NCBI GenBank assembly: GCA_026417625.1
Contig: JAOACW010000003.1
Location: 76,699 to 140,698, forward strand
DNA from: Syntrophales bacterium
Lineage (GTDB): Bacteria > Desulfobacterota > Syntrophia > Syntrophales > UBA8958
Reading direction: 5' to 3'
DNA length: 64,000 nt
Shown here: one piece after another, positions 1 to 64,000 of the stretch
Layout: every line of letters begins with the position of its first letter
Position numbering within the stretch: the first letter of the stretch is position 1
The notes under the pieces: generated by a model
The model's database searches: none
What the model saw: the letters and a program-made list of their open reading frames with translations, nothing else
Told to the model about the DNA's origin: nothing
Position numbers and translations under genes: made by a program

Positions 1-1402
1 TATTACAGATGTTGCAACGGTCATTTTCTGAGCCTACGCAGCCCCCTGCAGCTTGGAGTATGTACTTGCCTACCTGGACACCGCTTGCACCCAACATGAT
101 GAGTGCTGCGGCATTAGCAGCTAGGTTTCCTGTTTTTCCAACTCCACCGGCGGCGAAGAGAGGAATTTCATTTTGTTTGCCCACTTTAACGAGATTTAAG
201 TAGGCATCACGTATATTACTCGCTATGGGATGGCCCATGTGATCAAGAGAGACGTTATATGCCGCGCCTGTTCCGCCATCCTCGCCGTCGATGGCTAGGG
301 CGGCGGCGTATGGGTTTCTTGTGAGGTTGTTTAGCACTGCCAGAGCGGTGCTTGTTCCTGAAATTTTGGGATACACCGGCACCCTGAAACCCCAAGCCAT
401 GGCCATTGACTGGATCATTTTCGCTACAGATTCTTCTATGGAATACATCGTTTGATGTGTTGGTGGACTTGGCAAGCTAACGCCGCGAGGCACCCCCCTT
501 ATTGCGGCGATTAGTTTATTCACCTTGTACCACTCCAGTAACCCACCATCTCCGGGCTTCGCCCCCTGACCGTACTTTATCTCCACTGCACATGGGTCCT
601 CCACCATGTCCGGTAGTGCATGGATGATCTCGTCCCAACCGAAATATCCACTTGCAACCTGGAGGATGAGGTATTTCAAAAAGCGGGATTTCAGAAGTCT
701 TGGAGGACAACCTCCTTCTCCGGTACACATCCTTACGGGCATGCCCAGTTCTTCGTTCAGGTAAGCAACGCCCATCATAAGGCCCTCCCACATGTTTGGT
801 GAAAGTGCACCAAAGGACATGCTACCAATGATGAGAGGATAAATTTCCCGAACCGGTGGTATCCAACCGTCTTCGCTTTGAATCCTGATCATCTCTTCAG
901 GTGGAAGAATTCTCCCGAGAAGCGTGCGTAGCTCGAATTCGTGACGTCCCGCATCGAGAGCAGGGTCGGTTAACATGGAGATACGGATGAATTTTATTTT
1001 GTCGAGAGTACTGTCGGTCGCGTTTCTTCTACCCCCCCTTCTTCGCGGTGAACCACCCAGGTTGTTGTGAAAACGCCATTTATCAATTTCCTCACTATGA
1101 ACGGGGAAGATAGCGTTATTAGGACAGACCAGGTTGCACATGCCACATCCGTTACAGGCGCGATTTGGGTCGGTATGTTGATCTATGCCGTAGTAAATTC
1201 CGTAAACATTGGAGGGCCTCTGCAAGAGACCGATAGAGATATCTATGACCCTTTTTCTGTGCACGGCAAGTTCTATAGCCCTTACGGGGCAAACCGCTGT
1301 GCACCTGCCGCAGAGAGCACATATCTCTTTATTCCAGATGATTCTCCACGGGAGGTCTCTTGTCCCCAGTGTTGACGGGGCAACTTTTCCCACTGGCTCC
1401 AT
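1..1402 (-). CDS. Glutamate synthase FMN-binding subunit (GltB domain-2-like) with an N-terminal 2x[4Fe-4S] ferredoxin domain. The 3' end runs off the window.
   Basis: Absent from the ORF track because it has no stop in the window. My minus-strand translation from ATG 1402 (AGGAGG 11 nt upstream) reads MEPVGKV..NKEICALCGRCTAVCPVRAI..CNGCGMCNLVCPNNAI..IGSMSFGALSPNMWEGL..CTGEGGCPP..EIKYGQGAKPGDGGLL..IDGEDGGTGAA. The frame stays open to position 1. Confidence 0.85.
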   Translation of the reverse strand, partial: MEPVGKVAPSTLGTRDLPWRIIWNKEICALCGRCTAVCPVRAIELAVHRKRVIDISIGLLQRPSNVYGIYYGIDQHTDPNRACNGCGMCNLVCPNNAIFPVHSEEIDKWRFHNNLGGSPRRRGGRRNATDSTLDKIKFIRISMLTDPALDAGRHEFELRTLLGRILPPEEMIRIQSEDGWIPPVREIYPLIIGSMSFGALSPNMWEGLMMGVAYLNEELGMPVRMCTGEGGCPPRLLKSRFLKYLILQVASGYFGWDEIIHALPDMVEDPCAVEIKYGQGAKPGDGGLLEWYKVNKLIAAIRGVPRGVSLPSPPTHQTMYSIEESVAKMIQSMAMAWGFRVPVYPKISGTSTALAVLNNLTRNPYAAALAIDGEDGGTGAAYNVSLDHMGHPIASNIRDAYLNLVKVGKQNEIPLFAAGGVGKTGNLAANAAALIMLGASGVQVGKYILQAAGGCVGSENDRCNICN

Positions 1403-2496
1403 TTTTCGAGTTTCCTCCTGTCTTTTCTTACAATTGCCATGTCGTACTTGAGTGGTTGGAAGTCTTTCTCTTTATCACGGTGCGGTATTGCTGCTTCCAA
1501 TCCACACATTTCTGATGAAAAAACAAATATTCCCGGTATTCCTCCTGCTACACCCGGACGCAATTTCTTGCTATCCTGGACCATGAACAGTGTTTTATCG
1601 GGTGTGCAGCCTATGACACAGTTTGGACCATCGATAATGAGAGGGCGACATGCTATCTTTAGCATGCGCAGCCAATTACCATCTTCGTGCTGTCTCAGTT
1701 CCTCATCTGTTAGTGGTGTTATAATGTGCTTGAACATTTCCAAACTTAGCCCAAGATGCTTCATCGTGTAATGCAGAATGTGGGTAAACACCTCAGAATC
1801 TGAATAGTATCCGGTGTATCCTGGGAAATCCCGCGATTTCAGAAATTCTTTTATGGGTACGAAAGCTGTATTCTCTCCGTTCGTCATTGTAGAGAATCCC
1901 TGTATGAAGAAGGGATGACAGGCGTAAATGTTGATGGAATAATTTGTATTCTGACGACCTTGGGCTAAGATAATTCGAGCAGATAGTTCTTTACGATCCA
2001 AAGAGAGATATTCCGCGATGGTTAGGGGATCTCCAACCTCTTTGATCATGATCACATCCGGCCAAAAGCTGAAGACAAACATAGAACCATCATCTAATCC
2101 CCTCTTTTGAAGGTGAAGGCGGATTCTCAAAAGATGAAATTCTCTTTCTTCGCTCCCAAGTTCATTCCAATTTGGAGGGCAAGAGTAGACCCTTATCAGG
2201 TAAAGATCCCTTTTCGGTGTTCCAGGAGGTGGATCTCTTCTTGGGTATATAGAGATTTCATCCACCAAATTAAATTGATGTTCGTTCATGAAAGAATCGA
2301 GATATTTGACACCTTCCCTTGAGAAAGTTCCTGAGAGAATGGGATAATCTCTCAGCTTTTCGAAATCTCCGGACAGGTCCGTCATGAACAAACCCACACC
2401 TGACCCGTCGTGTCCCTCGCGCATAACGTCGAGTGCATTAAAGGCAAACATTGGCGAAAGAGGGTTTTCACTTGTGACTGCAAACAATCTGCACAT
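1282..2496 (-). CDS. Class-II (Ntn) glutamine amidotransferase, the glutamate synthase domain-1-like subunit of the archaeal-type split GOGAT
   Basis: 404-aa ORF starting MCRLFAV (Cys2 nucleophile) with a GltB amidotransferase-like body. The last ~40 aa overlap the next gene out of frame. Confidence 0.8.
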   Translation of the reverse strand: MCRLFAVTSENPLSPMFAFNALDVMREGHDGSGVGLFMTDLSGDFEKLRDYPILSGTFSREGVKYLDSFMNEHQFNLVDEISIYPRRDPPPGTPKRDLYLIRVYSCPPNWNELGSEEREFHLLRIRLHLQKRGLDDGSMFVFSFWPDVIMIKEVGDPLTIAEYLSLDRKELSARIILAQGRQNTNYSINIYACHPFFIQGFSTMTNGENTAFVPIKEFLKSRDFPGYTGYYSDSEVFTHILHYTMKHLGLSLEMFKHIITPLTDEELRQHEDGNWLRMLKIACRPLIIDGPNCVIGCTPDKTLFMVQDSKKLRPGVAGGIPGIFVFSSEMCGLEAAIPHRDKEKDFQPLKYDMAIVRKDRRKLEKWSQWEKLPRQHWGQETSRGESSGIKRYVLSAAGAQRFAP

Positions 2497-2534
2497 ACTG
2501 GATCCCTAAGCTATGTTCTCGTTGTTTTGTAATC

Positions 2535-2550
2535 TGCTAATGTTGTGCCA
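2535..2550 (-). promoter_or_regulatory. Sigma54 (-24/-12) promoter for the glutamate synthase genes
   Basis: The minus strand reads TGGCACAACATTAGCA, against the consensus TGGCAC-N5-TTGCA. GG and GC have the correct 10-nt spacing. It lies ~40 nt upstream of ATG 2496. Confidence 0.7.
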
Positions 2551-2793
2551 GGCTTTGCAGATTTATCATTGAAATGAATTTATTAACATTTTAGGCCTTT
2601 TTTGGAAGTTACATTTATGGGACTTCTAGTTAGACTGATGGAAAAATTACAAATTTGTATCTTAATTTTTTTCGTTTTCTTTTTTTACAGGTAAAACATG
2701 GGAATCTCTACTAATTTTAAGAAAGTAACATTTTTGTTTTCTTTCCTTTCGGGGTGTGCAAAAATGTTTCCAATTCTGGGAATAGTTTGGTGT

Positions 2794-4353
2794 TTATATA
2801 TTGCTTTGATTTCTGCGAGGTCGGAACTGCCACGGGTCAATACCCAGTTTTTGGATCTTGTAACGCAGTATTCTTTTGGTTGTTCCCAAGATTCTAGCGG
2901 CTTCTGATTGATTTCCATGCGTCTCTTTGAGGGCGTCTATGATAAGGTTGCGCTCTTGCTTTTCTATCACCTGTTTTAGCCGGCCTGAGATTTTCTTTTT
3001 TCCTTTTTGAGTATCTTTTGTGGTGTAAGACTGGAGTGATGGGGGCAGGTGAATGGTTTCTATGGACTCACCGTCCGCTAACAGTACGGCCCTCTCAATA
3101 CAATGCTCCAATTCTCGGACATTTCCCGGCCATGGGTAATTTAGAAGTGTCTCCAGAACCTCAGCTGAGATACGTTTTACAGGTCTATTGAACTCCTTTG
3201 CGTATTTTAGGACAAAATAGTCAGCGAGTAGTATTATGTCGCTGCCTCGTTCTCTTAAAGGCGGTAGATATATAGGAAATACATTGAGGCGATAGTATAG
3301 ATCAGACCTGAATTTTCCTGATTTTACATCGTTTTCGAGATCTCGGTTGGTCGCCGCTATTATTCTCACGTTCACTTTAACAATCCTTGTGGAACCCAGT
3401 GGTTGATACTCTTTTTCCTGTAGTACCCTCAATAGTTTAGCCTGGGCACTTGCCGAGAGTTCCCCCACCTCATCGAGGAAAATAGTTCCACCGTCTGCTT
3501 CCTCGAAACGGCCTTTTTTACGGGTTACAGCACCAGTGAAGGCCCCTTTTTCGTAACCGAAAAGTTCGCTTTCGATTAGGGTGTCGGGAATAGCCGCACA
3601 ATTGATGCTTACAAGGGGACCTGATTTTCTCGAGCTGTTTAGATGTATGGCTCTGGCTACCAGCTCTTTCCCCGTTCCTGTTTCCCCGTGTATGAGCACA
3701 TTTGTACTCGTGTTGGCAACTACGGAGATCTGGCCATAGATTTCTTTCATTGCTTTAGAATTACCGATTAATTCAGGTAAGAGAGATTGGGTTCGGCCTA
3801 TTATCAATCTCAAACGTCTATTCTCTTCTTCGATTGCCCGAGTGTGAACAGCCCTCGCTATTAGTTCGGCAACTGAGGACAACATGGCCAATTCTTGGTC
3901 GAGATTGGATACGTTCTGCGCGACCTTGTCGGCTGATATTACACCTACAACTCGATTGTCGTATTTTATGGGAACGCAGAGGAACGCAAGTTCGGATCTA
4001 TTGAGGGAACGTCTTGCTCCCGTGCGGTCTAAGAAAAGTGTTTCTTGTCCAAGGTTAGCAACAGCTATGGGACGTCCAGTTTGAGCGACCATTCCGGTGA
4101 TGCCTTCTCCCGGTCTGTATCTAACCTCCACATTTTCAATATCAACATCATGGGCTACGTCCAGCCAAGCTTCACCTGTTTCCCTATCCAATATGGAGAT
4201 CATTCCCCTGTTCATTCCTAGTCGGTTGCTCAACTCGTTCAATATTTCTTCCAGCTGGTCTTTTAGGTTCCCCGGTTGTGCCAAAATCCGAGCAATGGCA
4301 TGTAGAGCGGCAAGTTCTTCGTATGTGTGGATGCTCATAGTCTTGAAATGCAT
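2794..4353 (-). CDS. Sigma54-dependent transcriptional activator, NifA-like architecture (GAF - AAA+ - Fis-type HTH)
   Basis: 519-aa ORF. N-terminal GAF-like region, Walker A GETGTGKE, the GAFTGA motif ([15 protein letters not shown]), and a C-terminal HTH ([22 protein letters not shown]). Confidence 0.9.
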
Positions 4354-4485
4354 TGAAAAGCAAATTTTTTTAAAATTTTATTTGTTTTTGTACTGGTTGT
4401 CAAAACGTATCATATACTTGCGATGAGTCATGCACTTTGTAAAAGTGAATTAGTAATTTTTCATCGGCTTGCCTAATCAAAGGAC

Positions 4486-4501
4486 AGCAAATGGTGTGCC
4501 A
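4486..4501 (-). promoter_or_regulatory. Sigma54 (-24/-12) promoter upstream of the activator gene
   Basis: The minus strand reads TGGCACACCATTTGCT, a perfect GG-N10-GC arrangement, ~133 nt upstream of ATG 4353. Confidence 0.7.
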
Positions 4502-4656
4502 ATGGATGTAACTACCATGTGTCTTAAAGTCTCCGTGATTTTGCGGTTTCTCCTGGGACGATGTTTTAGAAGGTGAAATTTTCATTTACCTTTGATGGCT
4601 TGCTATATCGCATGTAAGGTGTTATTTTTAACACAAAGATTTCTCTTGGGTTACTT

Positions 4657-5547
4657 TTGATGTACGATCTAATAGATGAGTATTTGAATTATCTCACAGT
4701 GGAAAAAGGTGCCTCCTCTAATACCCTTGAGGCTTATAGTAGGGATATTATGCGGTTTGTGGATTTTATGGTCAGCAATGGACGTAAGTCTTTGGATGAT
4801 ATTACCTCGGAGGATGTACTGCTGTATCTTTTGTTTCTAGGGTCTATGGGTTTATCCCCTGTTACTGTTAACCGCAATCTTGCTGCTGTTCGAGGGTTTT
4901 TCCGGTATCTCCTTGGGGTGGGTAAGGTTAAGGCTTCACCATTTTCCGCGGCAAAGTCGATGAAAATGGGGTTTCGTCTCCCTGGTGTGATCAGCAAGGA
5001 AGAGATGTTCCGTTTGCTTTCTACGCCTACGGGGGAGTCGCCTGTTGATCTCAGGGACAGGGCGATTATGGAGCTTATGTACGCCACTGGACTTCGTGTT
5101 TCGGAAACAGTTTCATTGGAGCTTAAGAACATCAACTGGCAGGTGGGCTACCTTCATATAACCGGCAAGGGAGGGAAAGAAAGGATCGTTCCGGTGGCGA
5201 GATCGGCATTGGAGTGTGTCAGGATATATATAGAGAGAGCCCGTCCCGTATTGCTGCGTGGACGGATAAGTAACGTACTATTTATAAATAAGTCTGGCAG
5301 GCCGTTTAGCAGGCAGGGACTTTGGAAAGTAATTAGAAAGTACGCTACGAGAGTTGGTTTGGGGAAACGAGTACATCCCCATACCTTTCGTCATTCCTTT
5401 GCAACACACCTTTTGGAAGGGGGAGCAGATTTACGTTCTATCCAGCTCATGCTGGGTCATGCTGATATTTCTACCACACAAATCTACACCCATGTTACAG
5501 GTGAAAGAATCAAGGAAGTACATCGTAAATACCATCCGCGGGGATAG
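4657..5547 (+). CDS. xerD: Tyrosine site-specific recombinase, XerD/XerC family
   Basis: 296 aa. N-terminal SAM-like domain (LTVEKGASSNTLEAYSRDI) and catalytic motifs ATGLRVSE, HPHTFRHSFATHLLEGGADLRSIQLMLGHADISTTQIYTHV. Start is TTG 4657 or ATG 4660. Confidence 0.8.
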   Translation: MMYDLIDEYLNYLTVEKGASSNTLEAYSRDIMRFVDFMVSNGRKSLDDITSEDVLLYLLFLGSMGLSPVTVNRNLAAVRGFFRYLLGVGKVKASPFSAAKSMKMGFRLPGVISKEEMFRLLSTPTGESPVDLRDRAIMELMYATGLRVSETVSLELKNINWQVGYLHITGKGGKERIVPVARSALECVRIYIERARPVLLRGRISNVLFINKSGRPFSRQGLWKVIRKYATRVGLGKRVHPHTFRHSFATHLLEGGADLRSIQLMLGHADISTTQIYTHVTGERIKEVHRKYHPRG

Positions 5548-5561
5548 TTTTCTTAAGATCT

Positions 5562-7565
5562 GTGGTTATGAAGTGGTTGAAGTTTTCAGGTAATGTAAAG
5601 TTAATAAGGGTATTTTTGATCTTTGTTTTGGTTGTGGTGACTTTCACGGTCTCAGTCCTCGTTTTATTTTCTGCGGGAACTCTTGATTTTAATCTTTCGT
5701 TGAAACGAATGGTTGGTGCCTTTTCATCCACGTTTTTAGGAAGAGCCCCGACGGTTTACTTTCTATACGGTGAGAAAAATGGGTTGGAGTTCAAGAGTGA
5801 TCTGAAAGATCCACTGGAGATCTCATCTAATGATCAGTTTGTCATAAAAGGGGTGGTAACAGATGTACTTTTCGGTGGGGATGTGCGGGTGGAAGTTCCA
5901 GGTTTAGTGGATGGTGATTGTGTTGGAAGGTTACTGAAGGGGATCGATTTTGTGAAAAAGAGCATGGAGTTGTCATTGGAAAAAGCAGGGGGTACATTTT
6001 CTGAAGGATTCTTCAGGATTTCTGTGAAGCATGGTGGCAGAGAAATTGGTTTTTTGACGGTGAAGGTAGTTATAAAACCTCAAGATATCGTATATTATGC
6101 AGCAGGAGTACAGAAAGACGTAAAGGACCAGATTGAATACCTAAAAAAACTACTCGAGAGAGATCCCGACAGGTCTGACCTGCGCAAGTTGCTGGCTTCG
6201 TTATATGTTAAAGAGGGTCAGCTTGAAGAGGCGACAAAACAGTTAAAAATGGTATTGCGGGACCGCCCCGATGATAGGGGTGCTCTCATGGCTCTTGCTG
6301 AGGCGGAGATGTCGAGGGGTGATTACAAAGAGGCAATTCTTCATTTTAAAAAACTTGTTTCCATGAATCCTAGAGATGAGATGGCCCTTGCGGGTATGGC
6401 GACGGCTTATAGAAATATGCGTCAATGGGAGCAGGCTATCCACTACTACCAGGAAGCTCTGCAACTAGCACCGCATAATAGGACTATTCGTATCCTTCTT
6501 GCTGAGACCTTCGAATTTGTGAATCGTTGGAATGAAGCGGCGGAGCAGTACACTCTGGTGCTGAAAAGTGATCCTGAGGCGTTGGATGTCATGGCTGCCC
6601 TTGCTTCCGTCTATATAAAGTTGAGGAATTACGATGGGGCTATAAATCTGTATGAACGAGTCGCCAGTAAGCGGAAAGATGCCGCCGTGTACGCCAACCT
6701 TGGTTTAGCGTATGGAGCTAAGGGGAATGTTGCGGCGGAGATAGAGAGCTATCAGAAAGCCCTAAATTTAGATCCCGCAAACGCTGTTGTTCATTACAAC
6801 CTGGCCCTGGCGCTAGAGAAGCAGGGAAAGATGGAGGAAGCTTATCGATCTTTTAAAAAAGCGCTTGAGTTGAGACCAGACGATAAAGATACGCTATTGA
6901 AGTTGGCTGACATGGAGATGAAACGCAAAAATTACGGTCAGGCCGTTGGATATTATGAAAAGGTTATGGGAAAGTACGGGCTAACCCCGCTGGCTTACGT
7001 TAAGGCAGCTCAGGCATACAGCGAGTTGAGGCGCTATGAAAAGGCTGCATCTATGTATGAAAAAGCGGTAAGTATGGGGGTTCGAGAACCAGAAGTTTTG
7101 TCCAGTTTGGGCAGGATTTACGAAAGATTAGGTAAGAGCAAAAGGGGAATTAGTTTTTTTGAGAGATACGCAGGTAAAAATCCCCCTGAGGAAATACTAA
7201 TGCAATTGGTTTCTTTCTACATCGATGAACGCCGCTACGATGATGCCATAAGAATTTACGAAAAGTTGCTAAAGCGAGGATCAAACAAAGCGTCATATTA
7301 CTGGAATCTGGGTAGATTGTACGGGTTGAAAGGTGATATTGACAGAGAGATCGAGTTTTACAGAAAAGCACTCTGTATTGATGCGGAGGATGACAGCTTG
7401 TGGGTGAGTTTGGGTGAGGCTTATGAGAAAAAAGGGATGGTGCGAGAAGCTTTAGAGTGTTATGTTAAGGCGTACGAGTACAATCCAGAATCGGTAAAGG
7501 CGATGCGACGCATCCCGGTTCTGCGTATAAAGTTATTGGAGGAGAGGCAAAGTAAGGGATCATGA
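5562..7565 (+). CDS. Membrane-anchored TPR-repeat protein
   Basis: 667 aa. N-terminal TM helix (VFLIFVLVVVTFTVSVLVLF), a ~170-aa non-repeat domain, then many 34-aa TPR units (YQEALQLAPHN, YQKALNLDPAN, FKKALELRPDD, YRKALCIDAED). Its stop overlaps the kdsA start (ATGA). Confidence 0.8.
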   Translation: MVMKWLKFSGNVKLIRVFLIFVLVVVTFTVSVLVLFSAGTLDFNLSLKRMVGAFSSTFLGRAPTVYFLYGEKNGLEFKSDLKDPLEISSNDQFVIKGVVTDVLFGGDVRVEVPGLVDGDCVGRLLKGIDFVKKSMELSLEKAGGTFSEGFFRISVKHGGREIGFLTVKVVIKPQDIVYYAAGVQKDVKDQIEYLKKLLERDPDRSDLRKLLASLYVKEGQLEEATKQLKMVLRDRPDDRGALMALAEAEMSRGDYKEAILHFKKLVSMNPRDEMALAGMATAYRNMRQWEQAIHYYQEALQLAPHNRTIRILLAETFEFVNRWNEAAEQYTLVLKSDPEALDVMAALASVYIKLRNYDGAINLYERVASKRKDAAVYANLGLAYGAKGNVAAEIESYQKALNLDPANAVVHYNLALALEKQGKMEEAYRSFKKALELRPDDKDTLLKLADMEMKRKNYGQAVGYYEKVMGKYGLTPLAYVKAAQAYSELRRYEKAASMYEKAVSMGVREPEVLSSLGRIYERLGKSKRGISFFERYAGKNPPEEILMQLVSFYIDERRYDDAIRIYEKLLKRGSNKASYYWNLGRLYGLKGDIDREIEFYRKALCIDAEDDSLWVSLGEAYEKKGMVREALECYVKAYEYNPESVKAMRRIPVLRIKLLEERQSKGS

Positions 7566-8398
7566 AGAAAATCGATATGGGAACCTTTAGAATAGGGGGT
7601 AATGAACCTCTCGTTTTAATCGCCGGTCCGTGTGTGATTGAGGATGCGTCAAGAACACGGGAAATCGCGTTTGCCCTAAAGGAGATCACGACCCGATTGA
7701 ATATGCCGTTTATTTTCAAAGCGTCTTACGATAAGGCAAACCGGACCTCGTTTCGGTCTTTTAGGGGTCCTGGTCTGGACAAAGGGTTAGAGATTCTTAT
7801 CGGAATTAAGGAAGACCTTAAAATCCCTATTATTTCTGATGTTCACCGGTTTGAAGAGATAGAACGTGCGGCTGCGGTTTTGGATGTGGTTCAGATCCCA
7901 GCGTTTCTATGTCGCCAAACGGATTTTGTCATGGAAGTTGCTCGGGCTTCAAGAGTTGTGAATATCAAAAAGGGACAGTTTCTGGCCCCTTGGGACGTAG
8001 TTCATATAATCGATAAGGTTAAGCACACGGGAAACGAAAATATAATGATTACGGAAAGAGGGACAACATTCGGCTATAATAATTTAGTGGCAGATATGCG
8101 TTCACTGAGAATCATTAGAAAATTTGGATACCCTGTGATTTTCGATGTTACCCACAGTGTTCAATTACCGGGGGGCGCTGGAGATTGTTCTGGTGGTGAG
8201 CGCGATATGGTACCCGTTCTGGGAAGAGCTGGGGTTGCGGCTGGTGTTGACGGTATCTTTATGGAGGTTCACCCCGAACCTGATAAGGCCTTTTGCGATG
8301 GGGCTAATTCCGTTCGTCTTGATGAGTTAGAATCACTTTTGTCGGTAATTTTGGAAATAGACGCAGTCGTTAGAGAAAAGGTAGGTAGAGATGGCTGA
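7562..8398 (+). CDS. kdsA: 3-deoxy-8-phosphooctulonate (KDO8P) synthase
   Basis: 278 aa; LVLIAGPCVIED, FIFKASYDKANRTS, FDVTHSVQLPGG. Confidence 0.92.
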   Translation: MKKIDMGTFRIGGNEPLVLIAGPCVIEDASRTREIAFALKEITTRLNMPFIFKASYDKANRTSFRSFRGPGLDKGLEILIGIKEDLKIPIISDVHRFEEIERAAAVLDVVQIPAFLCRQTDFVMEVARASRVVNIKKGQFLAPWDVVHIIDKVKHTGNENIMITERGTTFGYNNLVADMRSLRIIRKFGYPVIFDVTHSVQLPGGAGDCSGGERDMVPVLGRAGVAAGVDGIFMEVHPEPDKAFCDGANSVRLDELESLLSVILEIDAVVREKVGRDG

Positions 8399-8945
8399 TA
8401 GTAAGTCAATTTCTATGCGGGATGATATTGCTCAAAGATTGAGGAATGTGCGGGTATTGATGCTCGATGTTGATGGGGTCTTAACTGATGGACGTATAGT
8501 TATGAATGACAGGGGCGAAGAACTGAAATTTTTTGATGTGCGAGACGGGCATGGGATAAAGATGCTTATCAGGCATGGGATCGAGGTTATTTTCGTAACA
8601 GGTAGGGAGGCGCCAGTTGTAGAACACAGAGCAAAGGATCTAGGTGTGAAGGAAGTGTATCAGAAAGTTTGGGACAAATTGAAGGTATTTGAGGAAATCT
8701 TAAAGGACAAAGGTTTGGCTGGCGACCAGGTGGCTTTTGTCGGGGATGATATTGTCGATGTACCTGTTTTAAGACGCGTTGGTTTTGCTGTTGCTGTGCG
8801 GGATGCACAGCATGAGGTCAAAAATGTTGCTCACTACATTACTAAGAAAAGGGGGGGTAGGGGTGCCGTCAGGGAGGTCTGCGAAATGATTCTTAAGGCC
8901 CAGGGGTATTGGGCTGGTATAGAGAAGAAATATGATTTCTATTGA
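8391..8945 (+). CDS. kdsC: KDO 8-phosphate phosphatase (HAD, YrbI family)
   Basis: 184 aa; LMLDVDGVLTDG, FVGDDIVDVPVLRRVGFAVAV. Confidence 0.88.
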   Translation: MADSKSISMRDDIAQRLRNVRVLMLDVDGVLTDGRIVMNDRGEELKFFDVRDGHGIKMLIRHGIEVIFVTGREAPVVEHRAKDLGVKEVYQKVWDKLKVFEEILKDKGLAGDQVAFVGDDIVDVPVLRRVGFAVAVRDAQHEVKNVAHYITKKRGGRGAVREVCEMILKAQGYWAGIEKKYDFY

Positions 8946-9528
8946 AGGTTTGCTTAATTACGTAAGGGGTGTTATACTTACAAAAAATAAGAGTAGGGTT
9001 GTACTGGTTCTAGTAACCGTTCTTGTTGTTTCTGCATTGGCAGTTTTTTTTCTTTATAAGCAGCGGGAAGATGTTGTCACTCCAGAGCCTTTGAACGGGC
9101 AGTATGACGTATTCTTTAGGGACGTTGTGTTTACGGAGACGGTTAAAGGTGGAAGCCGATGGGAGGTCAAGGCAGCGGTGGCTAAATTTCTGCAGAAGGA
9201 AAATGTTGTTAGTCTGGAGAAGGTTTCTGCGAAACTTCTGATGCCCGACGGTGGTATTTATGTGTTAAGGGGTGATGAAGGGAAGATATTTAGGGAGACG
9301 CGAGATATATTTCTGAAAGGAAACGTACTTCTCACTTCGGATAGAGGAGAAAGGATAACTACAGACAATGTATGGTACAGAGTGAGGGAAAAGAGGATCC
9401 TTACTGATTCACCTGTAAAAGTGGATAGCGAAAAGGTTAGGATTAGAGGGTCAGGACTGATTGTGGATCTAGCAAGAAGGTCCATTGTGGTGAAAGGTAA
9501 TGTAAAAGCAACGGTGAAGAGCCAGTAA
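8932..9528 (+). CDS. lptC: LPS export system protein LptC
   Basis: 198 aa. Single N-terminal TM plus a beta-jellyroll-like body, in the position between kdsC and lptA. Confidence 0.7.
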   Translation: MISIEGLLNYVRGVILTKNKSRVVLVLVTVLVVSALAVFFLYKQREDVVTPEPLNGQYDVFFRDVVFTETVKGGSRWEVKAAVAKFLQKENVVSLEKVSAKLLMPDGGIYVLRGDEGKIFRETRDIFLKGNVLLTSDRGERITTDNVWYRVREKRILTDSPVKVDSEKVRIRGSGLIVDLARRSIVVKGNVKATVKSQ

Positions 9529-10112
9529 TGACGGTGAGAGCTTTGCGATTATCATTATGTTTTGGTTTTGTTTTTACCCTGCTTTTACTCAGGTTGATAG
9601 GTTGTGACACAACGTATGGAGCTGGAGTGAAGGAGGGGGATTCGGAGAGTATTCCAATAACTGTTACGTCCGATAAGATGGAGGTGTTTGAAAAAGATCA
9701 AGCGGTAATCTTTACCGGGAACGCCCAAGCTATTCATGGTGACCGTATCTTAAGGGCAGAAAGTATCTCCCTCTTTTACAGAAAGAAGTCACAGGAGAAA
9801 AAAGTGGATATTGGGTTAAGTATTGAAAGTGGTGCGGAGTTGGAGAGGATTGTAGCTAAGGGGAAGGTTAGATTGATAAACGACCGGCGGTTGATATCAG
9901 GTGATACCGCAATTTATATTCCCGGAAATCAAGTAGTGGAAGTTACAGGAAATGCGCTGATGTGGGATGGGGAGAATGTCATAAAAGGGGATAAAATTAC
10001 TTTTTACCTTGGGGAGAAAAGAGGGAAGGTCGAGGCGTTTTCCAATGATAGAAGGGTAACAGCTGTGTTGATACCATCCAAAAGGGAAGGTGTCCGGGGT
10101 TTTGTGAGGTAA
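9528..10112 (+). CDS. lptA: LPS transport periplasmic protein LptA (OstA-like)
   Basis: 194 aa. Signal peptide, an OstA-N-like repeat pattern (ITSDKMEV..AVFTGN..), upstream of lptB. Confidence 0.75.
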   Translation: MTVRALRLSLCFGFVFTLLLLRLIGCDTTYGAGVKEGDSESIPITVTSDKMEVFEKDQAVIFTGNAQAIHGDRILRAESISLFYRKKSQEKKVDIGLSIESGAELERIVAKGKVRLINDRRLISGDTAIYIPGNQVVEVTGNALMWDGENVIKGDKITFYLGEKRGKVEAFSNDRRVTAVLIPSKREGVRGFVR

Positions 10113-10114
10113 CG

Positions 10115-10858
10115 GTGAGAAGCAGTGAATGTAATGGTCTCTTAGAGGCTAGGAAGCTCTTAAAGGTGTACGGTGGTCGAAAAGTGGTCAATGGTGTAAG
10201 TTTGCGAGTAGCTCCAGGTGAGGTGGTTGGTCTTTTAGGGCCGAATGGGGCGGGAAAGACGACAACATTTTACATGATTGTGGGGCTTGTACGGCCGGAC
10301 GAGGGTACAATCATACTTAATGGAGAGGACCTTAGTGAAACGCCTATGTACAAGCGGGCACGGAAGGGATTGAACTACCTTCCTCAGGAACCCTCGGTTT
10401 TCCGGAAACTAACAGTAGAGGATAATATAATGGCGATCCTCGAGACTCTGGACTTATCCCGGGAAGAGCGAAGAAGAAGGTTGAAGGAACTACTTGGAGA
10501 ACTCGATCTTGTTGGTTTGGCAAAAAATTACGCTTATTCACTCTCTGGCGGTGAACGACGAAGGGTAGAGATTACACGAGCTTTGGTGACCGAACCTCGA
10601 TTCATGCTGCTTGATGAACCTTTTGCGGGTATCGATCCACTCGCGGTGTCTGAAATTCAGCGAATTATAGAAAAATTGAAATCCAGGGGGATTGGTGTTT
10701 TGATATCAGATCACAATGTCAGGGAGACCTTGGCTGTTTGTGACCGGGCCTATATAATACACGAGGGAACGGTGCTTGTGGAAGGAGAACCTGACGAGAT
10801 TGTCCGGTGTGAACGGGCAAAGAAGATCTATTTTGGAGACAATTTCGTTCTTGTGTAG
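10115..10858 (+). CDS. lptB: LPS export ABC transporter ATPase LptB
   Basis: 247 aa; Walker A GPNGAGKTT, signature LSGGERRR, Walker B LLLDEPFAGIDP. GTG start. Confidence 0.9.
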   Translation: MRSSECNGLLEARKLLKVYGGRKVVNGVSLRVAPGEVVGLLGPNGAGKTTTFYMIVGLVRPDEGTIILNGEDLSETPMYKRARKGLNYLPQEPSVFRKLTVEDNIMAILETLDLSREERRRRLKELLGELDLVGLAKNYAYSLSGGERRRVEITRALVTEPRFMLLDEPFAGIDPLAVSEIQRIIEKLKSRGIGVLISDHNVRETLAVCDRAYIIHEGTVLVEGEPDEIVRCERAKKIYFGDNFVLV

Positions 10859-10865
10859 AGGAGAG

Positions 10866-12332
10866 ATGGTTTACGAACTAAAACAAAACCTGAAATTATC
10901 CCAGCAGTTGGTAATGACACCTCAACTCCAACAGGCGATAAAGCTGCTTCAGCTTTCCCGTTTGGAGATTGAACAAGTGATTCTTAGGGAGATGGAAGAG
11001 AATCCAGTACTGGAAGAAACACCTACAGAAGATGAGATTTCGGAAGAAGCTGGTCTGGTTGATTTGGGAGCTGTAGAAAAGACAGATGTAGTTGTAAGTG
11101 AAAAGACAAGAGAGATAACTGGAGAGGGTGATGGTAAGGACGAGTTTGATTGGGAAAGTTATCTCGAAGATTTCGGTCCTGTTGGGGTGGCCTACGAGCG
11201 GGAGGAGGAAGAGAGAAAAGCATGGGATAACTTCTTAACAAAAAGCCCATCCATGTTGGACCATCTGATGTGGCAGCTTAGGTTGTCGCCTTTTACTGAG
11301 AGGGAGATGCGGATAGGAGCTCAGATAATTGGTAATCTCGATCCAAATGGTTATCTTGTGGTGACTGTCGAGGAAATAGCGCAGCAAGAGGGTGTGGGTG
11401 TAGATGAAGTGGAGGAAGTTTTAAGGAAGGTTCAAGGATTTGACCCCCCAGGTATTGCAGCTCGGGATCTTAAGGAGTGTCTTCTGATCCAGGCGGAAGC
11501 ACTGGGTATTCGTGAGGGGCTTGTGGGAAGAATAATCCAGGAACACCTTAAGGATCTGGAGACAAAAAACTACGCAATTATTGCGAAAAAACTCAAAGTT
11601 TCTGTGAAGGCAGTTCTTGAGGCTGTCTCTATCATAAGTAATATGGATCCTAAGCCGGGGCGGATGTTCCAGGAAGAGAGGGTTCAGACGATAATTCCGG
11701 ATGTTTTTGTTATTAAATCTGGTGATGATTTCAAGATAGTCCTCAATGAGGATGGTTTACCGAGATTGAGGATCAGTAATTACTACCGGGAACTCATGGC
11801 CGGTCTCATAGATAACAGTCCGGATGCAGAGAAGGGTAAAAAGTACATAAAGGAAAAAATTCAATCGGCTACATGGTTGATAAAGAGTATCCAGCAGCGG
11901 CAGAGAACGATATACCGAGTGGCGGAGAGTATCGTGAAATTCCAAAGGGAGTTTTTTGAAAAGGGGATTCAATATTTAAAACCCCTAGTGTTGAGGGATG
12001 TGGCTTCAGATGTGGGAATGCATGAATCAACCATAAGCCGTGTGGTAACTAACAAGTATATGCAAACGCCCTTTGGGGTGTTTGAAATGAAGTATTTTTT
12101 CAGTAGTGGTCTTCCTATGAGTGGTGGAGGGCCTGTTGCTTCAAAAAGCGTTATGGAGGAAATACGTCGCATCATAGGTGAAGAAGACCCTGCGAAACCG
12201 TTGAGTGACAGTGAAATAGCCCAGACGCTCAAGAAACGGGGTGTTAATATAGCGAGGAGAACAGTTGCTAAATATAGAGAGATGATGAACATTCTCCCAT
12301 CATCAAAAAGAAAGAGGATTACTTTAAGATAA
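10866..12332 (+). CDS. rpoN: RNA polymerase sigma-54 factor
   Basis: Starts MVYELKQNLKLSQQLVMTPQLQQAIKLLQLS, with a C-terminal RpoN box ARRTVAKYRE. I chose ATG 10866 rather than the track start at 10776, which overlaps lptB. Confidence 0.93.
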   Translation: MVYELKQNLKLSQQLVMTPQLQQAIKLLQLSRLEIEQVILREMEENPVLEETPTEDEISEEAGLVDLGAVEKTDVVVSEKTREITGEGDGKDEFDWESYLEDFGPVGVAYEREEEERKAWDNFLTKSPSMLDHLMWQLRLSPFTEREMRIGAQIIGNLDPNGYLVVTVEEIAQQEGVGVDEVEEVLRKVQGFDPPGIAARDLKECLLIQAEALGIREGLVGRIIQEHLKDLETKNYAIIAKKLKVSVKAVLEAVSIISNMDPKPGRMFQEERVQTIIPDVFVIKSGDDFKIVLNEDGLPRLRISNYYRELMAGLIDNSPDAEKGKKYIKEKIQSATWLIKSIQQRQRTIYRVAESIVKFQREFFEKGIQYLKPLVLRDVASDVGMHESTISRVVTNKYMQTPFGVFEMKYFFSSGLPMSGGGPVASKSVMEEIRRIIGEEDPAKPLSDSEIAQTLKKRGVNIARRTVAKYREMMNILPSSKRKRITLR

Positions 12333-12399
12333 TGTTTGACTTTTATATCGGAGATAAATATAGGCACCTTTCTTCGAGATAGTTTAATGGAGGGTTCAG

Positions 12400-12930
12400 A
12401 TGAAAATATCACTTACATTTAAAAACATAGAAAGCGAAGACTGGTTCCGAAAATACGTGGAGGAACGTTTGGGAAAGCTTTCTAAATACCTTGGTGGACC
12501 TGTGGATGTTCATGTGGTTCTGTCTGTGGAAAAATTTAGGAATGTGGCAGAGATCAATCTTTCCGATGATGGTTTGATGTTTTTTGCAAAAGAGGAAGCC
12601 AAAGAGATGGTGTTGGCCATTGATGAGGCTGTGGAAAAGATAGAGCGTCAGCTCAAAAAACACAGGGAGAAAGTGAGAGGTTATAAGGTTACAAACCGTA
12701 ATACCCTGGCAGAAGGGCTGTCCTCACCGGATAGAGAAATGGAGGGTGAATCGAGAATTGTGGAGACGCGGCGGATAGTTTTGGAACCTATGTCACATGA
12801 GGATGCTATAATGAAGCTGGAAACGTCAAAGAATCGATTCGTGGTGTTCAGAGATGCGTCAACAGAAGCGGTTTGTGTCCTGTACAAACGGGACGACGGA
12901 CATTATATGATGATACAAACCGTAGGTTAA
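12400..12930 (+). CDS. hpf: Ribosome hibernation promoting factor (long HPF)
   Basis: 176 aa; N-terminal S30AE/YfiA-like domain, C-terminal dimerisation domain, in the position after rpoN. Confidence 0.85.
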   Translation: MKISLTFKNIESEDWFRKYVEERLGKLSKYLGGPVDVHVVLSVEKFRNVAEINLSDDGLMFFAKEEAKEMVLAIDEAVEKIERQLKKHREKVRGYKVTNRNTLAEGLSSPDREMEGESRIVETRRIVLEPMSHEDAIMKLETSKNRFVVFRDASTEAVCVLYKRDDGHYMMIQTVG

Positions 12931-12949
12931 TATCCTCGCGGGGGTATTT

Positions 12950-13411
12950 ATGGAAATCGCGGAGATGTTAGATAGGAAATGCATCCTAGATGATATGAAA
13001 GCCGCTACTAAACGGGAAGTTCTTTATGAACTTTCCGAAACTCTTTTGTCAATCGCCCCTGATCTTGACATCGATGAAGTGGTAAACGTGCTTTTGGAGA
13101 GAGAGAAATTGGGTAGTACGGGCATCGGTGATGGGATAGCAATCCCTCATGGGAAGTTAAGCAGATTAGACAGAATTCTCCTTGCTTTTGGCCGAAGCAA
13201 ACAAGGGGTCGACTTCAATGCTATGGATGGGAGACCTGTCCGCCTTTTTTTTCTCCTCCTTGCACCTGAAAACTCTGTAGGTCTGCATCTTAAAGTTCTG
13301 GCCAAGCTATCCCGGATGTTGAAGGATGAGAGTTTTAGAAAGGAACTTTTATCGGCACCGGGTAGTGGAGATATATACAGCATAATCAAGGCAAGGGATG
13401 AGCTCAGTTAG
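12950..13411 (+). CDS. ptsN: PTS EIIA-Ntr nitrogen regulatory protein
   Basis: 153 aa; phosphorylation-site motif GIAIPHGKL; conserved rpoN-operon context. Confidence 0.85.
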   Translation: MEIAEMLDRKCILDDMKAATKREVLYELSETLLSIAPDLDIDEVVNVLLEREKLGSTGIGDGIAIPHGKLSRLDRILLAFGRSKQGVDFNAMDGRPVRLFFLLLAPENSVGLHLKVLAKLSRMLKDESFRKELLSAPGSGDIYSIIKARDELS

Positions 13412-13450
13412 CACGTAAGCAAATTATTATTCTGAGATCGCCTAATTTTC

Positions 13451-14326
13451 GTGAGTAATTTCATGGAACCAATAAAAGTTGTGATTATTACCGGAATGTC
13501 CGGGTCAGGGAAAACCACTGCACTTAGAGCGCTCGAGGACATAGGTTTTTTCTGTGTTGATAACCTGCCTGTCGTTTTGCTACCCCGTTTTATCCAAATT
13601 CAGTCCGAAGCTGTTGATCGGATCTCCCGCTTAGCTGTTGTAATGGATCTTAGGGAGCGCCGTTTTCTGGAGAAGTATCCAGGGATATTCAAAAAATTGA
13701 AAGAGAAAGGTTATGGTGTTGAAATTCTCTTTCTTGATGCTAGCGACGATGCACTTATCCACCGGTTCAACGAGACGAGGCGTCTACACCCTCTTTGTAG
13801 AGGTTCTGTTGTAAAAGGTATCAGAATAGAACGGGAGAAACTTGCTTCTCTGAAAGAGATTGCAGATAAGTTGATCGATACCACTTCTTTCAATACACAT
13901 CAACTGAAAGATGTTGTTCAGAGGATTTTCAGCGATGAGAAAAGCAGACGTCCTTTCTTTGTTAATATTGTTTCCTTCGGATATCGTTTTGGTATTCCCT
14001 CTGATGCGGATATAATCTTTGATGTCCGTTTTCTGCCAAATCCTTTTTTTGTTGAAGAACTACGGAATTTTGATGGTCACGATAGTAGAGTGAGGGAATT
14101 CGTTATGGAATCTGAAGACGCAAAGGTATTTATCGGAAAGTTGTTCGATATGATGTCTTATCTGATGCCACTCTATGAGAAGGAAGGCAAGATGAGAATC
14201 ACGATCGCCCTGGGATGCACCGGTGGAAAGCATCGTTCAGTCGTTATAGCAAACGAGCTTTTCTCTTACTTCTCAGAGCAGAATTACGAAGTTGCGGTAA
14301 ATCACCGCGATATTAGCAAAAGCTAG
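13451..14326 (+). CDS. rapZ: RNase adapter / nucleotide-binding protein RapZ (YhbJ)
   Basis: 291 aa; [38 protein letters not shown]. Start is GTG 13451 or ATG 13463. Confidence 0.88.
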
Positions 14327-14482
14327 CAGCGTTCTTTTTTTGATCTTGCTATTAACGTTGTCCTCTATCCAATGAGGGTTCCACCAATCCTTAGGATCAA
14401 CTACATGTCCCATAGATTAGTTGCGAATAGTTTGATGATCGCCTCATACCAACCGTGGGGTTCTATTTTCCCCTCTTATACT

Positions 14483-15015
14483 TTAGGCTGTTGGCCGCTT
14501 CCACAGGAGCAATGGTGCATAAGCAAGGTCGAACACTGAGATCTGTGTTTTTGCCGACCACATGCATAAGGTCACCGGTCTCCAAAATCTGCCATGGGGT
14601 AGATTATGTATCAGAAAATGTAGAATCCATTGTTATTTACGGAAGAAGATATACTTCGAAATTTAGGCACTTTTCTGGGAGGGCCATCCCGTGACTTAGT
14701 GGAGTAGTTTCAAGGATTCAGTAAGGTTCAGATGAAGTGCTCTCGTTACCCGTCGAATCCTGTACATTAATTGATAATCTTTGGTTCCTCATTGTGGGTT
14801 TAGCGGGATCTAGATGGTTATGTACCATCCGATTATAGACACTGAGAAAAATAAACCGGTTACACATGGAACTACTATTTTGGTGAATTGCTTTTTTTGG
14901 GTCATCGATGTTTTAATGAAAAATTTGGGGTGTGCAAGGTTTTTAGAAAGAGCTCTTGATATCTGGGGGTCTTCTTGTTACTATGAATTTTGTAACCATT
15001 TTTGGAGAAATAAAG
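14483..15015 (-). pseudogene. Probable decayed IS200-like/REP-associated (Y1, HUH-type) transposase remnant
   Basis: A ~690-nt gap with no intact ORF. Minus-strand fragments lie in 4 different frames, separated by stops. They read ..FIFLSVYNRMVHNHLDPAKPTMRNQRL.. (compare aYvLMpNHvHLL..P), ..KFRSISSSVNNNGFYIF (compare RYKSILV...YLL) and ..IHNLPHGRFWRPVTLCMWS (compare YIHLNPVRAGLV..P.DYPWSS). Confidence 0.35.
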
Positions 15016-15016
15016 A

Positions 15017-16216
15017 ATGAATGCGAGAAAGAAAAATGTTTTACTTGGTATCTGTGGAGGGATCGCAGCTTACAAAGCGGCCGAATTAACCCGCTTGCTT
15101 TATCGTGAGGGTTTCAATGTCCGAGTTGTAATGACGAAAAATGCTAAGGAATTCATAACAGCTCTAACATTTCAAGTACTTTCTGGTAATCCTGTTTTGG
15201 ATGACATGTTTGCAGGGGAGAGATCCGGCATTAATCATATTGCTCTTGCTGATTTTGCTGAACTTTTCGTTATTGCCCCTGCGACGGCGAATGTGATCGG
15301 AAAAATTGCCGCTGGTATCGCTGATGATCTCTTAACCACCACAGTGATGGCCGTTAAGTGTCCTGTAATAATCTGTCCTTCCATGAATGTGGCTATGTAC
15401 GAGAATTCAGCCCTGCAAGAGAATTTGGAAATACTCCGGAAAAGGGGAATTTACATTATTGAACCTGTTGTGGGAGAACTCGCTTGCGGGGTAGAAGGCA
15501 AAGGGCGTCTACCGGAACCGAACGTGATACTGGAAGAGATAATTTATCATACAACGGAAAAGGACCTAACTGGAGAAAGGATTCTGGTTACGGCGGGACC
15601 CACGAGAGAGCCGTTTGATCCAGTTCGGTTTATCACCAACTATTCTTCGGGTAAGATGGGATATGCAATCGCTAGGGCAGCGAGAAGACGGGGGGCGAGA
15701 GTTGTTCTTGTAAGTGGGCCTACATCTCTGGAGGCACCCCAGGGTGTACGGGTGGTGAATGTGGAAAGCGCAAGGGATATGTACAGAGCTGTGTTGGAGA
15801 ATCTTGACGATGCCACGGTGGTTATAAAAGCGGCTGCAGTTGCAGATTATAGACCGGCTGTGGCGGCTTCCTCGAAGATAAAGAAAAGATCGGGACCTCT
15901 AACACTTACGTTGGAACGCAATCCGGACATCATAGGGGAGATAGGGAAACGGAAAGGTAATCGTATCGTGGTTGGTTTTGCGATGGAAACGGAGAATCTT
16001 CTAGAAAATGCATTACAGAAGTTGAAAAACAAAGGAATGGATTTGATAGTGGCAAATGAGCTGGGCGTACCAGGTGCCGGTTTTCAAAGTGATACCAATG
16101 TGGTGAAAATAGTTATGAGGGATGGTTCAGTGGAAACTTTGCCTTTGTTGCCAAAGATTGAGGTGGCTAATGCTATATTGGATCGTGTTAAAATGCTCAT
16201 TGAGAGGAGAACATAA
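15017..16216 (+). CDS. coaBC: Bifunctional phosphopantothenoylcysteine decarboxylase / phosphopantothenate-cysteine ligase
   Basis: 399 aa; flavoprotein N-domain (ICGGIAAYKA) and DFP C-domain (ITNYSSGKMG). Confidence 0.92.
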   Translation: MNARKKNVLLGICGGIAAYKAAELTRLLYREGFNVRVVMTKNAKEFITALTFQVLSGNPVLDDMFAGERSGINHIALADFAELFVIAPATANVIGKIAAGIADDLLTTTVMAVKCPVIICPSMNVAMYENSALQENLEILRKRGIYIIEPVVGELACGVEGKGRLPEPNVILEEIIYHTTEKDLTGERILVTAGPTREPFDPVRFITNYSSGKMGYAIARAARRRGARVVLVSGPTSLEAPQGVRVVNVESARDMYRAVLENLDDATVVIKAAAVADYRPAVAASSKIKKRSGPLTLTLERNPDIIGEIGKRKGNRIVVGFAMETENLLENALQKLKNKGMDLIVANELGVPGAGFQSDTNVVKIVMRDGSVETLPLLPKIEVANAILDRVKMLIERRT

Positions 16217-16225
16217 TCGATGGGT

Positions 16226-16250
16226 GAGCTAAAAGATATCCTTTTAGCTC
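16226..16250 (+). other. Perfect 10-bp stem / 5-nt loop hairpin between coaBC and udg
   Basis: GAGCTAAAAG-ATATC-CTTTTAGCTC. No U-tract follows it. Confidence 0.5.
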
Positions 16251-16262
16251 GACGGATGTTCT

Positions 16263-16937
16263 ATGAAAAGCTATAAAGAGGAGCTCTTGGAAATTGTTGT
16301 TTCTTTGAAATCTTGGCTTATGGATCCCCGGATTGAGAAGAGTTTTTTACCCCGGGGTAGATTGGTCGAGAGCATTGAGGAAACTCTTGAGGATATAAAG
16401 GTTGATCTGGAGTGTTGTCGCCGCTGCCAACTTCATCGGTATCGTAAAAACATCGTTTTTGGGGAGGGGAATCCCAAGGCAAGACTGGTATTTGTCGGAG
16501 AAGCCCCAGGGGCTGAGGAAGACGAACAGGGAAGACCTTTTGTGGGTAAGGCGGGTCAACTTTTAACCAAAATAATTGAGGCTATGAAGATGAAGAGGGA
16601 TGAGGTTTACATTTGCAATATTTTGAAATGCAGACCGCCTAATAACAGGGATCCACTACCCGATGAAATAAGCGCCTGTGAACCATTTCTCATTCGGCAA
16701 CTGGAAGTCATAAAGCCAGAGGTAATTTGTGCCCTTGGATCCATCGCTGCCCGCACACTTCTGAGAACAGAAGTACCCATTACAGCTCTGCGTGGTCGCT
16801 TCCATTCGTACAAAGGAATAGACCTCATGCCTACTTATCATCCCGCCTATCTTCTCCGTAATCCTGCGGCCAAGAGGTACGTTTGGGAGGATATGCAACT
16901 AGTAATGAAGCGTATTCGCGAAGGTAAGGTTCAATGA
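16263..16937 (+). CDS. Uracil-DNA glycosylase, family 4
   Basis: 224 aa; CRRCQL.., [46 protein letters not shown]. Confidence 0.9.
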
Positions 16938-18256
16938 CAAATTCTAGAAGTGTATTACTGTGGATTTTATTCCTTGCCGTTGTTCTGATACCTCTTAAAT
17001 CGGCTGTCTGTGATGACGCGAAACCGGTGTTTGACGTGATATCGGTGAGTGGGCCTATAACACCACCGATAGCTGAGTACATGTTAACCAGCATCAGAGA
17101 AGCCGCAAAAGAAGGAAGGGAAGGTTTGATTGTGGTTCTGGATACACCTGGAGGGTTGGATCTCGCTATGAGGGATATAGTTAAAGGTATCCTGGCAGCA
17201 CCACTGCCTGTTATAGTGTACGTGCACCCTGCGGGAGCACGGGCAGCATCGGCAGGAGTTATTATAACAGTAGCGGCTCATATTGCTGCCATGACACCGG
17301 GAACTAATATAGGTGCAGCTCATCCAGTTGCTGTGGGTTTCGGCAAGCTCGACAAAACTATGATGGAGAAGTTGGAAAATGATGCTGCCGCCTATGCCAG
17401 GGGTATTGCAAAGAGCAGGGGGCGGAATGAGGATTGGGTGGAAAAAGCTGTGAGAAAAAGTGCTTCTATCACCGCTGAGGAGGCTCTTAAGAGGCAAGTT
17501 ATCGACATAATAGCGGCGGATTTACAAGATCTGTTGAAGCAGATTGAAGGTCGAGCTGTTAAGATTGGAGAGAAAAAGAAGATTGTGAGAACTGCAGGAG
17601 CCGTGGTGAAAGAAAAGAAAATGGGAACAAGGCATAGAATTCTTGCCACGATAAGTGATCCCAACATCGCGTATCTTTTGTTTCTCCTCGGTCTCGCAGG
17701 ACTTTATTTTGAGTTTTCCCATCCTGGAGCTATTCTCCCCGGGGTAATAGGAGGTATTTCACTTATACTAGCCTTTTTCGCAATGCAAACCTTGCCCGTG
17801 AATTATGCTGCCGTTTTGCTTATCATACTAGCCATAATCCTTTTTATCGCAGAGATGAAGGTTGCAAGCCATGGCATATTGACCGTAGGTGGCATAATTT
17901 CTTTGATTATTGGTTCTCTTATGCTATTTGAATCACCAGAACCAGCACTTAGGGTTTCTATGAAGGTTATGATTCCTGCCTTGGTTATGATTTCTCTCTT
18001 TTTTGTGACAGTTATATTTCTTGTCATTAGGGCCCAGAGGAGAAAGCGTCTGACAGGTAAGGAGGGTATGATTGGTACTGAAGGTCTGGCAATTACTGAT
18101 GTACATACGGAAGGTAGGGTTTTCGTCAAAGGAGAGTACTGGAATGCCTTCAGTGATAAGCCTATTAACAAAGGAAACAAGGTGAGAGTTACAGCTGTGG
18201 AGGGCTTGCGCCTACGGGTGGAAGGTTTGCCAAAAGATGGAAAATCCCAGCATTAA
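16934..18256 (+). CDS. NfeD-family membrane-bound serine protease (ClpP class)
   Basis: 440 aa. Signal/TM, a ClpP/SppA-like domain (LDTPGGL, AASAG), a multi-TM block and a C-terminal NfeD OB-like domain. Directly upstream of the SPFH gene. Confidence 0.85.
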   Translation: MTNSRSVLLWILFLAVVLIPLKSAVCDDAKPVFDVISVSGPITPPIAEYMLTSIREAAKEGREGLIVVLDTPGGLDLAMRDIVKGILAAPLPVIVYVHPAGARAASAGVIITVAAHIAAMTPGTNIGAAHPVAVGFGKLDKTMMEKLENDAAAYARGIAKSRGRNEDWVEKAVRKSASITAEEALKRQVIDIIAADLQDLLKQIEGRAVKIGEKKKIVRTAGAVVKEKKMGTRHRILATISDPNIAYLLFLLGLAGLYFEFSHPGAILPGVIGGISLILAFFAMQTLPVNYAAVLLIILAIILFIAEMKVASHGILTVGGIISLIIGSLMLFESPEPALRVSMKVMIPALVMISLFFVTVIFLVIRAQRRKRLTGKEGMIGTEGLAITDVHTEGRVFVKGEYWNAFSDKPINKGNKVRVTAVEGLRLRVEGLPKDGKSQH

Positions 18257-18302
18257 GTGGAATTAGTAAAAAATTTAGCAGTTATGAGGGAGGGTTAATA
18301 TT

Positions 18303-19052
18303 ATGGTGTACACAGTTACCATTTTGGTCTTGTTGGTAGTTATTTTTTTGGCCTCTGCCATTCGGGTTCTCAACGAGTATGAAAGGGCTGTAGTGTTCCG
18401 TTTGGGAAGATTAATAGATACGAAGGGGCCCGGACTCATAATTCTGATACCCATTGTTGATAAAATGGTTAAGGTGGATATGAGGACCATAACCATGGAT
18501 GTTCCACCCCAGGATGTTATCACCAGGGACAACGTGTCCATAAAGGTCAATGCGGTCGTTTATTTTCGGGTGGTGGATGCTAATCTTGCAGTAACAGAGG
18601 TGGAAAATTTCCTGTATGCCACGTCACAATTAGCACAAACAACGCTCAGAAGTGTTTGTGGTCAAGTCGAGCTGGATGAAATTCTTTCGGAGAGAGAAAA
18701 GATAAACCTCCATATTCAGGAAATCCTGGATAGGAGTACCGATCCATGGGGGATAAAGGTTACTCTCGTTGAGGTTAAACATATAGATCTTCCTGAGGAG
18801 ATGAAAAGGGCTATGGCAAAGCAGGCAGAGGCTGAGCGGGAGAGAAGAGCTAAGGTAATTAATGCGGAGGGTGAGTATCAAGCCGCACAGAGGTTGTTGG
18901 AGGCTGCCTCTTTAATGGCCAAGGAACCCATTGCAGTGCAGTTGAGGTATCTCCAAACACTGAGTCATATAGCTTCAGAAAACAATTCCACTACAGTGTT
19001 CCCCATTCCCATAGATTTATTCCGGCCTTTCTTGAAAGGAATGGAAAAGTAG
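18303..19052 (+). CDS. SPFH/band-7 (stomatin-like) protein
   Basis: 249 aa; N-terminal [39 protein letters not shown]. Confidence 0.9.
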
Positions 19053-19072
19053 AATACGTTGAGAGGGTGGTC

Positions 19073-19390
19073 ATGGATAAAAGAGAAAAGTTCAACATCA
19101 TCACGGGGGGGATGATTCTGATTACCTTGGGTGTTCTTATCATTCTCAATAACACCCACATATGGTCGTTCGGTCACAGTTGGCCCGTGCTTCTGATCAT
19201 AATTGCGATTGGTGTTCTTATACAGCATGTAAAAGATATTGGTGGTTGGATAATCCTCTTTGTTGGATTTATTTTTCTTCTCACAGAAGGTTTTGGCATA
19301 GAAATCTACATGCTGGGTAAGTATCTACTTCCTGTTTTGCTTATAGTTATAGGTGCCAACGTGCTTATGAAATACAGAAAAAGGAAATAA
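19073..19390 (+). CDS. Small 4-TM membrane protein, function unknown
   Basis: ~105 aa, very hydrophobic, ending in a basic tail KYRKRK. ATG 19073 has GAGAGGG upstream. Confidence 0.55.
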   Translation: MDKREKFNIITGGMILITLGVLIILNNTHIWSFGHSWPVLLIIIAIGVLIQHVKDIGGWIILFVGFIFLLTEGFGIEIYMLGKYLLPVLLIVIGANVLMKYRKRK

Positions 19391-19406
19391 TAAAAAGGAG
19401 GGTACC

Positions 19407-20198
19407 ATGGGTTATGAAAACATCATCGTTGAAGTTGAAGCCGGTGTGGAGACTATACGCCTAAATAGACCGCAGGCCTTCAACTCATTAAACGACGCGA
19501 TTGGAGAAGAGCTGGAGGCGGAAATAGAAAACTGCGCTAAAGATCCTTCGATAAAAGTATTGATTATAACTGGCGAAGGAAAGGCTTTTTGTTCTGGCGG
19601 TGATATAACGTTTTTTAAGAAATACTTTGAATCTGATCCTTCGGAGCCTTTTAGGCAGCTTATAAAGAGACTTAATATCGTTATACTTACCATTAGGAAA
19701 ATGCCCAAACCTGTTATTGCAGCCATAAATGGAGCTGTAGGAGGAGCGGGATTTAGTCTGGCAGCTGCATGTGATCTGAGGATATGTGCCTCTTCTGTTA
19801 GGTTCCGCCAGGCTTACACTTCCATTGGAATGACGGGTGATGGCGGCTGGTCGTTACTTGTTCCTCTTCTCATTGGTTTTGGTAAGGTTACGGAATTACT
19901 GCTTTTGGATCCTGTATTTGATGCTCAACAAGCCCTTGCATGGGGCCTGGTACATCAAGTGGTGGAGGATGGGGAGCTTGAAAGTACGGTTAAAGGTGTT
20001 GCGCGGAAACTAGCTACAGGTCCTTCAACGGCATTTGCAATAGCGAAAGAAAACTTAAACCAGGCTATGCTTGGTCTGCTGGAAAAACAGCTCGAGTTGG
20101 AGAGAATGGGTATGATTAGGGCGTCTTACACGTCGGATTATATAGAGGGTGTGCATGCTTTTCTGGAAAAGCGGGCACCAAGGTTTACCGGAGGGTGA
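19407..20198 (+). CDS. Enoyl-CoA hydratase/isomerase family protein
   Basis: 263 aa; crotonase signature FCSGGDI, AAINGAVGGAG. Confidence 0.88.
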   Translation: MGYENIIVEVEAGVETIRLNRPQAFNSLNDAIGEELEAEIENCAKDPSIKVLIITGEGKAFCSGGDITFFKKYFESDPSEPFRQLIKRLNIVILTIRKMPKPVIAAINGAVGGAGFSLAAACDLRICASSVRFRQAYTSIGMTGDGGWSLLVPLLIGFGKVTELLLLDPVFDAQQALAWGLVHQVVEDGELESTVKGVARKLATGPSTAFAIAKENLNQAMLGLLEKQLELERMGMIRASYTSDYIEGVHAFLEKRAPRFTGG

Positions 20199-20232
20199 GG
20201 ATATTTGGGATTTAGCGTTTAGTGAAAATTTA

Positions 20233-20261
20233 TTGACATGCATTTATATTTTTACTAAAAT
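20233..20261 (+). promoter_or_regulatory. Sigma70-type promoter of the aromatic operon
   Basis: TTGACA (20233-38), 17 nt, TAAAAT (20256-61), with an AT-rich upstream region. Confidence 0.7.
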
Positions 20262-20284
20262 GAAATAAATTTAAAGGATGCGCG

Positions 20285-20380
20285 ATGGATAGACCGCAAC
20301 TCATTTCAACACGCTATTTTTGGTTTGGTTATTTTTACGTGGGGAGGTCTGCCCATTGCGCCCCGAGGTTTTTAACGTAA
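20285..20380 (+). CDS. Leader peptide of the aro operon, rich in Tyr/Phe/Trp codons
   Basis: SD AAAGGA lies 6 nt upstream. MDRPQLISTRYFWFGYFYVGRSAHCAPRFLT has 7 aromatic codons in 8 positions (20315-20338). A terminator follows. Confidence 0.75.
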   Translation: MDRPQLISTRYFWFGYFYVGRSAHCAPRFLT

Positions 20381-20401
20381 GGTAAGCTAAAAGAAAAAAC
20401 C

Positions 20402-20445
20402 AAGGCCGTGGGCAGAGGAAAACTCCCCACGGCCTTTTAATTTTT
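20402..20445 (+). terminator. Attenuator (Rho-independent) terminator upstream of aroF
   Basis: Stem AAGGCCGTGGG (20402-12) / CCCACGGCCTT (20426-36), then TTTTAATTTTT. Upstream segments 20348-55 and 20339-46 are complementary to parts of it. Confidence 0.75.
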
Positions 20446-20491
20446 CTGGTCGTAGGGAGTGTAAGGGTCCCGGCAGGCGTGGAGGTGATCC

Positions 20492-21508
20492 ATGGTTATT
20501 GTAATGAAGAAAAACGCTACGGAACAACAGATTAACACAGTTATTGAGTGGATAGAGTCCGTTGGTTACAGGACCCATCTATCGAGGGGAGTGGAGAGAA
20601 CCATCATTGGTGCCATTGGGGATAGCAGAGGTCAGAATCATCTGACGTATCTCAGCATTATGCCCGGTGTGGAGAAGGTGATGCCAATTCTGAAACCATA
20701 TAAACTCGCCAGTCGGGAGTTCAAAGAAGAGGATACAATTGTAAGGGTGAGGGACATCCAAATCGGGGGCAACAGATTTACAGTGATCGCAGGTCCCTGC
20801 GCCGTCGAAAGTGAGGAACAGCTCATGGAATGTGCTTACGTAGCGAAGAAAGCGGGTGCTCATCTGTTGAGAGGAGGCGCATACAAACCACGAACTTCGC
20901 CTTATAGTTTTCAGGGTATGGAAAAGGAAGGATTGATCATTCTCAGGAAAGTGAGTGAATGCACTGGGTTACCTGTGGTTACAGAAGTGGTAAATACCAC
21001 TGATGTTGACCTGGTCGAGGAATATGCAGACATCATCCAGATAGGAGCAAGGAATGTACAGAACTTTGCCCTTCTAAAGAGAGTGGGAATGGCAAGAAAG
21101 CCTGTCCTTTTGAAAAGAGGTATGATGACTACTATCGAAGAGCTTTTGATGTCAGCAGAATACATTCTTTCCTCAGGGAATAGCCAGGTGATTCTCTGTG
21201 AGAGAGGCATCCGGACGTTCGAAACGGCTACCCGCAATACACTAGATATAAGTGCCGTTTTGGTACTTAAGGAATTGAGTCACTTACCCGTTATAGTGGA
21301 TCCCAGTCATGCATCCGGTAATTGGAGATACGTGATACCTTTAGCACGAGCTGCAGTGGCTGTGGGTGCCCACGGTGTTATCGTCGAAGTACACCCTGAA
21401 CCGGAGAAAGCAGTGTCTGATGGTATGCAATCTCTGAAACCGGAGAAATTTTATAGATTGATGGAAGAAGTCACTTTTCTGGCACGCACTATAGGGAAGG
21501 AGGTGTAG
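20492..21508 (+). CDS. aroF: 3-deoxy-7-phosphoheptulonate (DAHP) synthase, type I-beta, with an N-terminal ferredoxin-like regulatory domain
   Basis: 338 aa. A ~75-aa N-terminal extension, then a KDO8PS-like barrel ([32 protein letters not shown]). Confidence 0.9.
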
Positions 21509-21515
21509 GTTCTAG

Positions 21516-22607
21516 ATGAACCGCATTAGGGTAAATCTATCAAGCCGCACAGCTGATTCCCATGAGATAATAATTGGTGCTCATATTCTTGACCGGGTGG
21601 CTTTTATTATATCCAGGAGTGGGTGGGGTAACAGATATGTCATCATAACTGACGAGAATGTTTTAGAGATCCATGGTTCGACTGTTCTTGATCATTTCCG
21701 GGCAGTGGGGATTCAATGTGATGTTCTCACTATTCCCCAGGGTGAGTGTTCTAAAACTATGCTTACATGTTTGAAATTGGCGGAACAGCTTGCGGACTTA
21801 GAAGCGGATCGGAAAACCGCACTTGTTGCCCTAGGGGGTGGGGTTGTGGGAGATATTACGGGATTTCTCGCCTCCATATACATGAGGGGTGTAAGTTACA
21901 TCCAGATTCCTACGACATTGATGGCTCAGGTAGACAGTGCCATTGGAGGAAAAACGGGAGTTAACGATGAAACTGGAAAGAACATTCTGGGAACATTTTA
22001 TCAACCGACGGCGGTGTTCATCGATGTTTCTTTACTGAAGACATTGCCTGATTGTGAGTTTCAAAACGGAATTGCGGAGATTGTCAAGTACGGTATTATA
22101 GAAGACCCCTCGTTGCTCGATCTGTTGGAGGAAAATTTTACTGAATTGAGAAGAAACGAGTCGATACTTGTAGAGACTGTAGCCCGTTGTTGCAAGATAA
22201 AAAAGGGAATCGTAGAGATTGACGAGAAGGAGCTAAGTATTAGGAGGGTTTTGAACTTCGGTCATACAGTGGGACATGCAATTGAGGTGGAATCGCAATT
22301 TTCAATTTCGCATGGGAGAGCGGTGTCCATAGGGATGTGGGTGGCTACTTGTTTGTCGGAAGCTTTGGGTTACCTCTCGTCTGAATCCCGCATAAGGGTC
22401 GGTGAGATCTTTGGTAAGCTTAACCTTCCTATGCAGATCCCCAGTTATATAAGTGTTGAGGGATTGATGGAAAAGGTAAAGAGGGACAAAAAGAAGGAAG
22501 GTGAGAAGATAAATTTTGTACTTCTTAAAAAACTGGGTATGCCTTTTATAAATGGAGGTGTTCCTATGGAAACTCTACGGCAGGTAATAGAGGGGAATAT
22601 GAGCTGA
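21516..22607 (+). CDS. aroB: 3-dehydroquinate synthase
   Basis: 363 aa; GGGVVGDITGF, PTTLMAQVDSAIGGKTGVN, NFGHTVGHAIE. Confidence 0.92.
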   Translation: MNRIRVNLSSRTADSHEIIIGAHILDRVAFIISRSGWGNRYVIITDENVLEIHGSTVLDHFRAVGIQCDVLTIPQGECSKTMLTCLKLAEQLADLEADRKTALVALGGGVVGDITGFLASIYMRGVSYIQIPTTLMAQVDSAIGGKTGVNDETGKNILGTFYQPTAVFIDVSLLKTLPDCEFQNGIAEIVKYGIIEDPSLLDLLEENFTELRRNESILVETVARCCKIKKGIVEIDEKELSIRRVLNFGHTVGHAIEVESQFSISHGRAVSIGMWVATCLSEALGYLSSESRIRVGEIFGKLNLPMQIPSYISVEGLMEKVKRDKKKEGEKINFVLLKKLGMPFINGGVPMETLRQVIEGNMS

Positions 22608-23686
22608 TGGAGATTACATTAGAAAGGATTCGGTTAGCCATACGGGAAGTTGATGAAAAAATAGTTAGTTTGCTTAATGAGCGGGCACGTCTTGCGGTAC
22701 AGATTGGCAAACTGAAGGAAATTAAAAATGTAGATATTTTCGACCCTGTTCAAGAAATGAAGGTGTTGAATCATATAAGCAACGTAAACCATGGCCCAAT
22801 GAGCGATGAAGACCTAAGAGCTATTTACAGGGAAATACTTTCCACCTCTCGAAAATTGCAGAAGCCTCTCACCGTTGCATGTTTGGGACCGGCTGGTTCC
22901 TTCAGTCATATAGCTTTGAGAAAGGTGTTCGGAAGTAGTGTGGAGGTGTGTTTCACACCGAATATCGGAAATGTTTTCGACGAGGTGGAGAAAGAGAAGG
23001 TAGATTACGGACTTGTGCCCCTCGAGAATTCTCTTGAAGGTTCTGTGACACAGACATTAGATCGTTTAGTAGTGACCACCCTCAGTATTAGGGCCGAGAT
23101 TTGTCTTAGGATATCTCACTATCTTTTGTCTAATGAAAAATCACTTAGAGACATAAAGAGGGTTTATTCTCACCCTCAGGCACTTGGCCAGTGCCGCGAG
23201 TGGTTGTCAAGGAACCTTCCCCACACTACCTGGGTGGGTGTGGATAGCACGGCAGATGCTGCTCGTAAGGCAGGGGTTGATGAGGGTTCGGCAGCCATAG
23301 GAAGTTATCTAGCTTCAGAAATTTACGGTATTCCTATTCTTGAAAGAGGCATTGAGGACTACCCCCATAATATTACTCGATTTGTGGTTCTTGGCAGAGG
23401 AGAAACAGCACCTACAGGTATTGACAAAACGTCCATCATCATTGCTACACCTCATGTTCCAGGAGCACTGTACCGGGCGCTCGAGCCCTTTGCTCAGGAG
23501 GCGATTAATCTTTTGCGTATTGAATCCCATCCTAGCAGAGAACATATATGGGAATACAGGTTCTTTATCGATCTGGAGGGACATGTGGATGATCAGAAGG
23601 TCAGAAGATGTTTAGATGAGGTTAAGAGAAGGACAACACTACTTAAAGTTTTAGGATCGTATATGCAGGATAAGGGGGTTGTATGA
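22607..23686 (+). CDS. pheA: Bifunctional chorismate mutase / prephenate dehydratase (P-protein)
   Basis: 359 aa; N-terminal CM helix (IREVDEKIVSLLNERARLA), PDT domain (VACLGPAGSFSH, PLENSLEGSV), ACT region (TSIIIATPHVPGALYRAL..ESHP). Confidence 0.9.
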   Translation: MEITLERIRLAIREVDEKIVSLLNERARLAVQIGKLKEIKNVDIFDPVQEMKVLNHISNVNHGPMSDEDLRAIYREILSTSRKLQKPLTVACLGPAGSFSHIALRKVFGSSVEVCFTPNIGNVFDEVEKEKVDYGLVPLENSLEGSVTQTLDRLVVTTLSIRAEICLRISHYLLSNEKSLRDIKRVYSHPQALGQCREWLSRNLPHTTWVGVDSTADAARKAGVDEGSAAIGSYLASEIYGIPILERGIEDYPHNITRFVVLGRGETAPTGIDKTSIIIATPHVPGALYRALEPFAQEAINLLRIESHPSREHIWEYRFFIDLEGHVDDQKVRRCLDEVKRRTTLLKVLGSYMQDKGVV

Positions 23687-24366
23687 TCTGTGTTTCCATA
23701 TTACCTGAAACAGAAGAAGAGGCAAAGGATCTGATCATACGTGCATCCGGAGTTGCAAAAGCTGTAGAGTTGCGGATCGATAGGCTTAAATTTCCCAATC
23801 TTGAACTATTAAGAAAGTTCTGTACCGGTTATCTGGTTGTGACAAATAGGCGTAGGGAAGATGGGGGGTACTTTGATGGAACGGAGGAGGAGAGAATTGA
23901 GTCTCTTAAGGAAGCTGTAATATCTGGGGCCGATTATGTAGATGTGGAATTGGGCTCGGATCATAAGCACATTGATGGCTTAAGGGAACTGATAGATCGT
24001 GAGGGTAACAGGACAAGATTGATCATATCCCATCATGATCTTTCGGGCACACCACCACTCAACGAGATGAAGAATATATATTCCATGTGTCGTTCACTGG
24101 GGGCTGATGTGGTAAAAATTGTAACAAACGCCCATTCTGTTGCAGATAGTCTACGTGTCCTTAATCTCATTACGTGGGCCCATGAAGCGGGCGAAGAGAT
24201 AATCGCCTACGCTATGGGTAAGGCGGGTGTGATAAGTAGGGTTATGGCCATTCTCCTTGGGGGCCACCTGAATTACGTTTATCTGGATGGGGAATATTCT
24301 ACAGGTACGGGTCAATTAAGTTTGACAGAAATGATTAAAATCCTCGAAATGGTAGGACGTGAATAA
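23683..24366 (+). CDS. aroD: 3-dehydroquinate dehydratase, type I
   Basis: 227 aa; VELRIDRL, ISHHD, and KIV (the Schiff-base Lys context). Confidence 0.85.
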   Translation: MICVSILPETEEEAKDLIIRASGVAKAVELRIDRLKFPNLELLRKFCTGYLVVTNRRREDGGYFDGTEEERIESLKEAVISGADYVDVELGSDHKHIDGLRELIDREGNRTRLIISHHDLSGTPPLNEMKNIYSMCRSLGADVVKIVTNAHSVADSLRVLNLITWAHEAGEEIIAYAMGKAGVISRVMAILLGGHLNYVYLDGEYSTGTGQLSLTEMIKILEMVGRE

Positions 24367-25195
24367 GAGTTCGGCAAAATACGGAGTTTTTGGAGACCCT
24401 GTATCTCATAGTTTGTCTCCTCTGATGCACTTAGCCGCTTTTCAGGCTTTGGGTGTTAATGCGTCTTATGAGGCTTACACAGTTTCGGATGCCGAGAGGT
24501 GCATGGAGATCATCAGGAAGCTTGATATTATAGGAGCAAGTGTGACCATGCCATTGAAGGAGAAGGTTTTGAAATACTGCGATCATGTGGATCGACATGC
24601 AGAAGTGGTTGGAGCGGTGAATACCTTAGTTATTTCGGGAAATAAAATAAGTGGTTACAATACAGATTGGATTGGGGTTAGAGAGGCTGTTGGGAGTAGA
24701 AAAAACGTTAAGGGAAATGTGGTAGTAGTTGTTGGTGCAGGAGGAGCTGCTCGTGCGGCGGTGTACGCTGTCATTCAGAATGGAGGTATTCCTGTGGTTG
24801 TGAGTCGCAGAAAGGAACAAGGGGAGGCAGTAGCCCGCCATTTTGGTTGCCAGTACTGTCCTTTAGGTGAGATTGGAGATCTGAAGGCCGATGGTATGAT
24901 AAACGCAACCCCTGTAGGTATGACACCATTTACCTCTCATATGGTGGTTGAAAGGGAGGTACTTGCACGTTTTAACTGGGTGATGGATATGGTCTATAAA
25001 CCTATTGAGACCAAACTTCTAAGAGAGGCCTCTGCGCTGGGCATCGAAACGATAGATGGTGTGTCCATGTTTGTGCATCAGGGGGCGGAACAGTTCAGGA
25101 TGTGGACTGGTATGAACCCTCCTTTGAAGGTTATGGAACAGGTAGTCCGGTTGGCGTTGAATGATCTAGCTTCTAGTTGTGGGGAGAAGATTTAA
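24359..25195 (+). CDS. aroE: Shikimate 5-dehydrogenase
   Basis: 278 aa; GDPVSHSLSPLMH, NVTMPLK-like (SVTMPLKE), GYNTDWIG, VVGAGGAARA. GTG start. Confidence 0.9.
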   Translation: MNKSSAKYGVFGDPVSHSLSPLMHLAAFQALGVNASYEAYTVSDAERCMEIIRKLDIIGASVTMPLKEKVLKYCDHVDRHAEVVGAVNTLVISGNKISGYNTDWIGVREAVGSRKNVKGNVVVVVGAGGAARAAVYAVIQNGGIPVVVSRRKEQGEAVARHFGCQYCPLGEIGDLKADGMINATPVGMTPFTSHMVVEREVLARFNWVMDMVYKPIETKLLREASALGIETIDGVSMFVHQGAEQFRMWTGMNPPLKVMEQVVRLALNDLASSCGEKI

Positions 25196-26454
25196 TGGAA
25201 ATTAGATTTATAGCTCCGGAGCATAAGCGGGAAAGGACTGTGAGAGTTCCAGGATCTAAGAGTTTAACACAAAGGGCTTTTGTTATAGCATCGCTCGCTG
25301 AGGGCAATTCTCTCATAAGGAATGCCCTGCTCTCTGAGGATACGAGGCTGTTGATGGAGTCTCTTGCTCGTTTTGGGGCGGATTTTAGTGTGAGTGAAGA
25401 AGGTGTTTTGGTTAAAGGGACAGGTGGTAAGCTGAAATCTACAGATCGACAAATTTATCTCGGGAATAATGGGACGGCACTTCGTTTTCTTCTTAGTATC
25501 GCCGCCTTGGGGAAAGGTGTATACCGTTTTACGGGAGATCCGCGCCTTCAGGAGAGGCCCGTTGGTCCCCTTGGGGAGATTTTGGTAAAGATGGGTGCGC
25601 GTATTGAATATCACAAAAAAGATGGTTGTATTCCCTTAGATGTTCATCCGTTTCGGTTACAAGGTGGAAAGTTCCGACTGCAAGATATGGAGAGTAGTCA
25701 ATTTGTTTCGTCATTGATGATAAGTGGTGTTTTTACAGGGAAAGGTTTGGAAATCGTATTGGAAGGCAAACTTTTATCCCTACCGTACATTCACATGACA
25801 GCGGAGGTCATGCGGGCTTTCGGTGTGGATGTGGAAGTGAGATCCAATAGGATAAAGGTGCCTGGAGGACAATGCTATAAGGCAAGGGAGTGGGCGGTTG
25901 AAGGTGATGCTACTAGTGCCTCGTATTTTCTGGCTCTTGCTCCCCTGTGCCAGAAAAAAATTAGGGTTGAGAGCATTTCAAGCAATTCGGTTCAGGGTGA
26001 TATAGGATTTCTAAGGATTCTCGAGAACCTCGGTTGTGAAATCCAAAATGGAGAAAATTGGGTTGAAGTCAAAGGGGGGAAAATGCCCACAGGTCAGCTT
26101 GAGTTCGATATGGGTGATATGCCTGACCTCGTTCCCACTTTGGCTGTTATTGCCGCTGTTCGTCCGGGTAGGACTGTGATAAAGAACGTGCCTCATTTGC
26201 GCATAAAGGAGAGCGACCGGATAGCGGCACTGGCGAGAGAATTATCGAAGATGGGAGTTGAGGTCATAGAGAGGCCTGATGGTATGGTGATAAATGGTGG
26301 TAATCCACGTGGTACAGAAGTGGAAACGTATAACGATCATCGTATTGCTATGAGTTTTGCCGTTTTGGGAAAGGTCGTGAAAGGAGTGTCCATCAGAAAT
26401 CCTCGCTGTGTGGATAAGTCCTTTCCCAGTTTTTGGATTCTTCTTGAGGGGTAA
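25195..26454 (+). CDS. aroA: 3-phosphoshikimate 1-carboxyvinyltransferase (EPSP synthase)
   Basis: PGSKSLTQRAF, LGNNGTALRFL, HLRIKESDRI, YNDHRIAMSFAV. ATG 25195 overlaps the aroE stop (TAATG). Confidence 0.92.
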   Translation: MEIRFIAPEHKRERTVRVPGSKSLTQRAFVIASLAEGNSLIRNALLSEDTRLLMESLARFGADFSVSEEGVLVKGTGGKLKSTDRQIYLGNNGTALRFLLSIAALGKGVYRFTGDPRLQERPVGPLGEILVKMGARIEYHKKDGCIPLDVHPFRLQGGKFRLQDMESSQFVSSLMISGVFTGKGLEIVLEGKLLSLPYIHMTAEVMRAFGVDVEVRSNRIKVPGGQCYKAREWAVEGDATSASYFLALAPLCQKKIRVESISSNSVQGDIGFLRILENLGCEIQNGENWVEVKGGKMPTGQLEFDMGDMPDLVPTLAVIAAVRPGRTVIKNVPHLRIKESDRIAALARELSKMGVEVIERPDGMVINGGNPRGTEVETYNDHRIAMSFAVLGKVVKGVSIRNPRCVDKSFPSFWILLEG

Positions 26455-27008
26455 TGGAAAAAATATTTTTGATAGGATACCGATGCACAGGGAAGACAAG
26501 TGTGGGTAGAAAATTGGCAGAGAAGCTTGATGTATCTTTTTTTGATAGTGATGAATTGGTGGTAGAAAGAGCTGGATGCTCGATTTGTGATATAGTGTCC
26601 AGGTGGGGTTGGCCTTATTTTAGGACTTTGGAGAAGGAAGTTGTGAAATATCTAGCAAAGGTGCAAGGTCCTGGGGTGGTGGCTTTGGGAGGTGGATCAG
26701 TTATGGATGAGGAAAATGTTGATGCGCTAAGAGGAAAAGGTTTCTTTGTGTGGTTGTATGCCGATGTCAATACAATTGTCAGTCGTATGATTAAAGATAA
26801 GAAAACGTCATCTACACGTCCTTCACTCACTGGAGATGACGTTTACGGAGAGACACAGCAAGTATTGAGTATACGTGAGGGTGTTTACAGATCAATAATG
26901 GATGCGAAAATAGATACGAGAGGGAAGGAATTGGAACGTGTCGTTGATGAAATAATCTGGGAGCGGGAGAAGTGGCGGGTAACACGATTGGACAGCTGTT
27001 CAAAGTAA
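26454..27008 (+). CDS. aroK: Shikimate kinase
   Basis: 184 aa; Walker A GYRCTGKTSVG, DSD, GGG. The tail overlaps aroC by 37 nt. Confidence 0.88.
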   Translation: MEKIFLIGYRCTGKTSVGRKLAEKLDVSFFDSDELVVERAGCSICDIVSRWGWPYFRTLEKEVVKYLAKVQGPGVVALGGGSVMDEENVDALRGKGFFVWLYADVNTIVSRMIKDKKTSSTRPSLTGDDVYGETQQVLSIREGVYRSIMDAKIDTRGKELERVVDEIIWEREKWRVTRLDSCSK

Positions 27009-28033
27009 CCACGTGGGGTGAATCCCATGGGACTGCCTTGGGTGTTGTTGTAGACGGGTGTCCTCCGAGAATTCCCATTTCCCGTGACGAGATTCAGGAG
27101 GAACTGGAAAGGCGAAAGCCGGGAACCGGAGATGGAACTTCGCCACGGAGAGAATCTGACACCGTTGAGATTCTCTCCGGTGTCTTTCAGGGAATGACAA
27201 CTGGAACCCCTATTGCCATGATCATAAGGAACGTAGACACCGATGTTACCCCATATGAGACTATGTCTCGCATCTTCCGCCCGGGACATGGAGATTATAC
27301 GTACTGGAAGAAGTACGGAGTGCGTGACTACCGCGGTGGAGGAAGAGCGTCTGGTAGGGAAACGGTAGCCCGTGTTGCTGCTGGTGCTATTGCTAGGAAA
27401 GTAATAGGTTTAGCGGGTATTGAAGTTCATTCGTACACGATCTCTTTGGGTGGGGTAGTGGCAAGAGAATTCTGTCCTGAGGTCGCAAGGGGTAATGTTC
27501 TACGCTGCCCTGACGAGAAGGCGGCTGAAGCAATGCTTGATGTTTTGGAAAAATGCCGCAATCAGGGGGATACCGTTGGAGGTGTGGCAGAGATACGTGT
27601 TAGGGGATGTCCACCTGGGCTTGGGGAACCGGTGTTTAATAAGCTAGACGCAGACCTTGCGGCGGCATTGATGAGTATAGGGACTGTTAAGGGTGTCGAA
27701 ATTGGTGCGGGATTCAAGGCTGCTTTTATGAGGGGTTCGGAGTGTAACGATGCTATGGAATCTGGGGGATTTTGTTCTAACCATGCAGGTGGTATCCTGG
27801 CGGGCATAAGTACAGGGCAGGACATAGTTATCAGGGTTGCTTGTAAACCTATTCCTTCCATTAGACTTGAGCAAAAGACGGTGGATATAGAAGGGAGACC
27901 GGTAAAGATCAAGATCGAAGGACGTCATGATGTTTGTGTACTGCCAAGGATTCTCCCTGTATGTGAGGCTATGGTATGTATCGTTTTGGCTGATCATCTT
28001 TTACGACAGAAGGCTCTGGGATTGGTGGAGTAG
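26972..28033 (+). CDS. aroC: Chorismate synthase
   Basis: 353 aa; TWGESHG, GRSSARETAARV-like (GRASGRETVARV), GRHDVCVLPR. Confidence 0.92.
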   Translation: MAGNTIGQLFKVTTWGESHGTALGVVVDGCPPRIPISRDEIQEELERRKPGTGDGTSPRRESDTVEILSGVFQGMTTGTPIAMIIRNVDTDVTPYETMSRIFRPGHGDYTYWKKYGVRDYRGGGRASGRETVARVAAGAIARKVIGLAGIEVHSYTISLGGVVAREFCPEVARGNVLRCPDEKAAEAMLDVLEKCRNQGDTVGGVAEIRVRGCPPGLGEPVFNKLDADLAAALMSIGTVKGVEIGAGFKAAFMRGSECNDAMESGGFCSNHAGGILAGISTGQDIVIRVACKPIPSIRLEQKTVDIEGRPVKIKIEGRHDVCVLPRILPVCEAMVCIVLADHLLRQKALGLVE

Positions 28034-28042
28034 ATTTATACG

Positions 28043-28795
28043 ATGGGTTTGGGTTTTGATAATGCGACCATTGGAGTAGTAGGCGGCACCCGTGGCATGG
28101 GACGTTGGTTGGCTGATTTTTTTCGTGAAAGGGGTTTCTGTGTTTACGTCTCGGGTCGGAATACGCCCGCTGATTCTAGTACATTGGCCGAGTTGTGCCA
28201 AGTGATAATTGTTGCTGTGCCTATTTCAGTAACATGCGATGTGATAAGGGAATTAGGACCTCGTCTCCCCGATGACAGGTTGCTCGTAGATGTTGCCTCA
28301 CTGAAGAAGAGGTCGGTAGAGGCAATGCTGGAGAGTTCTACCTGTGAGGTAGTCGGTGTTCATCCTCTTTTTGGGCCAGCTGTTGAGTCAATAGCGGGAG
28401 AAAATGTGGTGGTATGTCCGGGAAGAGGCCAATCGGGTATGGAATGGATCTGCCGTACGTTTGTGGAAGCAGGAGCACGGGTGACAGTGACAACCCCAGA
28501 TCACCACGATCGAGTTATGGCTGTAATTCAGGCAATTAACCATCTGAATACAATGATTTTTGGTAAAGTTGTCAGGGAGTCGGGTTTGTCCGAGGAAGAA
28601 TTAGAGCGTTATTCTACTCCTTCTTTTCGTCAGAAATGGGAGCTCTTAAAGAGGATAGACGAACACCCCGAATTATATAGAGACATTATCACTCACAATG
28701 AGTACGTGGAGTCCATTGGGGCGCTTTATCTTGATGCAACTTTAGAACTGATGAACACACTCATAAAAGAGATTGACATAGCGGGCAAATTTTAG
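28043..28795 (+). CDS. tyrA: Prephenate dehydrogenase
   Basis: 250 aa; Rossmann GVVGGTRGMGRW, VGVHPLFGP, HD..MAVIQAINH. Confidence 0.85.
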   Translation: MGLGFDNATIGVVGGTRGMGRWLADFFRERGFCVYVSGRNTPADSSTLAELCQVIIVAVPISVTCDVIRELGPRLPDDRLLVDVASLKKRSVEAMLESSTCEVVGVHPLFGPAVESIAGENVVVCPGRGQSGMEWICRTFVEAGARVTVTTPDHHDRVMAVIQAINHLNTMIFGKVVRESGLSEEELERYSTPSFRQKWELLKRIDEHPELYRDIITHNEYVESIGALYLDATLELMNTLIKEIDIAGKF

Positions 28796-28801
28796 TATAT
28801 T
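28773..28801 (+). promoter_or_regulatory. Internal sigma70-type promoter for trpL-trpEGDCFBA
   Basis: TTGACA (28773-78, inside the last tyrA codons), 17 nt, TATATT (28796-801). The predicted TSS is only ~2-4 nt before the trpL ATG. Confidence 0.6.
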
Positions 28802-28810
28802 TAGAATAAT

Positions 28811-28870
28811 ATGAAATGTGTAGAATTAATACAAAGAGAATCAAGCTGGTGGTGGTGCTCCGAAAAATAG
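28811..28870 (+). CDS. trpL: trp operon leader peptide
   Basis: MKCVELIQRESSWWWCSEK, with three consecutive TGG codons (28847-55). Four-segment alternative hairpins follow. Confidence 0.8.
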   Translation: MKCVELIQRESSWWWCSEK

Positions 28871-28905
28871 GGGCACCCCACAGCTAAAAAGTTAAGAAAA
28901 TAAAT

Positions 28906-28948
28906 TGCCGTGGGGACCCCAAGGGGAGGTGCTCCGCGGCAGTTTTTT
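28906..28948 (+). terminator. trp attenuator terminator (segments 3:4)
   Basis: TGCCGTGGGG (28906-15) pairs with CTCCGCGGCA (28932-41) in a 10-bp stem that includes G-U pairs, followed by GTTTTTT. The antiterminator 28870-81/28910-20 excludes it. Confidence 0.75.
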
Positions 28949-28957
28949 ATGAATTTG

Positions 28958-28985
28958 AAAGGCCGTGCTTAGGAGCACGGCCTTT
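28958..28985 (+). terminator. Second, perfect 12-bp hairpin between the trp attenuator and trpE
   Basis: AAAGGCCGTGCT-TAGG-AGCACGGCCTTT, then AAATTT. The arms share AAGGCCGTG/CACGGCCTT with the aro attenuator terminator. Confidence 0.5.
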
Positions 28986-29012
28986 AAATTTGGAATTGAG
29001 TGAGGTTTATAG

Positions 29013-30527
29013 ATGATTGAACCATCATTTGCAGAATTTGTGGAACTCTCTAGGAGGGGCAATATCATACCTGTCTACAGGGAAGTATTGGCGGATACAG
29101 AAACTCCTGTCACTGTTCTTTTTAAGTTCTCACAAAATGATCCGGTGTTCCTTTTGGAAAGTGTTGAGGGTGGAGAGAAGTGGGGAAGATACTCTTTTTT
29201 GGGTTTCGATCCCCGGATGGTTGTTACGGTTGGTGATGAAGAGGTAAGGATCAGAGAGTACGGTGAAGAAAAGGTCCACAAGCATAACGGAGACCCGTTT
29301 GGCTTTCTGCGGAAATTTTTCAAAAAATTAAAAGTTGTGAGTGTTGGGGAACTCCCGCGATTTTGTGGTGGCGCAGTGGGTTACATTTCCTATGAGGCGA
29401 TTCGTTTTTTTGAAAGCAGGTTGAGTAAAATCAAAAGGGCAGGTGATGGATGGGATTACGCCGCCTTTATGATAACCGACACGCTTGTTGTGTTTGACCA
29501 TGTTAAACATACGTTGAAGGTTGTCGCACTGGCGTATGTGGATGGTGGTGATTTGAAGTCACTTTATGAAACGTGTGTGCAGAAGATTGATAAAGTAGTC
29601 CGCAGATTGAGAGATGAAGGGATCTCAGGTTTCTGTACCGTTCCGGTTGCTGAATACAAACCAGAGTTTAAGTCCAATATGGAACCAGAAGAATTTAAAT
29701 CGATGGTGGAAAGAGCAAAAATGAATCTAGTAAATGGCGATATAATTCAGGTGGTACTTGCTCAGAAGTTCACCGCTGTATGTGAGTTGTCGCCGGTGAA
29801 CCTGTATAGAGCCCTTCGTTTTATAAACCCTTCACCTTACCTATTTTTCCTCAGGTTCGGTGACAGATATATAATTGGTTCATCACCTGAGGTGCTCGTA
29901 CGTCTCGAGGGCTACAACGTAGAGCTCCGCCCCATAGCGGGGACCAGGCCAAGAGGAAAAACGGAGCAAGAAGATCGCAAATTGGCTGACGAACTTCTTA
30001 AGGATATGAAGGAGAAAGCTGAACATGTAATGCTCGTTGATCTGGCTCGAAATGATCTAGGGCGAATTGCCAGGTTGGGTAGTGTCCAGGTTACTTCTTT
30101 TATGAACGTGGAAAGGTACTCTCATGTCATGCACCTCGTATCAACTGTGGTGGCAGAACTTGATGATGGGAATGATGCCTTTGATGTTTTCAAATCTGTG
30201 TTTCCTGCGGGAACCCTGACAGGTGCTCCGAAGATAAGGGCAATGGAAATTATAGATGAACTGGAGCCTGTAGGTAGGGGTCCTTATGGTGGTGCGGTGG
30301 GTTACTTTTCATTCAACGGTGGGATGGATTTTGCCATCACCATTCGCACGATCCTTATGAGTGGTAATCAAATATGTGTGCAGGCAGGTGCGGGTATAGT
30401 TGCGGATTCCGATCCGGTTGGAGAGTTCGAGGAGACAATGAACAAGGCGGCGGGCATGATCACAGCGGTCCAGATGGCGGCCAGTGGTCTTGACTTAGTT
30501 ACTCTGCAGAGGGGGGATGTAAAGTGA
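29013..30527 (+). CDS. trpE: Anthranilate synthase component I
   Basis: 504 aa; LLESVEGGE, SPEVLVR, GTRPRG, LTGAPKIRAMEII, RGPYGGAVGY. Confidence 0.93.
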   Translation: MIEPSFAEFVELSRRGNIIPVYREVLADTETPVTVLFKFSQNDPVFLLESVEGGEKWGRYSFLGFDPRMVVTVGDEEVRIREYGEEKVHKHNGDPFGFLRKFFKKLKVVSVGELPRFCGGAVGYISYEAIRFFESRLSKIKRAGDGWDYAAFMITDTLVVFDHVKHTLKVVALAYVDGGDLKSLYETCVQKIDKVVRRLRDEGISGFCTVPVAEYKPEFKSNMEPEEFKSMVERAKMNLVNGDIIQVVLAQKFTAVCELSPVNLYRALRFINPSPYLFFLRFGDRYIIGSSPEVLVRLEGYNVELRPIAGTRPRGKTEQEDRKLADELLKDMKEKAEHVMLVDLARNDLGRIARLGSVQVTSFMNVERYSHVMHLVSTVVAELDDGNDAFDVFKSVFPAGTLTGAPKIRAMEIIDELEPVGRGPYGGAVGYFSFNGGMDFAITIRTILMSGNQICVQAGAGIVADSDPVGEFEETMNKAAGMITAVQMAASGLDLVTLQRGDVK

Positions 30528-31105
30528 TTCTCATTATAGATAACTATGATTCATTTACTTACAATCTACTTCAATATGTAGGCCAGCTTGGTAAGGATTG
30601 TTTAGTAAGGAGAAACGATGAAATTACATTGGAAGAGGTGGAATGCTTGAACCCGGGGGCGATAATAATTTCACCAGGGCCGGGTACACCCGAACAAGCG
30701 GGGATTACTGTTCCCGTTATCTGTAAATTCTACAAATTGATACCCATTCTCGGGGTGTGTCTTGGGCATCAGTCTTTGTGTTATGCATTCGGCTCAGAAA
30801 TTACAAGAGCGTCATCATTGATGCATGGAAAGACATCCTTAATCAAGCACGACGGACAAACTATTTTTAAGGGTTTGCCTAATCCTTTTATAGCGGGGCG
30901 TTACCATTCCTTGATTGTCAGAAAAGAGAGTGTACCTTCCTGTCTGAAGATAAGTGCCGAAACTGAAGAGGGAGAAGTTATGGCTGTAAGGCACAGGGAT
31001 TATCTTGTCGAAGGGGTACAGTTTCATCCGGAAAGTGTCCTTACACCACAGGGTAAGAGGATTATCAGAAATTTTTTGGATCTTGTGGATGAACGAGGGA
31101 GATAA
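30524..31105 (+). CDS. trpG: Anthranilate synthase component II (glutamine amidotransferase)
   Basis: 193 aa; IDNYDSFTYNL, GVCLGHQ, QFHPES. Confidence 0.92.
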   Translation: MILIIDNYDSFTYNLLQYVGQLGKDCLVRRNDEITLEEVECLNPGAIIISPGPGTPEQAGITVPVICKFYKLIPILGVCLGHQSLCYAFGSEITRASSLMHGKTSLIKHDGQTIFKGLPNPFIAGRYHSLIVRKESVPSCLKISAETEEGEVMAVRHRDYLVEGVQFHPESVLTPQGKRIIRNFLDLVDERGR

Positions 31106-31115
31106 GGGGGTGTCT

Positions 31116-32126
31116 ATGATAAAAGAAGCGCTTGTTAAGCTTGTAAATCGCCAGGATCTGGCGGAGGAAGAAATGGAGTTGGTTATGACAGAAATAATGG
31201 AGGGCAAAGCGACGGATGCACAAATTGCATCTTTACTCACAGCTTTGAGGATGAAAGGGGAAACCGTTAAGGAGGTGAGTGGAGCTGCACGAGTGATGCG
31301 AAGAAAGGCTTTGCGTATTGATGCTCGTTCGTCGGTTGTTGTGGATACGTGTGGAACAGGCGGTGACAACCGGGGGACTTTTAATATCTCAACAACGGCA
31401 GCTTTCGTCGTGGCCGCTGCAGGCATAACGGTGGCCAAACACGGGAATAGAGCTGTTTCCAGTGGGTGTGGCAGTGCCGATCTTTTGGAGGCACTGGGTG
31501 TGAACATTGAAGCGACGCCTGATGTTGTGGAAGAGTGCATTCAACAGGTAGGTATAGGTTTTCTTTTTGCACCTCGATTGCATGGGGCAATGAAGTATGC
31601 CCTCGGTCCCCGAAGAGAAATGGGTTTTAGGACCATATTTAACATGCTGGGCCCTCTTACGAATCCTGCATCGGCAACAGCTCAGCTCGTGGGAGTATAT
31701 GCACCAGAATTGACAGAGATGTTTGCCCATGTACTCAGGAACCTTGGGGTTAAGAGGGCTTTCGTTGTCCATGGTTCTGATGGGTTGGATGAGGCCACTG
31801 TCACAGGGGAAACGAGGGTTTCGGAGTTGAGGGAAGGTGTCGTTACAACATATAACATTGATCCTATTCGTTATTTTGGGGAGTATTACAGTTTGGAAGA
31901 ACTCCGCGGTGGCGATGCTTATACGAATGCAGAAATAACAAAATCTATACTCGCCGGGGAGGATGGGGCAAAGCGGAAGATAGTGATTCTTAACGCAGGG
32001 TTAGCTATTGTAGCGGCAGGAAGGGCGAGTACTCTTGAAGAGGGGATTAAGATTGCGGAAGAACGTATAGATGATGGATCTGCTCTTAGGAAACTTCGGG
32101 AACTTATAGATGTGAGCAATTCCTGA
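31116..32126 (+). CDS. trpD: Anthranilate phosphoribosyltransferase
   Basis: MIKEALVKL..; DTCGTGGD, KHGNRAVSS, NPA. The start is ATG 31116, not the track start 31005, which lies inside trpG. Confidence 0.92.
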   Translation: MIKEALVKLVNRQDLAEEEMELVMTEIMEGKATDAQIASLLTALRMKGETVKEVSGAARVMRRKALRIDARSSVVVDTCGTGGDNRGTFNISTTAAFVVAAAGITVAKHGNRAVSSGCGSADLLEALGVNIEATPDVVEECIQQVGIGFLFAPRLHGAMKYALGPRREMGFRTIFNMLGPLTNPASATAQLVGVYAPELTEMFAHVLRNLGVKRAFVVHGSDGLDEATVTGETRVSELREGVVTTYNIDPIRYFGEYYSLEELRGGDAYTNAEITKSILAGEDGAKRKIVILNAGLAIVAAGRASTLEEGIKIAEERIDDGSALRKLRELIDVSNS

Positions 32127-32135
32127 GAAGGTAAT

Positions 32136-32915
32136 ATGATTGCAAACATTCTGGCTAAAAAACGGGAAGATGTCGAGGAGGCGAAGAGGAGGAGGCCTAT
32201 AAAGGAAGTTATTAGCGGGTGTGGGCAAAATAGGATCAGAAACTTCCCATTTGAAAGGGTACTTGAGGAAAAACCTGTAGCCATAATTGCAGAGATAAAG
32301 TTACGTTCGCCATCGGTGGGAACGCTGAGAGAAAATGTGGATGTGGTCCGTATTGCTGAATTATATGAAGCGTGTGGTGCTGCTGCGATTTCTGTGATAA
32401 CTGAACGGCATTTTTTTAGAGGAAGTGATGATTACATCACTTCTGTGCGAAACAGTGTAAGTGTACCTTTACTTAGAAAAGACTTTATCATCGATGAGTA
32501 CCAGTTGTATGAGACACGTTTTCTTGGTGCGGGTGCCTTGCTGCTAATTGTTGATATTTTGGATGACGAACAGCTTAGTGATTACATTCAACTTGCTGAT
32601 GAGTTGGGTTTATCCGCCGTGGTGGAGATTCACAATGAAAGAGGACTACATAGAGCTTTAAAAAACGGTGCGAGGATCATTGGGATAAACAACCGGGATC
32701 TTACTACCTTTAAAACGGATTTGAACACCACTTTTAGACTGGCACCTCTAATTCCGCCGGGGAGGTGTATCATAAGTGAAAGCGGAATCGAGGATAGAGA
32801 TGATATAGAGAGTCTTCTGGCAATAGGGGTCAAGAATTTTCTCATCGGTGAAGCACTGATGAGAGCTCCGGATATTTCTTCGAAATTGAGGAGTTTTATA
32901 GATGCACTGCGTTGA
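32136..32915 (+). CDS. trpC: Indole-3-glycerol-phosphate synthase
   Basis: 259 aa; IAEIKLRSPS, LRKDFIIDEYQ, GINNRDL, ESGI. Confidence 0.92.
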   Translation: MIANILAKKREDVEEAKRRRPIKEVISGCGQNRIRNFPFERVLEEKPVAIIAEIKLRSPSVGTLRENVDVVRIAELYEACGAAAISVITERHFFRGSDDYITSVRNSVSVPLLRKDFIIDEYQLYETRFLGAGALLLIVDILDDEQLSDYIQLADELGLSAVVEIHNERGLHRALKNGARIIGINNRDLTTFKTDLNTTFRLAPLIPPGRCIISESGIEDRDDIESLLAIGVKNFLIGEALMRAPDISSKLRSFIDALR

Positions 32916-32922
32916 CAATAGG

Positions 32923-33642
32923 ATGGGTGTCAAGATCAAGGTGTGCGGTATTACAAGAAAACATGACGCGCTTTTGGCTGCTAGTTTGGGGATACACGCC
33001 CTGGGATTTATATTCTATCTTGAGAGTCCCCGTAATGTCGAACCAGAAGCAGCAAGTGAGATAATAAAACTGGTTCGTGAGCTTTATCCTCATTGTCAGA
33101 ATTTCCTTCCAGGCGCGTTGAAGATGGAAGAGAGACCTCTTTTTCGTCCTGCGTTTGTTGGTGTGTTTGTTAATGAGGATCCCTTTAGGGTAAAGGAGAT
33201 AATGGATTACTGTGGTTTAGATTTTATTCAGCTCCATGGTGATGAATCACCCGATTATTGCCGTTTTTTTCCAAAAGATAAGGTGATAAAGGTATTTACA
33301 CTGCGATCGAAGGATGATCTTTATCTTATAGAGAAGTACGATTTAGAGGTGGTTATGATAGATAATCGTACTGAACATCTCTATGGGGGGACGGGGTTAA
33401 CGGCGGATTGGGACCTGGCAAAGTTTGTGGGAGCCCGCTACCGTTTAGTTCTCTCGGGTGGTTTGAACTCCGGGAATGTAGCGGATGCTATCCGTAAGGT
33501 TTTACCTTTTGCAGTGGATGTAAATAGCGGTATTGAAAGTTCCCCAGGAGTAAAGGATTCGTTTTTAATGGTGGATTTTGTCTTGAAGGTAAGGGAGATC
33601 TGCAAGGAGATAGGTTATGAAGCGATATCGCTTACCGGATAA
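32923..33642 (+). CDS. trpF: Phosphoribosylanthranilate isomerase, with a ~20-25 aa internal insertion
   Basis: [11 protein letters not shown].., [31 protein letters not shown]. An alternative start at 32902 would overlap trpC. Confidence 0.88.
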
Positions 33643-34816
33643 AAGAGGTCATTTTGGTACCTTTGGTGGGCGTTACGTAGCAGAGACGCTCATGTCTGCT
33701 TTGCTCGAGCTTGAAGAAGAGTATAAGAAGTTCCGCGTGAATAGAGAATTTCGAAGGGAGTTGGATGACTATTTGCGTGATTACGCAGGGAGGGAAACAC
33801 CCCTATATTACGCAGGGCGTTTGACGGAACGCATTGGGGGAGCAAAGATTTATCTCAAAAGAGAGGATCTGAACCATACAGGTTCCCACAAGATAAATAA
33901 CACCATAGGTCAGGCCCTGCTCGCAAAAAGGATGGGGAAATCTAAGATAATTGCTGAAACTGGAGCAGGGCAACATGGAGTGGCAACGGCCACTGCTGCT
34001 GCTCTTTTCGGCATGGAATGTAAGATCTATATGGGAAGGGAAGATATGCGTAGACAGGCTCCAAATGTGCACAGGATGCGGATTTTGGGTGCAGAGGTGA
34101 TTGCTGTAGATTCTGGCACTGCGACTTTGAAAGATGCTATGAATGAAGCTATGAGAGCGTGGGTCACAAATGTGCGGGATACGTTCTATATAATTGGCTC
34201 CACTGCAGGTCCCCATCCCTATCCCATGATGGTCAGGGATTTTCAAAGTGTGATTGGCAGGGAGACGAAACGTCAGATCCTGAAAAAAGAGGGGAAGTTG
34301 CCGGATGTGCTTGTGGCGTGTGTGGGTGGTGGTAGCAATGCTATGGGTCTTTTTTATCCTTTCCTTGAGGATGATGTAGCCCTCGTGGGTGTAGAAGCGG
34401 CGGGTAAGGGTATAGAAACAGGAAAACACGCCGCATCTGTGACTGCAGGAAATTTGGGGGTTCTCCACGGTAACAAAACGTACCTACTTCAGGATGAATA
34501 TGGGCAGATCAAGGATGCCCATTCCATTGCTGCCGGGTTGGATTATCCAGGAGTGGGTCCAGAACATAGCTACCTGAGGGAACAGGGAAGGGCAAGTTAC
34601 GTGGCTGTTAAAGACGGTGAAGCATTGGAGGCCTTCTTTACTTTGTCACGTTTGGAGGGAATAATCCCTGCGTTGGAAAGTGCCCATGCTCTCGCATATG
34701 CTATGAAACTGGCTTCAGAAATGGGAAGGGATCGTATCGTTGTTGTCAATCTTTCTGGCAGAGGGGATAAGGATACGGGTATAGTTGTGGAGATGATGCA
34801 AAATGGGAAGGATTGA
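33617..34816 (+). CDS. trpB: Tryptophan synthase beta chain
   Basis: 399 aa; [34 protein letters not shown]. Confidence 0.95.
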
Positions 34817-35603
34817 TACTCGTTTCGCCACATTAAAGGGGAAAGGTGAAAAGGCTCTAATTGCTTATATAACTGCAGGTCACCCTGACTTAGAGATAAC
34901 TGAAGCCGTGATACCTGCGCTTGCTGATGCAGGAGTAGACGTTGTAGAAATTGGTGTTCCTTTTTCAGATCCAACAGCGGATGGACCCATTATCCAAGGG
35001 TCGTCTCAAAAGGCTCTTCGATCCGGAACGACTCTTCCGTCCATTTTGGAAATGATAAAGAGATTCAGAAATCGTGTTGCTATACCCCTAGTTTTGTTTA
35101 GTTACTACAATCCGATCTTTGTTTTTGGTGCGGAAAGATTTGCGAGAGTTGCAGCTGAAAGTGGAATTGACGGTATACTTGTCGTTGATTTGCCCCCTGA
35201 GGAGGCTTGTGAGCTCAGGTGTTATACGGACAAGGCTGGACTTGATTTTATACCTCTGGTTGCGCCGACAACGAGCAGTAAAAGGATGAGACTCATTGTA
35301 AAAGAGGGATCAGGTTTCATTTATTACATAACTCTAACCGGGGTAACGGGTACGGGCCGACCTTTTGTGGAAGAGGTTAAGGAAAGAGTCCTTGAGATTA
35401 AGTCATTTTCCCCTCTCCCTGTGGTAGTTGGATTTGGTATCTCAACTCCTGAGCAGGCTGCGGAAATTGCGTCTTTTGCCGATGGTGTTGTCGTTGGCAG
35501 TGCATTTGTCAAGCTGATGGATAGTGTTTCGAGAGAAGATTTGGTGGAAAAGGTTTGTAAATTCGCATCCTCAATTAAACTCGCAATGGATAACTCTAGA
35601 TGA
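34803..35603 (+). CDS. trpA: Tryptophan synthase alpha chain
   Basis: 266 aa; [33 protein letters not shown]. Confidence 0.92.
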
Positions 35604-35606
35604 GAA

Positions 35607-36368
35607 TTAAAGAAGTCTCGATAGTTTTGAAGAAAGATCACCCAACAGATCGTGACAGGTCATATCAAATTTGAGGGGTGTAACCGTAATGTATCCATTA
35701 CTTAGAGCCACTATATCCGTCTCTGGATCATCGTTGTTGTCTATTTTCGTTTCACCCATAAGCCAGTAGTAGGTATTTTCCCTTGGATCGATTCTTTTAT
35801 CGTAGCTCTCTTTTATCCTTGTATAACCTTGTTTCACGACTATTACACCTTTTATCTGTTCAGGGGGTAGATTCGGGATGTTCACGTTGAGAACCACACC
35901 AGGAATGGGATTCTGAACGATAAAAGCGGCCATTTTTCTTGCAAATCTTGCAGCAAAACTATAGTCGGCATCCTTGTATGAGTCGAGGGATACTGCGAGT
36001 GATGGTATGCCGAGTATTGCGCTTTCGGTTGCTGCGGAAACCGTTCCAGAGTAAAGAACATTTATGCCCACGTTCGCACCTCTGTTTATACCGGATACAA
36101 CGAGGTCTACAGGACCACCCGCAAGTTCTCTAACGCCTATTTTAACGCAGTCAGCTGGAGTTCCCGCCACGGCATAGCCATAAAAGTAGCCGTTTTTTTT
36201 GGCGGGACGAACCATAAGTGGTCTTGTGATGGTAATGGCATGTCCAACAGCACTCTGTTCCACTTCTGGAGCTACGATGAGACATTCTGCGTCTTTGGAT
36301 AGTTCCTCATGAAGAACTGCTAAACCCCTTGCATATATGCCGTCGTCGTTTGTAAGCAAATATCTCAT
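35607..36368 (-). CDS. surE: 5'/3'-nucleotidase SurE
   Basis: 253 aa; MRYLLTNDDGI, SGINRGAN, YSGTVSAA. Confidence 0.9.
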   Translation of the reverse strand: MRYLLTNDDGIYARGLAVLHEELSKDAECLIVAPEVEQSAVGHAITITRPLMVRPAKKNGYFYGYAVAGTPADCVKIGVRELAGGPVDLVVSGINRGANVGINVLYSGTVSAATESAILGIPSLAVSLDSYKDADYSFAARFARKMAAFIVQNPIPGVVLNVNIPNLPPEQIKGVIVVKQGYTRIKESYDKRIDPRENTYYWLMGETKIDNNDDPETDIVALSNGYITVTPLKFDMTCHDLLGDLSSKLSRLL

Positions 36369-36404
36369 ACGTGCTAACTCCGCTCCTTGTTTTGTAGTTC
36401 GTGC

Positions 36405-36440
36405 AATAAAACACCCGGAAGGATATTGATCCCCCAGGTG
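36405..36440 (-). terminator. Rho-independent terminator after dnaK
   Basis: The minus strand reads CACCTGGGGGAT..ATCCTTCCGGGTG as a stem (with G-U pairs), followed by TTTTATT. Confidence 0.55.
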
Positions 36441-36466
36441 CTAAGTTTTATTGTTTTACTCAGATT

Positions 36467-38373
36467 TTACTTTACCTCTTCAAAATCAGCGTCAACCACA
36501 TCATCGTCTTTCTTTCCCCCCGCGTAAGTGTCGGTCTTACTGGTTCCTGCACCTGACTGTTGAGCAGTTGTCCGTGCGTACATAGCTTCTGCCAGACGAT
36601 GGGATGCGGTGGTGAGTTCTTCCTGAGCTGCTTTTATAGCGTGGATATCATTCCCTGCCATAGCCTTTTTGACCTTTTCAATTGCCGCTTCTATGCGTGC
36701 TTTCTCTGAGGCATCTATTTTATCGCCGAATTCTCTTATGTTTTTCTCCACACTGTACACAAGGGCATCTGCCTGATTGCGAGCCTCAACCAATTCTTTC
36801 TTTCGTCTATCTTCTTCTGCGTGCATCTCTGCCTCTTTGATTAATCTCTGGATTTCCTCTTCAGTTAAACCGCTGGAAGCTGTGATCCTTATGCTTTGCT
36901 CCTTTCCAGTCCCTAGATCCTTGGCTGATACGTGGACTATACCGTTGGCATCAATATCAAATGTCACCTCTATCTGCGGTATACCCCTGGGGGCCGGTGG
37001 TATACCGATGAGTTCAAAGCGTCCCAGAGATCGGTTGTCGGCTGCCATGGGACGTTCACCTTGGAGGACGTGAATGGTGACGGCAGTCTGATTGTCCGCA
37101 GCGGTGGTGAATATCTGACTCTTCCTTGTGGGTATGGTGGTATTTTTTTCTATGAGTTTTGTAAAGACACCACCAAGTGTTTCAATACCTAGGGATAGGG
37201 GGGTCACGTCCAGAAGGAGTACATCTTTGACGTCTCCCGCCAAGATTCCGCCCTGGATCGCCGCACCGATTGCAACGACCTCGTCAGGGTTCACCCCTTT
37301 ATGGGGTTCCTTCCCAAATATCTCTTTAACCTTTTGCTGAACGCGGGGCATCCTTGTCATGCCTCCCACAAGGATCACTTCGTCAATATCCTTGGGAGTG
37401 AGACCTGCATCTTTGAGTGCCGTGCGGCATGGAGGTTCCAGTTTCTCTATTAAATCCTCCACAAGGGCCTCCAGCTTTGCCCGTGTCAGTTTCATATTCA
37501 GATGCTTTGGACCAGATGCATCTGCGGTTATGAAAGGAAGGTTAATCTCCGTTTCCAACGCTGTTGATAATTCTATCTTTGCTTTTTCTGCGGCCTCTTT
37601 CAGACCTGCAAGGCCATACGATCGTTGCGTAAATCTATCCCGTAGTCCTTCTTAAACTCATTTGCAAGGTAATCGATGATTCTTTGGTCGAAGTCTTCTC
37701 CACCCAAGTGGGTATCACCATTTGTTGCTTTTACCTCGAAAACACCATCTCCGAGTTCCAGTATGGATATGTCAAATGTTCCGCCACCGAGATCGAATAC
37801 TGCTATCTTTTCGTCTTTCTTTTTATCAAGGCCGTATGCTAGTGCTGCGGCGGTAGGTTCGTTTATGATTCTTACCACATTAAGACCCGCGATACGTCCT
37901 GCATCTTTTGTTGCTTGTCTCTGGGCATCGTCAAAATAGGCGGGTACTGTAATTACTGCATCTATTACCTTTTGACCGAGATAATCTTCTGCTGTCTGTT
38001 TCATTTTAGTAAGTATCATTGAAGATATTTCAGCTGGGCTGTAATTTCTTCCCTTTACCATTACATGAGCGTCACCGTTTGGTGCTTCAACGATTTTGTA
38101 GGGCAGAATTTTTTTGTCGTATTGCACTTCCTTTGAGTTATACTTTCTTCCGATAAGCCTTTTAACGGCGAAGATGGTATTTTCAGGGTTAGTTATGGCT
38201 TGTCTCTTGGCAGCTTGTCCTACAAGGCGCTCACCGCTGTCGGTGAAGGCCACCATGGACGGTGTTGTTCTGCTTCCCTCCTGATTTGGTATAACAACAG
38301 GGTCTCCCCCTTCCATTATCGCTACACAGGAGTTCGTGGTGCCCAGGTCTATTCCTATTATCTTTTTACCCAT
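36467..38373 (-). pseudogene. dnaK: Chaperone DnaK (Hsp70) interrupted by a single-nucleotide deletion. This is either a frameshift or a sequencing error.
   Basis: The N-terminal ORF ([22 protein letters not shown]) stops at 37600. The next frame continues [28 protein letters not shown].. to 36467. One base is missing from the Arg codon of the conserved ALQRLKEAAE motif at ~37603-05. The true start is ATG 38373 (AAGGAGG 9 nt upstream). Confidence 0.9.
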
Positions 38374-38396
38374 TGTTTTCATCCTCCTTGAGTTTT

Positions 38397-38999
38397 TTAA
38401 GCTTTTTCTTCTTCGCAGGCGCCATTATTCGAACTGCGTTTTTTGCATATTGCAACCTTAGCAGGTCGTAACAACCTCCCATTCAAAAGGTACCCTTTCT
38501 GGTATTCTTCGACAATCTCATTTTCTTCATGATGTTCGCTTTCAACCTGAGCGAGAGCTTCGTGGTAATTAGGATCGAAATAGCAGTTCAAACAATCGAT
38601 AGGTTCCACGCCGTACTTCGCTAAACATGACATCATTTGAGATCTGACCATCTTGAGGCCTTCTTTGAAAGCTGCGAAGTTTTCTGTTTTTTCCGATTGT
38701 TCTATCGCTCTGTCGAGGCTATCCAGAACTGGTAACATATCCCGTATCAGATTTTCCTGACCGAATTTTATTACCTCTGCTTTCTCCCTAGCAGATCTTT
38801 TTTTGTAATTTTCCAAATCTGCCAGTGCACGGAGGTATTTGTCATAGTTCTCCGCCGCCTCTTTTTCTTTTTGTTTTAGCTTCTCCTGAAGTTCTTCCCC
38901 TTCATACGGTTTAACTTCAGGTAATGATGATACCTTTTCTTCAAAGGTTGTATCCTGTGAAGATATTTCCTTTTTTTCTACTATTTCTTTTTTCTCCAT
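38397..38999 (-). CDS. grpE: Nucleotide exchange factor GrpE
   Basis: 200 aa; coiled-coil N-terminus, [20 protein letters not shown]. Confidence 0.9.
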
Positions 39000-39028
39000 T
39001 GCTTTTCCCCAATAGGTTAGTGTGTTTT

Positions 39029-39613
39029 TTATTTAATGTCCGGCATCTGGAAGAGCTTCATGTCCACCAACTGACATATGACATGACCAACGGTTATGTG
39101 TACTTCCTGGACACGTGGCGCAAGTGATGATGGCACATTTAGATGATAATCCACTATATCCTTGACATCCCCTCCATCACCACCTGTTAGGCCAATTGTT
39201 ATAAGTCCCATTTTTGCTGCCTGTCTGAGTCCATTCACCACGTTTTTTGACCTTCCGCTGGTACTAATACCCCATGCTATGTCACCCGGGTTTCCTAGGG
39301 CCCTGATCTGTTTACTGAATATTTCTGAGAAGTCGTAATCATTACTGATACTAGTAAGTACAGAAGTATCTGTACTGAGAGCTATCGCGGGAAGAGGAGG
39401 CCTCTCTATTAAAAAGCGATTTATAAATTCTGCCGCAAGATGCTGAGCATCCGCTGCACTACCTCCGTTACCGAAAAGCAGGATTTTGTTTCCCGCTTTA
39501 AGTGCATTTGTTACAACCTCCACTACTTCCACTATTTTCAGGAGGTTCTCGTTGACAAATACCTCTTTTAAGTGATTACTTTCTTTGAATATCCTAACTA
39601 TTAAGTCTTCCAC
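39029..39613 (-). CDS. gmhA: D-sedoheptulose-7-phosphate isomerase (SIS domain)
   Basis: 194 aa; LLFGNGGSAADAQHLAAEF, GISTSGRSKNV, VQEVHITVGH. Confidence 0.8.
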   Translation of the reverse strand: MEDLIVRIFKESNHLKEVFVNENLLKIVEVVEVVTNALKAGNKILLFGNGGSAADAQHLAAEFINRFLIERPPLPAIALSTDTSVLTSISNDYDFSEIFSKQIRALGNPGDIAWGISTSGRSKNVVNGLRQAAKMGLITIGLTGGDGGDVKDIVDYHLNVPSSLAPRVQEVHITVGHVICQLVDMKLFQMPDIK

Positions 39614-39644
39614 TTCGAAGCTCTCTTTTTTCTAAGCCGGCGCT

Positions 39645-39675
39645 AATATATTTATCCGTACAAGGTGTGTCAAGG
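39645..39675 (-). promoter_or_regulatory. Sigma70-type promoter of gmhA-grpE-dnaK
   Basis: The minus strand reads CCTTGACA, 17 nt, TATATT, then AGCGCCG. It shares its flanking bases with the groES promoter. Confidence 0.5.
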
Positions 39676-39727
39676 TTGCTACTGTGAAAAGGTATTTGAC
39701 TGTTTTTTCGATGTTGAAAGGGAAAAT

Positions 39728-41152
39728 TTAAACGTTTGTATTCGAGGTGTCAGGATGTGTTTTGAGAACCCGTTCGGCTGCTTTAGCGATTTCTACATCA
39801 TGGTTGTGGTTCAGTGAGAAGATTCTAAGGTGAATTATGCGTGCAGGAATAGATTTAAACATCTCGATTAAAGGCTCACGGGATATCTTTCCTGTGCTGG
39901 GATCGAATACGTTTATTTTACCTGAATGAGCCATTGGGTTTACTGGCCGGGGGTCTTGAGTGACCATATCTATGACAAGGGGTATTCTTTTCAGGTGCAT
40001 GGGAAGGTAGTGGCGTAGCAATTGTTCGTACTCAGCTGCTTCTGCCATTCGTGTTCCTCTTTGAAGCTCATCTAGAGAAATGTCTGTATAATAGGACATT
40101 TTCCATTTGACTTTGCGGTTATAAAGTTTAGCCCATTCTCTACCTAGTTTTCTTTTTTTTTGATCTGTTTCATCATACCAGTTCGTAACTGTTGAAAAAA
40201 GTTTCCATTCATCCAAATGCAGATATTTTCCAAGATGTTTTATGGGGTGATAAGGGAAGATAATGTTCATGGTGTCCCTGAATATTTCCTTGAGATGAAG
40301 GTCAATAGCCCTCGTTGTTCTGTGAAAATATACGTTTGTGTAGAGACTCAAACGGGCGTTAAGAAATCGCCTCAGTGCTGACAGTCCTGCTTGGTGGAGT
40401 GTTAAGCCTTCGTCTGTGTAAAACGAGTAGTATTTCAAACGGTCGATATCAACCATGTCTAAAGAGAAACCTGTCATGTATGCGTCACGCTGTACGTAGT
40501 CTAGATTGTCTACGGTGTATATACCCGAAAATAACTGTCTTAGTTTCTTCAACCACGGGGGGGCATTGTATTTATCTTCCGTTTCTGTTTCTTTTTTGAT
40601 TAGAAATGCCACGTGTTCAGGGTTTAATGTTTCATCTTCATCGAAGTATCCCGAAGGGCTACGTCTTATTGCTTTAATTGTGAATCCCAGTTTCTTCTTG
40701 ATTATTTCCTGACCTATGTCTTCGTGGGTTAACTTGTACTGAGAGAGGAACTGCTCGTCGAAGAAGTGCCCGTATGGTCCGTGTCCCACATCGTGGAGTA
40801 GTCCAGAAATTCGCATGAGTTCTTCAACATAGTTTGCCGATGGTGAGTCGGGGTGAATCTCTTTCAAACTGGGATAGAGAACTTTTGTAAATTCGCCGGC
40901 AAGGTGCATAGTACCCAGAGAGTGCTGAAATCTGGTATGTTCTGCGGAGGGATAAACCCAGCGAGCACTCTGCAACTGGTATATACGCCTCAACCGCTGT
41001 AGCCATGGTGAGTCTATGATGTCCTGCTCTGTTTTTTCATCTTTTTTTTCTGGTGAGGGTATTGTAAATACGATGTATGAATAGATAGGGTCTGCAATGA
41101 GTGCAGTCCCCTGATAGCGAAAACGCGGGTAGAAGCTTTTTTCTATAGCCAT
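39728..41152 (-). CDS. HD-domain phosphohydrolase (SAMHD1/dGTPase-like, COG1078 type)
   Basis: 474 aa; RTRFQHSLGT, LLHDVGHGPYGHFFD, DNLDYVQRDAYMTG. Confidence 0.85.
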   Translation of the reverse strand: MAIEKSFYPRFRYQGTALIADPIYSYIVFTIPSPEKKDEKTEQDIIDSPWLQRLRRIYQLQSARWVYPSAEHTRFQHSLGTMHLAGEFTKVLYPSLKEIHPDSPSANYVEELMRISGLLHDVGHGPYGHFFDEQFLSQYKLTHEDIGQEIIKKKLGFTIKAIRRSPSGYFDEDETLNPEHVAFLIKKETETEDKYNAPPWLKKLRQLFSGIYTVDNLDYVQRDAYMTGFSLDMVDIDRLKYYSFYTDEGLTLHQAGLSALRRFLNARLSLYTNVYFHRTTRAIDLHLKEIFRDTMNIIFPYHPIKHLGKYLHLDEWKLFSTVTNWYDETDQKKRKLGREWAKLYNRKVKWKMSYYTDISLDELQRGTRMAEAAEYEQLLRHYLPMHLKRIPLVIDMVTQDPRPVNPMAHSGKINVFDPSTGKISREPLIEMFKSIPARIIHLRIFSLNHNHDVEIAKAAERVLKTHPDTSNTNV

Positions 41153-41244
41153 GGTGTTTTTATAACGTATGCCGAAAGGTGTATCAATAGGATTTTAGAA
41201 ACCATATCCCGGAGTTAACGATCGCCATTACGGGGTAAAATTTT

Positions 41245-42039
41245 ATGGTAGGAAATAAGAAGGTTTTAGCCGTATGGAATCTTAAAGGAGGTGTGGGAAA
41301 GACTACATGTACTGTTAATATCGGTGTTGCTTTGGGTATTTTAGGCAAGAAGGTATTGCTTATAGATATGGATCCACAGGCGCACCTGGCTTATGCTTTG
41401 GGTATTTCATCTCTGCAAATGAAATGCTCAATCCTTCATTTTCTCGAAGGAAGTGTCCCCTGGCGAGAGATTTTAGTATTGAAGGAGGGGGTATGGGTTA
41501 TTCCATCGTCATCTGATCATTTTTTTGATGGGTTTTTAAGTAGGAGTGCTCCGGAAGATGAGGTTATCCTTCGAGAGAGGATCTCTGGAATAACTGGCTT
41601 TGATTTTGTACTTATAGATTGCCCGCCTGCTTGGAATGTCTTGACGGTAAACGCCCTGGTTGCTGCTAGTGATCTTCTGGTCCCCATCCAGGTGGAATTT
41701 ATGGCCTTGAAAAGCCTGGGTAGACTGTTTGCTTTTGTGGAAGAGGTTAAGAGGAGGCACAATGGTGACCTGAAAATCGGCGGAATTATTGGTAATAGGT
41801 ACGATGGTCGCAAAAAGTTAGATAGAAAAATGGTGGAAAGCCTCAACCGTCGGTTTGGAGGGATGGTTTTCTCAACTTTGATTAGGGAGAACGTTAAGAT
41901 CGCGGAGGCTGCAGGTTATGGCCAGTCCATTTTTTTGTATGCCCCGAAAAGTAGGGGTGCAAGGGATTTTCTTGCTTTGGCACGTGAAATAGTTTCTCAT
42001 AAATCTTTTGCTGTTGAAAAGAAACCTGATATGGATTAA
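41245..42039 (+). CDS. ParA/Soj-family P-loop ATPase (orphan; no parB nearby)
   Basis: 264 aa; deviant Walker A NLKGGVGKTT, IDMDPQ, LIDCPP. Confidence 0.85.
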   Translation: MVGNKKVLAVWNLKGGVGKTTCTVNIGVALGILGKKVLLIDMDPQAHLAYALGISSLQMKCSILHFLEGSVPWREILVLKEGVWVIPSSSDHFFDGFLSRSAPEDEVILRERISGITGFDFVLIDCPPAWNVLTVNALVAASDLLVPIQVEFMALKSLGRLFAFVEEVKRRHNGDLKIGGIIGNRYDGRKKLDRKMVESLNRRFGGMVFSTLIRENVKIAEAAGYGQSIFLYAPKSRGARDFLALAREIVSHKSFAVEKKPDMD

Positions 42040-42082
42040 CCAATGTGCGTTGTGAACTTTTTGTCTATGTGAAGGAGTAGAG

Positions 42083-42976
42083 ATGATACGGGAAAGCAAA
42101 GGCGAAATAGTCCCAGGTTTGTATGCTATAGGAATTCCAGATCTACCAGCTTATCTTATCGTTGGCAAAGAACCGACTCTGTTTGATGGTGGTATTACTT
42201 TTATGGGTCCCACGTACATCAATGATTTGAGAAAACTCCTTGGTGATGAAAGGCGATTGTTGTACAACATACTCACACATTCCCATTTTGATCATGCAGG
42301 TACAACTCCTTTTCTCAAAAGAAAGATTCCCCGTATGAAAGTAGCGGCCCATTCGCTTGTGGCAAGCACATTGAGAAAGAAGAGTGCTGTTGATCTGATA
42401 AGGTCGCTTTCGTCTGAGTTTGAAGTGAAATACAGGGATTTTATCGGTGATGAAAATGTATCTTTTTCTGAGGTGGATGTAGATATCACTTTGGAAGATG
42501 GTATGACCATTTACTTAGGTGGTGGTGTGGAGATTTTGGTAATTGCCACGCCGGGACACACGAGAGATTCAATGTCTTATTACATTTTGCCATTTAAGGC
42601 CTTGGTCACTGGTGAGGCAATTGGTGTTTTTGATAAAAACTATTCGATTCAACCTGAATTCTTGACAAGCTATAAGAACTATCTTGCTTCCTTGGAAAGG
42701 CTTGCCCAGTTGGATCTAGAAATAATTATGATGAGCCATTATTTTGTTCTTACTGGGGAAGATGCTCGTGAATACATACCCCGATCTATAGAAGCCACAA
42801 AGCGTTTTCGTGATAGAATTGAGAGGGCACTTAAGGCTAATGGGGGAAACCAGGAGGCAGTGGTGAGAAAGATATACGAGGAAGATTTCATAGGAACGGG
42901 TGCAGTGATGCAGGAAGAAAGACCTTATCTTTTGAATTTGCAGGCGAAAGTAAGGTGTATAGCTGAGGGGCTGTGA
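42083..42976 (+). CDS. Metallo-beta-lactamase-fold hydrolase
   Basis: 297 aa; LTHSHFDHAG, TPGHT. Confidence 0.8.
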   Translation: MIRESKGEIVPGLYAIGIPDLPAYLIVGKEPTLFDGGITFMGPTYINDLRKLLGDERRLLYNILTHSHFDHAGTTPFLKRKIPRMKVAAHSLVASTLRKKSAVDLIRSLSSEFEVKYRDFIGDENVSFSEVDVDITLEDGMTIYLGGGVEILVIATPGHTRDSMSYYILPFKALVTGEAIGVFDKNYSIQPEFLTSYKNYLASLERLAQLDLEIIMMSHYFVLTGEDAREYIPRSIEATKRFRDRIERALKANGGNQEAVVRKIYEEDFIGTGAVMQEERPYLLNLQAKVRCIAEGL

Positions 42977-42984
42977 TGGAGTTC

Positions 42985-44055
42985 TTATTTTTGCATCTTA
43001 ACACCGTAATGCTCTTCAATCCAACGTTGGTACTCACCGCTTCTCACACGATTTGCCCATTCTATGTTTTGCAGATACCAGTTCACAGTTTTCCTAATAC
43101 CTGTAGCGAATGATTCCCGGGGACTCCATCCTAGTTCATTGTGAAGCTTGCTGAAATCTATGGCATATCGTCGATCGTGACCGGGACGGTCTTTAACAAA
43201 TGTGATAAGAGACTTTCTATGAAGGCCACTGACGGGTGGTACGTATTCATCTATCAGATCGCATATCGTTTCTACAATGGTGATATTTTCCATCTCTGCA
43301 TTGCCACCTATGTTGTAGGTCTCTCCCCGTTTGCCTCTCAACATGATGAGCCATATGGCCTCACAGTGGTCAGTGACGTAAAGCCAGTCCCTTACGTTCT
43401 TCCCGTCCCCATAAATGGGTAGAGGTTTATTCTCTAGAGCGTTCAGGATCATGAGGGGTATAAGTTTCTCTGGAAATTGATAGGGACCATAATTGTTAGA
43501 GCAGTTGGAAATTGTCACAGGTAAACCAAATGTACGGTGGTAAGCTCGAACTAGATGATCTGCTGCTGCCTTTGATGCAGCATAGGGACTGTTGGGGCGA
43601 TAAGGTGAATCCTCTGTAAAACGGCCCTGAGGACCGAGACTGCCGTAAACCTCGTCAGTACTGACATGATGAAATAGTTTAAAACTATCTCCTCTCTGAC
43701 GGGAAAGTTCCAACAGGTTGTATGTTCCCACGATATTGCTTTGAATGAACCCACCGGGATTTCTTATAGAACGATCAACATGGGATTCCGCAGCAAAGTG
43801 ACACACAGCGTCGATGTTGTTTTTTATAAAAACCTCCCGCATCTTACTTTCGTCACATATGTCTGCCCTTATGAAGGTGTACTGTTCCGGGAATTTTTTC
43901 TCAATGTCAGAGAGATTCTCGGGATTCCCGGCGTATGTAAGTTTATCCACATTTATAATACGTCCTTCGAAAGAGGCGTTTTCTAGAAGATATCGTATGA
44001 AATTACTTCCTATGAATCCACAACCTCCAGTAACTAGAAGATTTCTTATCCTCAT
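42985..44055 (-). CDS. rfbB: dTDP-glucose 4,6-dehydratase
   Basis: 356 aa; VTGGCGFIGSNF, STDEVYG, YAASKAAADHL. Confidence 0.92.
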   Translation of the reverse strand: MRIRNLLVTGGCGFIGSNFIRYLLENASFEGRIINVDKLTYAGNPENLSDIEKKFPEQYTFIRADICDESKMREVFIKNNIDAVCHFAAESHVDRSIRNPGGFIQSNIVGTYNLLELSRQRGDSFKLFHHVSTDEVYGSLGPQGRFTEDSPYRPNSPYAASKAAADHLVRAYHRTFGLPVTISNCSNNYGPYQFPEKLIPLMILNALENKPLPIYGDGKNVRDWLYVTDHCEAIWLIMLRGKRGETYNIGGNAEMENITIVETICDLIDEYVPPVSGLHRKSLITFVKDRPGHDRRYAIDFSKLHNELGWSPRESFATGIRKTVNWYLQNIEWANRVRSGEYQRWIEEHYGVKMQK

Positions 44056-44079
44056 TTTTCGTGCTTATCCCGTTACTTA

Positions 44080-45033
44080 TTATTTTAAAAAACTCTGAAT
44101 AATGCGGTTCACGGCCTCCTCGTATGTGAGACCAAGACTCATGAGTTTTATGAGCTGATCGTCCGCTATTTTTCCTATGGATGCTTCATGAGTCAGCTCC
44201 GCTTCCGGGTGAAGGGCCCGCAATGCTGGTATCGTTTCGTTTTTCCCATTGTCCATGAGAATTGCATCACATTCTATGTGACCAAAAGATGGTGCAGTAG
44301 ACTCCATGGTTGCGTAGAAATGTTGAACCGAGTCCCCTTTTATAACCGAGCGTGATATGAGATTGGCCCTGCTGTTATTTCCTTTAAGGTAGATGGTGTT
44401 TTTTGAAACTGCTTTTTGATTGGCATCCGTCAATACCCGTTCTGTTATAAGGAGTACCCCGTTTGTTTTAACTGTTGCCTCATTTTCTCTTTGAGCTTCG
44501 TCCACGCCTCCTAATTGGACTAATTCCATTTCTGCTGATGCACCTTCTTCGAGGAGAACTTTTGTTTTTGGGTTTAGGATACGTCTTCCCCTCCCCGGTC
44601 CTGTTGCGTAGTGACGCTCGATGTACTTTACGCGAGCTCCTCTTTCTACATGGAATTCATGGAGCCCTTCATGACCTTCCGGTTCCACACTTGCGCAGTG
44701 AATGCCGCATCCGGCAATGATGGTTACATCTGACTCTTCTCCTATGAGGAATACGTTGCGCACAATATCGTAAAGACCAGCGGCACTTACGATGACGGGG
44801 ATGTGAACGGACTCGTTTATGGTGCGGGGTTTGATGCGAACGATTATACCCTGACCATCTTCTATGCTTTCAATATCGATGTTTGCAGTAACTTGCCTGG
44901 AGAGTAATTTGCCGTCTTTTCTAATGTTATATGCCCCTTTGGGCAGTCCTTCTAACTCCGCAACTGTTTTGAGAAGGTGTTCATCGATAGCATTTAACAT
45001 CTTCGGCGCCTCCCTTACAACTTCTGTATCCAC
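44080..45033 (-). CDS. Fe-S cluster assembly scaffold, SufB/SufD family (short form)
   Basis: 317 aa; C-terminal THEASIGKIADDQLIKLMSLGLTYEEA. The start may instead be ATG 45000. Confidence 0.8.
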   Translation of the reverse strand: MDTEVVREAPKMLNAIDEHLLKTVAELEGLPKGAYNIRKDGKLLSRQVTANIDIESIEDGQGIIVRIKPRTINESVHIPVIVSAAGLYDIVRNVFLIGEESDVTIIAGCGIHCASVEPEGHEGLHEFHVERGARVKYIERHYATGPGRGRRILNPKTKVLLEEGASAEMELVQLGGVDEAQRENEATVKTNGVLLITERVLTDANQKAVSKNTIYLKGNNSRANLISRSVIKGDSVQHFYATMESTAPSFGHIECDAILMDNGKNETIPALRALHPEAELTHEASIGKIADDQLIKLMSLGLTYEEAVNRIIQSFLK

Positions 45034-45742
45034 ATACGCTCAAATCTACTAGCATAGGTAACGCCTTTTCCAGGCTTCCCTCATAGACTATTTTACCCTT
45101 GTTCATGATGAGAATTAAGTCTACAGTCTCTAGAAAGTCTCTGTTGTGACTGACCACAATGGTTGTGGTTCCCCTTTCCTCACATTCTTTTTTGAGAAGA
45201 TGCACCATAGGGTTTATTGTCCAGAGATCAATACCTGTGTCTGGTTCATCGTAGATTGCAAGTTTGGGATTTCGTGCAATAGTTGTAGCAAGTTCAATTT
45301 TTTTTATCTCGCCGCCGGAAAGTTTTGTATCAACTGGACAGTCGAGATAGGATAGAGAACATATACCCACTCGACGCAAGAGGGCGAGTATTTGTTCCTC
45401 TTCATTCGTACCAGCGGCTATAGATAGAAGTTCTCGAAACGTGATACCTTTAAAGCGTGCCGGCTGCTGAAAACTGTAAGCGATTCCTCTTTTTGCTCTC
45501 TCTGTTATCGATAAGTTTGTGATATCCTGTCCTTCAAAAAAGATGGACCCTGAAGTTGGTTTATTAATACCCATTATGAGTTTTGCTAGGGTAGTCTTTC
45601 CTGATCCATTCGGCCCTGTGATACCGTAAAACTTTCCCTTCTCAAAAGTGTATGAAAATCCTTCGATGATTGTCCGTTCCCTTTGCCCATTGTTGGGATC
45701 ACCGATAGTTACTTTGTATACCACATCTTTTAATACCAGCAT
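44981..45742 (-). CDS. sufC: Fe-S cluster assembly ATPase SufC
   Basis: 253 aa; GPNGSGKTT, LSGGEIKK, IYDEPDTGIDL. Confidence 0.85.
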   Translation of the reverse strand: MLVLKDVVYKVTIGDPNNGQRERTIIEGFSYTFEKGKFYGITGPNGSGKTTLAKLIMGINKPTSGSIFFEGQDITNLSITERAKRGIAYSFQQPARFKGITFRELLSIAAGTNEEEQILALLRRVGICSLSYLDCPVDTKLSGGEIKKIELATTIARNPKLAIYDEPDTGIDLWTINPMVHLLKKECEERGTTTIVVSHNRDFLETVDLILIMNKGKIVYEGSLEKALPMLVDLSVCGYRSCKGGAEDVKCYR

Positions 45743-45828
45743 AATGTTACCTCCTTTTTATCGGCGAGTGCTTTGCCTCCCGTGCCTTATGTGATAAATC
45801 CGACAGAAAGTCAAGTTAGTCAGATTTA

Positions 45829-46623
45829 TTATAGGTAGCTTCTAGCCCCTACGTATTTTCTAGCATAGAATTTGTTATTAAGTGAGTCAATTCGGATTTT
45901 TTTGCCCTGTCCAGGTGCGTGGACGAATTTGCCATTGCCGAGGTATATACCCACGTGAGAAACTTTTTTGCCTCCCCGTGTAGCGAAGAAAACAAGATCC
46001 CCCTTTTTTAGGTCCTCAGAGTTTACCGGTTCGCCAATTTCGAATTGCATCTGCGATGTTCTAGGTAGATCAAGTCCGTTTAATCTATAGACCGTCATAG
46101 TGAAACCACTACAGTCAAATCCTTCTTCCGGTGAAGTTCCACCCCATAGGTATGGAATTCCTATGAATCTCTTGGATGTTAATGTGATTTCCTCTCTGAG
46201 ATAATCTTCTCCCAATGTTTGGGCTTTTGTGGCAGCGTACTGTTCAGGACTTACTATGTAATAGTCGTCTATGACACCAACTGATTTTAAAATAGCAGCA
46301 ACACTCTCAGCGTCAGTGCGATCTTTGAAGTTGCCGAATGTGACACGATATAATCCTTTCTTTGTTACAAAATATGTGGCATCAAGCCCTTTTTGTCTCA
46401 GCTTATCGGCGAAAAGCACCGCGTTTTCAGCTTCCGCGAATGCACCTGCTTGTATGGTGAACCCGAGAATGGGTATCGTTCTTTCACGTTTGCGTACGTG
46501 CATTTTTTGTGGAGGTCGCTTTGCGGGAGGAGAGATTTCAAAATGTGGTTTGCGTGGGGCACAGTTTTCGCACGTGATGAGTATGATCAATATTAATGTA
46601 ACCCAGGGAGTCTTATTGAACAT
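45829..46623 (-). CDS. NlpC/P60 (C40) peptidoglycan endopeptidase with a SPOR domain; probable lipoprotein
   Basis: 264 aa. Signal peptide with Cys, a SPOR-like region (FTIQAGAFAEAENA..YRVTFGNF) and the NlpC/P60 motifs YLWGG..FDCSGF..HVGIYLG. Confidence 0.85.
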   Translation of the reverse strand: MFNKTPWVTLILIILITCENCAPRKPHFEISPPAKRPPQKMHVRKRERTIPILGFTIQAGAFAEAENAVLFADKLRQKGLDATYFVTKKGLYRVTFGNFKDRTDAESVAAILKSVGVIDDYYIVSPEQYAATKAQTLGEDYLREEITLTSKRFIGIPYLWGGTSPEEGFDCSGFTMTVYRLNGLDLPRTSQMQFEIGEPVNSEDLKKGDLVFFATRGGKKVSHVGIYLGNGKFVHAPGQGKKIRIDSLNNKFYARKYVGARSYL

Positions 46624-47803
46624 AGAGTAGCAGTCCCTTTAGATACCTACCCTCTTTGTGTGCAAGAAGTGTTGGGTGATCCGCACCGGGTCCCAGTTTT
46701 TTTAGGAGACGTGCCTGCCTTCCCGCATCATTAGCGGCGGCGAGTACTATTTTTGTAAAGAGTTCTTCATCGATGAACGTCGAGCAGGAAAATGTAATTA
46801 AAAATCCACCAAGTGTTAGTTGCTTGAAAGCATGAAGGTTAATGTCTTTGTAGCCCCTAGCTGCCTTTTGCACGTCATTTTTGGTACGTGAAAATGCAGG
46901 AGGGTCGAGAATGATTAAGTCATAGGTCTCTCTTGTGTTTCTCAGGAAAGAAAACATATCTTCTTTAATAGTGGGATGGTCTGCTGGAGAAAAACCGTTT
47001 TTCTTCAAGTGATAGTTGACCATGTTACATGCAGATTCCGATGAATCGACAGATATTACTTTTCGTGCTCGACCACCGCAGGCGTAGACGGTGAAAGCCC
47101 CTGTGTATGAGAAACCATTTAGGATTTTCAAGCCTGATGATAGGTTCTGAACGAGATATCTGTTATCTCTCTGGTCCAAAAAGAATCCTGTTTTTTGACC
47201 TTTCATAATGTTCACTGAAAATTCATAACCTGATTCTCTGATATCTACAAACTCGGGTGGATCTTTCCCCCATACTGTGCCTGTTCTGTCGTTTAGACCT
47301 TCCTTTGATCGTGCTGGGCTAGCACTTCGCTCGTAGATGGATATAGGATTTATTTCTTTGATGATAGCCCCAATAAGTTTCTCATATTCCCTTTCCATTC
47401 CTGCCGTTTCTACAGAAAGCACGCAATACCCATTGTAATAATCGAGAATAACACCCGGTATGCCATCGCCTTCTGCGTTTATAAGTCGGTAGGCATTTGT
47501 GTGTGGAGGTATGATCCTCTCCCTGAGTTGTTTTGCCCTTTTAATGAGAGTTCTCCAGAAGGTCTCATCGATACGGACTTCTGTGTTAAAACTTAGAACG
47601 CGGAATGCGATGTTCGATTTGGTATTGAGGAAACCTAAGGCCAGAGGTCTTTTCTCATGACTGAGTAGGCAGACTACAGAACCTGGTTCAACATCCGTGG
47701 GGTATTCCGCAATGGCTCCCGAGTATATCCATGGATGTCCCTGGATAAGAGATAGTTCTCTTCCACGTTTCAGAATGACTTCGGGATAGAGCTTGTTTGG
47801 CAT
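46613..47803 (-). CDS. rlmI: Class I SAM-dependent 23S rRNA (cytosine-C5) methyltransferase, RlmI-like (PUA + MTase)
   Basis: 396 aa; GHPWIYSGAI, LDPPAFS, and the overall RlmI/YccW domain order. Confidence 0.75.
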   Translation of the reverse strand: MPNKLYPEVILKRGRELSLIQGHPWIYSGAIAEYPTDVEPGSVVCLLSHEKRPLALGFLNTKSNIAFRVLSFNTEVRIDETFWRTLIKRAKQLRERIIPPHTNAYRLINAEGDGIPGVILDYYNGYCVLSVETAGMEREYEKLIGAIIKEINPISIYERSASPARSKEGLNDRTGTVWGKDPPEFVDIRESGYEFSVNIMKGQKTGFFLDQRDNRYLVQNLSSGLKILNGFSYTGAFTVYACGGRARKVISVDSSESACNMVNYHLKKNGFSPADHPTIKEDMFSFLRNTRETYDLIILDPPAFSRTKNDVQKAARGYKDINLHAFKQLTLGGFLITFSCSTFIDEELFTKIVLAAANDAGRQARLLKKLGPGADHPTLLAHKEGRYLKGLLLYVQ

Positions 47804-47820
47804 GTTCTACTTATTCCCGA

Positions 47821-47850
47821 TTGACAAGTTTATGTACTTCTACCTATACT
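47821..47850 (+). promoter_or_regulatory. Sigma70-type promoter of glnS
   Basis: TTGACA, 18 nt, TATACT, ~38 nt before ATG 47889. Confidence 0.5.
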
Positions 47851-47888
47851 GTTAAAGAAAATCATGATCAACAACAAAAGGAGAAAAT

Positions 47889-49583
47889 ATGACAGCTGCG
47901 GAGACGACTTCTTCCACAGATTTTATAAGGGAGATTATAGAACGTGAGTTAAAAGAAGGAAAACACGAACGAATAGTTACAAGATTTCCGCCGGAGCCCA
48001 ATGGGTATTTACACATCGGCCACGCTAAGAGCGTCTGTCTAAATTTCGGAATTGCGGAGCAGTTCGGGGGTATCTGTAACCTAAGAATGGACGATACGGA
48101 TCCAAGTGGAGAGTCAATGGAGTTTGTGGACTCTATCATCAATGACGTCCGTTGGCTTGGTTTTGATTGGGAAGACAGATTGTACTTTGCCTCTGACTAT
48201 TTCGATAAGCTCTACGATTACGCGGTGGAATTGATAAAAAAGGGGAAAGCGTATGTGTGTGCTCTTACGCCCGACGAGATAAGGGAGTACAGAGGAACGT
48301 TGACAGAGCCGGGCAAGGAGAGCCCGTACAGGAATCGCCCGGTAGAAGAAAATCTTGAACTCTTTGAAAGGATGCGCCGCGGTGAGTTCGATGATGGTGC
48401 GTTGGTTTTGCGGGCAAAGATAGACATGTCATCCCCTAACTTGGTGATGAGGGATCCTGTTATTTACCGAATTAAACGGACTCCCCACTACCGAACAGGT
48501 ACAAAATGGGTAATTTATCCTATGTATGACTTTGCCCATTGTTTGTCTGACTATATTGAAGGCGTGACACATTCTATTTGTACACTGGAGTTTGAGAATA
48601 ATCGTCAACTTTACGACTGGTTTTTAGATGAGTTGGTCACGGGAAAGCGGCCTCGCCAGATAGAATTCGCTCGGCTGAACCTGAGCTATACTGTTCTGAG
48701 CAAAAGAAAGCTAAGCGAGCTTGTGGAAAAAGGGATAGTCAGCGGTTGGGATGATCCCCGTATGCCGACGATTGCCGGCATGAGGCGCCGAGGTTATACA
48801 CCTGCAGCGATACGTGATTTTGCAGCGCGTATAGGTGTAGCGAGAAGTGACAGTTTGGTAGACGTATCTCTTTTGGAGTCTTGTGTGAGAGATGATTTAA
48901 ATAAAACGGCTGTGCGAGCAATGGCTGTTCTTAAACCACTTAGACTTGTGATCGATAACTACCCGGAAGGTCGGGTTGAAGAATTTGAATGTCCGAAAAA
49001 TCCACTCGAGCCCATGATGGGAACTAGGAGAGTTCCTTTTTCCAAGATACTTTTTATCGATGAAGAAGACTTTATGGAGGATCCTCCAAAGAATTTTAAG
49101 CGATTGGCACCAGGGAGAGAAGTGAGGCTTCGGTATGCGTACATAGTTAAATGTAAGGATGTGGTCAGAGACCCAAATACGGGAAAGATTTTGGAGGTTC
49201 GTTGTACATACGACCCATCTTCGCTTAATACAGCCACGGGAGAAGCTAGAAAAGTAGATGGGGTTATCCACTGGGTTTCGGCGGAACATGCAGTGTCCGC
49301 TGAGGTACGGCTCTTCGATAGGTTGTTTACTGTGCCAGATCCAGGCAGTGAGGAAGATTTTCTAAAATACGTTAATCCGGATTCTCTAAAGGTTCTTACT
49401 GGTTGTTTTGTAGAACCAAATTTGAAAGATGCTTCTCCTGAGGATCGTTTCCAGTTTGAGAGAGTGGGTTACTTCTGTGTGGATTTGAAAGATAGCAGGG
49501 ATGGAAAACTGGTCTTCAATCGCACGGTTACTTTGAAAGATTCGTGGAGTAAGATTGCAAAGAAGCAAACTTCAATGTCTTAA
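47889..49583 (+). CDS. glnS: Glutaminyl-tRNA synthetase
   Basis: 564 aa; [32 protein letters not shown]. Confidence 0.92.
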
Positions 49584-51290
49584 AAAGGCGAGGAGCTCTT
49601 CAAGGGGAAGGCAATTTAGTATATGAGATTTTTCACACCAACCCCGCCGGGCAACACCTAAACCAAATCTCATTAGGTGAAGTTGATGGATATTGTGGGC
49701 GTCAGTCCCGAGGGCTAACATAACCCCGGCCTCTCTCGCTTGGAAAACATGGAGGTCCTTTAGATCTAACCTGTCGGGCATAGCATTTATCTCTAAAGCT
49801 TTACCCATTTTTTTTGTTTCTCTGAAAATGGCATCTAAGTCCAATTCAACTGGGTTTCTTTCACCGATAAGACGGCATGTAGGATGTCCGATTATATCCA
49901 CATGAGGATTTCTCAAAGCCATCAACATCCGTTTTGTCATTTGCTCGGAACTTTGGCGAAATGAAGAGTGAATGGCTGCGATAACTATGTCAAGTTCCGC
50001 AAGAATGCTGTCTGGTAGATCTAAAGTTCCGTCTGCCCGAATGTCCACTTCAATCCCTGTAAGAATGCGAAATGGTTGAAAGAATCTATTTAAACGGTTT
50101 ATCTCTTCCATTTGTTTTCTTAAGCGGCTTTCATCAAGACCGCGCATACCACCTCTACCACGGGAATGGTCAGTGACAGCCATATATTCGTAACCGCATG
50201 CGATGGCAGCTTCGGCCATTTCTTCTATGGAGTTGATACCATCACTCCAATGTGTATGCACATGCAAATCCCCTTTTATGTCTGAGAGACTGACCAATTT
50301 GGGTAGAGCTCCGCTTTCTGCAACTTCTATTTCTCCTCTCCCCTCTCGGATTTCCGGGGGTATGTATTGCATACCAAGGCGGTCATAAAAAGCTTCTTCC
50401 GATGAAAATTTTTCTATTTTGTTTTGTTTGATTTCTGTAATACCGTACTCGCTCAGTTTGAGGCCTTTTTTCTGGGCCTTTGTTCTTAGCTCGATGTTGT
50501 GTTCTTTGCTACCGGTGAAGTACTGAAGAAGAGAACCGAAAGCATCGGGTTCCACAATGCGAAGGTCCATCTGAACATCTGGATGGACAATTATACTTGC
50601 TTTTGTGCTCCCTTTGGCAACGACTTCTTTTACATCTGGCATAGAGCAAAAAATTTCGATAACTTCCCGCGGATCTCGGGCGGTGCCCATAATATCTATG
50701 TCTCCCACAGTTTCTCGGAAGCGTCTTAAACTGCCTGCAGGCAACAGTTGCGTGACACCAGGGACTTCCTTTAGTTTTTTAATCACATCTTCCACAAGAG
50801 GCAGGGCTTCACCTATGGGGATACGGCGATCCTTGCGGCGAAGAGAGTGAATGTGTTGGAGAATGTTTTTCGCGCTTTTCTCACCCATTCGGAAGAGGTG
50901 GGATACTCTTCCCTCCAGTATTGCTTTTTCTAGTTGATCCACTGATTCTATGTTGAGTTCAGTAATCAACCGATAGGCAGTTCTAGGTCCAATGCCGGGA
51001 ATTTCCATAAGTTGGAGGATTCCTACTGGAAATTGGGATTTCAGCTCTTCGTAAGCATTGAGCTTACCTGTGTATATTAGCTCTTGGATTTTTTTAGCAA
51101 TGGCTTCCCCTATTCCTGGGATTTTTTGTATATTTTCACCTTCTTCCAGCATCGTTTTCAGTTCTTTAGGTAAATGTTCGATGATATGGGCAGCTTTCCT
51201 GTACGCTCTGATTTTGAAAGGGTTTTCTCCTTTCAGTTCAAGGAGATCTGCTATATCTTTGAAAGCTTTGGCTATTTCAGCATTTCTCAT
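49572..51290 (-). CDS. polX: Family X DNA polymerase with a C-terminal PHP domain (PolX)
   Basis: [10 protein letters not shown]..; HhH motifs ([24 protein letters not shown]), GSLRR..VGDIDI, and [12 protein letters not shown]. Start is at ATG 51290. The 3' end overlaps glnS by 12 nt. Confidence 0.88.
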
Positions 51291-51312
51291 TAAGATACCT
51301 CTCTTTTTATGT

Positions 51313-51525
51313 TCACCACCATCTACCACGGGATTCGTATGTTTTGATAAAGTTCTCTATTGTTCTATTGTAGGTTTTTTCCACGTCTTTTGGAAAAAAA
51401 CAGGCGGGGAATTGTCCTTTGCGAAGATGGTAGTGAACGCACTCACAGCATATTCCCTTTCTGCTGCAGGGTTCATACGTACATGTACATAAATTTTTGT
51501 TTTTCTGAATGTTGCACTCCTTCAT
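51313..51525 (-). CDS. Small Cys-rich protein (8 Cys, 2 His). It resembles the widespread uncharacterised CxC..C..CCxC family of anaerobes (DUF6485-like, recalled from memory).
   Basis: 70 aa: MKECNIQKNKNLCTCTYEPCSRKGICCECVHYHLRKGQFPACFFP... AGGAGG lies 5 nt upstream. It sits directly upstream of polX on the same strand. Confidence 0.7.
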   Translation of the reverse strand: MKECNIQKNKNLCTCTYEPCSRKGICCECVHYHLRKGQFPACFFPKDVEKTYNRTIENFIKTYESRGRWW

Positions 51526-51643
51526 TTTCGCCTCCTAAAGGGTTTTGTATTTATATACGATAAACTGGAGATGATTGCCATACACAAAGGATTGTGTGTT
51601 TTTTGCGGGCTTTATATAGAGTTAAATAGTTCTGGATGTTTCG

Positions 51644-51672
51644 TTGACAGTTGAAATGACAAACAATATATT
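51644..51672 (+). promoter_or_regulatory. Sigma70-type promoter of the PqqD-MEMO gene
   Basis: TTGACA (51644-49), 17 nt, TATATT (51667-72), ~48 nt before ATG 51721 (SD AAGGAG). Confidence 0.6.
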
Positions 51673-51720
51673 GATTGATTAGTTTTTGAGTGTATATGAG
51701 ATGTTAGCAATAAGGAGAAC

Positions 51721-52929
51721 ATGGATTATCCTCTTCTAAGACCTATCGAAATGATACCTTTTTGGGAGAGTGGAAGGCAACGCGTTCTTTTGCGTGACCC
51801 CGAAGGAATACTTGAGGAACCACTTGTTGTTTCTAAAGAGACGGCAATTATTCTTCTGCTAATGGATGGCACGAGATCTCTGAGGGATATCCAAGCAGAT
51901 TATATGAGGAAGTATGGGGAATTACTGTACATTGAAAAACTTCAAGAACTGGTTGTTTTCCTTGAAAATAGCAATCTTCTGCTAAGTGAGAGATACAAGA
52001 GTTATGTGGAGTCCCTGCGACTAGATTACGAACGAAAAGAGGTGAGGCCTCCATTTCTTGCGGGGAAAAGTTATCCTGCTTCCCCGAGAGAGCTTGAGGA
52101 GTATCTGACGGGATTACTGGAATTAGATCAACTTGAGCAATCTGACAAATTACCTCACATTAGGGGCATACTCTCTCCTCATATAGATTACAGTAGAGGA
52201 GGTAGAGTGTATGGTAAGGTCTATTCCTTTCTTAAAGGAGTTGATGTAGATCTTGTAATTATACTTGGAACTTCTCATAGACCATTGCGTAGACTGTGGG
52301 CAATATCTTTGAAGGATTTTGCTACGCCATTGGGCAGAATTGCTGTTTCTGAGGAAATGAAAAGTTTGATATATGGTTCGTCTGTTTTAAAAAATTACGT
52401 TGACGAGTGGCCACACAGGGTGGAACATTCTGTGGAATTGCAATTACCCTTTCTTCAAATGACACTTGGCAATAATTTCCAAGTGCTCCCCATCCTTACA
52501 GGTGGTATGGAGGAATTTGTGAGAGGCGATAGGATCCTTGATGATCCAGAAGTGGCAGCTCTTGTGGAATCATTTAGGTCTTGCCTTGATAAATACGGAG
52601 AATCGTATATAGTTGTATCAGGTGCAGATCTGGCGCACATCGGTTATCAATTTGGCGATGCCTTTCCTGTAAGTGAATCCGCTCTCGATTATTCGCGCAG
52701 GAAGGACGAGCTTGTACTGGATATGATTGTTAGAGGTAATGCCACAGGTTTTTTTGAAGTGGTGAAAGAGGAAAAGGATGCACGTCGTATTTGTGGATTG
52801 AGTCCAATTTATTTTCAGCTTCGTTTGTTGGAGAAGTGCAGGGGGAAGGTTGTGGCTTATGAACAATGGGTAAACGGAGGATCATCAGTAAGTTTTGCAG
52901 GAGCTGTTTTTTTTGAAAGTAGTGGATAA
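51721..52929 (+). CDS. MEMO1/AmmeMemoRadiSam-B family protein with an N-terminal PqqD-like (RRE-like) domain
   Basis: 402 aa. Residues ~110-400 carry MEMO motifs (AGKSYP, SPHIDYSRGG, ILGTSH, TPLG, EHSVELQLPFLQ, SGADLAHIG, ICGLSP). Residues ~20-95 (RVLLRDPEGILEEPLVVSKETAIILLLMDGTRSLRDIQADYMRKYG..LQELVVFLENSNLL) match the PqqD pattern ([22 protein letters not shown]..I...L...). Confidence 0.75.
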   Translation: MDYPLLRPIEMIPFWESGRQRVLLRDPEGILEEPLVVSKETAIILLLMDGTRSLRDIQADYMRKYGELLYIEKLQELVVFLENSNLLLSERYKSYVESLRLDYERKEVRPPFLAGKSYPASPRELEEYLTGLLELDQLEQSDKLPHIRGILSPHIDYSRGGRVYGKVYSFLKGVDVDLVIILGTSHRPLRRLWAISLKDFATPLGRIAVSEEMKSLIYGSSVLKNYVDEWPHRVEHSVELQLPFLQMTLGNNFQVLPILTGGMEEFVRGDRILDDPEVAALVESFRSCLDKYGESYIVVSGADLAHIGYQFGDAFPVSESALDYSRRKDELVLDMIVRGNATGFFEVVKEEKDARRICGLSPIYFQLRLLEKCRGKVVAYEQWVNGGSSVSFAGAVFFESSG

Positions 52930-52995
52930 TATTTGGGAGATAAGTGAATGTTCTTTTTTTTCTAAGTTTTGTTTTTATTCGTTGGAGGGAAGTTT

Positions 52996-54084
52996 ATGGC
53001 GGAAATTCGGATCGGTATCGTCGGGGTGGGAAATTGTGCCAGTTCTTTGATTCAGGGTATTCATTACTATGCTGATAAAAAAGATGCCATAGGGCTCATG
53101 CATTACAGTATTGGAGGATATGAACCGGGTGATATAAAGGTTGTTGCTGCATTCGATATAGATGCTAGGAAGGTTAACAAACCCCTCCATGAAGCCGTTT
53201 TTGTGCTGCCCAACTGTACAAAGAGATTAGTGCAGAGTTTGCCAGATCTGGGTGTTAAAGTAATGATGGGTCCTGTATTTGATGGTATTGCACCTCATAT
53301 GCATGATTATCCCCCCCACAGAACATTTATTGTAGCTGAGGAGAAACCAGTTGATGTTGTTGAAGTTTTAAAGAATTCCGGTGTGGAGATCTTGATAAAT
53401 TACCTTCCAGTGGGATCTGAAGAGGCAACCCGTTTTTATGCGAATTGTTGTCTGGAGGCGGGAGTTAGTTTCATCAACTGTATTCCAGTTTTCATTGCTT
53501 CTGATGATTTATGGGCCAAGAGATTTAAAGAAAAAAATATCCCGTTGATAGGGGATGATGTTAAATCTCAGATAGGGGCAACTGTATTGCACAGAACACT
53601 TGTTAGATTGTTTAGGGAACGTGGAGTTAAGTTGAATCGGACATACCAGTTAAATACTGGGGGTAATACCGATTTTCTAAACATGATGAATCACCAGAGG
53701 ATCAAATGGAAACGTATCTCAAAAACAGATGCTGTCCAATCCCAATTGGAAGTCCCCCTCCCAGATGAAGATATCCATATAGGTCCTTCGGATTATGTAC
53801 CCTGGCAGTTTGATAACAAGGTGTGTTTCATAAGGATGGAAGGGAGGATATTTGGAGATGTGCCGGTGGAACTGGAACTTAGACTGTCAGTGGAAGATTC
53901 ACCAAATAGTGCAGGATGTGTGATAGATGCTATAAGATGCTGTAAACTTGCTAGGGAACGGGGGATAGGAGGTGTTTTGGAGTCTGTGTCTGCATTTACA
54001 ATGAAACGTCCTCCAAAGCAGTACACTGATTCGGTGGCACGAGTGATGATGGAGGAATTTATCGCGGGTCGTAGAGATATATAA
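52996..54084 (+). CDS. ino1: myo-inositol-1-phosphate (inositol-3-phosphate) synthase, archaeal/bacterial short type
   Basis: MAEIRIGIVGVGNCASSLIQGIHYY.., INYLPVGSE, GDDVKSQIGAT, NTGGNTDF. Start is ATG 52996. Confidence 0.88.
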   Translation: MAEIRIGIVGVGNCASSLIQGIHYYADKKDAIGLMHYSIGGYEPGDIKVVAAFDIDARKVNKPLHEAVFVLPNCTKRLVQSLPDLGVKVMMGPVFDGIAPHMHDYPPHRTFIVAEEKPVDVVEVLKNSGVEILINYLPVGSEEATRFYANCCLEAGVSFINCIPVFIASDDLWAKRFKEKNIPLIGDDVKSQIGATVLHRTLVRLFRERGVKLNRTYQLNTGGNTDFLNMMNHQRIKWKRISKTDAVQSQLEVPLPDEDIHIGPSDYVPWQFDNKVCFIRMEGRIFGDVPVELELRLSVEDSPNSAGCVIDAIRCCKLARERGIGGVLESVSAFTMKRPPKQYTDSVARVMMEEFIAGRRDI

Positions 54085-54096
54085 TCGGGTGTTAAG

Positions 54097-54678
54097 TTGA
54101 TTGCGGCGAAAATAGGTCATACGCTTGATCCATATATTCTGAGGGTTTATCGGTTTTTATTTTTGGGTAGGTCTGTTAACCCAAACTCGTTGACGATTTT
54201 TAGTTTTCTATGGGCATTAATAGCCGCAGTATTTATAGTGCAGGAGCGGTTTTTTTTAGGGGGACTATGTTTAATGGTCTCAGGTTTTTTTGATCTTGTT
54301 GACGGAGCCGTTGCAAGGAGCACTAATCGTGTTTCCAGTTTCGGAGGGGTTTTGGATTCCGTTCTCGATAGGTACAGTGATTTACTCGTAACTATAGCCA
54401 TTGCTGTTTCCTTTATCCGCAAGGGTGATCAATTTCTTGCTGCTGTATCCCTTATCGCGGTAATGGGCGTTGCCATAATACCCTATGTTAAGGCGAGGGC
54501 CAATGCTGAGGGAATTACATGTGAGGTGGGAATTTTAGAAAGGGCAGAGAGGATCATTCTTCTCCTTGTGGGATTAATGGTTGATTTGCTTTCCCTCACC
54601 ATGATAGTTATGGCCGTTCTTTCCCATGTCACTGTAATGCAGAGGGTACTCCATGTGAAAAGATTTCTAACCAGATAG
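54097..54678 (+). CDS. CDP-alcohol phosphatidyltransferase, of the phosphatidylinositol-phosphate synthase or DIPP-synthase type
   Basis: 193 aa, multi-TM, with the signature DLVDGAVARSTNRVSSFGGVLDSVLDRYSD (D-x2-DG-x2-AR-x8-G-x3-D-x3-D). TTG start. Directly downstream of ino1. Confidence 0.8.
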   Translation: MIAAKIGHTLDPYILRVYRFLFLGRSVNPNSLTIFSFLWALIAAVFIVQERFFLGGLCLMVSGFFDLVDGAVARSTNRVSSFGGVLDSVLDRYSDLLVTIAIAVSFIRKGDQFLAAVSLIAVMGVAIIPYVKARANAEGITCEVGILERAERIILLLVGLMVDLLSLTMIVMAVLSHVTVMQRVLHVKRFLTR

Positions 54679-54945
54679 TTTTCTAAAAAGTGGAAGTCTT
54701 TTATGGTGAAGGTCGGGAAGTAAGGGGTTAGTCTTGAAGGAAAGGGTACGTACACAGAAAAGGAGAATGATGTGAGTGAATGAACAATTCCGCAGCGTTA
54801 AATGGACGATCTTTTCCTTCTCTTTGGTATTTGAGGTATGTTTTTTAGAGACGTGAATCAGGTAATACCCCAAAATTTGTATCTCCAGGTATCAAGTGAC
54901 AGTGTGGATCTTTAGCTTTAAACATTACAACTGTCGGGAGAAGGC

Positions 54946-55698
54946 GTGAGGTTATTCTTCCTGGGCACAAATGGGTGGTACGATACAAAGACAGGTAATA
55001 CCATATGTGTGTTGCTACGTACTGAACGATGGGATATTATTTTTGACGCGGGAAATGGCCTCGCAAAGATGGATAAGCTAAGAAGCGTTGATGATAAACG
55101 GCAGGCATTTATCTTACTGAGTCACTTTCACCTGGATCACATAGAGGGACTACACACCTTGGTTAAGATACCTTTCTACAGTGGGCTAACTATATGTGGA
55201 CCAGAAGGAACAAAGAGCATTCTGGGAAAGTTGATCAATCAACCTTTCACTATTCCAATGACAGATCTCCCGTATCCTGTTTCCCTGATGGAGTTGCCCG
55301 CCGAGGAGAACGAATTACCATTTAACGTTATGGCTTTACCTCTTCGTCATGTATCTTTGACTTTAGGTTATAGAATTGAGGTAGAAGGGAAGGTAGTGAC
55401 CTATTTACCAGATACCGGTTACTGTGAGAACGCATTAAGATTGGCAAATGATGCGGATATTCTCGTTTCGGAATGTGCATATCCTTCAGGGAAGGGAAAT
55501 GAGGAATGGCCGCATCTCAATCCTGAAAGTGCCGCGAGGATTGCAAGAGAGGGAAATGTGAAAAAGCTCATACTTGTTCATTTTGACGCCTTTCAGTTTC
55601 CCACTTTGCGTGATCGCAAAAAGGCAGAAATGGCAGCCAAAAAGATATTCCCCAATACAGTGGCTGCCAAGGATGACTGGGAAACGATGTTTTCTTAG
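54946..55698 (+). CDS. Metallo-beta-lactamase-fold hydrolase (RNase Z-like)
   Basis: 250 aa; LSHFHLDHIEG. GTG start. Confidence 0.75.
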   Translation: MRLFFLGTNGWYDTKTGNTICVLLRTERWDIIFDAGNGLAKMDKLRSVDDKRQAFILLSHFHLDHIEGLHTLVKIPFYSGLTICGPEGTKSILGKLINQPFTIPMTDLPYPVSLMELPAEENELPFNVMALPLRHVSLTLGYRIEVEGKVVTYLPDTGYCENALRLANDADILVSECAYPSGKGNEEWPHLNPESAARIAREGNVKKLILVHFDAFQFPTLRDRKKAEMAAKKIFPNTVAAKDDWETMFS

Positions 55699-55712
55699 AA
55701 TGTTTTCTCTCT

Positions 55713-56207
55713 TTACATAGGTCTTGGATTTCTCTCTTTACCCTTTACAAGGGATATAAAGAGAAGGAAGGCTCCGATGGAAATGGCGGAGTCAGCAACA
55801 TTGAAAGCGGGCCAGTGGGCATTCCCTATGTGAAAGTCCATAAAATCTATAACTTCTCCAAATCTCACTCTGTCTATCATGTTTCCGAGGGCACCTGCGA
55901 GGATAAGGGAAAGGGATAACACAGTTAGCGTGTCGTTTGTTTGCTGGAGTTTGAGGTAGTAAAGTATGAGTAATATGGCTGCAATACTTACCCCTGTGAA
56001 GAAGGTGTAACGTAGGAAATGGGGAGCTTCTGCCAGAAAACCAAAAGCTGCCCCTGGATTCCGCACGTGAGTTATATTGAAGAAACCGGGAAGTACAGTT
56101 ACTGTGTGGTTAAGATCAATGGAGATGTAGATGAGATATTTCGTTAGCTGATCGCAGATTAGAACCACGATTACAGTTAGCCATGTGATCCAGTATCTCT
56201 TAATCAT
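55713..56207 (-). CDS. lspA: Lipoprotein signal peptidase II
   Basis: 164 aa; DQLTK, NPGAAFG, GALGNMIDR, FNVADS. Confidence 0.92.
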   Translation of the reverse strand: MIKRYWITWLTVIVVLICDQLTKYLIYISIDLNHTVTVLPGFFNITHVRNPGAAFGFLAEAPHFLRYTFFTGVSIAAILLILYYLKLQQTNDTLTVLSLSLILAGALGNMIDRVRFGEVIDFMDFHIGNAHWPAFNVADSAISIGAFLLFISLVKGKERNPRPM

Positions 56208-56214
56208 TTGGCGG

Positions 56215-59007
56215 TTAAGGTAAGTTTTCTTTGCACTTCTTGCATATTAACGGATAAGCAGGGTCTGATCCTACATCTTCGCTATAAATCCAGCATCTTT
56301 CACATTTGTTTCCTTTTGCTTTTGTCACTTTTATTTTAAAGTCTTTGATCTCCGAACTTTCGTGGAAGTCCCCATTGATTTCATCTGCTATATATAGCTG
56401 CGATACGATGAGCAACGCCCTTAGATCCTCAATTTTGTCCTTGAGGAAAGCTTTTATGTCTTCCGGGAGACAAAGATACACTGCTGCTGCCAGTGGGTGA
56501 CCGATGATTTTGTTTTTTCGAGCAACCTCTAGAGCTTTTGCAACTTCACTTTTTATTTTCAGCATTTTTTTCCAGTTTTCCGCCAGAGTCGGGTTAATGA
56601 ACTTCTCATCAACCTCTGGGAATTGGGTTAGATGCACACTTTCAGGTTTTCCTTCGTAGTTGGGCAGGGCTTGAAACACCTCCTCGGCGGTAAAGGTCAT
56701 AATAGGAGCTAGAAGCCGGCAAATGGTATCAAGAATGATGAACATTGTAGTCTGTGCGGATTTTCGTCTCGGAGAATTCGCTTTATAGGTGTACAGTCGA
56801 TCCTTAGAAACATCGAGGTACAGAGAGCTCAAGTCCACTGTGCAGAAGTTGTGAAGTGTGTAGTGAACGATGTGGAATTGGTATCTATCGTAGGCATCCC
56901 GGACCCTTTTTATGATTTCTTGTAGGCGATGAAGCACCCACCTGTCTAATTCCTCCAACTGGTCGTACGGAACAGCATCCTTTTGAGGGTCAAAGTCGTA
57001 GAGATTACCGAGGATGTACCTGCAGGTGTTTCGAATACGACGGTAAGCCTCTACAAGACGGTCAAGGATTTCCTTGGAGATTCGGATATCACTTGTGTAA
57101 TCCTCCGCTGCGACCCACAATCTTAGTATCTCGGCTCCATATTCGTTAATGATTTCCTGTGGTTCAATAACGTTGCCCACTGACTTGGACATTTTTCTTC
57201 CTTCACCGTCGACAACAAACCCGTGGGTTAGAACCGTTCTGTATGGTGGTCTGTTTCTCGTAGCTACACATTCAAGAAGTGATGAGTGGAACCAACCTCT
57301 ATGTTGATCGCTTCCTTCCAGGTACATATCAGCTGGTGAACGATGATCTGGTGTGGTTTCCAGTACAGCGGCATGGCTTACACCGGAATCGAACCAAACA
57401 TCGAGAATGTTTGTTTCTTTGCGGAAGTTTTTCCCTTTCTTGCAAACAGGGCATACTGTGTCTGGGGGTAGGAGATCTTCAACCTTCCATTCAAACCACA
57501 CATCGGCTCCGTATCTCCTTATCAGTGAAACGACGTGATCCAGTATTTCTTGGGTCAAAAAATCGCTGTTACAATTATCACAGTAAAATATGGATATGGG
57601 CACTCCCCACACACGCTGACGTGAGATACACCAGTCTGGACGGTTCTCTATCATGGAGTATATCCGATCTCTTCCCCAAGATGGTATCCATTCTACTTTA
57701 TTTATTGCTTCTAGTGCTTTTTTCCTTAAATCATTTTTTTCCATAGAGATGAACCACTGCTCTGTGGAACGAAATATTATGGGTTGTTTGCAACGCCAGC
57801 AGTGTGGATAGGAGTGTTCTATGTCAACTAGAGCAAGGAGATTACCTACTTCTTCTAATTTTTTGTTTACTGCATCGTTGGCGTCAAATACGAATTGACC
57901 TGCGAAAAAAGGTACGTCGGGTGTAAAACAACCATCCTCATTCACGGGAGCATAGTTGTCGAGGCCATACTTCATGCCGATCTCATAGTCTTCTTGACCA
58001 TGACCAGGAGCGATGTGTACACACCCCGTTCCCGCATCAAGGGTCACAAAAGGAGCGAGGATTAGAAGACTTTCTCTCTCCAAAAAAGGATGTTTTGCTT
58101 TAAGTCCCTCGAGAACTGAACCTGGAAATTCATCAAGTATTTCGTAGGATATTCCTCTATAACCAAAGGCATCGAGACAATAGTCTATCAGTTCTTTTGC
58201 GAGCACAAGTACTTCCCCTTCAGTTTTTACGGCAGCGTATGTAAAAGACTCATGTACCGCGATGGCTAAATTCGCAGGTAGGGTCCAGGGGGTAGTGGTC
58301 CATATGACAATACTTACTCGCTCACCTGCAAGGTTTGGTCTTATGGCCCCGATATCTGATATTAATGGAAATTTTACGTAGATGGATGGTGTTTTGTGAT
58401 CACCGTATTCGACTTCTGCTTCTGCAAGAGCAGTTTTGCAGTGGGCACACCAGTAAACCGGTTTTTTCCCTCTGTAAACCCCACCACTAAGGTAGATTTT
58501 ACCAAATTCGGCCACTGTTATAGCTTCATAGTCAAAACTCATTGTGAGATAAGGATTTTCCCAGTCTCCAAAACATCCCAACCTCTTGAATTCATCCCTC
58601 TGGATGTTTACAAACCGTTCTGCATAGGCCCTGCATAGCTGTCTCTTTTCAGCCTGTGAAATACGATTTTTTTCGCCACCAATTTCTTTATCTACCTGAT
58701 GTTCAATTGGAAGTCCGTGACAGTCCCAGCCTGGTACGAAGAGACTGTTGAAACCTGACATGTTTTTTGCTTTTATTACGATGTCCTTCAGTATTTTGTT
58801 CAGAGCGGTACCGAGATGTATATGGCCATTTGCGTAAGGAGGGCCATCGTGGAGTATATATATCTCTCGACCTCTCGATGCTTCTCTTATGCGTTTGTAT
58901 ATGTTGATCTTGTCCCACCACGCGATCATCTCTGGTTCTCTCACGGTAAGATTAGCCTTCATGGAGAAGGATGTTTTGGGCAAATTTAAAGTGTCTCTGT
59001 AATCCAT
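56215..59007 (-). CDS. ileS: Isoleucyl-tRNA synthetase
   Basis: 930 aa; PPYANGHIHLGTALNK, KMSKSVGN, and a C-terminal Zn finger CERCW..CKKC. Confidence 0.95.
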   Translation of the reverse strand: MDYRDTLNLPKTSFSMKANLTVREPEMIAWWDKINIYKRIREASRGREIYILHDGPPYANGHIHLGTALNKILKDIVIKAKNMSGFNSLFVPGWDCHGLPIEHQVDKEIGGEKNRISQAEKRQLCRAYAERFVNIQRDEFKRLGCFGDWENPYLTMSFDYEAITVAEFGKIYLSGGVYRGKKPVYWCAHCKTALAEAEVEYGDHKTPSIYVKFPLISDIGAIRPNLAGERVSIVIWTTTPWTLPANLAIAVHESFTYAAVKTEGEVLVLAKELIDYCLDAFGYRGISYEILDEFPGSVLEGLKAKHPFLERESLLILAPFVTLDAGTGCVHIAPGHGQEDYEIGMKYGLDNYAPVNEDGCFTPDVPFFAGQFVFDANDAVNKKLEEVGNLLALVDIEHSYPHCWRCKQPIIFRSTEQWFISMEKNDLRKKALEAINKVEWIPSWGRDRIYSMIENRPDWCISRQRVWGVPISIFYCDNCNSDFLTQEILDHVVSLIRRYGADVWFEWKVEDLLPPDTVCPVCKKGKNFRKETNILDVWFDSGVSHAAVLETTPDHRSPADMYLEGSDQHRGWFHSSLLECVATRNRPPYRTVLTHGFVVDGEGRKMSKSVGNVIEPQEIINEYGAEILRLWVAAEDYTSDIRISKEILDRLVEAYRRIRNTCRYILGNLYDFDPQKDAVPYDQLEELDRWVLHRLQEIIKRVRDAYDRYQFHIVHYTLHNFCTVDLSSLYLDVSKDRLYTYKANSPRRKSAQTTMFIILDTICRLLAPIMTFTAEEVFQALPNYEGKPESVHLTQFPEVDEKFINPTLAENWKKMLKIKSEVAKALEVARKNKIIGHPLAAAVYLCLPEDIKAFLKDKIEDLRALLIVSQLYIADEINGDFHESSEIKDFKIKVTKAKGNKCERCWIYSEDVGSDPAYPLICKKCKENLP

Positions 59008-59100
59008 AATTACTTCTCCTAGAGAGAGATGAATAATGATAGGGAATCTTGCTCGAGTTTTCTATAATGAAGAGAGAAAAATGTAAATCTTTTTTTTGAA

Positions 59101-59134
59101 AATAAAAACCCCCAGATTTCTCCTGGGGGTTTTT
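59101..59134 (-). terminator. Rho-independent (bidirectional-looking) terminator after groEL
   Basis: A5-CCCCCAG-atttctc-CTGGGGG-T5. Confidence 0.75.
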
Positions 59135-59154
59135 ATTTTGGGTTTTAGTTACTT

Positions 59155-60789
<1,635 letters not shown>

Positions 60790-60798
60790 TCACAGAGT

Positions 60799-61092
60799 TT
60801 ATTTATCTTCGATAATACCGAGAATCTCGTCTTCTCGCATGATGAGGTACTCTTTCCCTTCTATTTTTACCTCCATTCCCGCGTATTTGCTGAACAACAC
60901 CCTGTCTCCCTCTTTGACATCAGGTATTACCAGCTTCCCCTCATCGGTGTATCGACCTTTTCCTACGGCGATAACTTTTCCCTCCATTGGTTTTTCCCTG
61001 GCTGTATCTGGGATAATGATACCTCCAGCCGTTTTTTCTTCTTCTTCGACTCGTTCCACCACAACCCTGTCCTGTAAAGGTCTGATTTTCAT
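60799..61092 (-). CDS. groES: Co-chaperonin GroES
   Basis: [31 protein letters not shown]... ATG 61092 has AGGAG 8 nt upstream. Confidence 0.95.
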
Positions 61093-61141
61093 ATAACCCA
61101 CTCCTTTCTGATTTTTTTGAGTTTTTTACACGTAAAGGCAA

Positions 61142-61157
61142 AAAGAATGCATTCTTT
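61142..61157 (-). promoter_or_regulatory. Perfect 16-nt palindrome in the predicted groES 5' UTR / operator position
   Basis: AAAGAATGCATTCTTT, ~14 nt downstream of the -10 hexamer. Confidence 0.4.
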
Positions 61158-61170
61158 ACTATCGGCGCAT

Positions 61171-61200
61171 AACATATGCACGAAATCAACTATGTCAAGG
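61171..61200 (-). promoter_or_regulatory. Promoter of groES-groEL
   Basis: The minus strand reads CCTTGACA, 16 nt, TATGTT, then ATGCGCCG. I found no CIRCE element. Confidence 0.5.
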
Positions 61201-61258
61201 TCGAGCAGGAATTTTAAATGCCCGTCTGCGCATTGAGGTGTTGATGTGTAACGGTGCT

Positions 61259-61873
61259 CTACTCCCGGATGATATGCTTTACTTCCACGGGTACATTTGC
61301 CAGTTCACGAAAACGTTCTGCATCTTTGAGTTCACCCACAATGTCCCCACAGTGAATGGGTATAGCTACTTCTGGTTGTAGTATCTCAGCCGCTTTGGCG
61401 GCTTCTTCCGCTGTCATTGTATAAGTTCCCCCAACTGGTAGGATGGAAATGTCAGCTTTTATATCCTTCATTTCGGGAATGATATCAGTGTCACCGGCAT
61501 AGTAGATACGTTTACCTTCCGTGGAAATTATATAACCAAGCCACTTGTTTGCTTTTGGGTGATACGGCTTTTGGGGGTTATATGCCGGAACTGCTTCTAC
61601 TTCTATGCCCAAAATTGAGATTTTGTCACCTGGTTTAACAGTAATGATTTCGCCTTTTAATTGTTTTGCACAATCAGAGGGAGCTACAATAACAGTGTCT
61701 GGTTTTCTTAGTTTGTCTATGTCAGCGGGTGAAAAATGGTCATAATGAGAGTGTGTTATAAGGATAATATCAGCTTTCGGTTTTCCACTGACTTTCCATG
61801 GATCAATGTAGATCACCTTTTCTCCCTCTATTCTTATACTTCCGTGACCTAGCCAAAAAATTTTTTCCTTCAT
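61259..61873 (-). CDS. Metallo-beta-lactamase-fold hydrolase (UPF0173-like)
   Basis: MKEKIFWLGHGSIRIEG..ITHSHYDHF.. The start is ATG 61873 (AAAGGAGGAG upstream). The N-terminal 121 aa of track ORF 61259..62236 lie inside pit in another frame. Confidence 0.85.
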   Translation of the reverse strand: MKEKIFWLGHGSIRIEGEKVIYIDPWKVSGKPKADIILITHSHYDHFSPADIDKLRKPDTVIVAPSDCAKQLKGEIITVKPGDKISILGIEVEAVPAYNPQKPYHPKANKWLGYIISTEGKRIYYAGDTDIIPEMKDIKADISILPVGGTYTMTAEEAAKAAEILQPEVAIPIHCGDIVGELKDAERFRELANVPVEVKHIIRE

Positions 61874-61902
61874 ATTGCTCCTCCTTTTGTATTTAATTGA
61901 AC

Positions 61903-62892
61903 TTATAGCTGAATAGAGGATATAATTGCAAAAATAACCGCCGCAATAGTTGCAGAAAGTGGTATGGTAAGAATCCAGGCCCACAGGAGTTTCCCCGCTA
62001 CACCCCATCTCACAGCGGTGAGCCTTTTTGTTGCACCTACTCCCATAATGGCTCCCGCTATAGTGTGGGTTGTGCTCACGGGTATACCACCTATGGAGGC
62101 TCCTATTATGGAAAATGCCGCTGCTGTTTCTGCGCAGAAACCACCTATGGGCTGCAGTTTTGTGATCTTTGTGCCCATCGTCTTTACTATCCGCCACCCT
62201 CCGAACATTGTGCCGAGTGCGATGGTAGTGTAACATATAAACTCCACCCAGTAAGGTATGTGGAATACTGGTCCTATCAAACCTTCACTGAACAGAACGG
62301 CTGCAATAACTCCCATTGTTTTCTGGGCATCATTCATACCATGTCCTAGGCTATATATGGCAGCTGAAACGAGTTGTAACTTACGGAACCTTTTTGTGGA
62401 CTGAGCTATATTGGAATTACGGCTGAGGTTAAGGGTTATTACCATCAGAGTGAACCCCAGAATGAGCCCTATGAGAGGTGAGATAAAGATGAAGGAAAAA
62501 GTTTTTAAAAAACCACTCCACACTAGGACGTCTATACCCGATTTCATTACCCCAGCCCCGATTAGTCCTCCTATGAGAGCGTGGGAGGAACTACTTGGTA
62601 AGCCATAAGCCCAAGTTATTAAGTTCCAGATTATAGCACCAGCTAGTGCTGAGAATATGATGTTGTTGTCTATTATTTCAGGACGTATGATACCTGTGCC
62701 AATTGTTTTAGCAACTGGGGTTCCAGCTATTGCGATTGCTGCGAAATTGAAGAAGGCGGCCCATATAACGGCATAGCGTGGTGATAGTACCCGAGTGGAC
62801 ACTATTGTTGATATAGAATTAGCTGCATCATGAAACCCGTTTATGAAATCGAAGATCAGCGCAACAATTATTAGGATGATTAAATAACTCAT
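61903..62892 (-). CDS. pit: Inorganic phosphate transporter, PiT family
   Basis: 329 aa, multi-TM; FDFINGFHDAANSI, GHGMNDAQK. Confidence 0.92.
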   Translation of the reverse strand: MSYLIILIIVALIFDFINGFHDAANSISTIVSTRVLSPRYAVIWAAFFNFAAIAIAGTPVAKTIGTGIIRPEIIDNNIIFSALAGAIIWNLITWAYGLPSSSSHALIGGLIGAGVMKSGIDVLVWSGFLKTFSFIFISPLIGLILGFTLMVITLNLSRNSNIAQSTKRFRKLQLVSAAIYSLGHGMNDAQKTMGVIAAVLFSEGLIGPVFHIPYWVEFICYTTIALGTMFGGWRIVKTMGTKITKLQPIGGFCAETAAAFSIIGASIGGIPVSTTHTIAGAIMGVGATKRLTAVRWGVAGKLLWAWILTIPLSATIAAVIFAIISSIQL

Positions 62893-62942
62893 AGGAGGCG
62901 CATAGGAAATGTTAAGGAGAGTCGGTTCTGCTCGACGGTAGT

Positions 62943-63563
62943 TTAAGCATTTTTCAGTACGATTCCTTCCACAATGTTCGATACGTCTTCGCAGACATCC
63001 AGTGCTTCCTCAAAGCGTTCAAAGATTTCCTTCCACTTAATTACTTCGAATGGATCGGTTTCTCGTTCGAACAATTTGGCCATTGTGCTTCGCAGTATAG
63101 AATCTCCAGCATTTTCAATAGTGTTTATCTCTATACAGTTCTTCAGGATGGAGGGGGCATTTTTCATGTCTCTCAAATCTCGAACTATGGTTTTCACTAA
63201 ACGGGTTGCTTCTGTTAATAATTTTGCCTGTTCTATTAGTTCCTCTGCGGGTTTTTTAACTTTATATAGGGACATTCGCACTGCCGAGGCCTCTGTCATG
63301 TCAAGAATACTGTCCATTTTGTTTACCAGCGCGTATATGTCCTCACGATCAATGGGAGTAAGGAAGGTTTTGTGCATCTTTTCGTATGTACGGTGTGTTA
63401 TTATGTCTGCCTCATGCTCAATTTCTTTAAGTTTTACAAGACGTGGTTCGAACGTATCGTAATTGTAAAGCATATCGAGGAATAACCGTGCACCTTCGTC
63501 AATCTTATCCGCCAATTCCTCAAATAGATCGTAAAACTTTTCGTCTTTAGGAATGAGTCTCAT
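62943..63563 (-). CDS. DUF47/PhoU-like Pit accessory protein
   Basis: 206 aa, helical; KEIEHEADIITH.., CEDVSNIVEGIVLKNA. Directly upstream of pit. Confidence 0.8.
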   Translation of the reverse strand: MRLIPKDEKFYDLFEELADKIDEGARLFLDMLYNYDTFEPRLVKLKEIEHEADIITHRTYEKMHKTFLTPIDREDIYALVNKMDSILDMTEASAVRMSLYKVKKPAEELIEQAKLLTEATRLVKTIVRDLRDMKNAPSILKNCIEINTIENAGDSILRSTMAKLFERETDPFEVIKWKEIFERFEEALDVCEDVSNIVEGIVLKNA

Positions 63564-63666
63564 TTAATACCCCTATCTTCAATAGTGAATCATCTAATAA
63601 ATATAGGTTCAAAAAGCAATAAGTTTTGAATAAAAGATGGCCTTGAGAGTTTCTGACTGTTATGGA

Positions 63667-64000
63667 CTACCCATACTTAAGTATAATACCTTCCAATATG
63701 TTTGATACGTCTTCACAAATATCTGTAGCTTCTTCAACATTTTCCAAGATGTCCTTCCACTTTAGCAGTTCCAGTGGGTCATTCATGGTTTCAAAAAGTA
63801 CGGCTATCTCCTGGTGAAGTATTTGGTCGGCTTGATTTTCCTGGGAATTGATTTCCACACACAATTCCAGGATTCTAGAAGCTTGTGTTTTGCGCTTTCT
63901 CATAGCGTAAATCGCTTCTCGGATTAGACTTACTGAACTGAAAAGAATAGACGCCAAACTTAAAAGTCCCGGTGAGGTTTGCCTTATTCGGTAGATGTCC
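63667..64000 (-). CDS. Second DUF47/PhoU-like paralog. The 5' end lies beyond the window.
   Basis: The frame is open to the window edge. The C-terminus (..NQADQILHQEIAVLFE..LKWKDILENVEEATDICEDVSNILEGIILKYG) parallels the neighbouring DUF47 protein. Confidence 0.75.
   Translation of the reverse strand, partial: DIYRIRQTSPGLLSLASILFSSVSLIREAIYAMRKRKTQASRILELCVEINSQENQADQILHQEIAVLFETMNDPLELLKWKDILENVEEATDICEDVSNILEGIILKYG

Follow-up and report, generated by a model that had tools for sequence, protein, structure and literature searches.

How does a member of the Syntrophales, whose genes for the common aromatic pathway abut or overlap in a single operon, match their transcription to the supply of tyrosine, phenylalanine and tryptophan? 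The window analysed here (the whole stretch of DNA, 64 kb long, from a metagenome-assembled genome of this order) had been interpreted from its letters alone as carrying, in front of aroF, a leader peptide that senses all three amino acids by ribosome-mediated attenuation, and the promoter, Shine-Dalgarno (SD) sequence, small open reading frame (sORF), aromatic codon tract and hairpin of this sequence-only reading were all confirmed against the sequence, positions included. Its operon content, the shikimate trunk with pheA (CM-PDT) and a prephenate dehydrogenase gene, was likewise borne out by Pfam assignment (Table 1), and from the gene content the products of the operon are chorismate, Phe and Tyr. 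The features by which leader-peptide attenuators are recognised are present: an sORF with SD and start codon near a promoter, codons for end products, an intrinsic terminator, and an exclusive antiterminator with a competing segment. As judged from sequence and comparison, the element is in all likelihood a classical ribosome-mediated (leader-peptide) transcription attenuator of the nine-gene aro operon, which it very probably turns on when aromatic amino acids run short.

Table 1. Leader elements and genes of the aro operon; positions are those of the window.
Feature	Position	Strand	Basis or remark
Sigma-70-type promoter	20233..20261	+	TTGACA 20233-38, 17-nt spacer, TAAAAT 20256-61
SD sequence AAAGGA of the leader ORF	20273..20278	+	6 nt 5' of ATG 20285
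Segment 1, GCGCGATGGATAGACC, contains the leader start codon	20280..20295	+	MFE fold; partner segment 2
Leader ORF, 31 codons + TAA, MDRPQLISTRYFWFGYFYVGRSAHCAPRFLT	20285..20380	+	ORF list, sequence check
Regulatory codon tract YFWFGYFY	20315..20338	+	7/8 codons aromatic: 3 Tyr, 3 Phe, 1 Trp
GTGGGGAG, window-specific antiterminator extension	20339..20346	+	Partner CTCCCCAC 20423-30, terminator 3' arm
Segment 2, GGTCTGCCCATTGCGC, antiterminator 5' strand	20346..20361	+	Partner segment 1 or terminator 5' arm
Segment 3, terminator 5' arm (AAGGCCGTGGG) + CAGAGG	20402..20418	+	Bases 20408-16 pair with 20348-56 (antiterminator)
Segment 4, terminator 3' arm (to 20436) + U-tract TTTTAATTTTT (20435-45)	20423..20445	+	
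Controlled operon, aroF-aroB-pheA-aroD-aroE-aroA-aroK-aroC-tyrA, nine genes	20492..28795	+	Pfam assignments
aroF, DAHP synthase with FXD domain	20492-21508	+	Pfam
aroB	21516-22607	+	Pfam
pheA, CM-PDT-ACT	22607-23686	+	Pfam
aroD	23683-24366	+	Pfam
aroE	24359-25195	+	Pfam
aroA	25177-26454	+	Pfam
aroK	26454-27008	+	Pfam
aroC	26972-28033	+	Pfam
Prephenate dehydrogenase, tyrA-like	28043-28795	+	Pfam

The leader promoter, with 11 of 12 matches, is among the two best sites that a promoter scan returned for the 19-30 kb part of the window. Judging from its position, transcription would start at about 20268, which gives a predicted leader transcript of about 225 nt upstream of aroF. The region 20268-20450 folds with a z-score of -3.98, and the terminator hairpin (20402-12/20426-36, -24.9 kcal/mol) is followed by UUUUAAUUUUU up to 20445. 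This hairpin was absent from a simple terminator scan for the sole reason that its 13-nt top is above the loop limit of the scan.

A run of aromatic codons is by itself a poor argument, as tracts with seven aromatic residues in eight occur three times in the six-frame translation of the 64 kb, that of the leader being the only one of the three inside an ORF with a start codon. What places the leader beyond chance is its conservation among relatives, not the tract alone. The loci nearest by aroF match were sampled in 80 species genomes and on 80 metagenome contigs, which left 155 usable loci, and in 154 of these Syntrophales loci an aromatic-rich sORF (at least 6 aromatic codons of 10) followed by terminator hairpins precedes aroF, an outcome in favour of the sequence-only reading, which had proposed the comparison. 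The sORFs of the relatives comprise 27-33 codons with the tract beginning at about codon 10, and on average hold 0.9 W, 2.7 F and 3.6 Y. Lineages differ in how these residues are arranged, but not in their aromatic class. A TTGAC box lies upstream in all of 78 relatives, at a median of 59 nt before the sORF start, and an SD-like motif was found in 63 of the 78. When an HMM was built from 77 relatives with the window left out, nhmmer matched it to 20280-20445 (E=3e-19, 63.9 bits), aligning model positions 8-173 of 210. By this homology, the element of the window is a member of a Syntrophales aro leader family, defined from alignment A1, with the sORF start, the tract, the GGTCTGCCC motif and terminator 1 in common. 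The gene order aroF-aroB-pheA is retained in 71 of 72 relatives. As regards closer kin, the contig that encodes a protein of 92% identity begins 12 nt before the gene.

The RNA switch can be described by four segments that allow two mutually exclusive folds, as derived from sequence and comparison: either helix 1:2 together with the 3:4 terminator and its U-tract, or the 2:3 antiterminator. In the window, helix 1:2 comprises 15 standard pairs out of 16 (14 Watson-Crick, one G-U) and one mismatch, with a duplex energy of -26.3 kcal/mol, and it is present in the MFE fold; across relatives it is 70% paired, compared with 32-47% in slid controls. The antiterminator 2:3 is better conserved still, with 85% pairing against 26-43% in slid controls and a covariation level that 0 of 500 shuffles reached. 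In alignment A1, conservation is highest over segment 2. The motif GGTCTGCCCAT of this segment, at the 3' end of the sORF, is read as R-S-A-H in the window and as V-C-P-S in relatives, and with the reading frame thus different, the conservation must lie at the level of the RNA. The two antiterminator pairings that had been proposed from the letters are both exact in the window, and they part company in the relatives: 20348-55/20409-16 is conserved, whereas 20339-46/20423-30 reaches 54% pairing against 19-48% in slid controls, so this second pairing (GTGGGGAG/CTCCCCAC) is, on comparison, window-specific and unconserved. Jointly the two helices amount to -23.4 kcal/mol in the window, or -37.2 kcal/mol with the loop folded. 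Segment 1 and the two tandem terminators of the family, discussed below, were missing from the sequence-only reading.

Consensus folds of transcripts of growing length pass from 1:2, the consensus fold of transcripts ending after segment 2, to 2:3 and then to 1:2 with the terminators, and the mutually exclusive structures that the sequence-only reading had asked for were thereby found. With a ribosome placed on any codon of the tract and the transcript cut before segment 4, the 2:3 helix forms at p>0.5 in 76 of 78 leaders, and at 0.90-0.93 in the window. These truncated-transcript folds took the place of an equilibrium partition-function model of the full leader with ribosome footprints, in which the terminator beat the antiterminator at every ribosome position; that model, which also allowed segments 1 and 2 to pair around the ribosome, was dropped for lack of discrimination. 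Since equilibrium favours the terminator throughout, the attenuation model depends on co-transcriptional kinetics, as does that of E. coli trp. Helix 1:2 is weak in most relatives (median -14.7 kcal/mol, compared with -23.4 kcal/mol for 2:3), and according to these energies the untranslated default in most of them may be readthrough instead of termination. A further pairing, B:D, between the aromatic tract and the A-rich spacer past the stop codon, was rejected owing to its small excess over shuffles (mean z = -0.64); the idea had come from a weak Phe_leader alignment.

On these grounds the following course of events is proposed. If charged tRNA-Tyr, -Phe or -Trp were scarce, the ribosome would stall within 20315-38, between segments 1 and 2, and would block helix 1:2; segment 2, 10-31 nt downstream of the stalled codon, would be left free to capture segment 3 on its exit from RNA polymerase, no terminator would form, and the operon would be transcribed. 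With all three tRNAs charged, the ribosome would reach the stop codon between segments 2 and 3, the 3:4 hairpin would form, and transcription would end near 20445. Two points of this scheme are steric in nature. The regulatory codons sit outside segment 1, in the loop that separates it from segment 2, so a stalled ribosome would keep 1:2 from forming by steric hindrance and not by masking segment 1 directly; likewise, a ribosome at the stop codon of the window leaves segment 2 uncovered, 16 nt away, so that blocking of segment 2 at this point rests on sterics. The sequence-only reading is supported in its central claim, as the anatomy needed for ribosome-mediated attenuation (promoter, SD, sORF with its regulatory codons, terminator, and an antiterminator that uses the 5' arm of the terminator) is present and conserved.

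The family differs from the window in its terminators. A crude detector found two of them, T1 and T2, in 126 of the 154 tract-bearing loci, and RNAalifold predicts both hairpins; across relatives, 13 of 22 pairs show compensatory changes. The terminator of the window aligns with T1. T2, which would lie ahead of the aroF SD, is absent from the window: HMM positions 174-210 are unmatched, and 20446-20491 contains no hairpin followed by a U-run. Closer relatives with this single-terminator form were sought, and no metagenome contig exceeded 81% identity to the protein of the window. In two other loci, L057 and L059, the U-tract is solely on T2. These observations can be accommodated by a six-segment relay, in which 2:3 and then 4:5 would disable T1 (3:4) and T2 (5:6), such that a signal set once by the ribosome at segment 2 would travel along a chain of alternative hairpins. 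All variants are compatible with it, be it T1 only as in the window, the U-tract on T2 only, or both terminators as in most genomes, and regulation in L057 and L059 would require the relay, given their U-tract on T2 alone. The F:G pairing of the relay is 96% paired, a value that is explained by the CCATGG palindrome common to all four terminator arms, and its covariation is not above shuffles; at equilibrium T2 outcompetes F:G in 67 of 77 leaders. F:G is retained as no more than a putative relay pairing. That the family as a whole is such a six-segment relay attenuator and at the same time a genuine Tyr/Phe/Trp three-input sensor is put forward tentatively, with somewhat less than even confidence.

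The conservation of the codons points to possible trivalent sensing of Tyr, Phe and Trp by one peptide. A W codon occurs in 141 of the 154 tract loci, Trp, Phe and Tyr being found together in 140. Tyr and Phe, with three codons each in the window, would be expected to dominate, and the single conserved Trp codon would be a weaker third input, the Trp branch being presumably governed by a separate leader. The closest competitor is the same attenuator working as a Phe/Tyr, or even Phe-only, sensor that tolerates its Trp codon without using it, and this alternative appears rather doubtful, if worth serious attention. Trp is usually represented by one codon (67 of 78 leaders) and is missing from about 8% of leaders (8 of 78 in a 10-codon window, 13 of 154 in the larger set); moreover, the operon holds the Phe and Tyr branches, the trp genes have their own WWW leader, and the Phe-Tyr-Phe leader of C. 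glutamicum answered to Phe and not to Tyr in the account of PMC11802643. Against this stands the retention of TGG in about 92% of leaders despite the lineage-specific reshuffling of the tract, and a single hungry codon can suffice for ribosome stalling. It can be added that a Trp input is physiologically sensible, because the chorismate made by the operon also feeds Trp synthesis.

A switch worked by a trans-acting factor, be it a TRAP-like protein, an uncharged tRNA as in T-boxes, or a small molecule, with the sORF incidental, would account for the fact that T2 of the relatives lacks a direct complement in the leader ORF, and in one subclade an extra conserved element, about 140 nt in length, before aroF makes further inputs conceivable. 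Yet SD, start, stop position and aromatic codon class of the sORF are kept in 154 of 155 loci amid varying nucleotides, which argues that it is no untranslated spacer. No GAG/UAG triplet repeats were found when the sequence of the window leader was checked, and neither the window nor any of 15 relatives gave a hit at gathering score to an Rfam 15 family, T-box or riboswitch included; no T-box or other riboswitch was detected even at E<=10 in 20150-20550. The match to RF01859 (Phe_leader) at 20302-20442, with 21.5 bits and E=0.27, falls short of the gathering score of 55 bits and does not make the leader a member of that family. A trans-acting factor is thus very improbable. A third view would have the peptide itself be functional, as a small aromatic or hydrophobic product, or the sORF be an accident of T-rich DNA, with the hairpin stopping read-in from the enoyl-CoA hydratase gene upstream (19407-20198). 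It is scarcely credible, even though this gene has no separate terminator after it and aromatic tracts are not rare in the window, because the other tracts lie outside ORFs with start codons, the leader sits behind its own conserved promoter and keeps company with aroF, not with the upstream gene (a hydratase homolog precedes it in only 1 of 80 loci, a different gene in 79), the C-terminal part of the peptide is frame-changed in the window with the RNA motif retained, and conservation of the N-terminal region persists at the RNA level in leaders with a shifted start codon (L016, L022, L074, L080).

The preferred reading, leader-peptide attenuation, gains from a second locus. A trp operon follows the aro operon and has, 8 kb downstream of the aro leader, a WWW leader of its own; the presence of this second leader, of the classical Trp type, within the window indicates that the lineage makes use of the mechanism; the search with the family HMM revealed no sequence paralogy between the two leaders. 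The whole aromatic pathway would therewith stand under two serial leader peptides, Y/F/W for the trunk with the Phe and Tyr branches and WWW for the Trp branch, a simple and testable regulatory map. An attenuator of this type would imply coupling of transcription and translation in these slow-growing, syntrophic anaerobes.

Among known systems, the pheL-pheA leader (RF01859) and trpL of E. coli share the four-segment 1:2/2:3/3:4 design, the run of end-product codons, and the terminator before the first gene. Each of them senses one amino acid, with the regulatory codons within segment 1, whereas in the Syntrophales leader the codons occupy the 1-2 loop and segment 1 spans the start codon. The enterobacterial thr and ilvGMEDA leaders are multivalent, for Thr/Ile or Ile/Leu/Val, with one terminator; as in the present case, one peptide mixes codons for several amino acids that depend on the operon, although here it is the aromatic trio, and there is no sequence relationship. 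In the aro supraoperon of B. subtilis, trp lies directly downstream of aro genes, with an internal promoter and a TRAP-regulated attenuator before trpE. There, too, read-in transcripts face a second checkpoint before trpE, but in place of the TRAP protein both Syntrophales checkpoints are, on the reading given here, leader peptides.

A literature search found no published description of such a leader in Syntrophus or the delta-proteobacteria. Leader peptides before aroF are already known in other bacteria, which limits the novelty: what is new is the family, which is order-wide, whereas the mechanism is a textbook one. In particular, C. glutamicum provides a published case of a leader with mixed aromatic codons ahead of a DAHP synthase gene, and the novelty implied by the sequence-only reading is correspondingly smaller. 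There, the aroR leader peptide with Phe-Tyr-Phe precedes aroF (Neshat et al. 2014, J Biotechnol; via PMC11802643, PMC7356990), and acts by ribosome-stalling attenuation, transcription having been raised experimentally by Phe limitation, the sole effective limitation in the account of PMC11802643. The likeness, a mixed aromatic leader peptide directly before the DAHP synthase gene and attenuation by stalling, is one of function and context only. The Syntrophales tract is longer (7-9 codons) and includes a conserved Trp that Phe-Tyr-Phe lacks, and in contrast to the actinomycetotal aroR, the host belongs to the Thermodesulfobacteriota, the operon comprises nine genes with pheA and tyrA, and tandem terminators occur in relatives. 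The uORFC-13-1 motif of Acholeplasma, a computationally found uORF with terminator that lies exclusively upstream of aroF, was proposed as an aromatic sensor (Brewer et al. 2021, PMC8632094); this motif from the Mollicutes has a U-run that encodes one or more Phe residues, with no Tyr/Trp mix or tandem terminators described, unlike the mixed Syntrophales leader.

What emerges is a populous attenuator family outside Rfam 15, spread across the sampled members of a syntrophic order of Thermodesulfobacteriota (Syntrophaceae, Smithella and relatives). Its tandem-terminator layout, together with the natural one-terminator variants, offers a small and clean system for studying how a signal propagates through alternative hairpins, and the 154 leaders could seed a covariance model and thus improve annotation. 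At present, gene callers either ignore the sORF or extend aroF upstream.

The sequence-only reading, which placed ribosome-mediated attenuation in front of aroF, is supported by conserved parts and by mutually exclusive folds, and the promoter, SD, ORF, aromatic tract, hairpin and two complementarities that it described were all found where it had put them (see table). The promoter has 11 of 12 matches and is among the two best sites in a scan of 19-30 kb, while the leader fold beats 200 of 200 shuffles (z = -3.98). A simple terminator scan of the window did not report the hairpin at 20402-36, because its 13-nt top exceeds the loop limit of the scan.

Features of the aro and trp leaders, the genes between them and an additional element of one subclade (window coordinates unless loci are named)
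Feature	Coordinates	Details	Basis
aro promoter	20233-38 / 20256-61	TTGACA / 17-nt spacer / TAAAAT	sequence check
aro SD	20273-78	AAAGGA, 6 nt 5' of ATG 20285	
Segment 1	20280-95	GATGGACAGAC, sORF start region	
aro leader ORF	20285-20380	31 codons, MDRPQLISTRYFWFGYFYVGRSAHCAPRFLT	sequence check
Aromatic tract	20315-38	7/8 codons aromatic	sequence check
Segment 2	20346-61	GGTCTGCCCAT	
Exact 8-nt complementarity	20339-46 with 20423-30		sequence check
Exact 8-nt complementarity	20348-55 with 20409-16		sequence check
Segment 3	20402-18	AGCCATGGGTAGA, terminator 5' arm	
aro terminator hairpin	20402-12 with 20426-36	-24.9 kcal/mol, then UUUUAAUUUUU	sequence and folding energy
Operon: aroF (first gene; DAHP synthase with ferredoxin-like domain), aroB, pheA (chorismate mutase-prephenate dehydratase-ACT), aroD, aroE, aroA, aroK, aroC, prephenate dehydrogenase	20492-28795		Pfam
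trp leader attenuator before trpE	28773-29012	promoter, sORF, hairpins	
trp promoter	TTGACA 28773 to TATATT 28801	inside 3' end of prephenate dehydrogenase gene	
trp leader ORF	28811-28870	MKCVELIQRESSWWWCSEK; three Trp codons at 28847-55	
trp leader hairpin	28844-85	pairs Trp codons with GGGGCACCCCAC	
trp leader terminator	28902-45	then T6	
Second trp leader hairpin	28951-91	3' of terminator	
~140-nt element, L040, L046, L047, L065, L069, L072	about 2850-3003		
~140-nt element, L157, L159, L160	about 1050-1203		

The shikimate trunk and the Phe and Tyr branches were correctly proposed as the gated set, since Pfam assigns the nine aro/phe/tyr genes, which adjoin or overlap one another, accordingly. 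Directly 3' lies trpEGDCFBA (29013-35603) with its own promoter and leader ORF; the two operons run head to tail on one strand (20492-35603), and no terminator was found in the window between tyrA and the trp leader. The layout resembles the aroFBH-trp supraoperon of B. subtilis, from which it differs in having a leader peptide at each of the two checkpoints.

In six-frame translation the window contains three tracts in which 7 or more of 8 codons are aromatic; only that of the aroF leader sits in an ORF opening with a start codon. Other aromatic-rich stretches (6-7 of 8 codons, plus-strand frames) at 38964, 59785, 42187 and 37126, none of them inside a start-codon ORF in the same translation, are by-products of T-rich DNA. 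As such stretches show, the aromatic tract by itself, which is within chance expectation, is weak evidence.

Public data assign the AroF protein of the window to a Syntrophales MAG. A genome scan with one genome per species yielded at least 80 aroF loci, and a metagenome scan at least 80 further; all genome-scan loci listed are Syntrophales, Syntrophaceae or Smithella MAGs, with AroF protein identities of 72-81%. The search of relatives that the earlier reading had proposed as a check came out in its favor: among the 155 usable loci, those from both scans with enough upstream sequence, 154 have a tract-bearing short ORF 5' of aroF (at least 6 of 10 codons aromatic), with a Trp codon in 141 of the 154 tracts and Trp, Phe and Tyr jointly in 140. 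In 78 aligned leaders the ORF comprises 27-33 codons, the tract sets in at about codon 10 with mean codon numbers of 0.9 for Trp, 2.7 for Phe and 3.6 for Tyr, a TTGAC box lies 5' of the ORF in 78/78 (median distance 59 nt), and 63 have an SD-like motif ahead of the start codon. The order of the residues varies by lineage (YFWFGYFY, YWWFGFYYY, FWFSYYYFY, FYYWNYYY and others) and the aromatic class is constant, which is the signature of regulatory codons, not of a functional peptide. The leader belongs to aroF, because the upstream neighbour changes (an enoyl-CoA hydratase homolog in 1 of 80 loci) while the order aroF-aroB-pheA is kept in 71 of 72 relatives. An HMM built from 77 relatives, the window left out, matches window 20280-20445 (E=3e-19) and has no other match in the whole 64 kb.

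One related locus, L009, carries a 24-nt tandem duplication within the tract (TTCTGGTTTAGCAGCTATTATTAT twice, 2380-2440), where a scripted ORF search found no intact aromatic-tract ORF with an upstream start codon; the duplication may be genuine or may have arisen in assembly. In database entries of the clade the leader sORF is without annotation, and many AroF entries (P0003, P0013, P0022, P0027 and others) have 348-358 aa, compared with 338-342 aa, the longer ones probably reflecting gene-caller starts pushed upstream into the leader/terminator region.

The conserved blocks in an alignment of 79 leaders (A1) are RNA rather than peptide. The strongest is segment 2, the 5' strand of the antiterminator, which is translated Val-Cys-Pro-Ser in relatives and, in another frame, Arg-Ser-Ala-His in the window. 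It is complementary to segment 1 (1:2, the anti-antiterminator; in the window 15/16 positions are standard pairs, 14 Watson-Crick and 1 G-U, with 1 mismatch, -26.3 kcal/mol) and also to segment 3 (2:3, the antiterminator). Pair counts over A1 give 85% of cells paired in the 2:3 helix (slid controls 26-43%) and 70% in the 1:2 helix (32-47%); double-sided changes in 2:3 occur in more sequences than in any of 500 shuffles, and segment 1 is retained even where the start codon has shifted (L016, L022, L074, L080). The terminator hairpins also emerge from RNAalifold, where 13 of 22 pairs show compensatory changes. The consensus fold is 1:2 for a transcript with segments 1-2 only, 2:3 after addition of segment 3, and 1:2 plus terminators for the full leader, which reproduces the event order expected; the suggested folding test for mutually exclusive terminator and antiterminator thus found both folds available, switching with transcript length. 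Both pairings proposed for the window are exact there, but GTGGGGAG with CTCCCCAC is not conserved in relatives (54% paired, against 19-48% in slid controls); it strengthens the antiterminator of the window, the two helices amounting to -23.4 kcal/mol, or -37.2 with the loop folded. A conserved SD-like GGAGG (A1 columns 136-142; CGAGG in the window, 20365-69) lies 3-9 nt 5' of the leader stop in most relatives; with GGUCU of segment 2 it can form a small local hairpin, or it might slow the ribosome close to the stop codon.

In the proposed mechanism, a ribosome stalled in the tract would lie between segments 1 and 2, blocking 1:2 and freeing segment 2. Upstream of segment 2, the median distance is 32 nt to the first codon of the tract and 8 nt to its last (31 and 10 in the window). 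When the ribosome occupies any codon of the tract and the transcript ends before segment 4, the second terminator arm, folding predicts 2:3 at p>0.5 for 76 of the 78 leaders and at p = 0.90-0.93 for the window. A ribosome reaching the stop codon, a median of 9 nt 3' of segment 2 (16 nt in the window) with segment 3 about 24 nt further, would stand between segments 2 and 3, whereupon the terminator 3:4 would fold and transcription end. At equilibrium the terminator wins in every case, and the switch must therefore depend on kinetics, as E. coli trp attenuation does. In most relatives 1:2 is weak (median -14.7 vs -23.4 kcal/mol for 2:3); the regulatory codons lie outside segment 1, in the loop that separates it from segment 2, so that exclusion of 1:2 by the ribosome would be steric.

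As to the amino acids sensed, Tyr and Phe predominate in the tract and the operon includes both terminal branches; Trp is nearly always a single codon, and the Trp branch has its separate WWW leader. TGG is kept in about 92% of tracts otherwise reshuffled, which suggests that the Trp codon is used. The thr and ilvGMEDA leaders are multivalent. The lineage demonstrably has leader-peptide anatomy at a second site, the trp leader, whose hairpin set is very stable (z = -8.8), with a duplex energy of -23.3 kcal/mol for the alternative 2:3 pairing; this leader has no Rfam match and no sequence paralogy with the aro leader.

Searched against Rfam 15, the window and 15 relatives gave no family at gathering score and no T-box signal, the best sub-threshold match being RF01859 Phe_leader (21.5 bits, gathering score 55). 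A leader ORF before aroF is shared with the uORFC-13-1 motif of Acholeplasma (PMC8632094) and with aroR of C. glutamicum (Neshat et al. 2014, as relayed in PMC11802643 and PMC7356990). The latter (Phe-Tyr-Phe) is the one tested aromatic leader before aroF, for which PMC11802643 gives an effect of Phe limitation only. The literature searched contained no description of the element for Syntrophus or other delta-proteobacteria, which is not proof of absence. The aro leader is a new, well-conserved family of an already known kind of regulator, with modest peculiarities: the three-residue aromatic tract, the codons between segments 1 and 2, and usually tandem terminators (one in the window). Its use lies in annotation and in understanding how syntrophs regulate their genes, and it is no surprise to the specialist.

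Most relatives have two hairpins in tandem 5' of the aroF SD, T1 and T2, each with a U-tract; two terminators were called in 126 of the 154 tract-bearing loci by a crude detector, several of whose "single" calls are detector failures. The window has a T1-like hairpin only, family HMM positions 174-210 being without match. A CCATGG palindrome is common to all four arms, which makes the 3' arm of T1 complementary to the 5' arm of T2; the helix between them is 96% paired, with covariation not above shuffles. With segment 3 engaged in the antiterminator, all 77 of 77 modeled leaders form this helix as long as the last arm is still missing, and T2 then wins over it at equilibrium in 67 of 77. A relay handing antitermination from T1 to T2 is therefore plausible. 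In L057 and L059 (A1 columns 213-240), T1 is retained with its U-tract replaced by UUUAAAGAG or UUAAAAAAG, and with the sole U-tract on T2, these two loci could be regulated only through the relay.

In one subclade (the loci in the table and L148) the second terminator is separated from an aroF that starts with GTG by an additional conserved element of ~140 nt, with motifs including CAAGGCGACGCCUUGAGAAAA, GGACGCAGUCGAAUUG and GACUCUUAGAUUUAAUUUUGAAGGGGGAG; this element has neither a conserved ORF nor an Rfam match, and both its consensus structure and its covariation are weak (6 of 25 pairs). In the window, 45 nt of unrelated sequence (20446-20491) stand where the second terminator of the family would be, closed by a small hairpin, CGTGGAGGTGATCCATG (20478-94), which contains the aroF SD and start codon and could be a matter of translational occlusion or incidental.

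Follow-up and report, generated by a model that had tools for sequence, protein, structure and literature searches.

A tandem-Trp leader with two conserved terminators between tyrA and trpE in Syntrophales: a probable ribosome-mediated attenuator with a possible second-stage relay

To our knowledge, almost all leader-peptide attenuators characterised so far come from Proteobacteria, Actinobacteria and a small number of other groups. In the E. coli trp leader (Yanofsky model; RF00513), the short ORF trpL carries two consecutive Trp codons inside segment 1 of an RNA with alternative 1:2, 2:3 and 3:4 helices, of which 3:4, followed by a U-tract, forms an intrinsic terminator immediately before trpE, and the stop codon is positioned for masking of segment 2 by a non-stalled ribosome. 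This leader has a 26-nt UTR with a Shine-Dalgarno (SD) sequence and lies behind a TrpR-controlled promoter. The his attenuator of Salmonella and E. coli has six segments that pair either as A:B, C:D and E:F or as B:C and D:E, and a stall at the first segment is relayed to the last via the middle hairpin, C:D, which is not a terminator. The aromatic supraoperon of B. subtilis, aroFBH-trpEDCFBA-hisC-tyrA-aroE, places its trp genes behind shared aro genes, with an internal trp promoter and attenuator controlled by TRAP, which binds (G/U)AG repeats. Leaderless Trp leader peptides, with transcription start sites (TSS) mapped experimentally, are found in Sinorhizobium meliloti (trpL/rnTrpL; PMC6614838) and in Deinococcus deserti, where the 14 leader peptides include that of trpEGD, with the TSS at -1 (PMC4007540). 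Searches of the literature on Syntrophales or deltaproteobacterial trp attenuators and on tandem-terminator attenuators found nothing relevant. The comparative-genomics attenuator surveys of Vitreschak (2004) and of Lopatovskaya and Lyubetsky (2010) may include deltaproteobacterial candidates.

Here we describe a trp leader element that sits between tyrA and trpE in a Syntrophales MAG. The whole stretch of DNA analysed, 64 kb in length and referred to below as the window, holds the gene order aroF-aroB-pheA-aroD-aroE-aroA-aroK-aroC-tyrA, the leader, and then trpEGDCFBA. The element is flanked by tyrA, encoding prephenate dehydrogenase (28043-28795, stop TAG at 28793-95), and by the SD GTGAGG and ATG 29013 of trpE (29000..29015, + strand; TIGR00564, 531 bits). 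A trpL-like ORF encoding MKCVELIQRESSWWWCSEK occupies 28811..28870 on the + strand, 142 nt upstream of trpE. Its 19 codons include three tandem TGG codons at 28847-28855, exactly where the initial annotation had placed both them and the ATG, and it ends in a TAG at 28868-70 whose placement lets a non-stalled ribosome mask segment 2. Neither this ORF nor the two terminators described below had an existing annotation.

The RNA segments of the leader, all on the + strand, follow in the order expected of an attenuator. Segment 1 (28844..28861) holds the Trp codons and pairs with segment 2 (28870..28885). The initial annotation had called this pairing imperfect; its coordinates hold, but the helix is not weak, comprising 16 bp interrupted by two 1-nt bulges. 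Segment 2 has a second partner in segment 3 (28906..28920), and the strands of this antiterminator are those previously proposed, GGGGCACCCCAC at 28870-81 and GTGGGGACCCC at 28910-20; with segment 1 masked, 2:3 forms in the window at -21.0 kcal/mol. Segment 3 is also the 5' arm of the first terminator, T1. The T1 stem likewise agrees with the earlier proposal, joining TGCCGTGGGG (28906-15) to CTCCGCGGCA (28932-41) in 10 bp, including two G-U pairs, and is followed by G and T6 at 28942-48 (U6 tract, 28943..28948). Segment 4, the 3' arm of T1 (GGUGCUCCGCGGCA, 28928..28941), has another potential partner in a third hairpin, T2 (28958-28991), which lies 10 nt downstream of T1 and was absent from the initial annotation. 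T2 consists of an A-tract at 28958-60, a 5' arm GGCCGUGCU at 28961-69 (segment 5), the loop UAGG and a 3' arm AGCACGGCC at 28974-82 (segment 6), together spanning 28958..28982, followed by the U-tract UUUAAAUUU (28983..28991). This tract is interrupted in the window and reads U5-U7 in relatives, so T2 may be weak in the window. No other site in the window matches the stem pattern GGCCGYG-N(3-12)-CRCGGCC. In the alternative helix, termed 4:5 or anti-T2, segment 4 would pair with the T2 loop as well as segment 5, and the U6 tract of T1 with the A-tract preceding T2. Folding of the leader, a check that the initial annotation had named, gave a minimum free energy of -83.3 kcal/mol for 28805-29012, far more stable than that of shuffled sequences (-49.2 +/- 4.0; z = -8.5; 0/200 as good).

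Like E. coli trpL, the element has a tandem-Trp ORF, mutually exclusive 1:2 and 2:3 helices with the codons inside segment 1, an intrinsic 3:4 terminator and U-tract directly upstream of trpE, and a stop codon suited to masking of segment 2. Unlike E. coli trpL, it has three Trp codons rather than two, no SD, a -10 element that ends 9 nt before the ATG, a second conserved terminator predicted to be linked to the first through 4:5, and a position inside an aro-trp supraoperon. The two leaders also lack sequence or covariance-model similarity: at E<=10, a search of 28600-29100 against Rfam returned miRNA and snRNA noise, with RF00513 Trp_leader absent, and the 64-kb window gave no Rfam matches at gathering thresholds.

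A look-up of proteins identical to the TrpE of the window had no hits, and scans for TrpE in genome and metagenome contigs found no relative above 60% identity; closer relatives were found via a protein search, which yielded at least about 120 Syntrophales TrpE homologues, followed by retrieval of the contigs encoding those proteins. The resulting family alignment (A1) comprises 14 leaders, those of the window and of 13 further Syntrophales-type loci upstream of trpE, whose TrpE identity to that of the window is 54-81%. All 14 leaders carry a WWW or WWWW sORF, the 1:2 hairpin and both terminators, each followed by a U-tract, although the sequences are related and such 14/14 counts are not independent. 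Conservation of the WWW sORF, another check that had been named beforehand, is borne out, as the sORF lies at the same position in the 13 related loci while the remainder of the peptide diverges; the four-segment architecture first proposed from the window, with its 1:2, 2:3 and 3:4 pairings, is kept in the same 13. The RNAalifold consensus contains exactly three hairpins, namely 1:2, T1 and T2. In this terminated state 94.6% of cells are paired, against at most 58% for slid partners, and 13 pairs have changed on both sides (equalled in 0/500 shuffles). The T1 helix is 99.3% paired over the 14 sequences, with double changes at six pairs and an invariant U-tract. When the Trp codons are masked, 2:3 forms in all 14 sequences (-16.6 to -31.9 kcal/mol); this helix is 87% paired, with five compensatory pairs. 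The read-through state, 2:3 plus 4:5, is 86.6% paired against at most 56% for slid partners, and compensatory changes are seen in the terminated and read-through folds alike. The element accompanies trpE even at loci without aro genes upstream.

Accepted matches to the covariance model were confined to the family loci, a degenerate locus (L168) in which T2 remains but the WWW ORF has been lost, as has the U-tract of T1, and a trpS-trpE leader from Armatimonadota (L026), which is independent of the Syntrophales-type loci. Three kinds of match were rejected: the weak match L012 is an ordinary terminator that follows an upstream gene, the match at 59041-59193 of the window is an unrelated terminator, and minus-strand matches are palindromic hairpins read backwards. 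Weak scores similar to that of L012 were seen at L016, L023 and L008.

The start of the leader transcript appears to lie very close to the ATG. The sequence TTGACA-17-TATATT occurs exactly as first described, with its -35 (28773..28778, + strand) within the last tyrA codons and its -10 (28796..28801) directly after the tyrA stop, an 11/12 match to consensus. The alternative -10 TAGAAT (28802-07) was rejected because it has no -35 16-18 nt upstream. The claim of a dedicated promoter gains from the family, since TTGAC(A/G) and a -10-like hexamer 16-18 nt downstream precede all 14 leaders; the hexamer matches at least five of six positions in nine loci and three or four in five. The motif is kept whether the upstream gene is tyrA, an MGMT-type gene or divergent, and at loci of the last kind a promoter is obligatory. 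We judge it likely that this internal promoter drives the trp leader. From its geometry the TSS would fall 6-8 nt past the -10, at 28807..28809 (+ strand), giving a 5' UTR of 2-4 nt. No SD-like motif occurs in the 21 nt 5' of 28811, as originally noted, compared with an SD at 16/18 start sites checked in the supraoperon; as would be expected of a leaderless-type start, the SD is missing in an organism that otherwise uses it. Exactly 9 nt separate the end of the -10 from the ATG, without an SD, in the window, in its closest relative L161 (TrpE 81%) and in L026. This recurrence strengthens the near-leaderless leader predicted from the window, although the 9-nt gap is known from these three loci only. 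The gap without an SD supports a predicted 5' UTR of 2-3 nt, and a UTR of at most 5 nt seems somewhat more probable than not. The other 12 Syntrophales-type loci have a longer gap, and in most of them an SD-like motif precedes the start judged likeliest, so the predicted near-leaderless trait is, within the Syntrophales-type family, limited to the sub-lineage of the window. The arrangement resembles that of S. meliloti and D. deserti, where a Trp leader ORF without an SD starts either right at the transcript 5' end or 1-3 nt away from it. In those two species the TSS is known from experimental mapping, whereas that of the window is a prediction, and a UTR of 2-3 nt differs from a true 5'-AUG.

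In the model that we propose, a sigma-70-type promoter across the end of tyrA would start transcription about 2-4 nt before ATG 28811, and the message from which the 19-codon leader is translated would consequently be leaderless or nearly so. If charged tRNA-Trp runs short, the ribosome would stall at the three UGG codons and cover segment 1, and segment 2 would pair with segment 3 and thereby block T1. Release of segment 4 by 2:3 would then allow the 4:5 helix to pre-empt T2, with the T1 U-tract doubling as one strand of the T2 anti-terminator. When Trp is plentiful, the ribosome at UAG 28868-70 would cover segment 2, T1 would form and transcription would end at U6 (about 28948); segment 4 would now be locked, and T2 would stop polymerases escaping T1. 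Through this exchange of 2:3/4:5 for 1:2/3:4/5:6, one stalling event would gate two terminators. Transcripts from the aroF promoter would reach the leader without a ribosome-binding site and fold by default into the terminated state, so that T1 and T2 would also end the aro transcription unit. The setting is like that of B. subtilis in combining an internal promoter with a Trp-specific attenuator, which would place read-through and internal initiation both under the checkpoint; the predicted sensor differs, being the translating ribosome rather than TRAP. Classical Trp attenuation at the tyrA-trpE leader is very probable on this evidence, with a predicted dependence on Trp. The explanation as a whole, a ribosome-mediated Trp transcription attenuator with a near-leaderless leader and a second-stage relay, we regard as likely.

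The second stage rests on features shared by the family. At all 14 loci the T1 3' arm and U-tract are complementary to the T2 A-tract and 5' arm, and folding predicts the 4:5 helix in every sequence. Anti-T2 and T2 have similar stabilities, -14.6 to -24.6 and -16.2 to -24.6 kcal/mol respectively across the 14 sequences and -19.6 and -21.3 kcal/mol in the window, where anti-T2 reaches -23.3 kcal/mol before the base of segment 6 emerges. The topology follows the his attenuator, with three consecutive terminated-state hairpins (1:2, 3:4, 5:6) replaceable by two interleaved read-through hairpins (2:3, 4:5) and a stall at the first segment predicted to pass through the middle hairpin to the last. 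Unlike in the his leader, the regulatory codons are for Trp and the terminator is not confined to the last hairpin: the middle hairpin 3:4 is a canonical terminator with U6 and a conserved U-tract, which would put termination at two sites under the relay. Segments 4 and 5 are complementary because T1 and T2 share the stem base GCCGYG/CRCGGC, and this sharing may be left over from a duplication. T2 is favoured over 4:5 at equilibrium in 10/14 sequences, and the relay therefore needs a kinetic argument. Covariation is insufficient as proof of 4:5, which has a single variable pair (columns 114-157: AU 6, GU 6, GC 2) with no A-C clash and no significance.

The main competitor to a functional relay is an ordinary four-segment attenuator that acts through T1 only, with T2 an unregulated fail-safe, a device for tuning expression or the end of the aro operon, and with the complementarity between T2 and the T1 3' arm a by-product of a duplicated GC-rich stem. 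The near absence of compensatory change in 4:5 and the equilibrium preference for T2 fit this reading, as does L168, which keeps T2 despite its losses upstream. Elsewhere in the window, the aroF leader also ends in a terminator, GGCCGUGGG...CCCACGGCC, with a T2-like stem base and a longer loop, so this type of stem may simply be common in the lineage. Yet an efficient constitutive terminator, as the U5-U7 tracts of most relatives would make it, would cap expression during starvation, and T2 and anti-T2 are nearly equal in energy in all 14 sequences. When the order of T2 stem pairs was permuted with T2 stability kept, anti-T2 became weaker by a mean of 4-8 kcal/mol, and the observed anti-T2 lay within the lowest 0-8.5% of the permutation null in 14/14 sequences. 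The nucleotides of 4:5 are exactly invariant: T2 is present in 14/14 leaders with an invariant basal GGCCG/CGGCC and a covarying upper stem, and more generally positions serving two alternative helices are invariant while single-helix upper stems covary. We consider the T1-only reading, together with its by-product account of the complementarity, a credible but less favoured alternative. For a functional T1-T2 relay, predicted from sequence and folding, our judgement is evenly balanced; the combined data suggest that one stalled ribosome could open both terminators via a five-helix relay. The broadest form of the proposal, a double-lock relay triggered by stalling at WWW that would extend across Syntrophales and to the Armatimonadota trpS-trpE leader and be driven by a near-leaderless message in this sub-lineage, is held more tentatively, a shade below that balance.

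Two further readings concern the lower levels of the model. The leader might be carried on the aroF...tyrA message only, its peptide being made by ribosomes that re-initiate, or scan as 70S particles, beyond the tyrA stop, with TTGACA-17-TATATT fortuitous. The junction between tyrA and the leader has no terminator, the distance from the tyrA stop to the leader ATG is short (15 nt), and promoter-like sites overall in 19-37 kb do not exceed shuffled expectation (24 vs 29.3). Sites matching 11/12 positions are nevertheless enriched about fivefold in the 64 kb (6 vs 1.25 +/- 1.2 simulated), and the only other such + strand site in the aro-trp region precedes the aroF leader. The promoter motif before every leader, divergent-upstream loci included, and the coincidence of SD loss with the 9-nt gap in the window, L161 and L026 also count against this reading, which we find unlikely. 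Less probable still is that T1 and T2 are tandem terminators of the aro operon, the WWW ORF being untranslated or non-regulatory and any trp control falling to a protein or to an RNA that senses tRNA. The lack of an Rfam family match would suit it, but the tandem Trp codons persist in 14 loci where other peptide residues diverge, they lie within segment 1, 2:3 covaries, and the element follows trpE to loci lacking upstream aro genes. The sensors that this reading calls for did not appear either: no T-box model matched in the 64-kb window at gathering thresholds or in 28600-29100 at E<=10, and the longest chain of (G/U)AG repeats in 28796-29012 is one triplet, compared with the 9-11 repeats, 2-3 nt apart, of a TRAP series.

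The core attenuator is most probably of a known kind, and the two-terminator relay, as predicted from sequence and folding, would be a new version of it. We know of no genetics in Syntrophales, a syntrophic lineage rich in uncultivated members, and the present analysis documents in it a well-conserved family of candidate attenuators without a matching Rfam model, for which the alignment and covariance model could seed an RNA family. The family also offers a natural comparison between 12 relatives with longer 5' UTRs, most with SD-like motifs, and two loci with predicted UTRs of 2-3 nt, a contrast through which the fit between the mode of ribosome loading, SD-led or leaderless, and transcription-translation coupling in attenuators can be studied. 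If the relay is real, it would give synthetic biology a compact new component. For these bacteria, it would mean that a single sensing event governs two terminators, a double lock that would lower basal read-through without sacrificing induction and would explain low leakiness together with a large dynamic range.

The aromatic genes of the window run on the plus strand in the order aroF (20492)-aroB-pheA-aroD-aroE-aroA-aroK-aroC-tyrA, then a leader, then trpE (29013)-G-D-C-F-B-A (35603). The listed TTG start of aroA (25177) lacks a Shine-Dalgarno (SD) sequence and gives a 19-nt overlap with aroE; the real start is probably farther downstream. The prephenate dehydrogenase gene tyrA (28043-28795, +) ends with TAG at 28793-95, and the leader peptide ORF, read as MKCVELIQRESSWWWCSEK, extends on the same strand from ATG 28811 through three UGG codons (28847-55) to UAG 28868-70. 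The initial annotation had proposed a Trp attenuator here, and its positions for the ORF, the pairing segments and the promoter hexamers are borne out by the window. Folding of 28805-29012 recovered a 16-bp 1:2 hairpin with the Trp codons in its 5' arm (28844-61 with 28870-85, +) and the 3:4 terminator T1 (28906-41, +, then G and U6), but the earlier two-hairpin picture had overlooked a third, the 5:6 terminator T2, AAA-GGCCGUGCU-UAGG-AGCACGGCC-UUUAAAUUU (28958-91, +). The fold energy is -83.3 kcal/mol against -49.2 +/- 4.0 in dinucleotide shuffles (z = -8.5), and no Rfam family matched, whether at the gathering threshold or at E<=10.

Relatives gathered via TrpE yielded 13 additional loci that share the leader architecture, from species-representative genomes (L001-L003), metagenomes (L081, L082) and a large protein collection (L161, L163-L166, L169-L171; L162 and L167 duplicate L161 and L164). 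L161 shares 81% TrpE identity with the window and the remaining loci 54-63%. The Trp-run ORF upstream of trpE is kept in all 13 Syntrophales-type relatives, giving WWW or WWWW in 14/14 leaders, with the remainder of the peptide poorly conserved. Among the family loci compared, the leader accompanies trpE whatever gene precedes it: tyrA (L161, L163, L166), tyrA with an MGMT-type gene (L164), divergently transcribed genes (L165, L169) or unrelated genes (L170, L171). The RNAalifold consensus of the 14-leader alignment (A1) contains 1:2, T1 and T2; 94.6% of cells in the terminated state are standard pairs, compared with 42-58% after sliding the partners by 1-3 columns, and changes on both sides occur at 13 pairs; 0/500 shuffles reached this.

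To imitate a stalled ribosome, the Trp codons were masked together with about 13 nt, and folding was run to the end of segment 3. Under this masking the 2:3 antiterminator formed in every one of the 14 sequences (-16.6 to -31.9 kcal/mol; -21.0 in the window), and its alignment columns are 87% paired with five compensatory pairs, such as 45-91 (CG 5 / UA 5) and 42-93 (UA 6 / CG 4). When a Trp codon occupies the A site, the ribosome covers segment 1 as far as about 28860 and segment 2 stays free, while a ribosome at UAG 28868-70 covers 28870-81, the segment 2 core. Most relatives instead have their stop codon where segment 2 ends on its 3' side, with the same consequence. This geometry fits the classical attenuation model, and the attenuator as initially described, with its WWW ORF, 1:2, 2:3 and T1, is conserved across the family, its helices covarying.

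T2 is likewise present in 14/14 leaders, with an invariant basal GGCCG/CGGCC and an upper stem that covaries (column 159-167, AU 7 / CG 5). Its U-tract is U5-U7 in most relatives and interrupted in the window as UUUAAAUUU. The T1 3' arm (C-R-CGGC) and U-tract are complementary to the A-tract and 5' arm (GCCG-Y-G) of T2, and the resulting 4:5 helix, an anti-T2, is predicted in all 14 sequences at about equal stability to T2 (-14.6 to -24.6 versus -16.2 to -24.6 kcal/mol; -19.6 versus -21.3 in the window). With the segment 6 base still within the polymerase, the window value for the 4:5 helix is -23.3 kcal/mol. When T2 stem pairs were permuted in order and orientation, T2 stability being unchanged, anti-T2 lost 4-8 kcal/mol on average, and in 14/14 leaders the actual sequence fell in the lowest 0-8.5% of this null. 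Only one 4:5 pair varies (AU 6, GU 6, GC 2, with A-C never seen); this variation is not significant, and the conservation counts for this helix come from phylogenetically related leaders. Nucleotides that would serve two alternative helices (segment 2-5 cores) are invariant and those serving one covary. The odd-numbered segments (1, 3, 5) are GGUGG/GCCGUG-like and the even-numbered ones (2, 4, 6) CCRCC/CRCGGC-like, effectively an echo of the UGGUGG that the Trp codons fix. In the his-operon leader, helices A:B, C:D and E:F alternate with B:C and D:E. The invariant and covarying positions are the signature expected of a comparable relay, in which one stalled ribosome would open both terminators, although in the Syntrophales leader the hairpin in the middle is a terminator in its own right. 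At equilibrium T2 beats 4:5 in 10/14 sequences, so the relay model depends on 4:5 forming first during transcription, ahead of T2.

The promoter initially proposed within the operon, TTGACA (28773-78) and TATATT (28796-801) with a 17-nt spacer (+), matches the consensus at 11/12 positions. Scanning the whole window for at least 11/12 of TTGACA-16..18-TATAAT gave six sites versus 1.25 +/- 1.2 in first-order Markov simulations, two of them on the plus strand of the aro-trp region, at 20233 (before the aroF leader) and 28773. The other four, at 4403 (-), 39673 (-), 47821 (+) and 51644 (+), are 11/12 sigma-70 sites with a perfect TTGACA and are likely real promoters of adjoining operons. All 14 leaders are preceded by TTGAC(A/G) and, 16-18 nt further on, a -10-like hexamer, which matches at least 5/6 in nine and more weakly in five.

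No SD-like motif occurs in the 21 nt ahead of ATG 28811; one is present at 16/18 operon start sites checked. The -10 ends 9 nt before the start codon in the window (tagaataat), L161 (aattttggt) and the Armatimonadota locus L026 (tatagagtt), all three without an SD. The remaining 12 loci have longer gaps, 10-50 nt if counted to the first candidate start codon or about 22-50 nt to the likeliest one, and most have an SD-like motif. Initiation 7-8 nt past the -10 would leave a predicted 5' UTR of 2-3 nt (5'-AAUAUG or AUAUG). The coincidence of SD loss with a short gap is the best available support, of an indirect kind, for a near-leaderless leader, which is plausible. Leaderless leader peptides are documented in S. 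meliloti trpL/rnTrpL (PMC6614838) and in D. deserti, which has 14 leaderless attenuator leader peptides, the trpEGD one with its TSS at -1 (PMC4007540), whereas the Syntrophales counterpart is predicted from promoter geometry.

No terminator is found in the sequence between tyrA and the leader, so transcripts from the aroF promoter run into it. On these the leader ATG is internal, SD-less and 15 nt past the tyrA stop; re-initiation after tyrA is possible, and failing it the read-through RNA would default to 1:2, T1 and T2, the attenuator thereby doubling as terminator of the aro unit. An attenuator-like leader also lies ahead of aroF (20233-20448, +; fold z = -3.8), with a promoter (TTGACA-17-TAAAAT, 20233-20261, +), an SD-led ORF (20285-20380, +) encoding MDRPQLISTRYFWFGYFYVGRSAHCAPRFLT with the aromatic-rich run YFWFGYFY, and a terminator, GGCCGUGGG...CCCACGGCC plus U-tract (about 20404-20448, +). 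Directly past the aromatic codons, CGUGGGGAG is complementary to the terminator 3' arm. From these features the supraoperon seems to carry an aromatic-general checkpoint ahead of the Trp-specific one. Elsewhere in the window, dnaK is split into two minus-strand ORFs (36467-37558 and 37600-38382); the junction (~37560-37600) reads across two frames, indicating a 1-nt frameshift that could be an assembly error of the MAG or mark a pseudogene.

Full-length matches to a covariance model derived from the 14-leader alignment were confined to the family (106-147 bits), the degenerate L168 (63 bits), L026 (39.9 bits, E about 5e-7) and, at noise level, the window's aroF leader. In the L026 MAG, a ...KWGW... 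leader (1009-1262; peptide MKTASYLFIHGGNYKWGWRYSN) precedes trpS (1284-2270) and trpE (2283-3794) and carries T1, T2 and a 4:5 helix (-18.3 kcal/mol). Horizontal transfer could account for this leader, or the design could be of older origin. The L168 copy (2781-2940), flanked by tyrA and trpE, lacks a WWW ORF and shows just W-E-W in a single frame. The U-tract of its T1 is decayed, reading CUCUUAAUUU, and T2 is intact with U5; this lineage may have lost ribosome sensing and retained the second terminator. In other phyla, trpE is preceded by Trp leader peptides that look unrelated (L013 5820-5965, L094 2320-2470, L106 2330-2480; also L047, L049, L058, L114 and L138), for example MNL(M/S)SR.VCAGWWRWH... 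in uncultured delta/Binatia-like loci, ...GWWWF... in L106, and ...SWRWW* or ...RWWRWR... in Gammaproteobacteria. Inspection of L013, L094 and L106 showed a single terminator in each, and among the leaders inspected T2 is confined to the Syntrophales-type family.

The evidence supports a ribosome-mediated Trp attenuator of the classical kind that has a promoter of its own. Literature searches found no earlier report of a Trp attenuator in the Syntrophales, and none seems to have been described before in this order. Leaderless leader peptides are a known phenomenon in other organisms; what is genuinely new is the conserved second terminator, apparently coupled to T1, as sequence, energetics and conservation pattern suggest.
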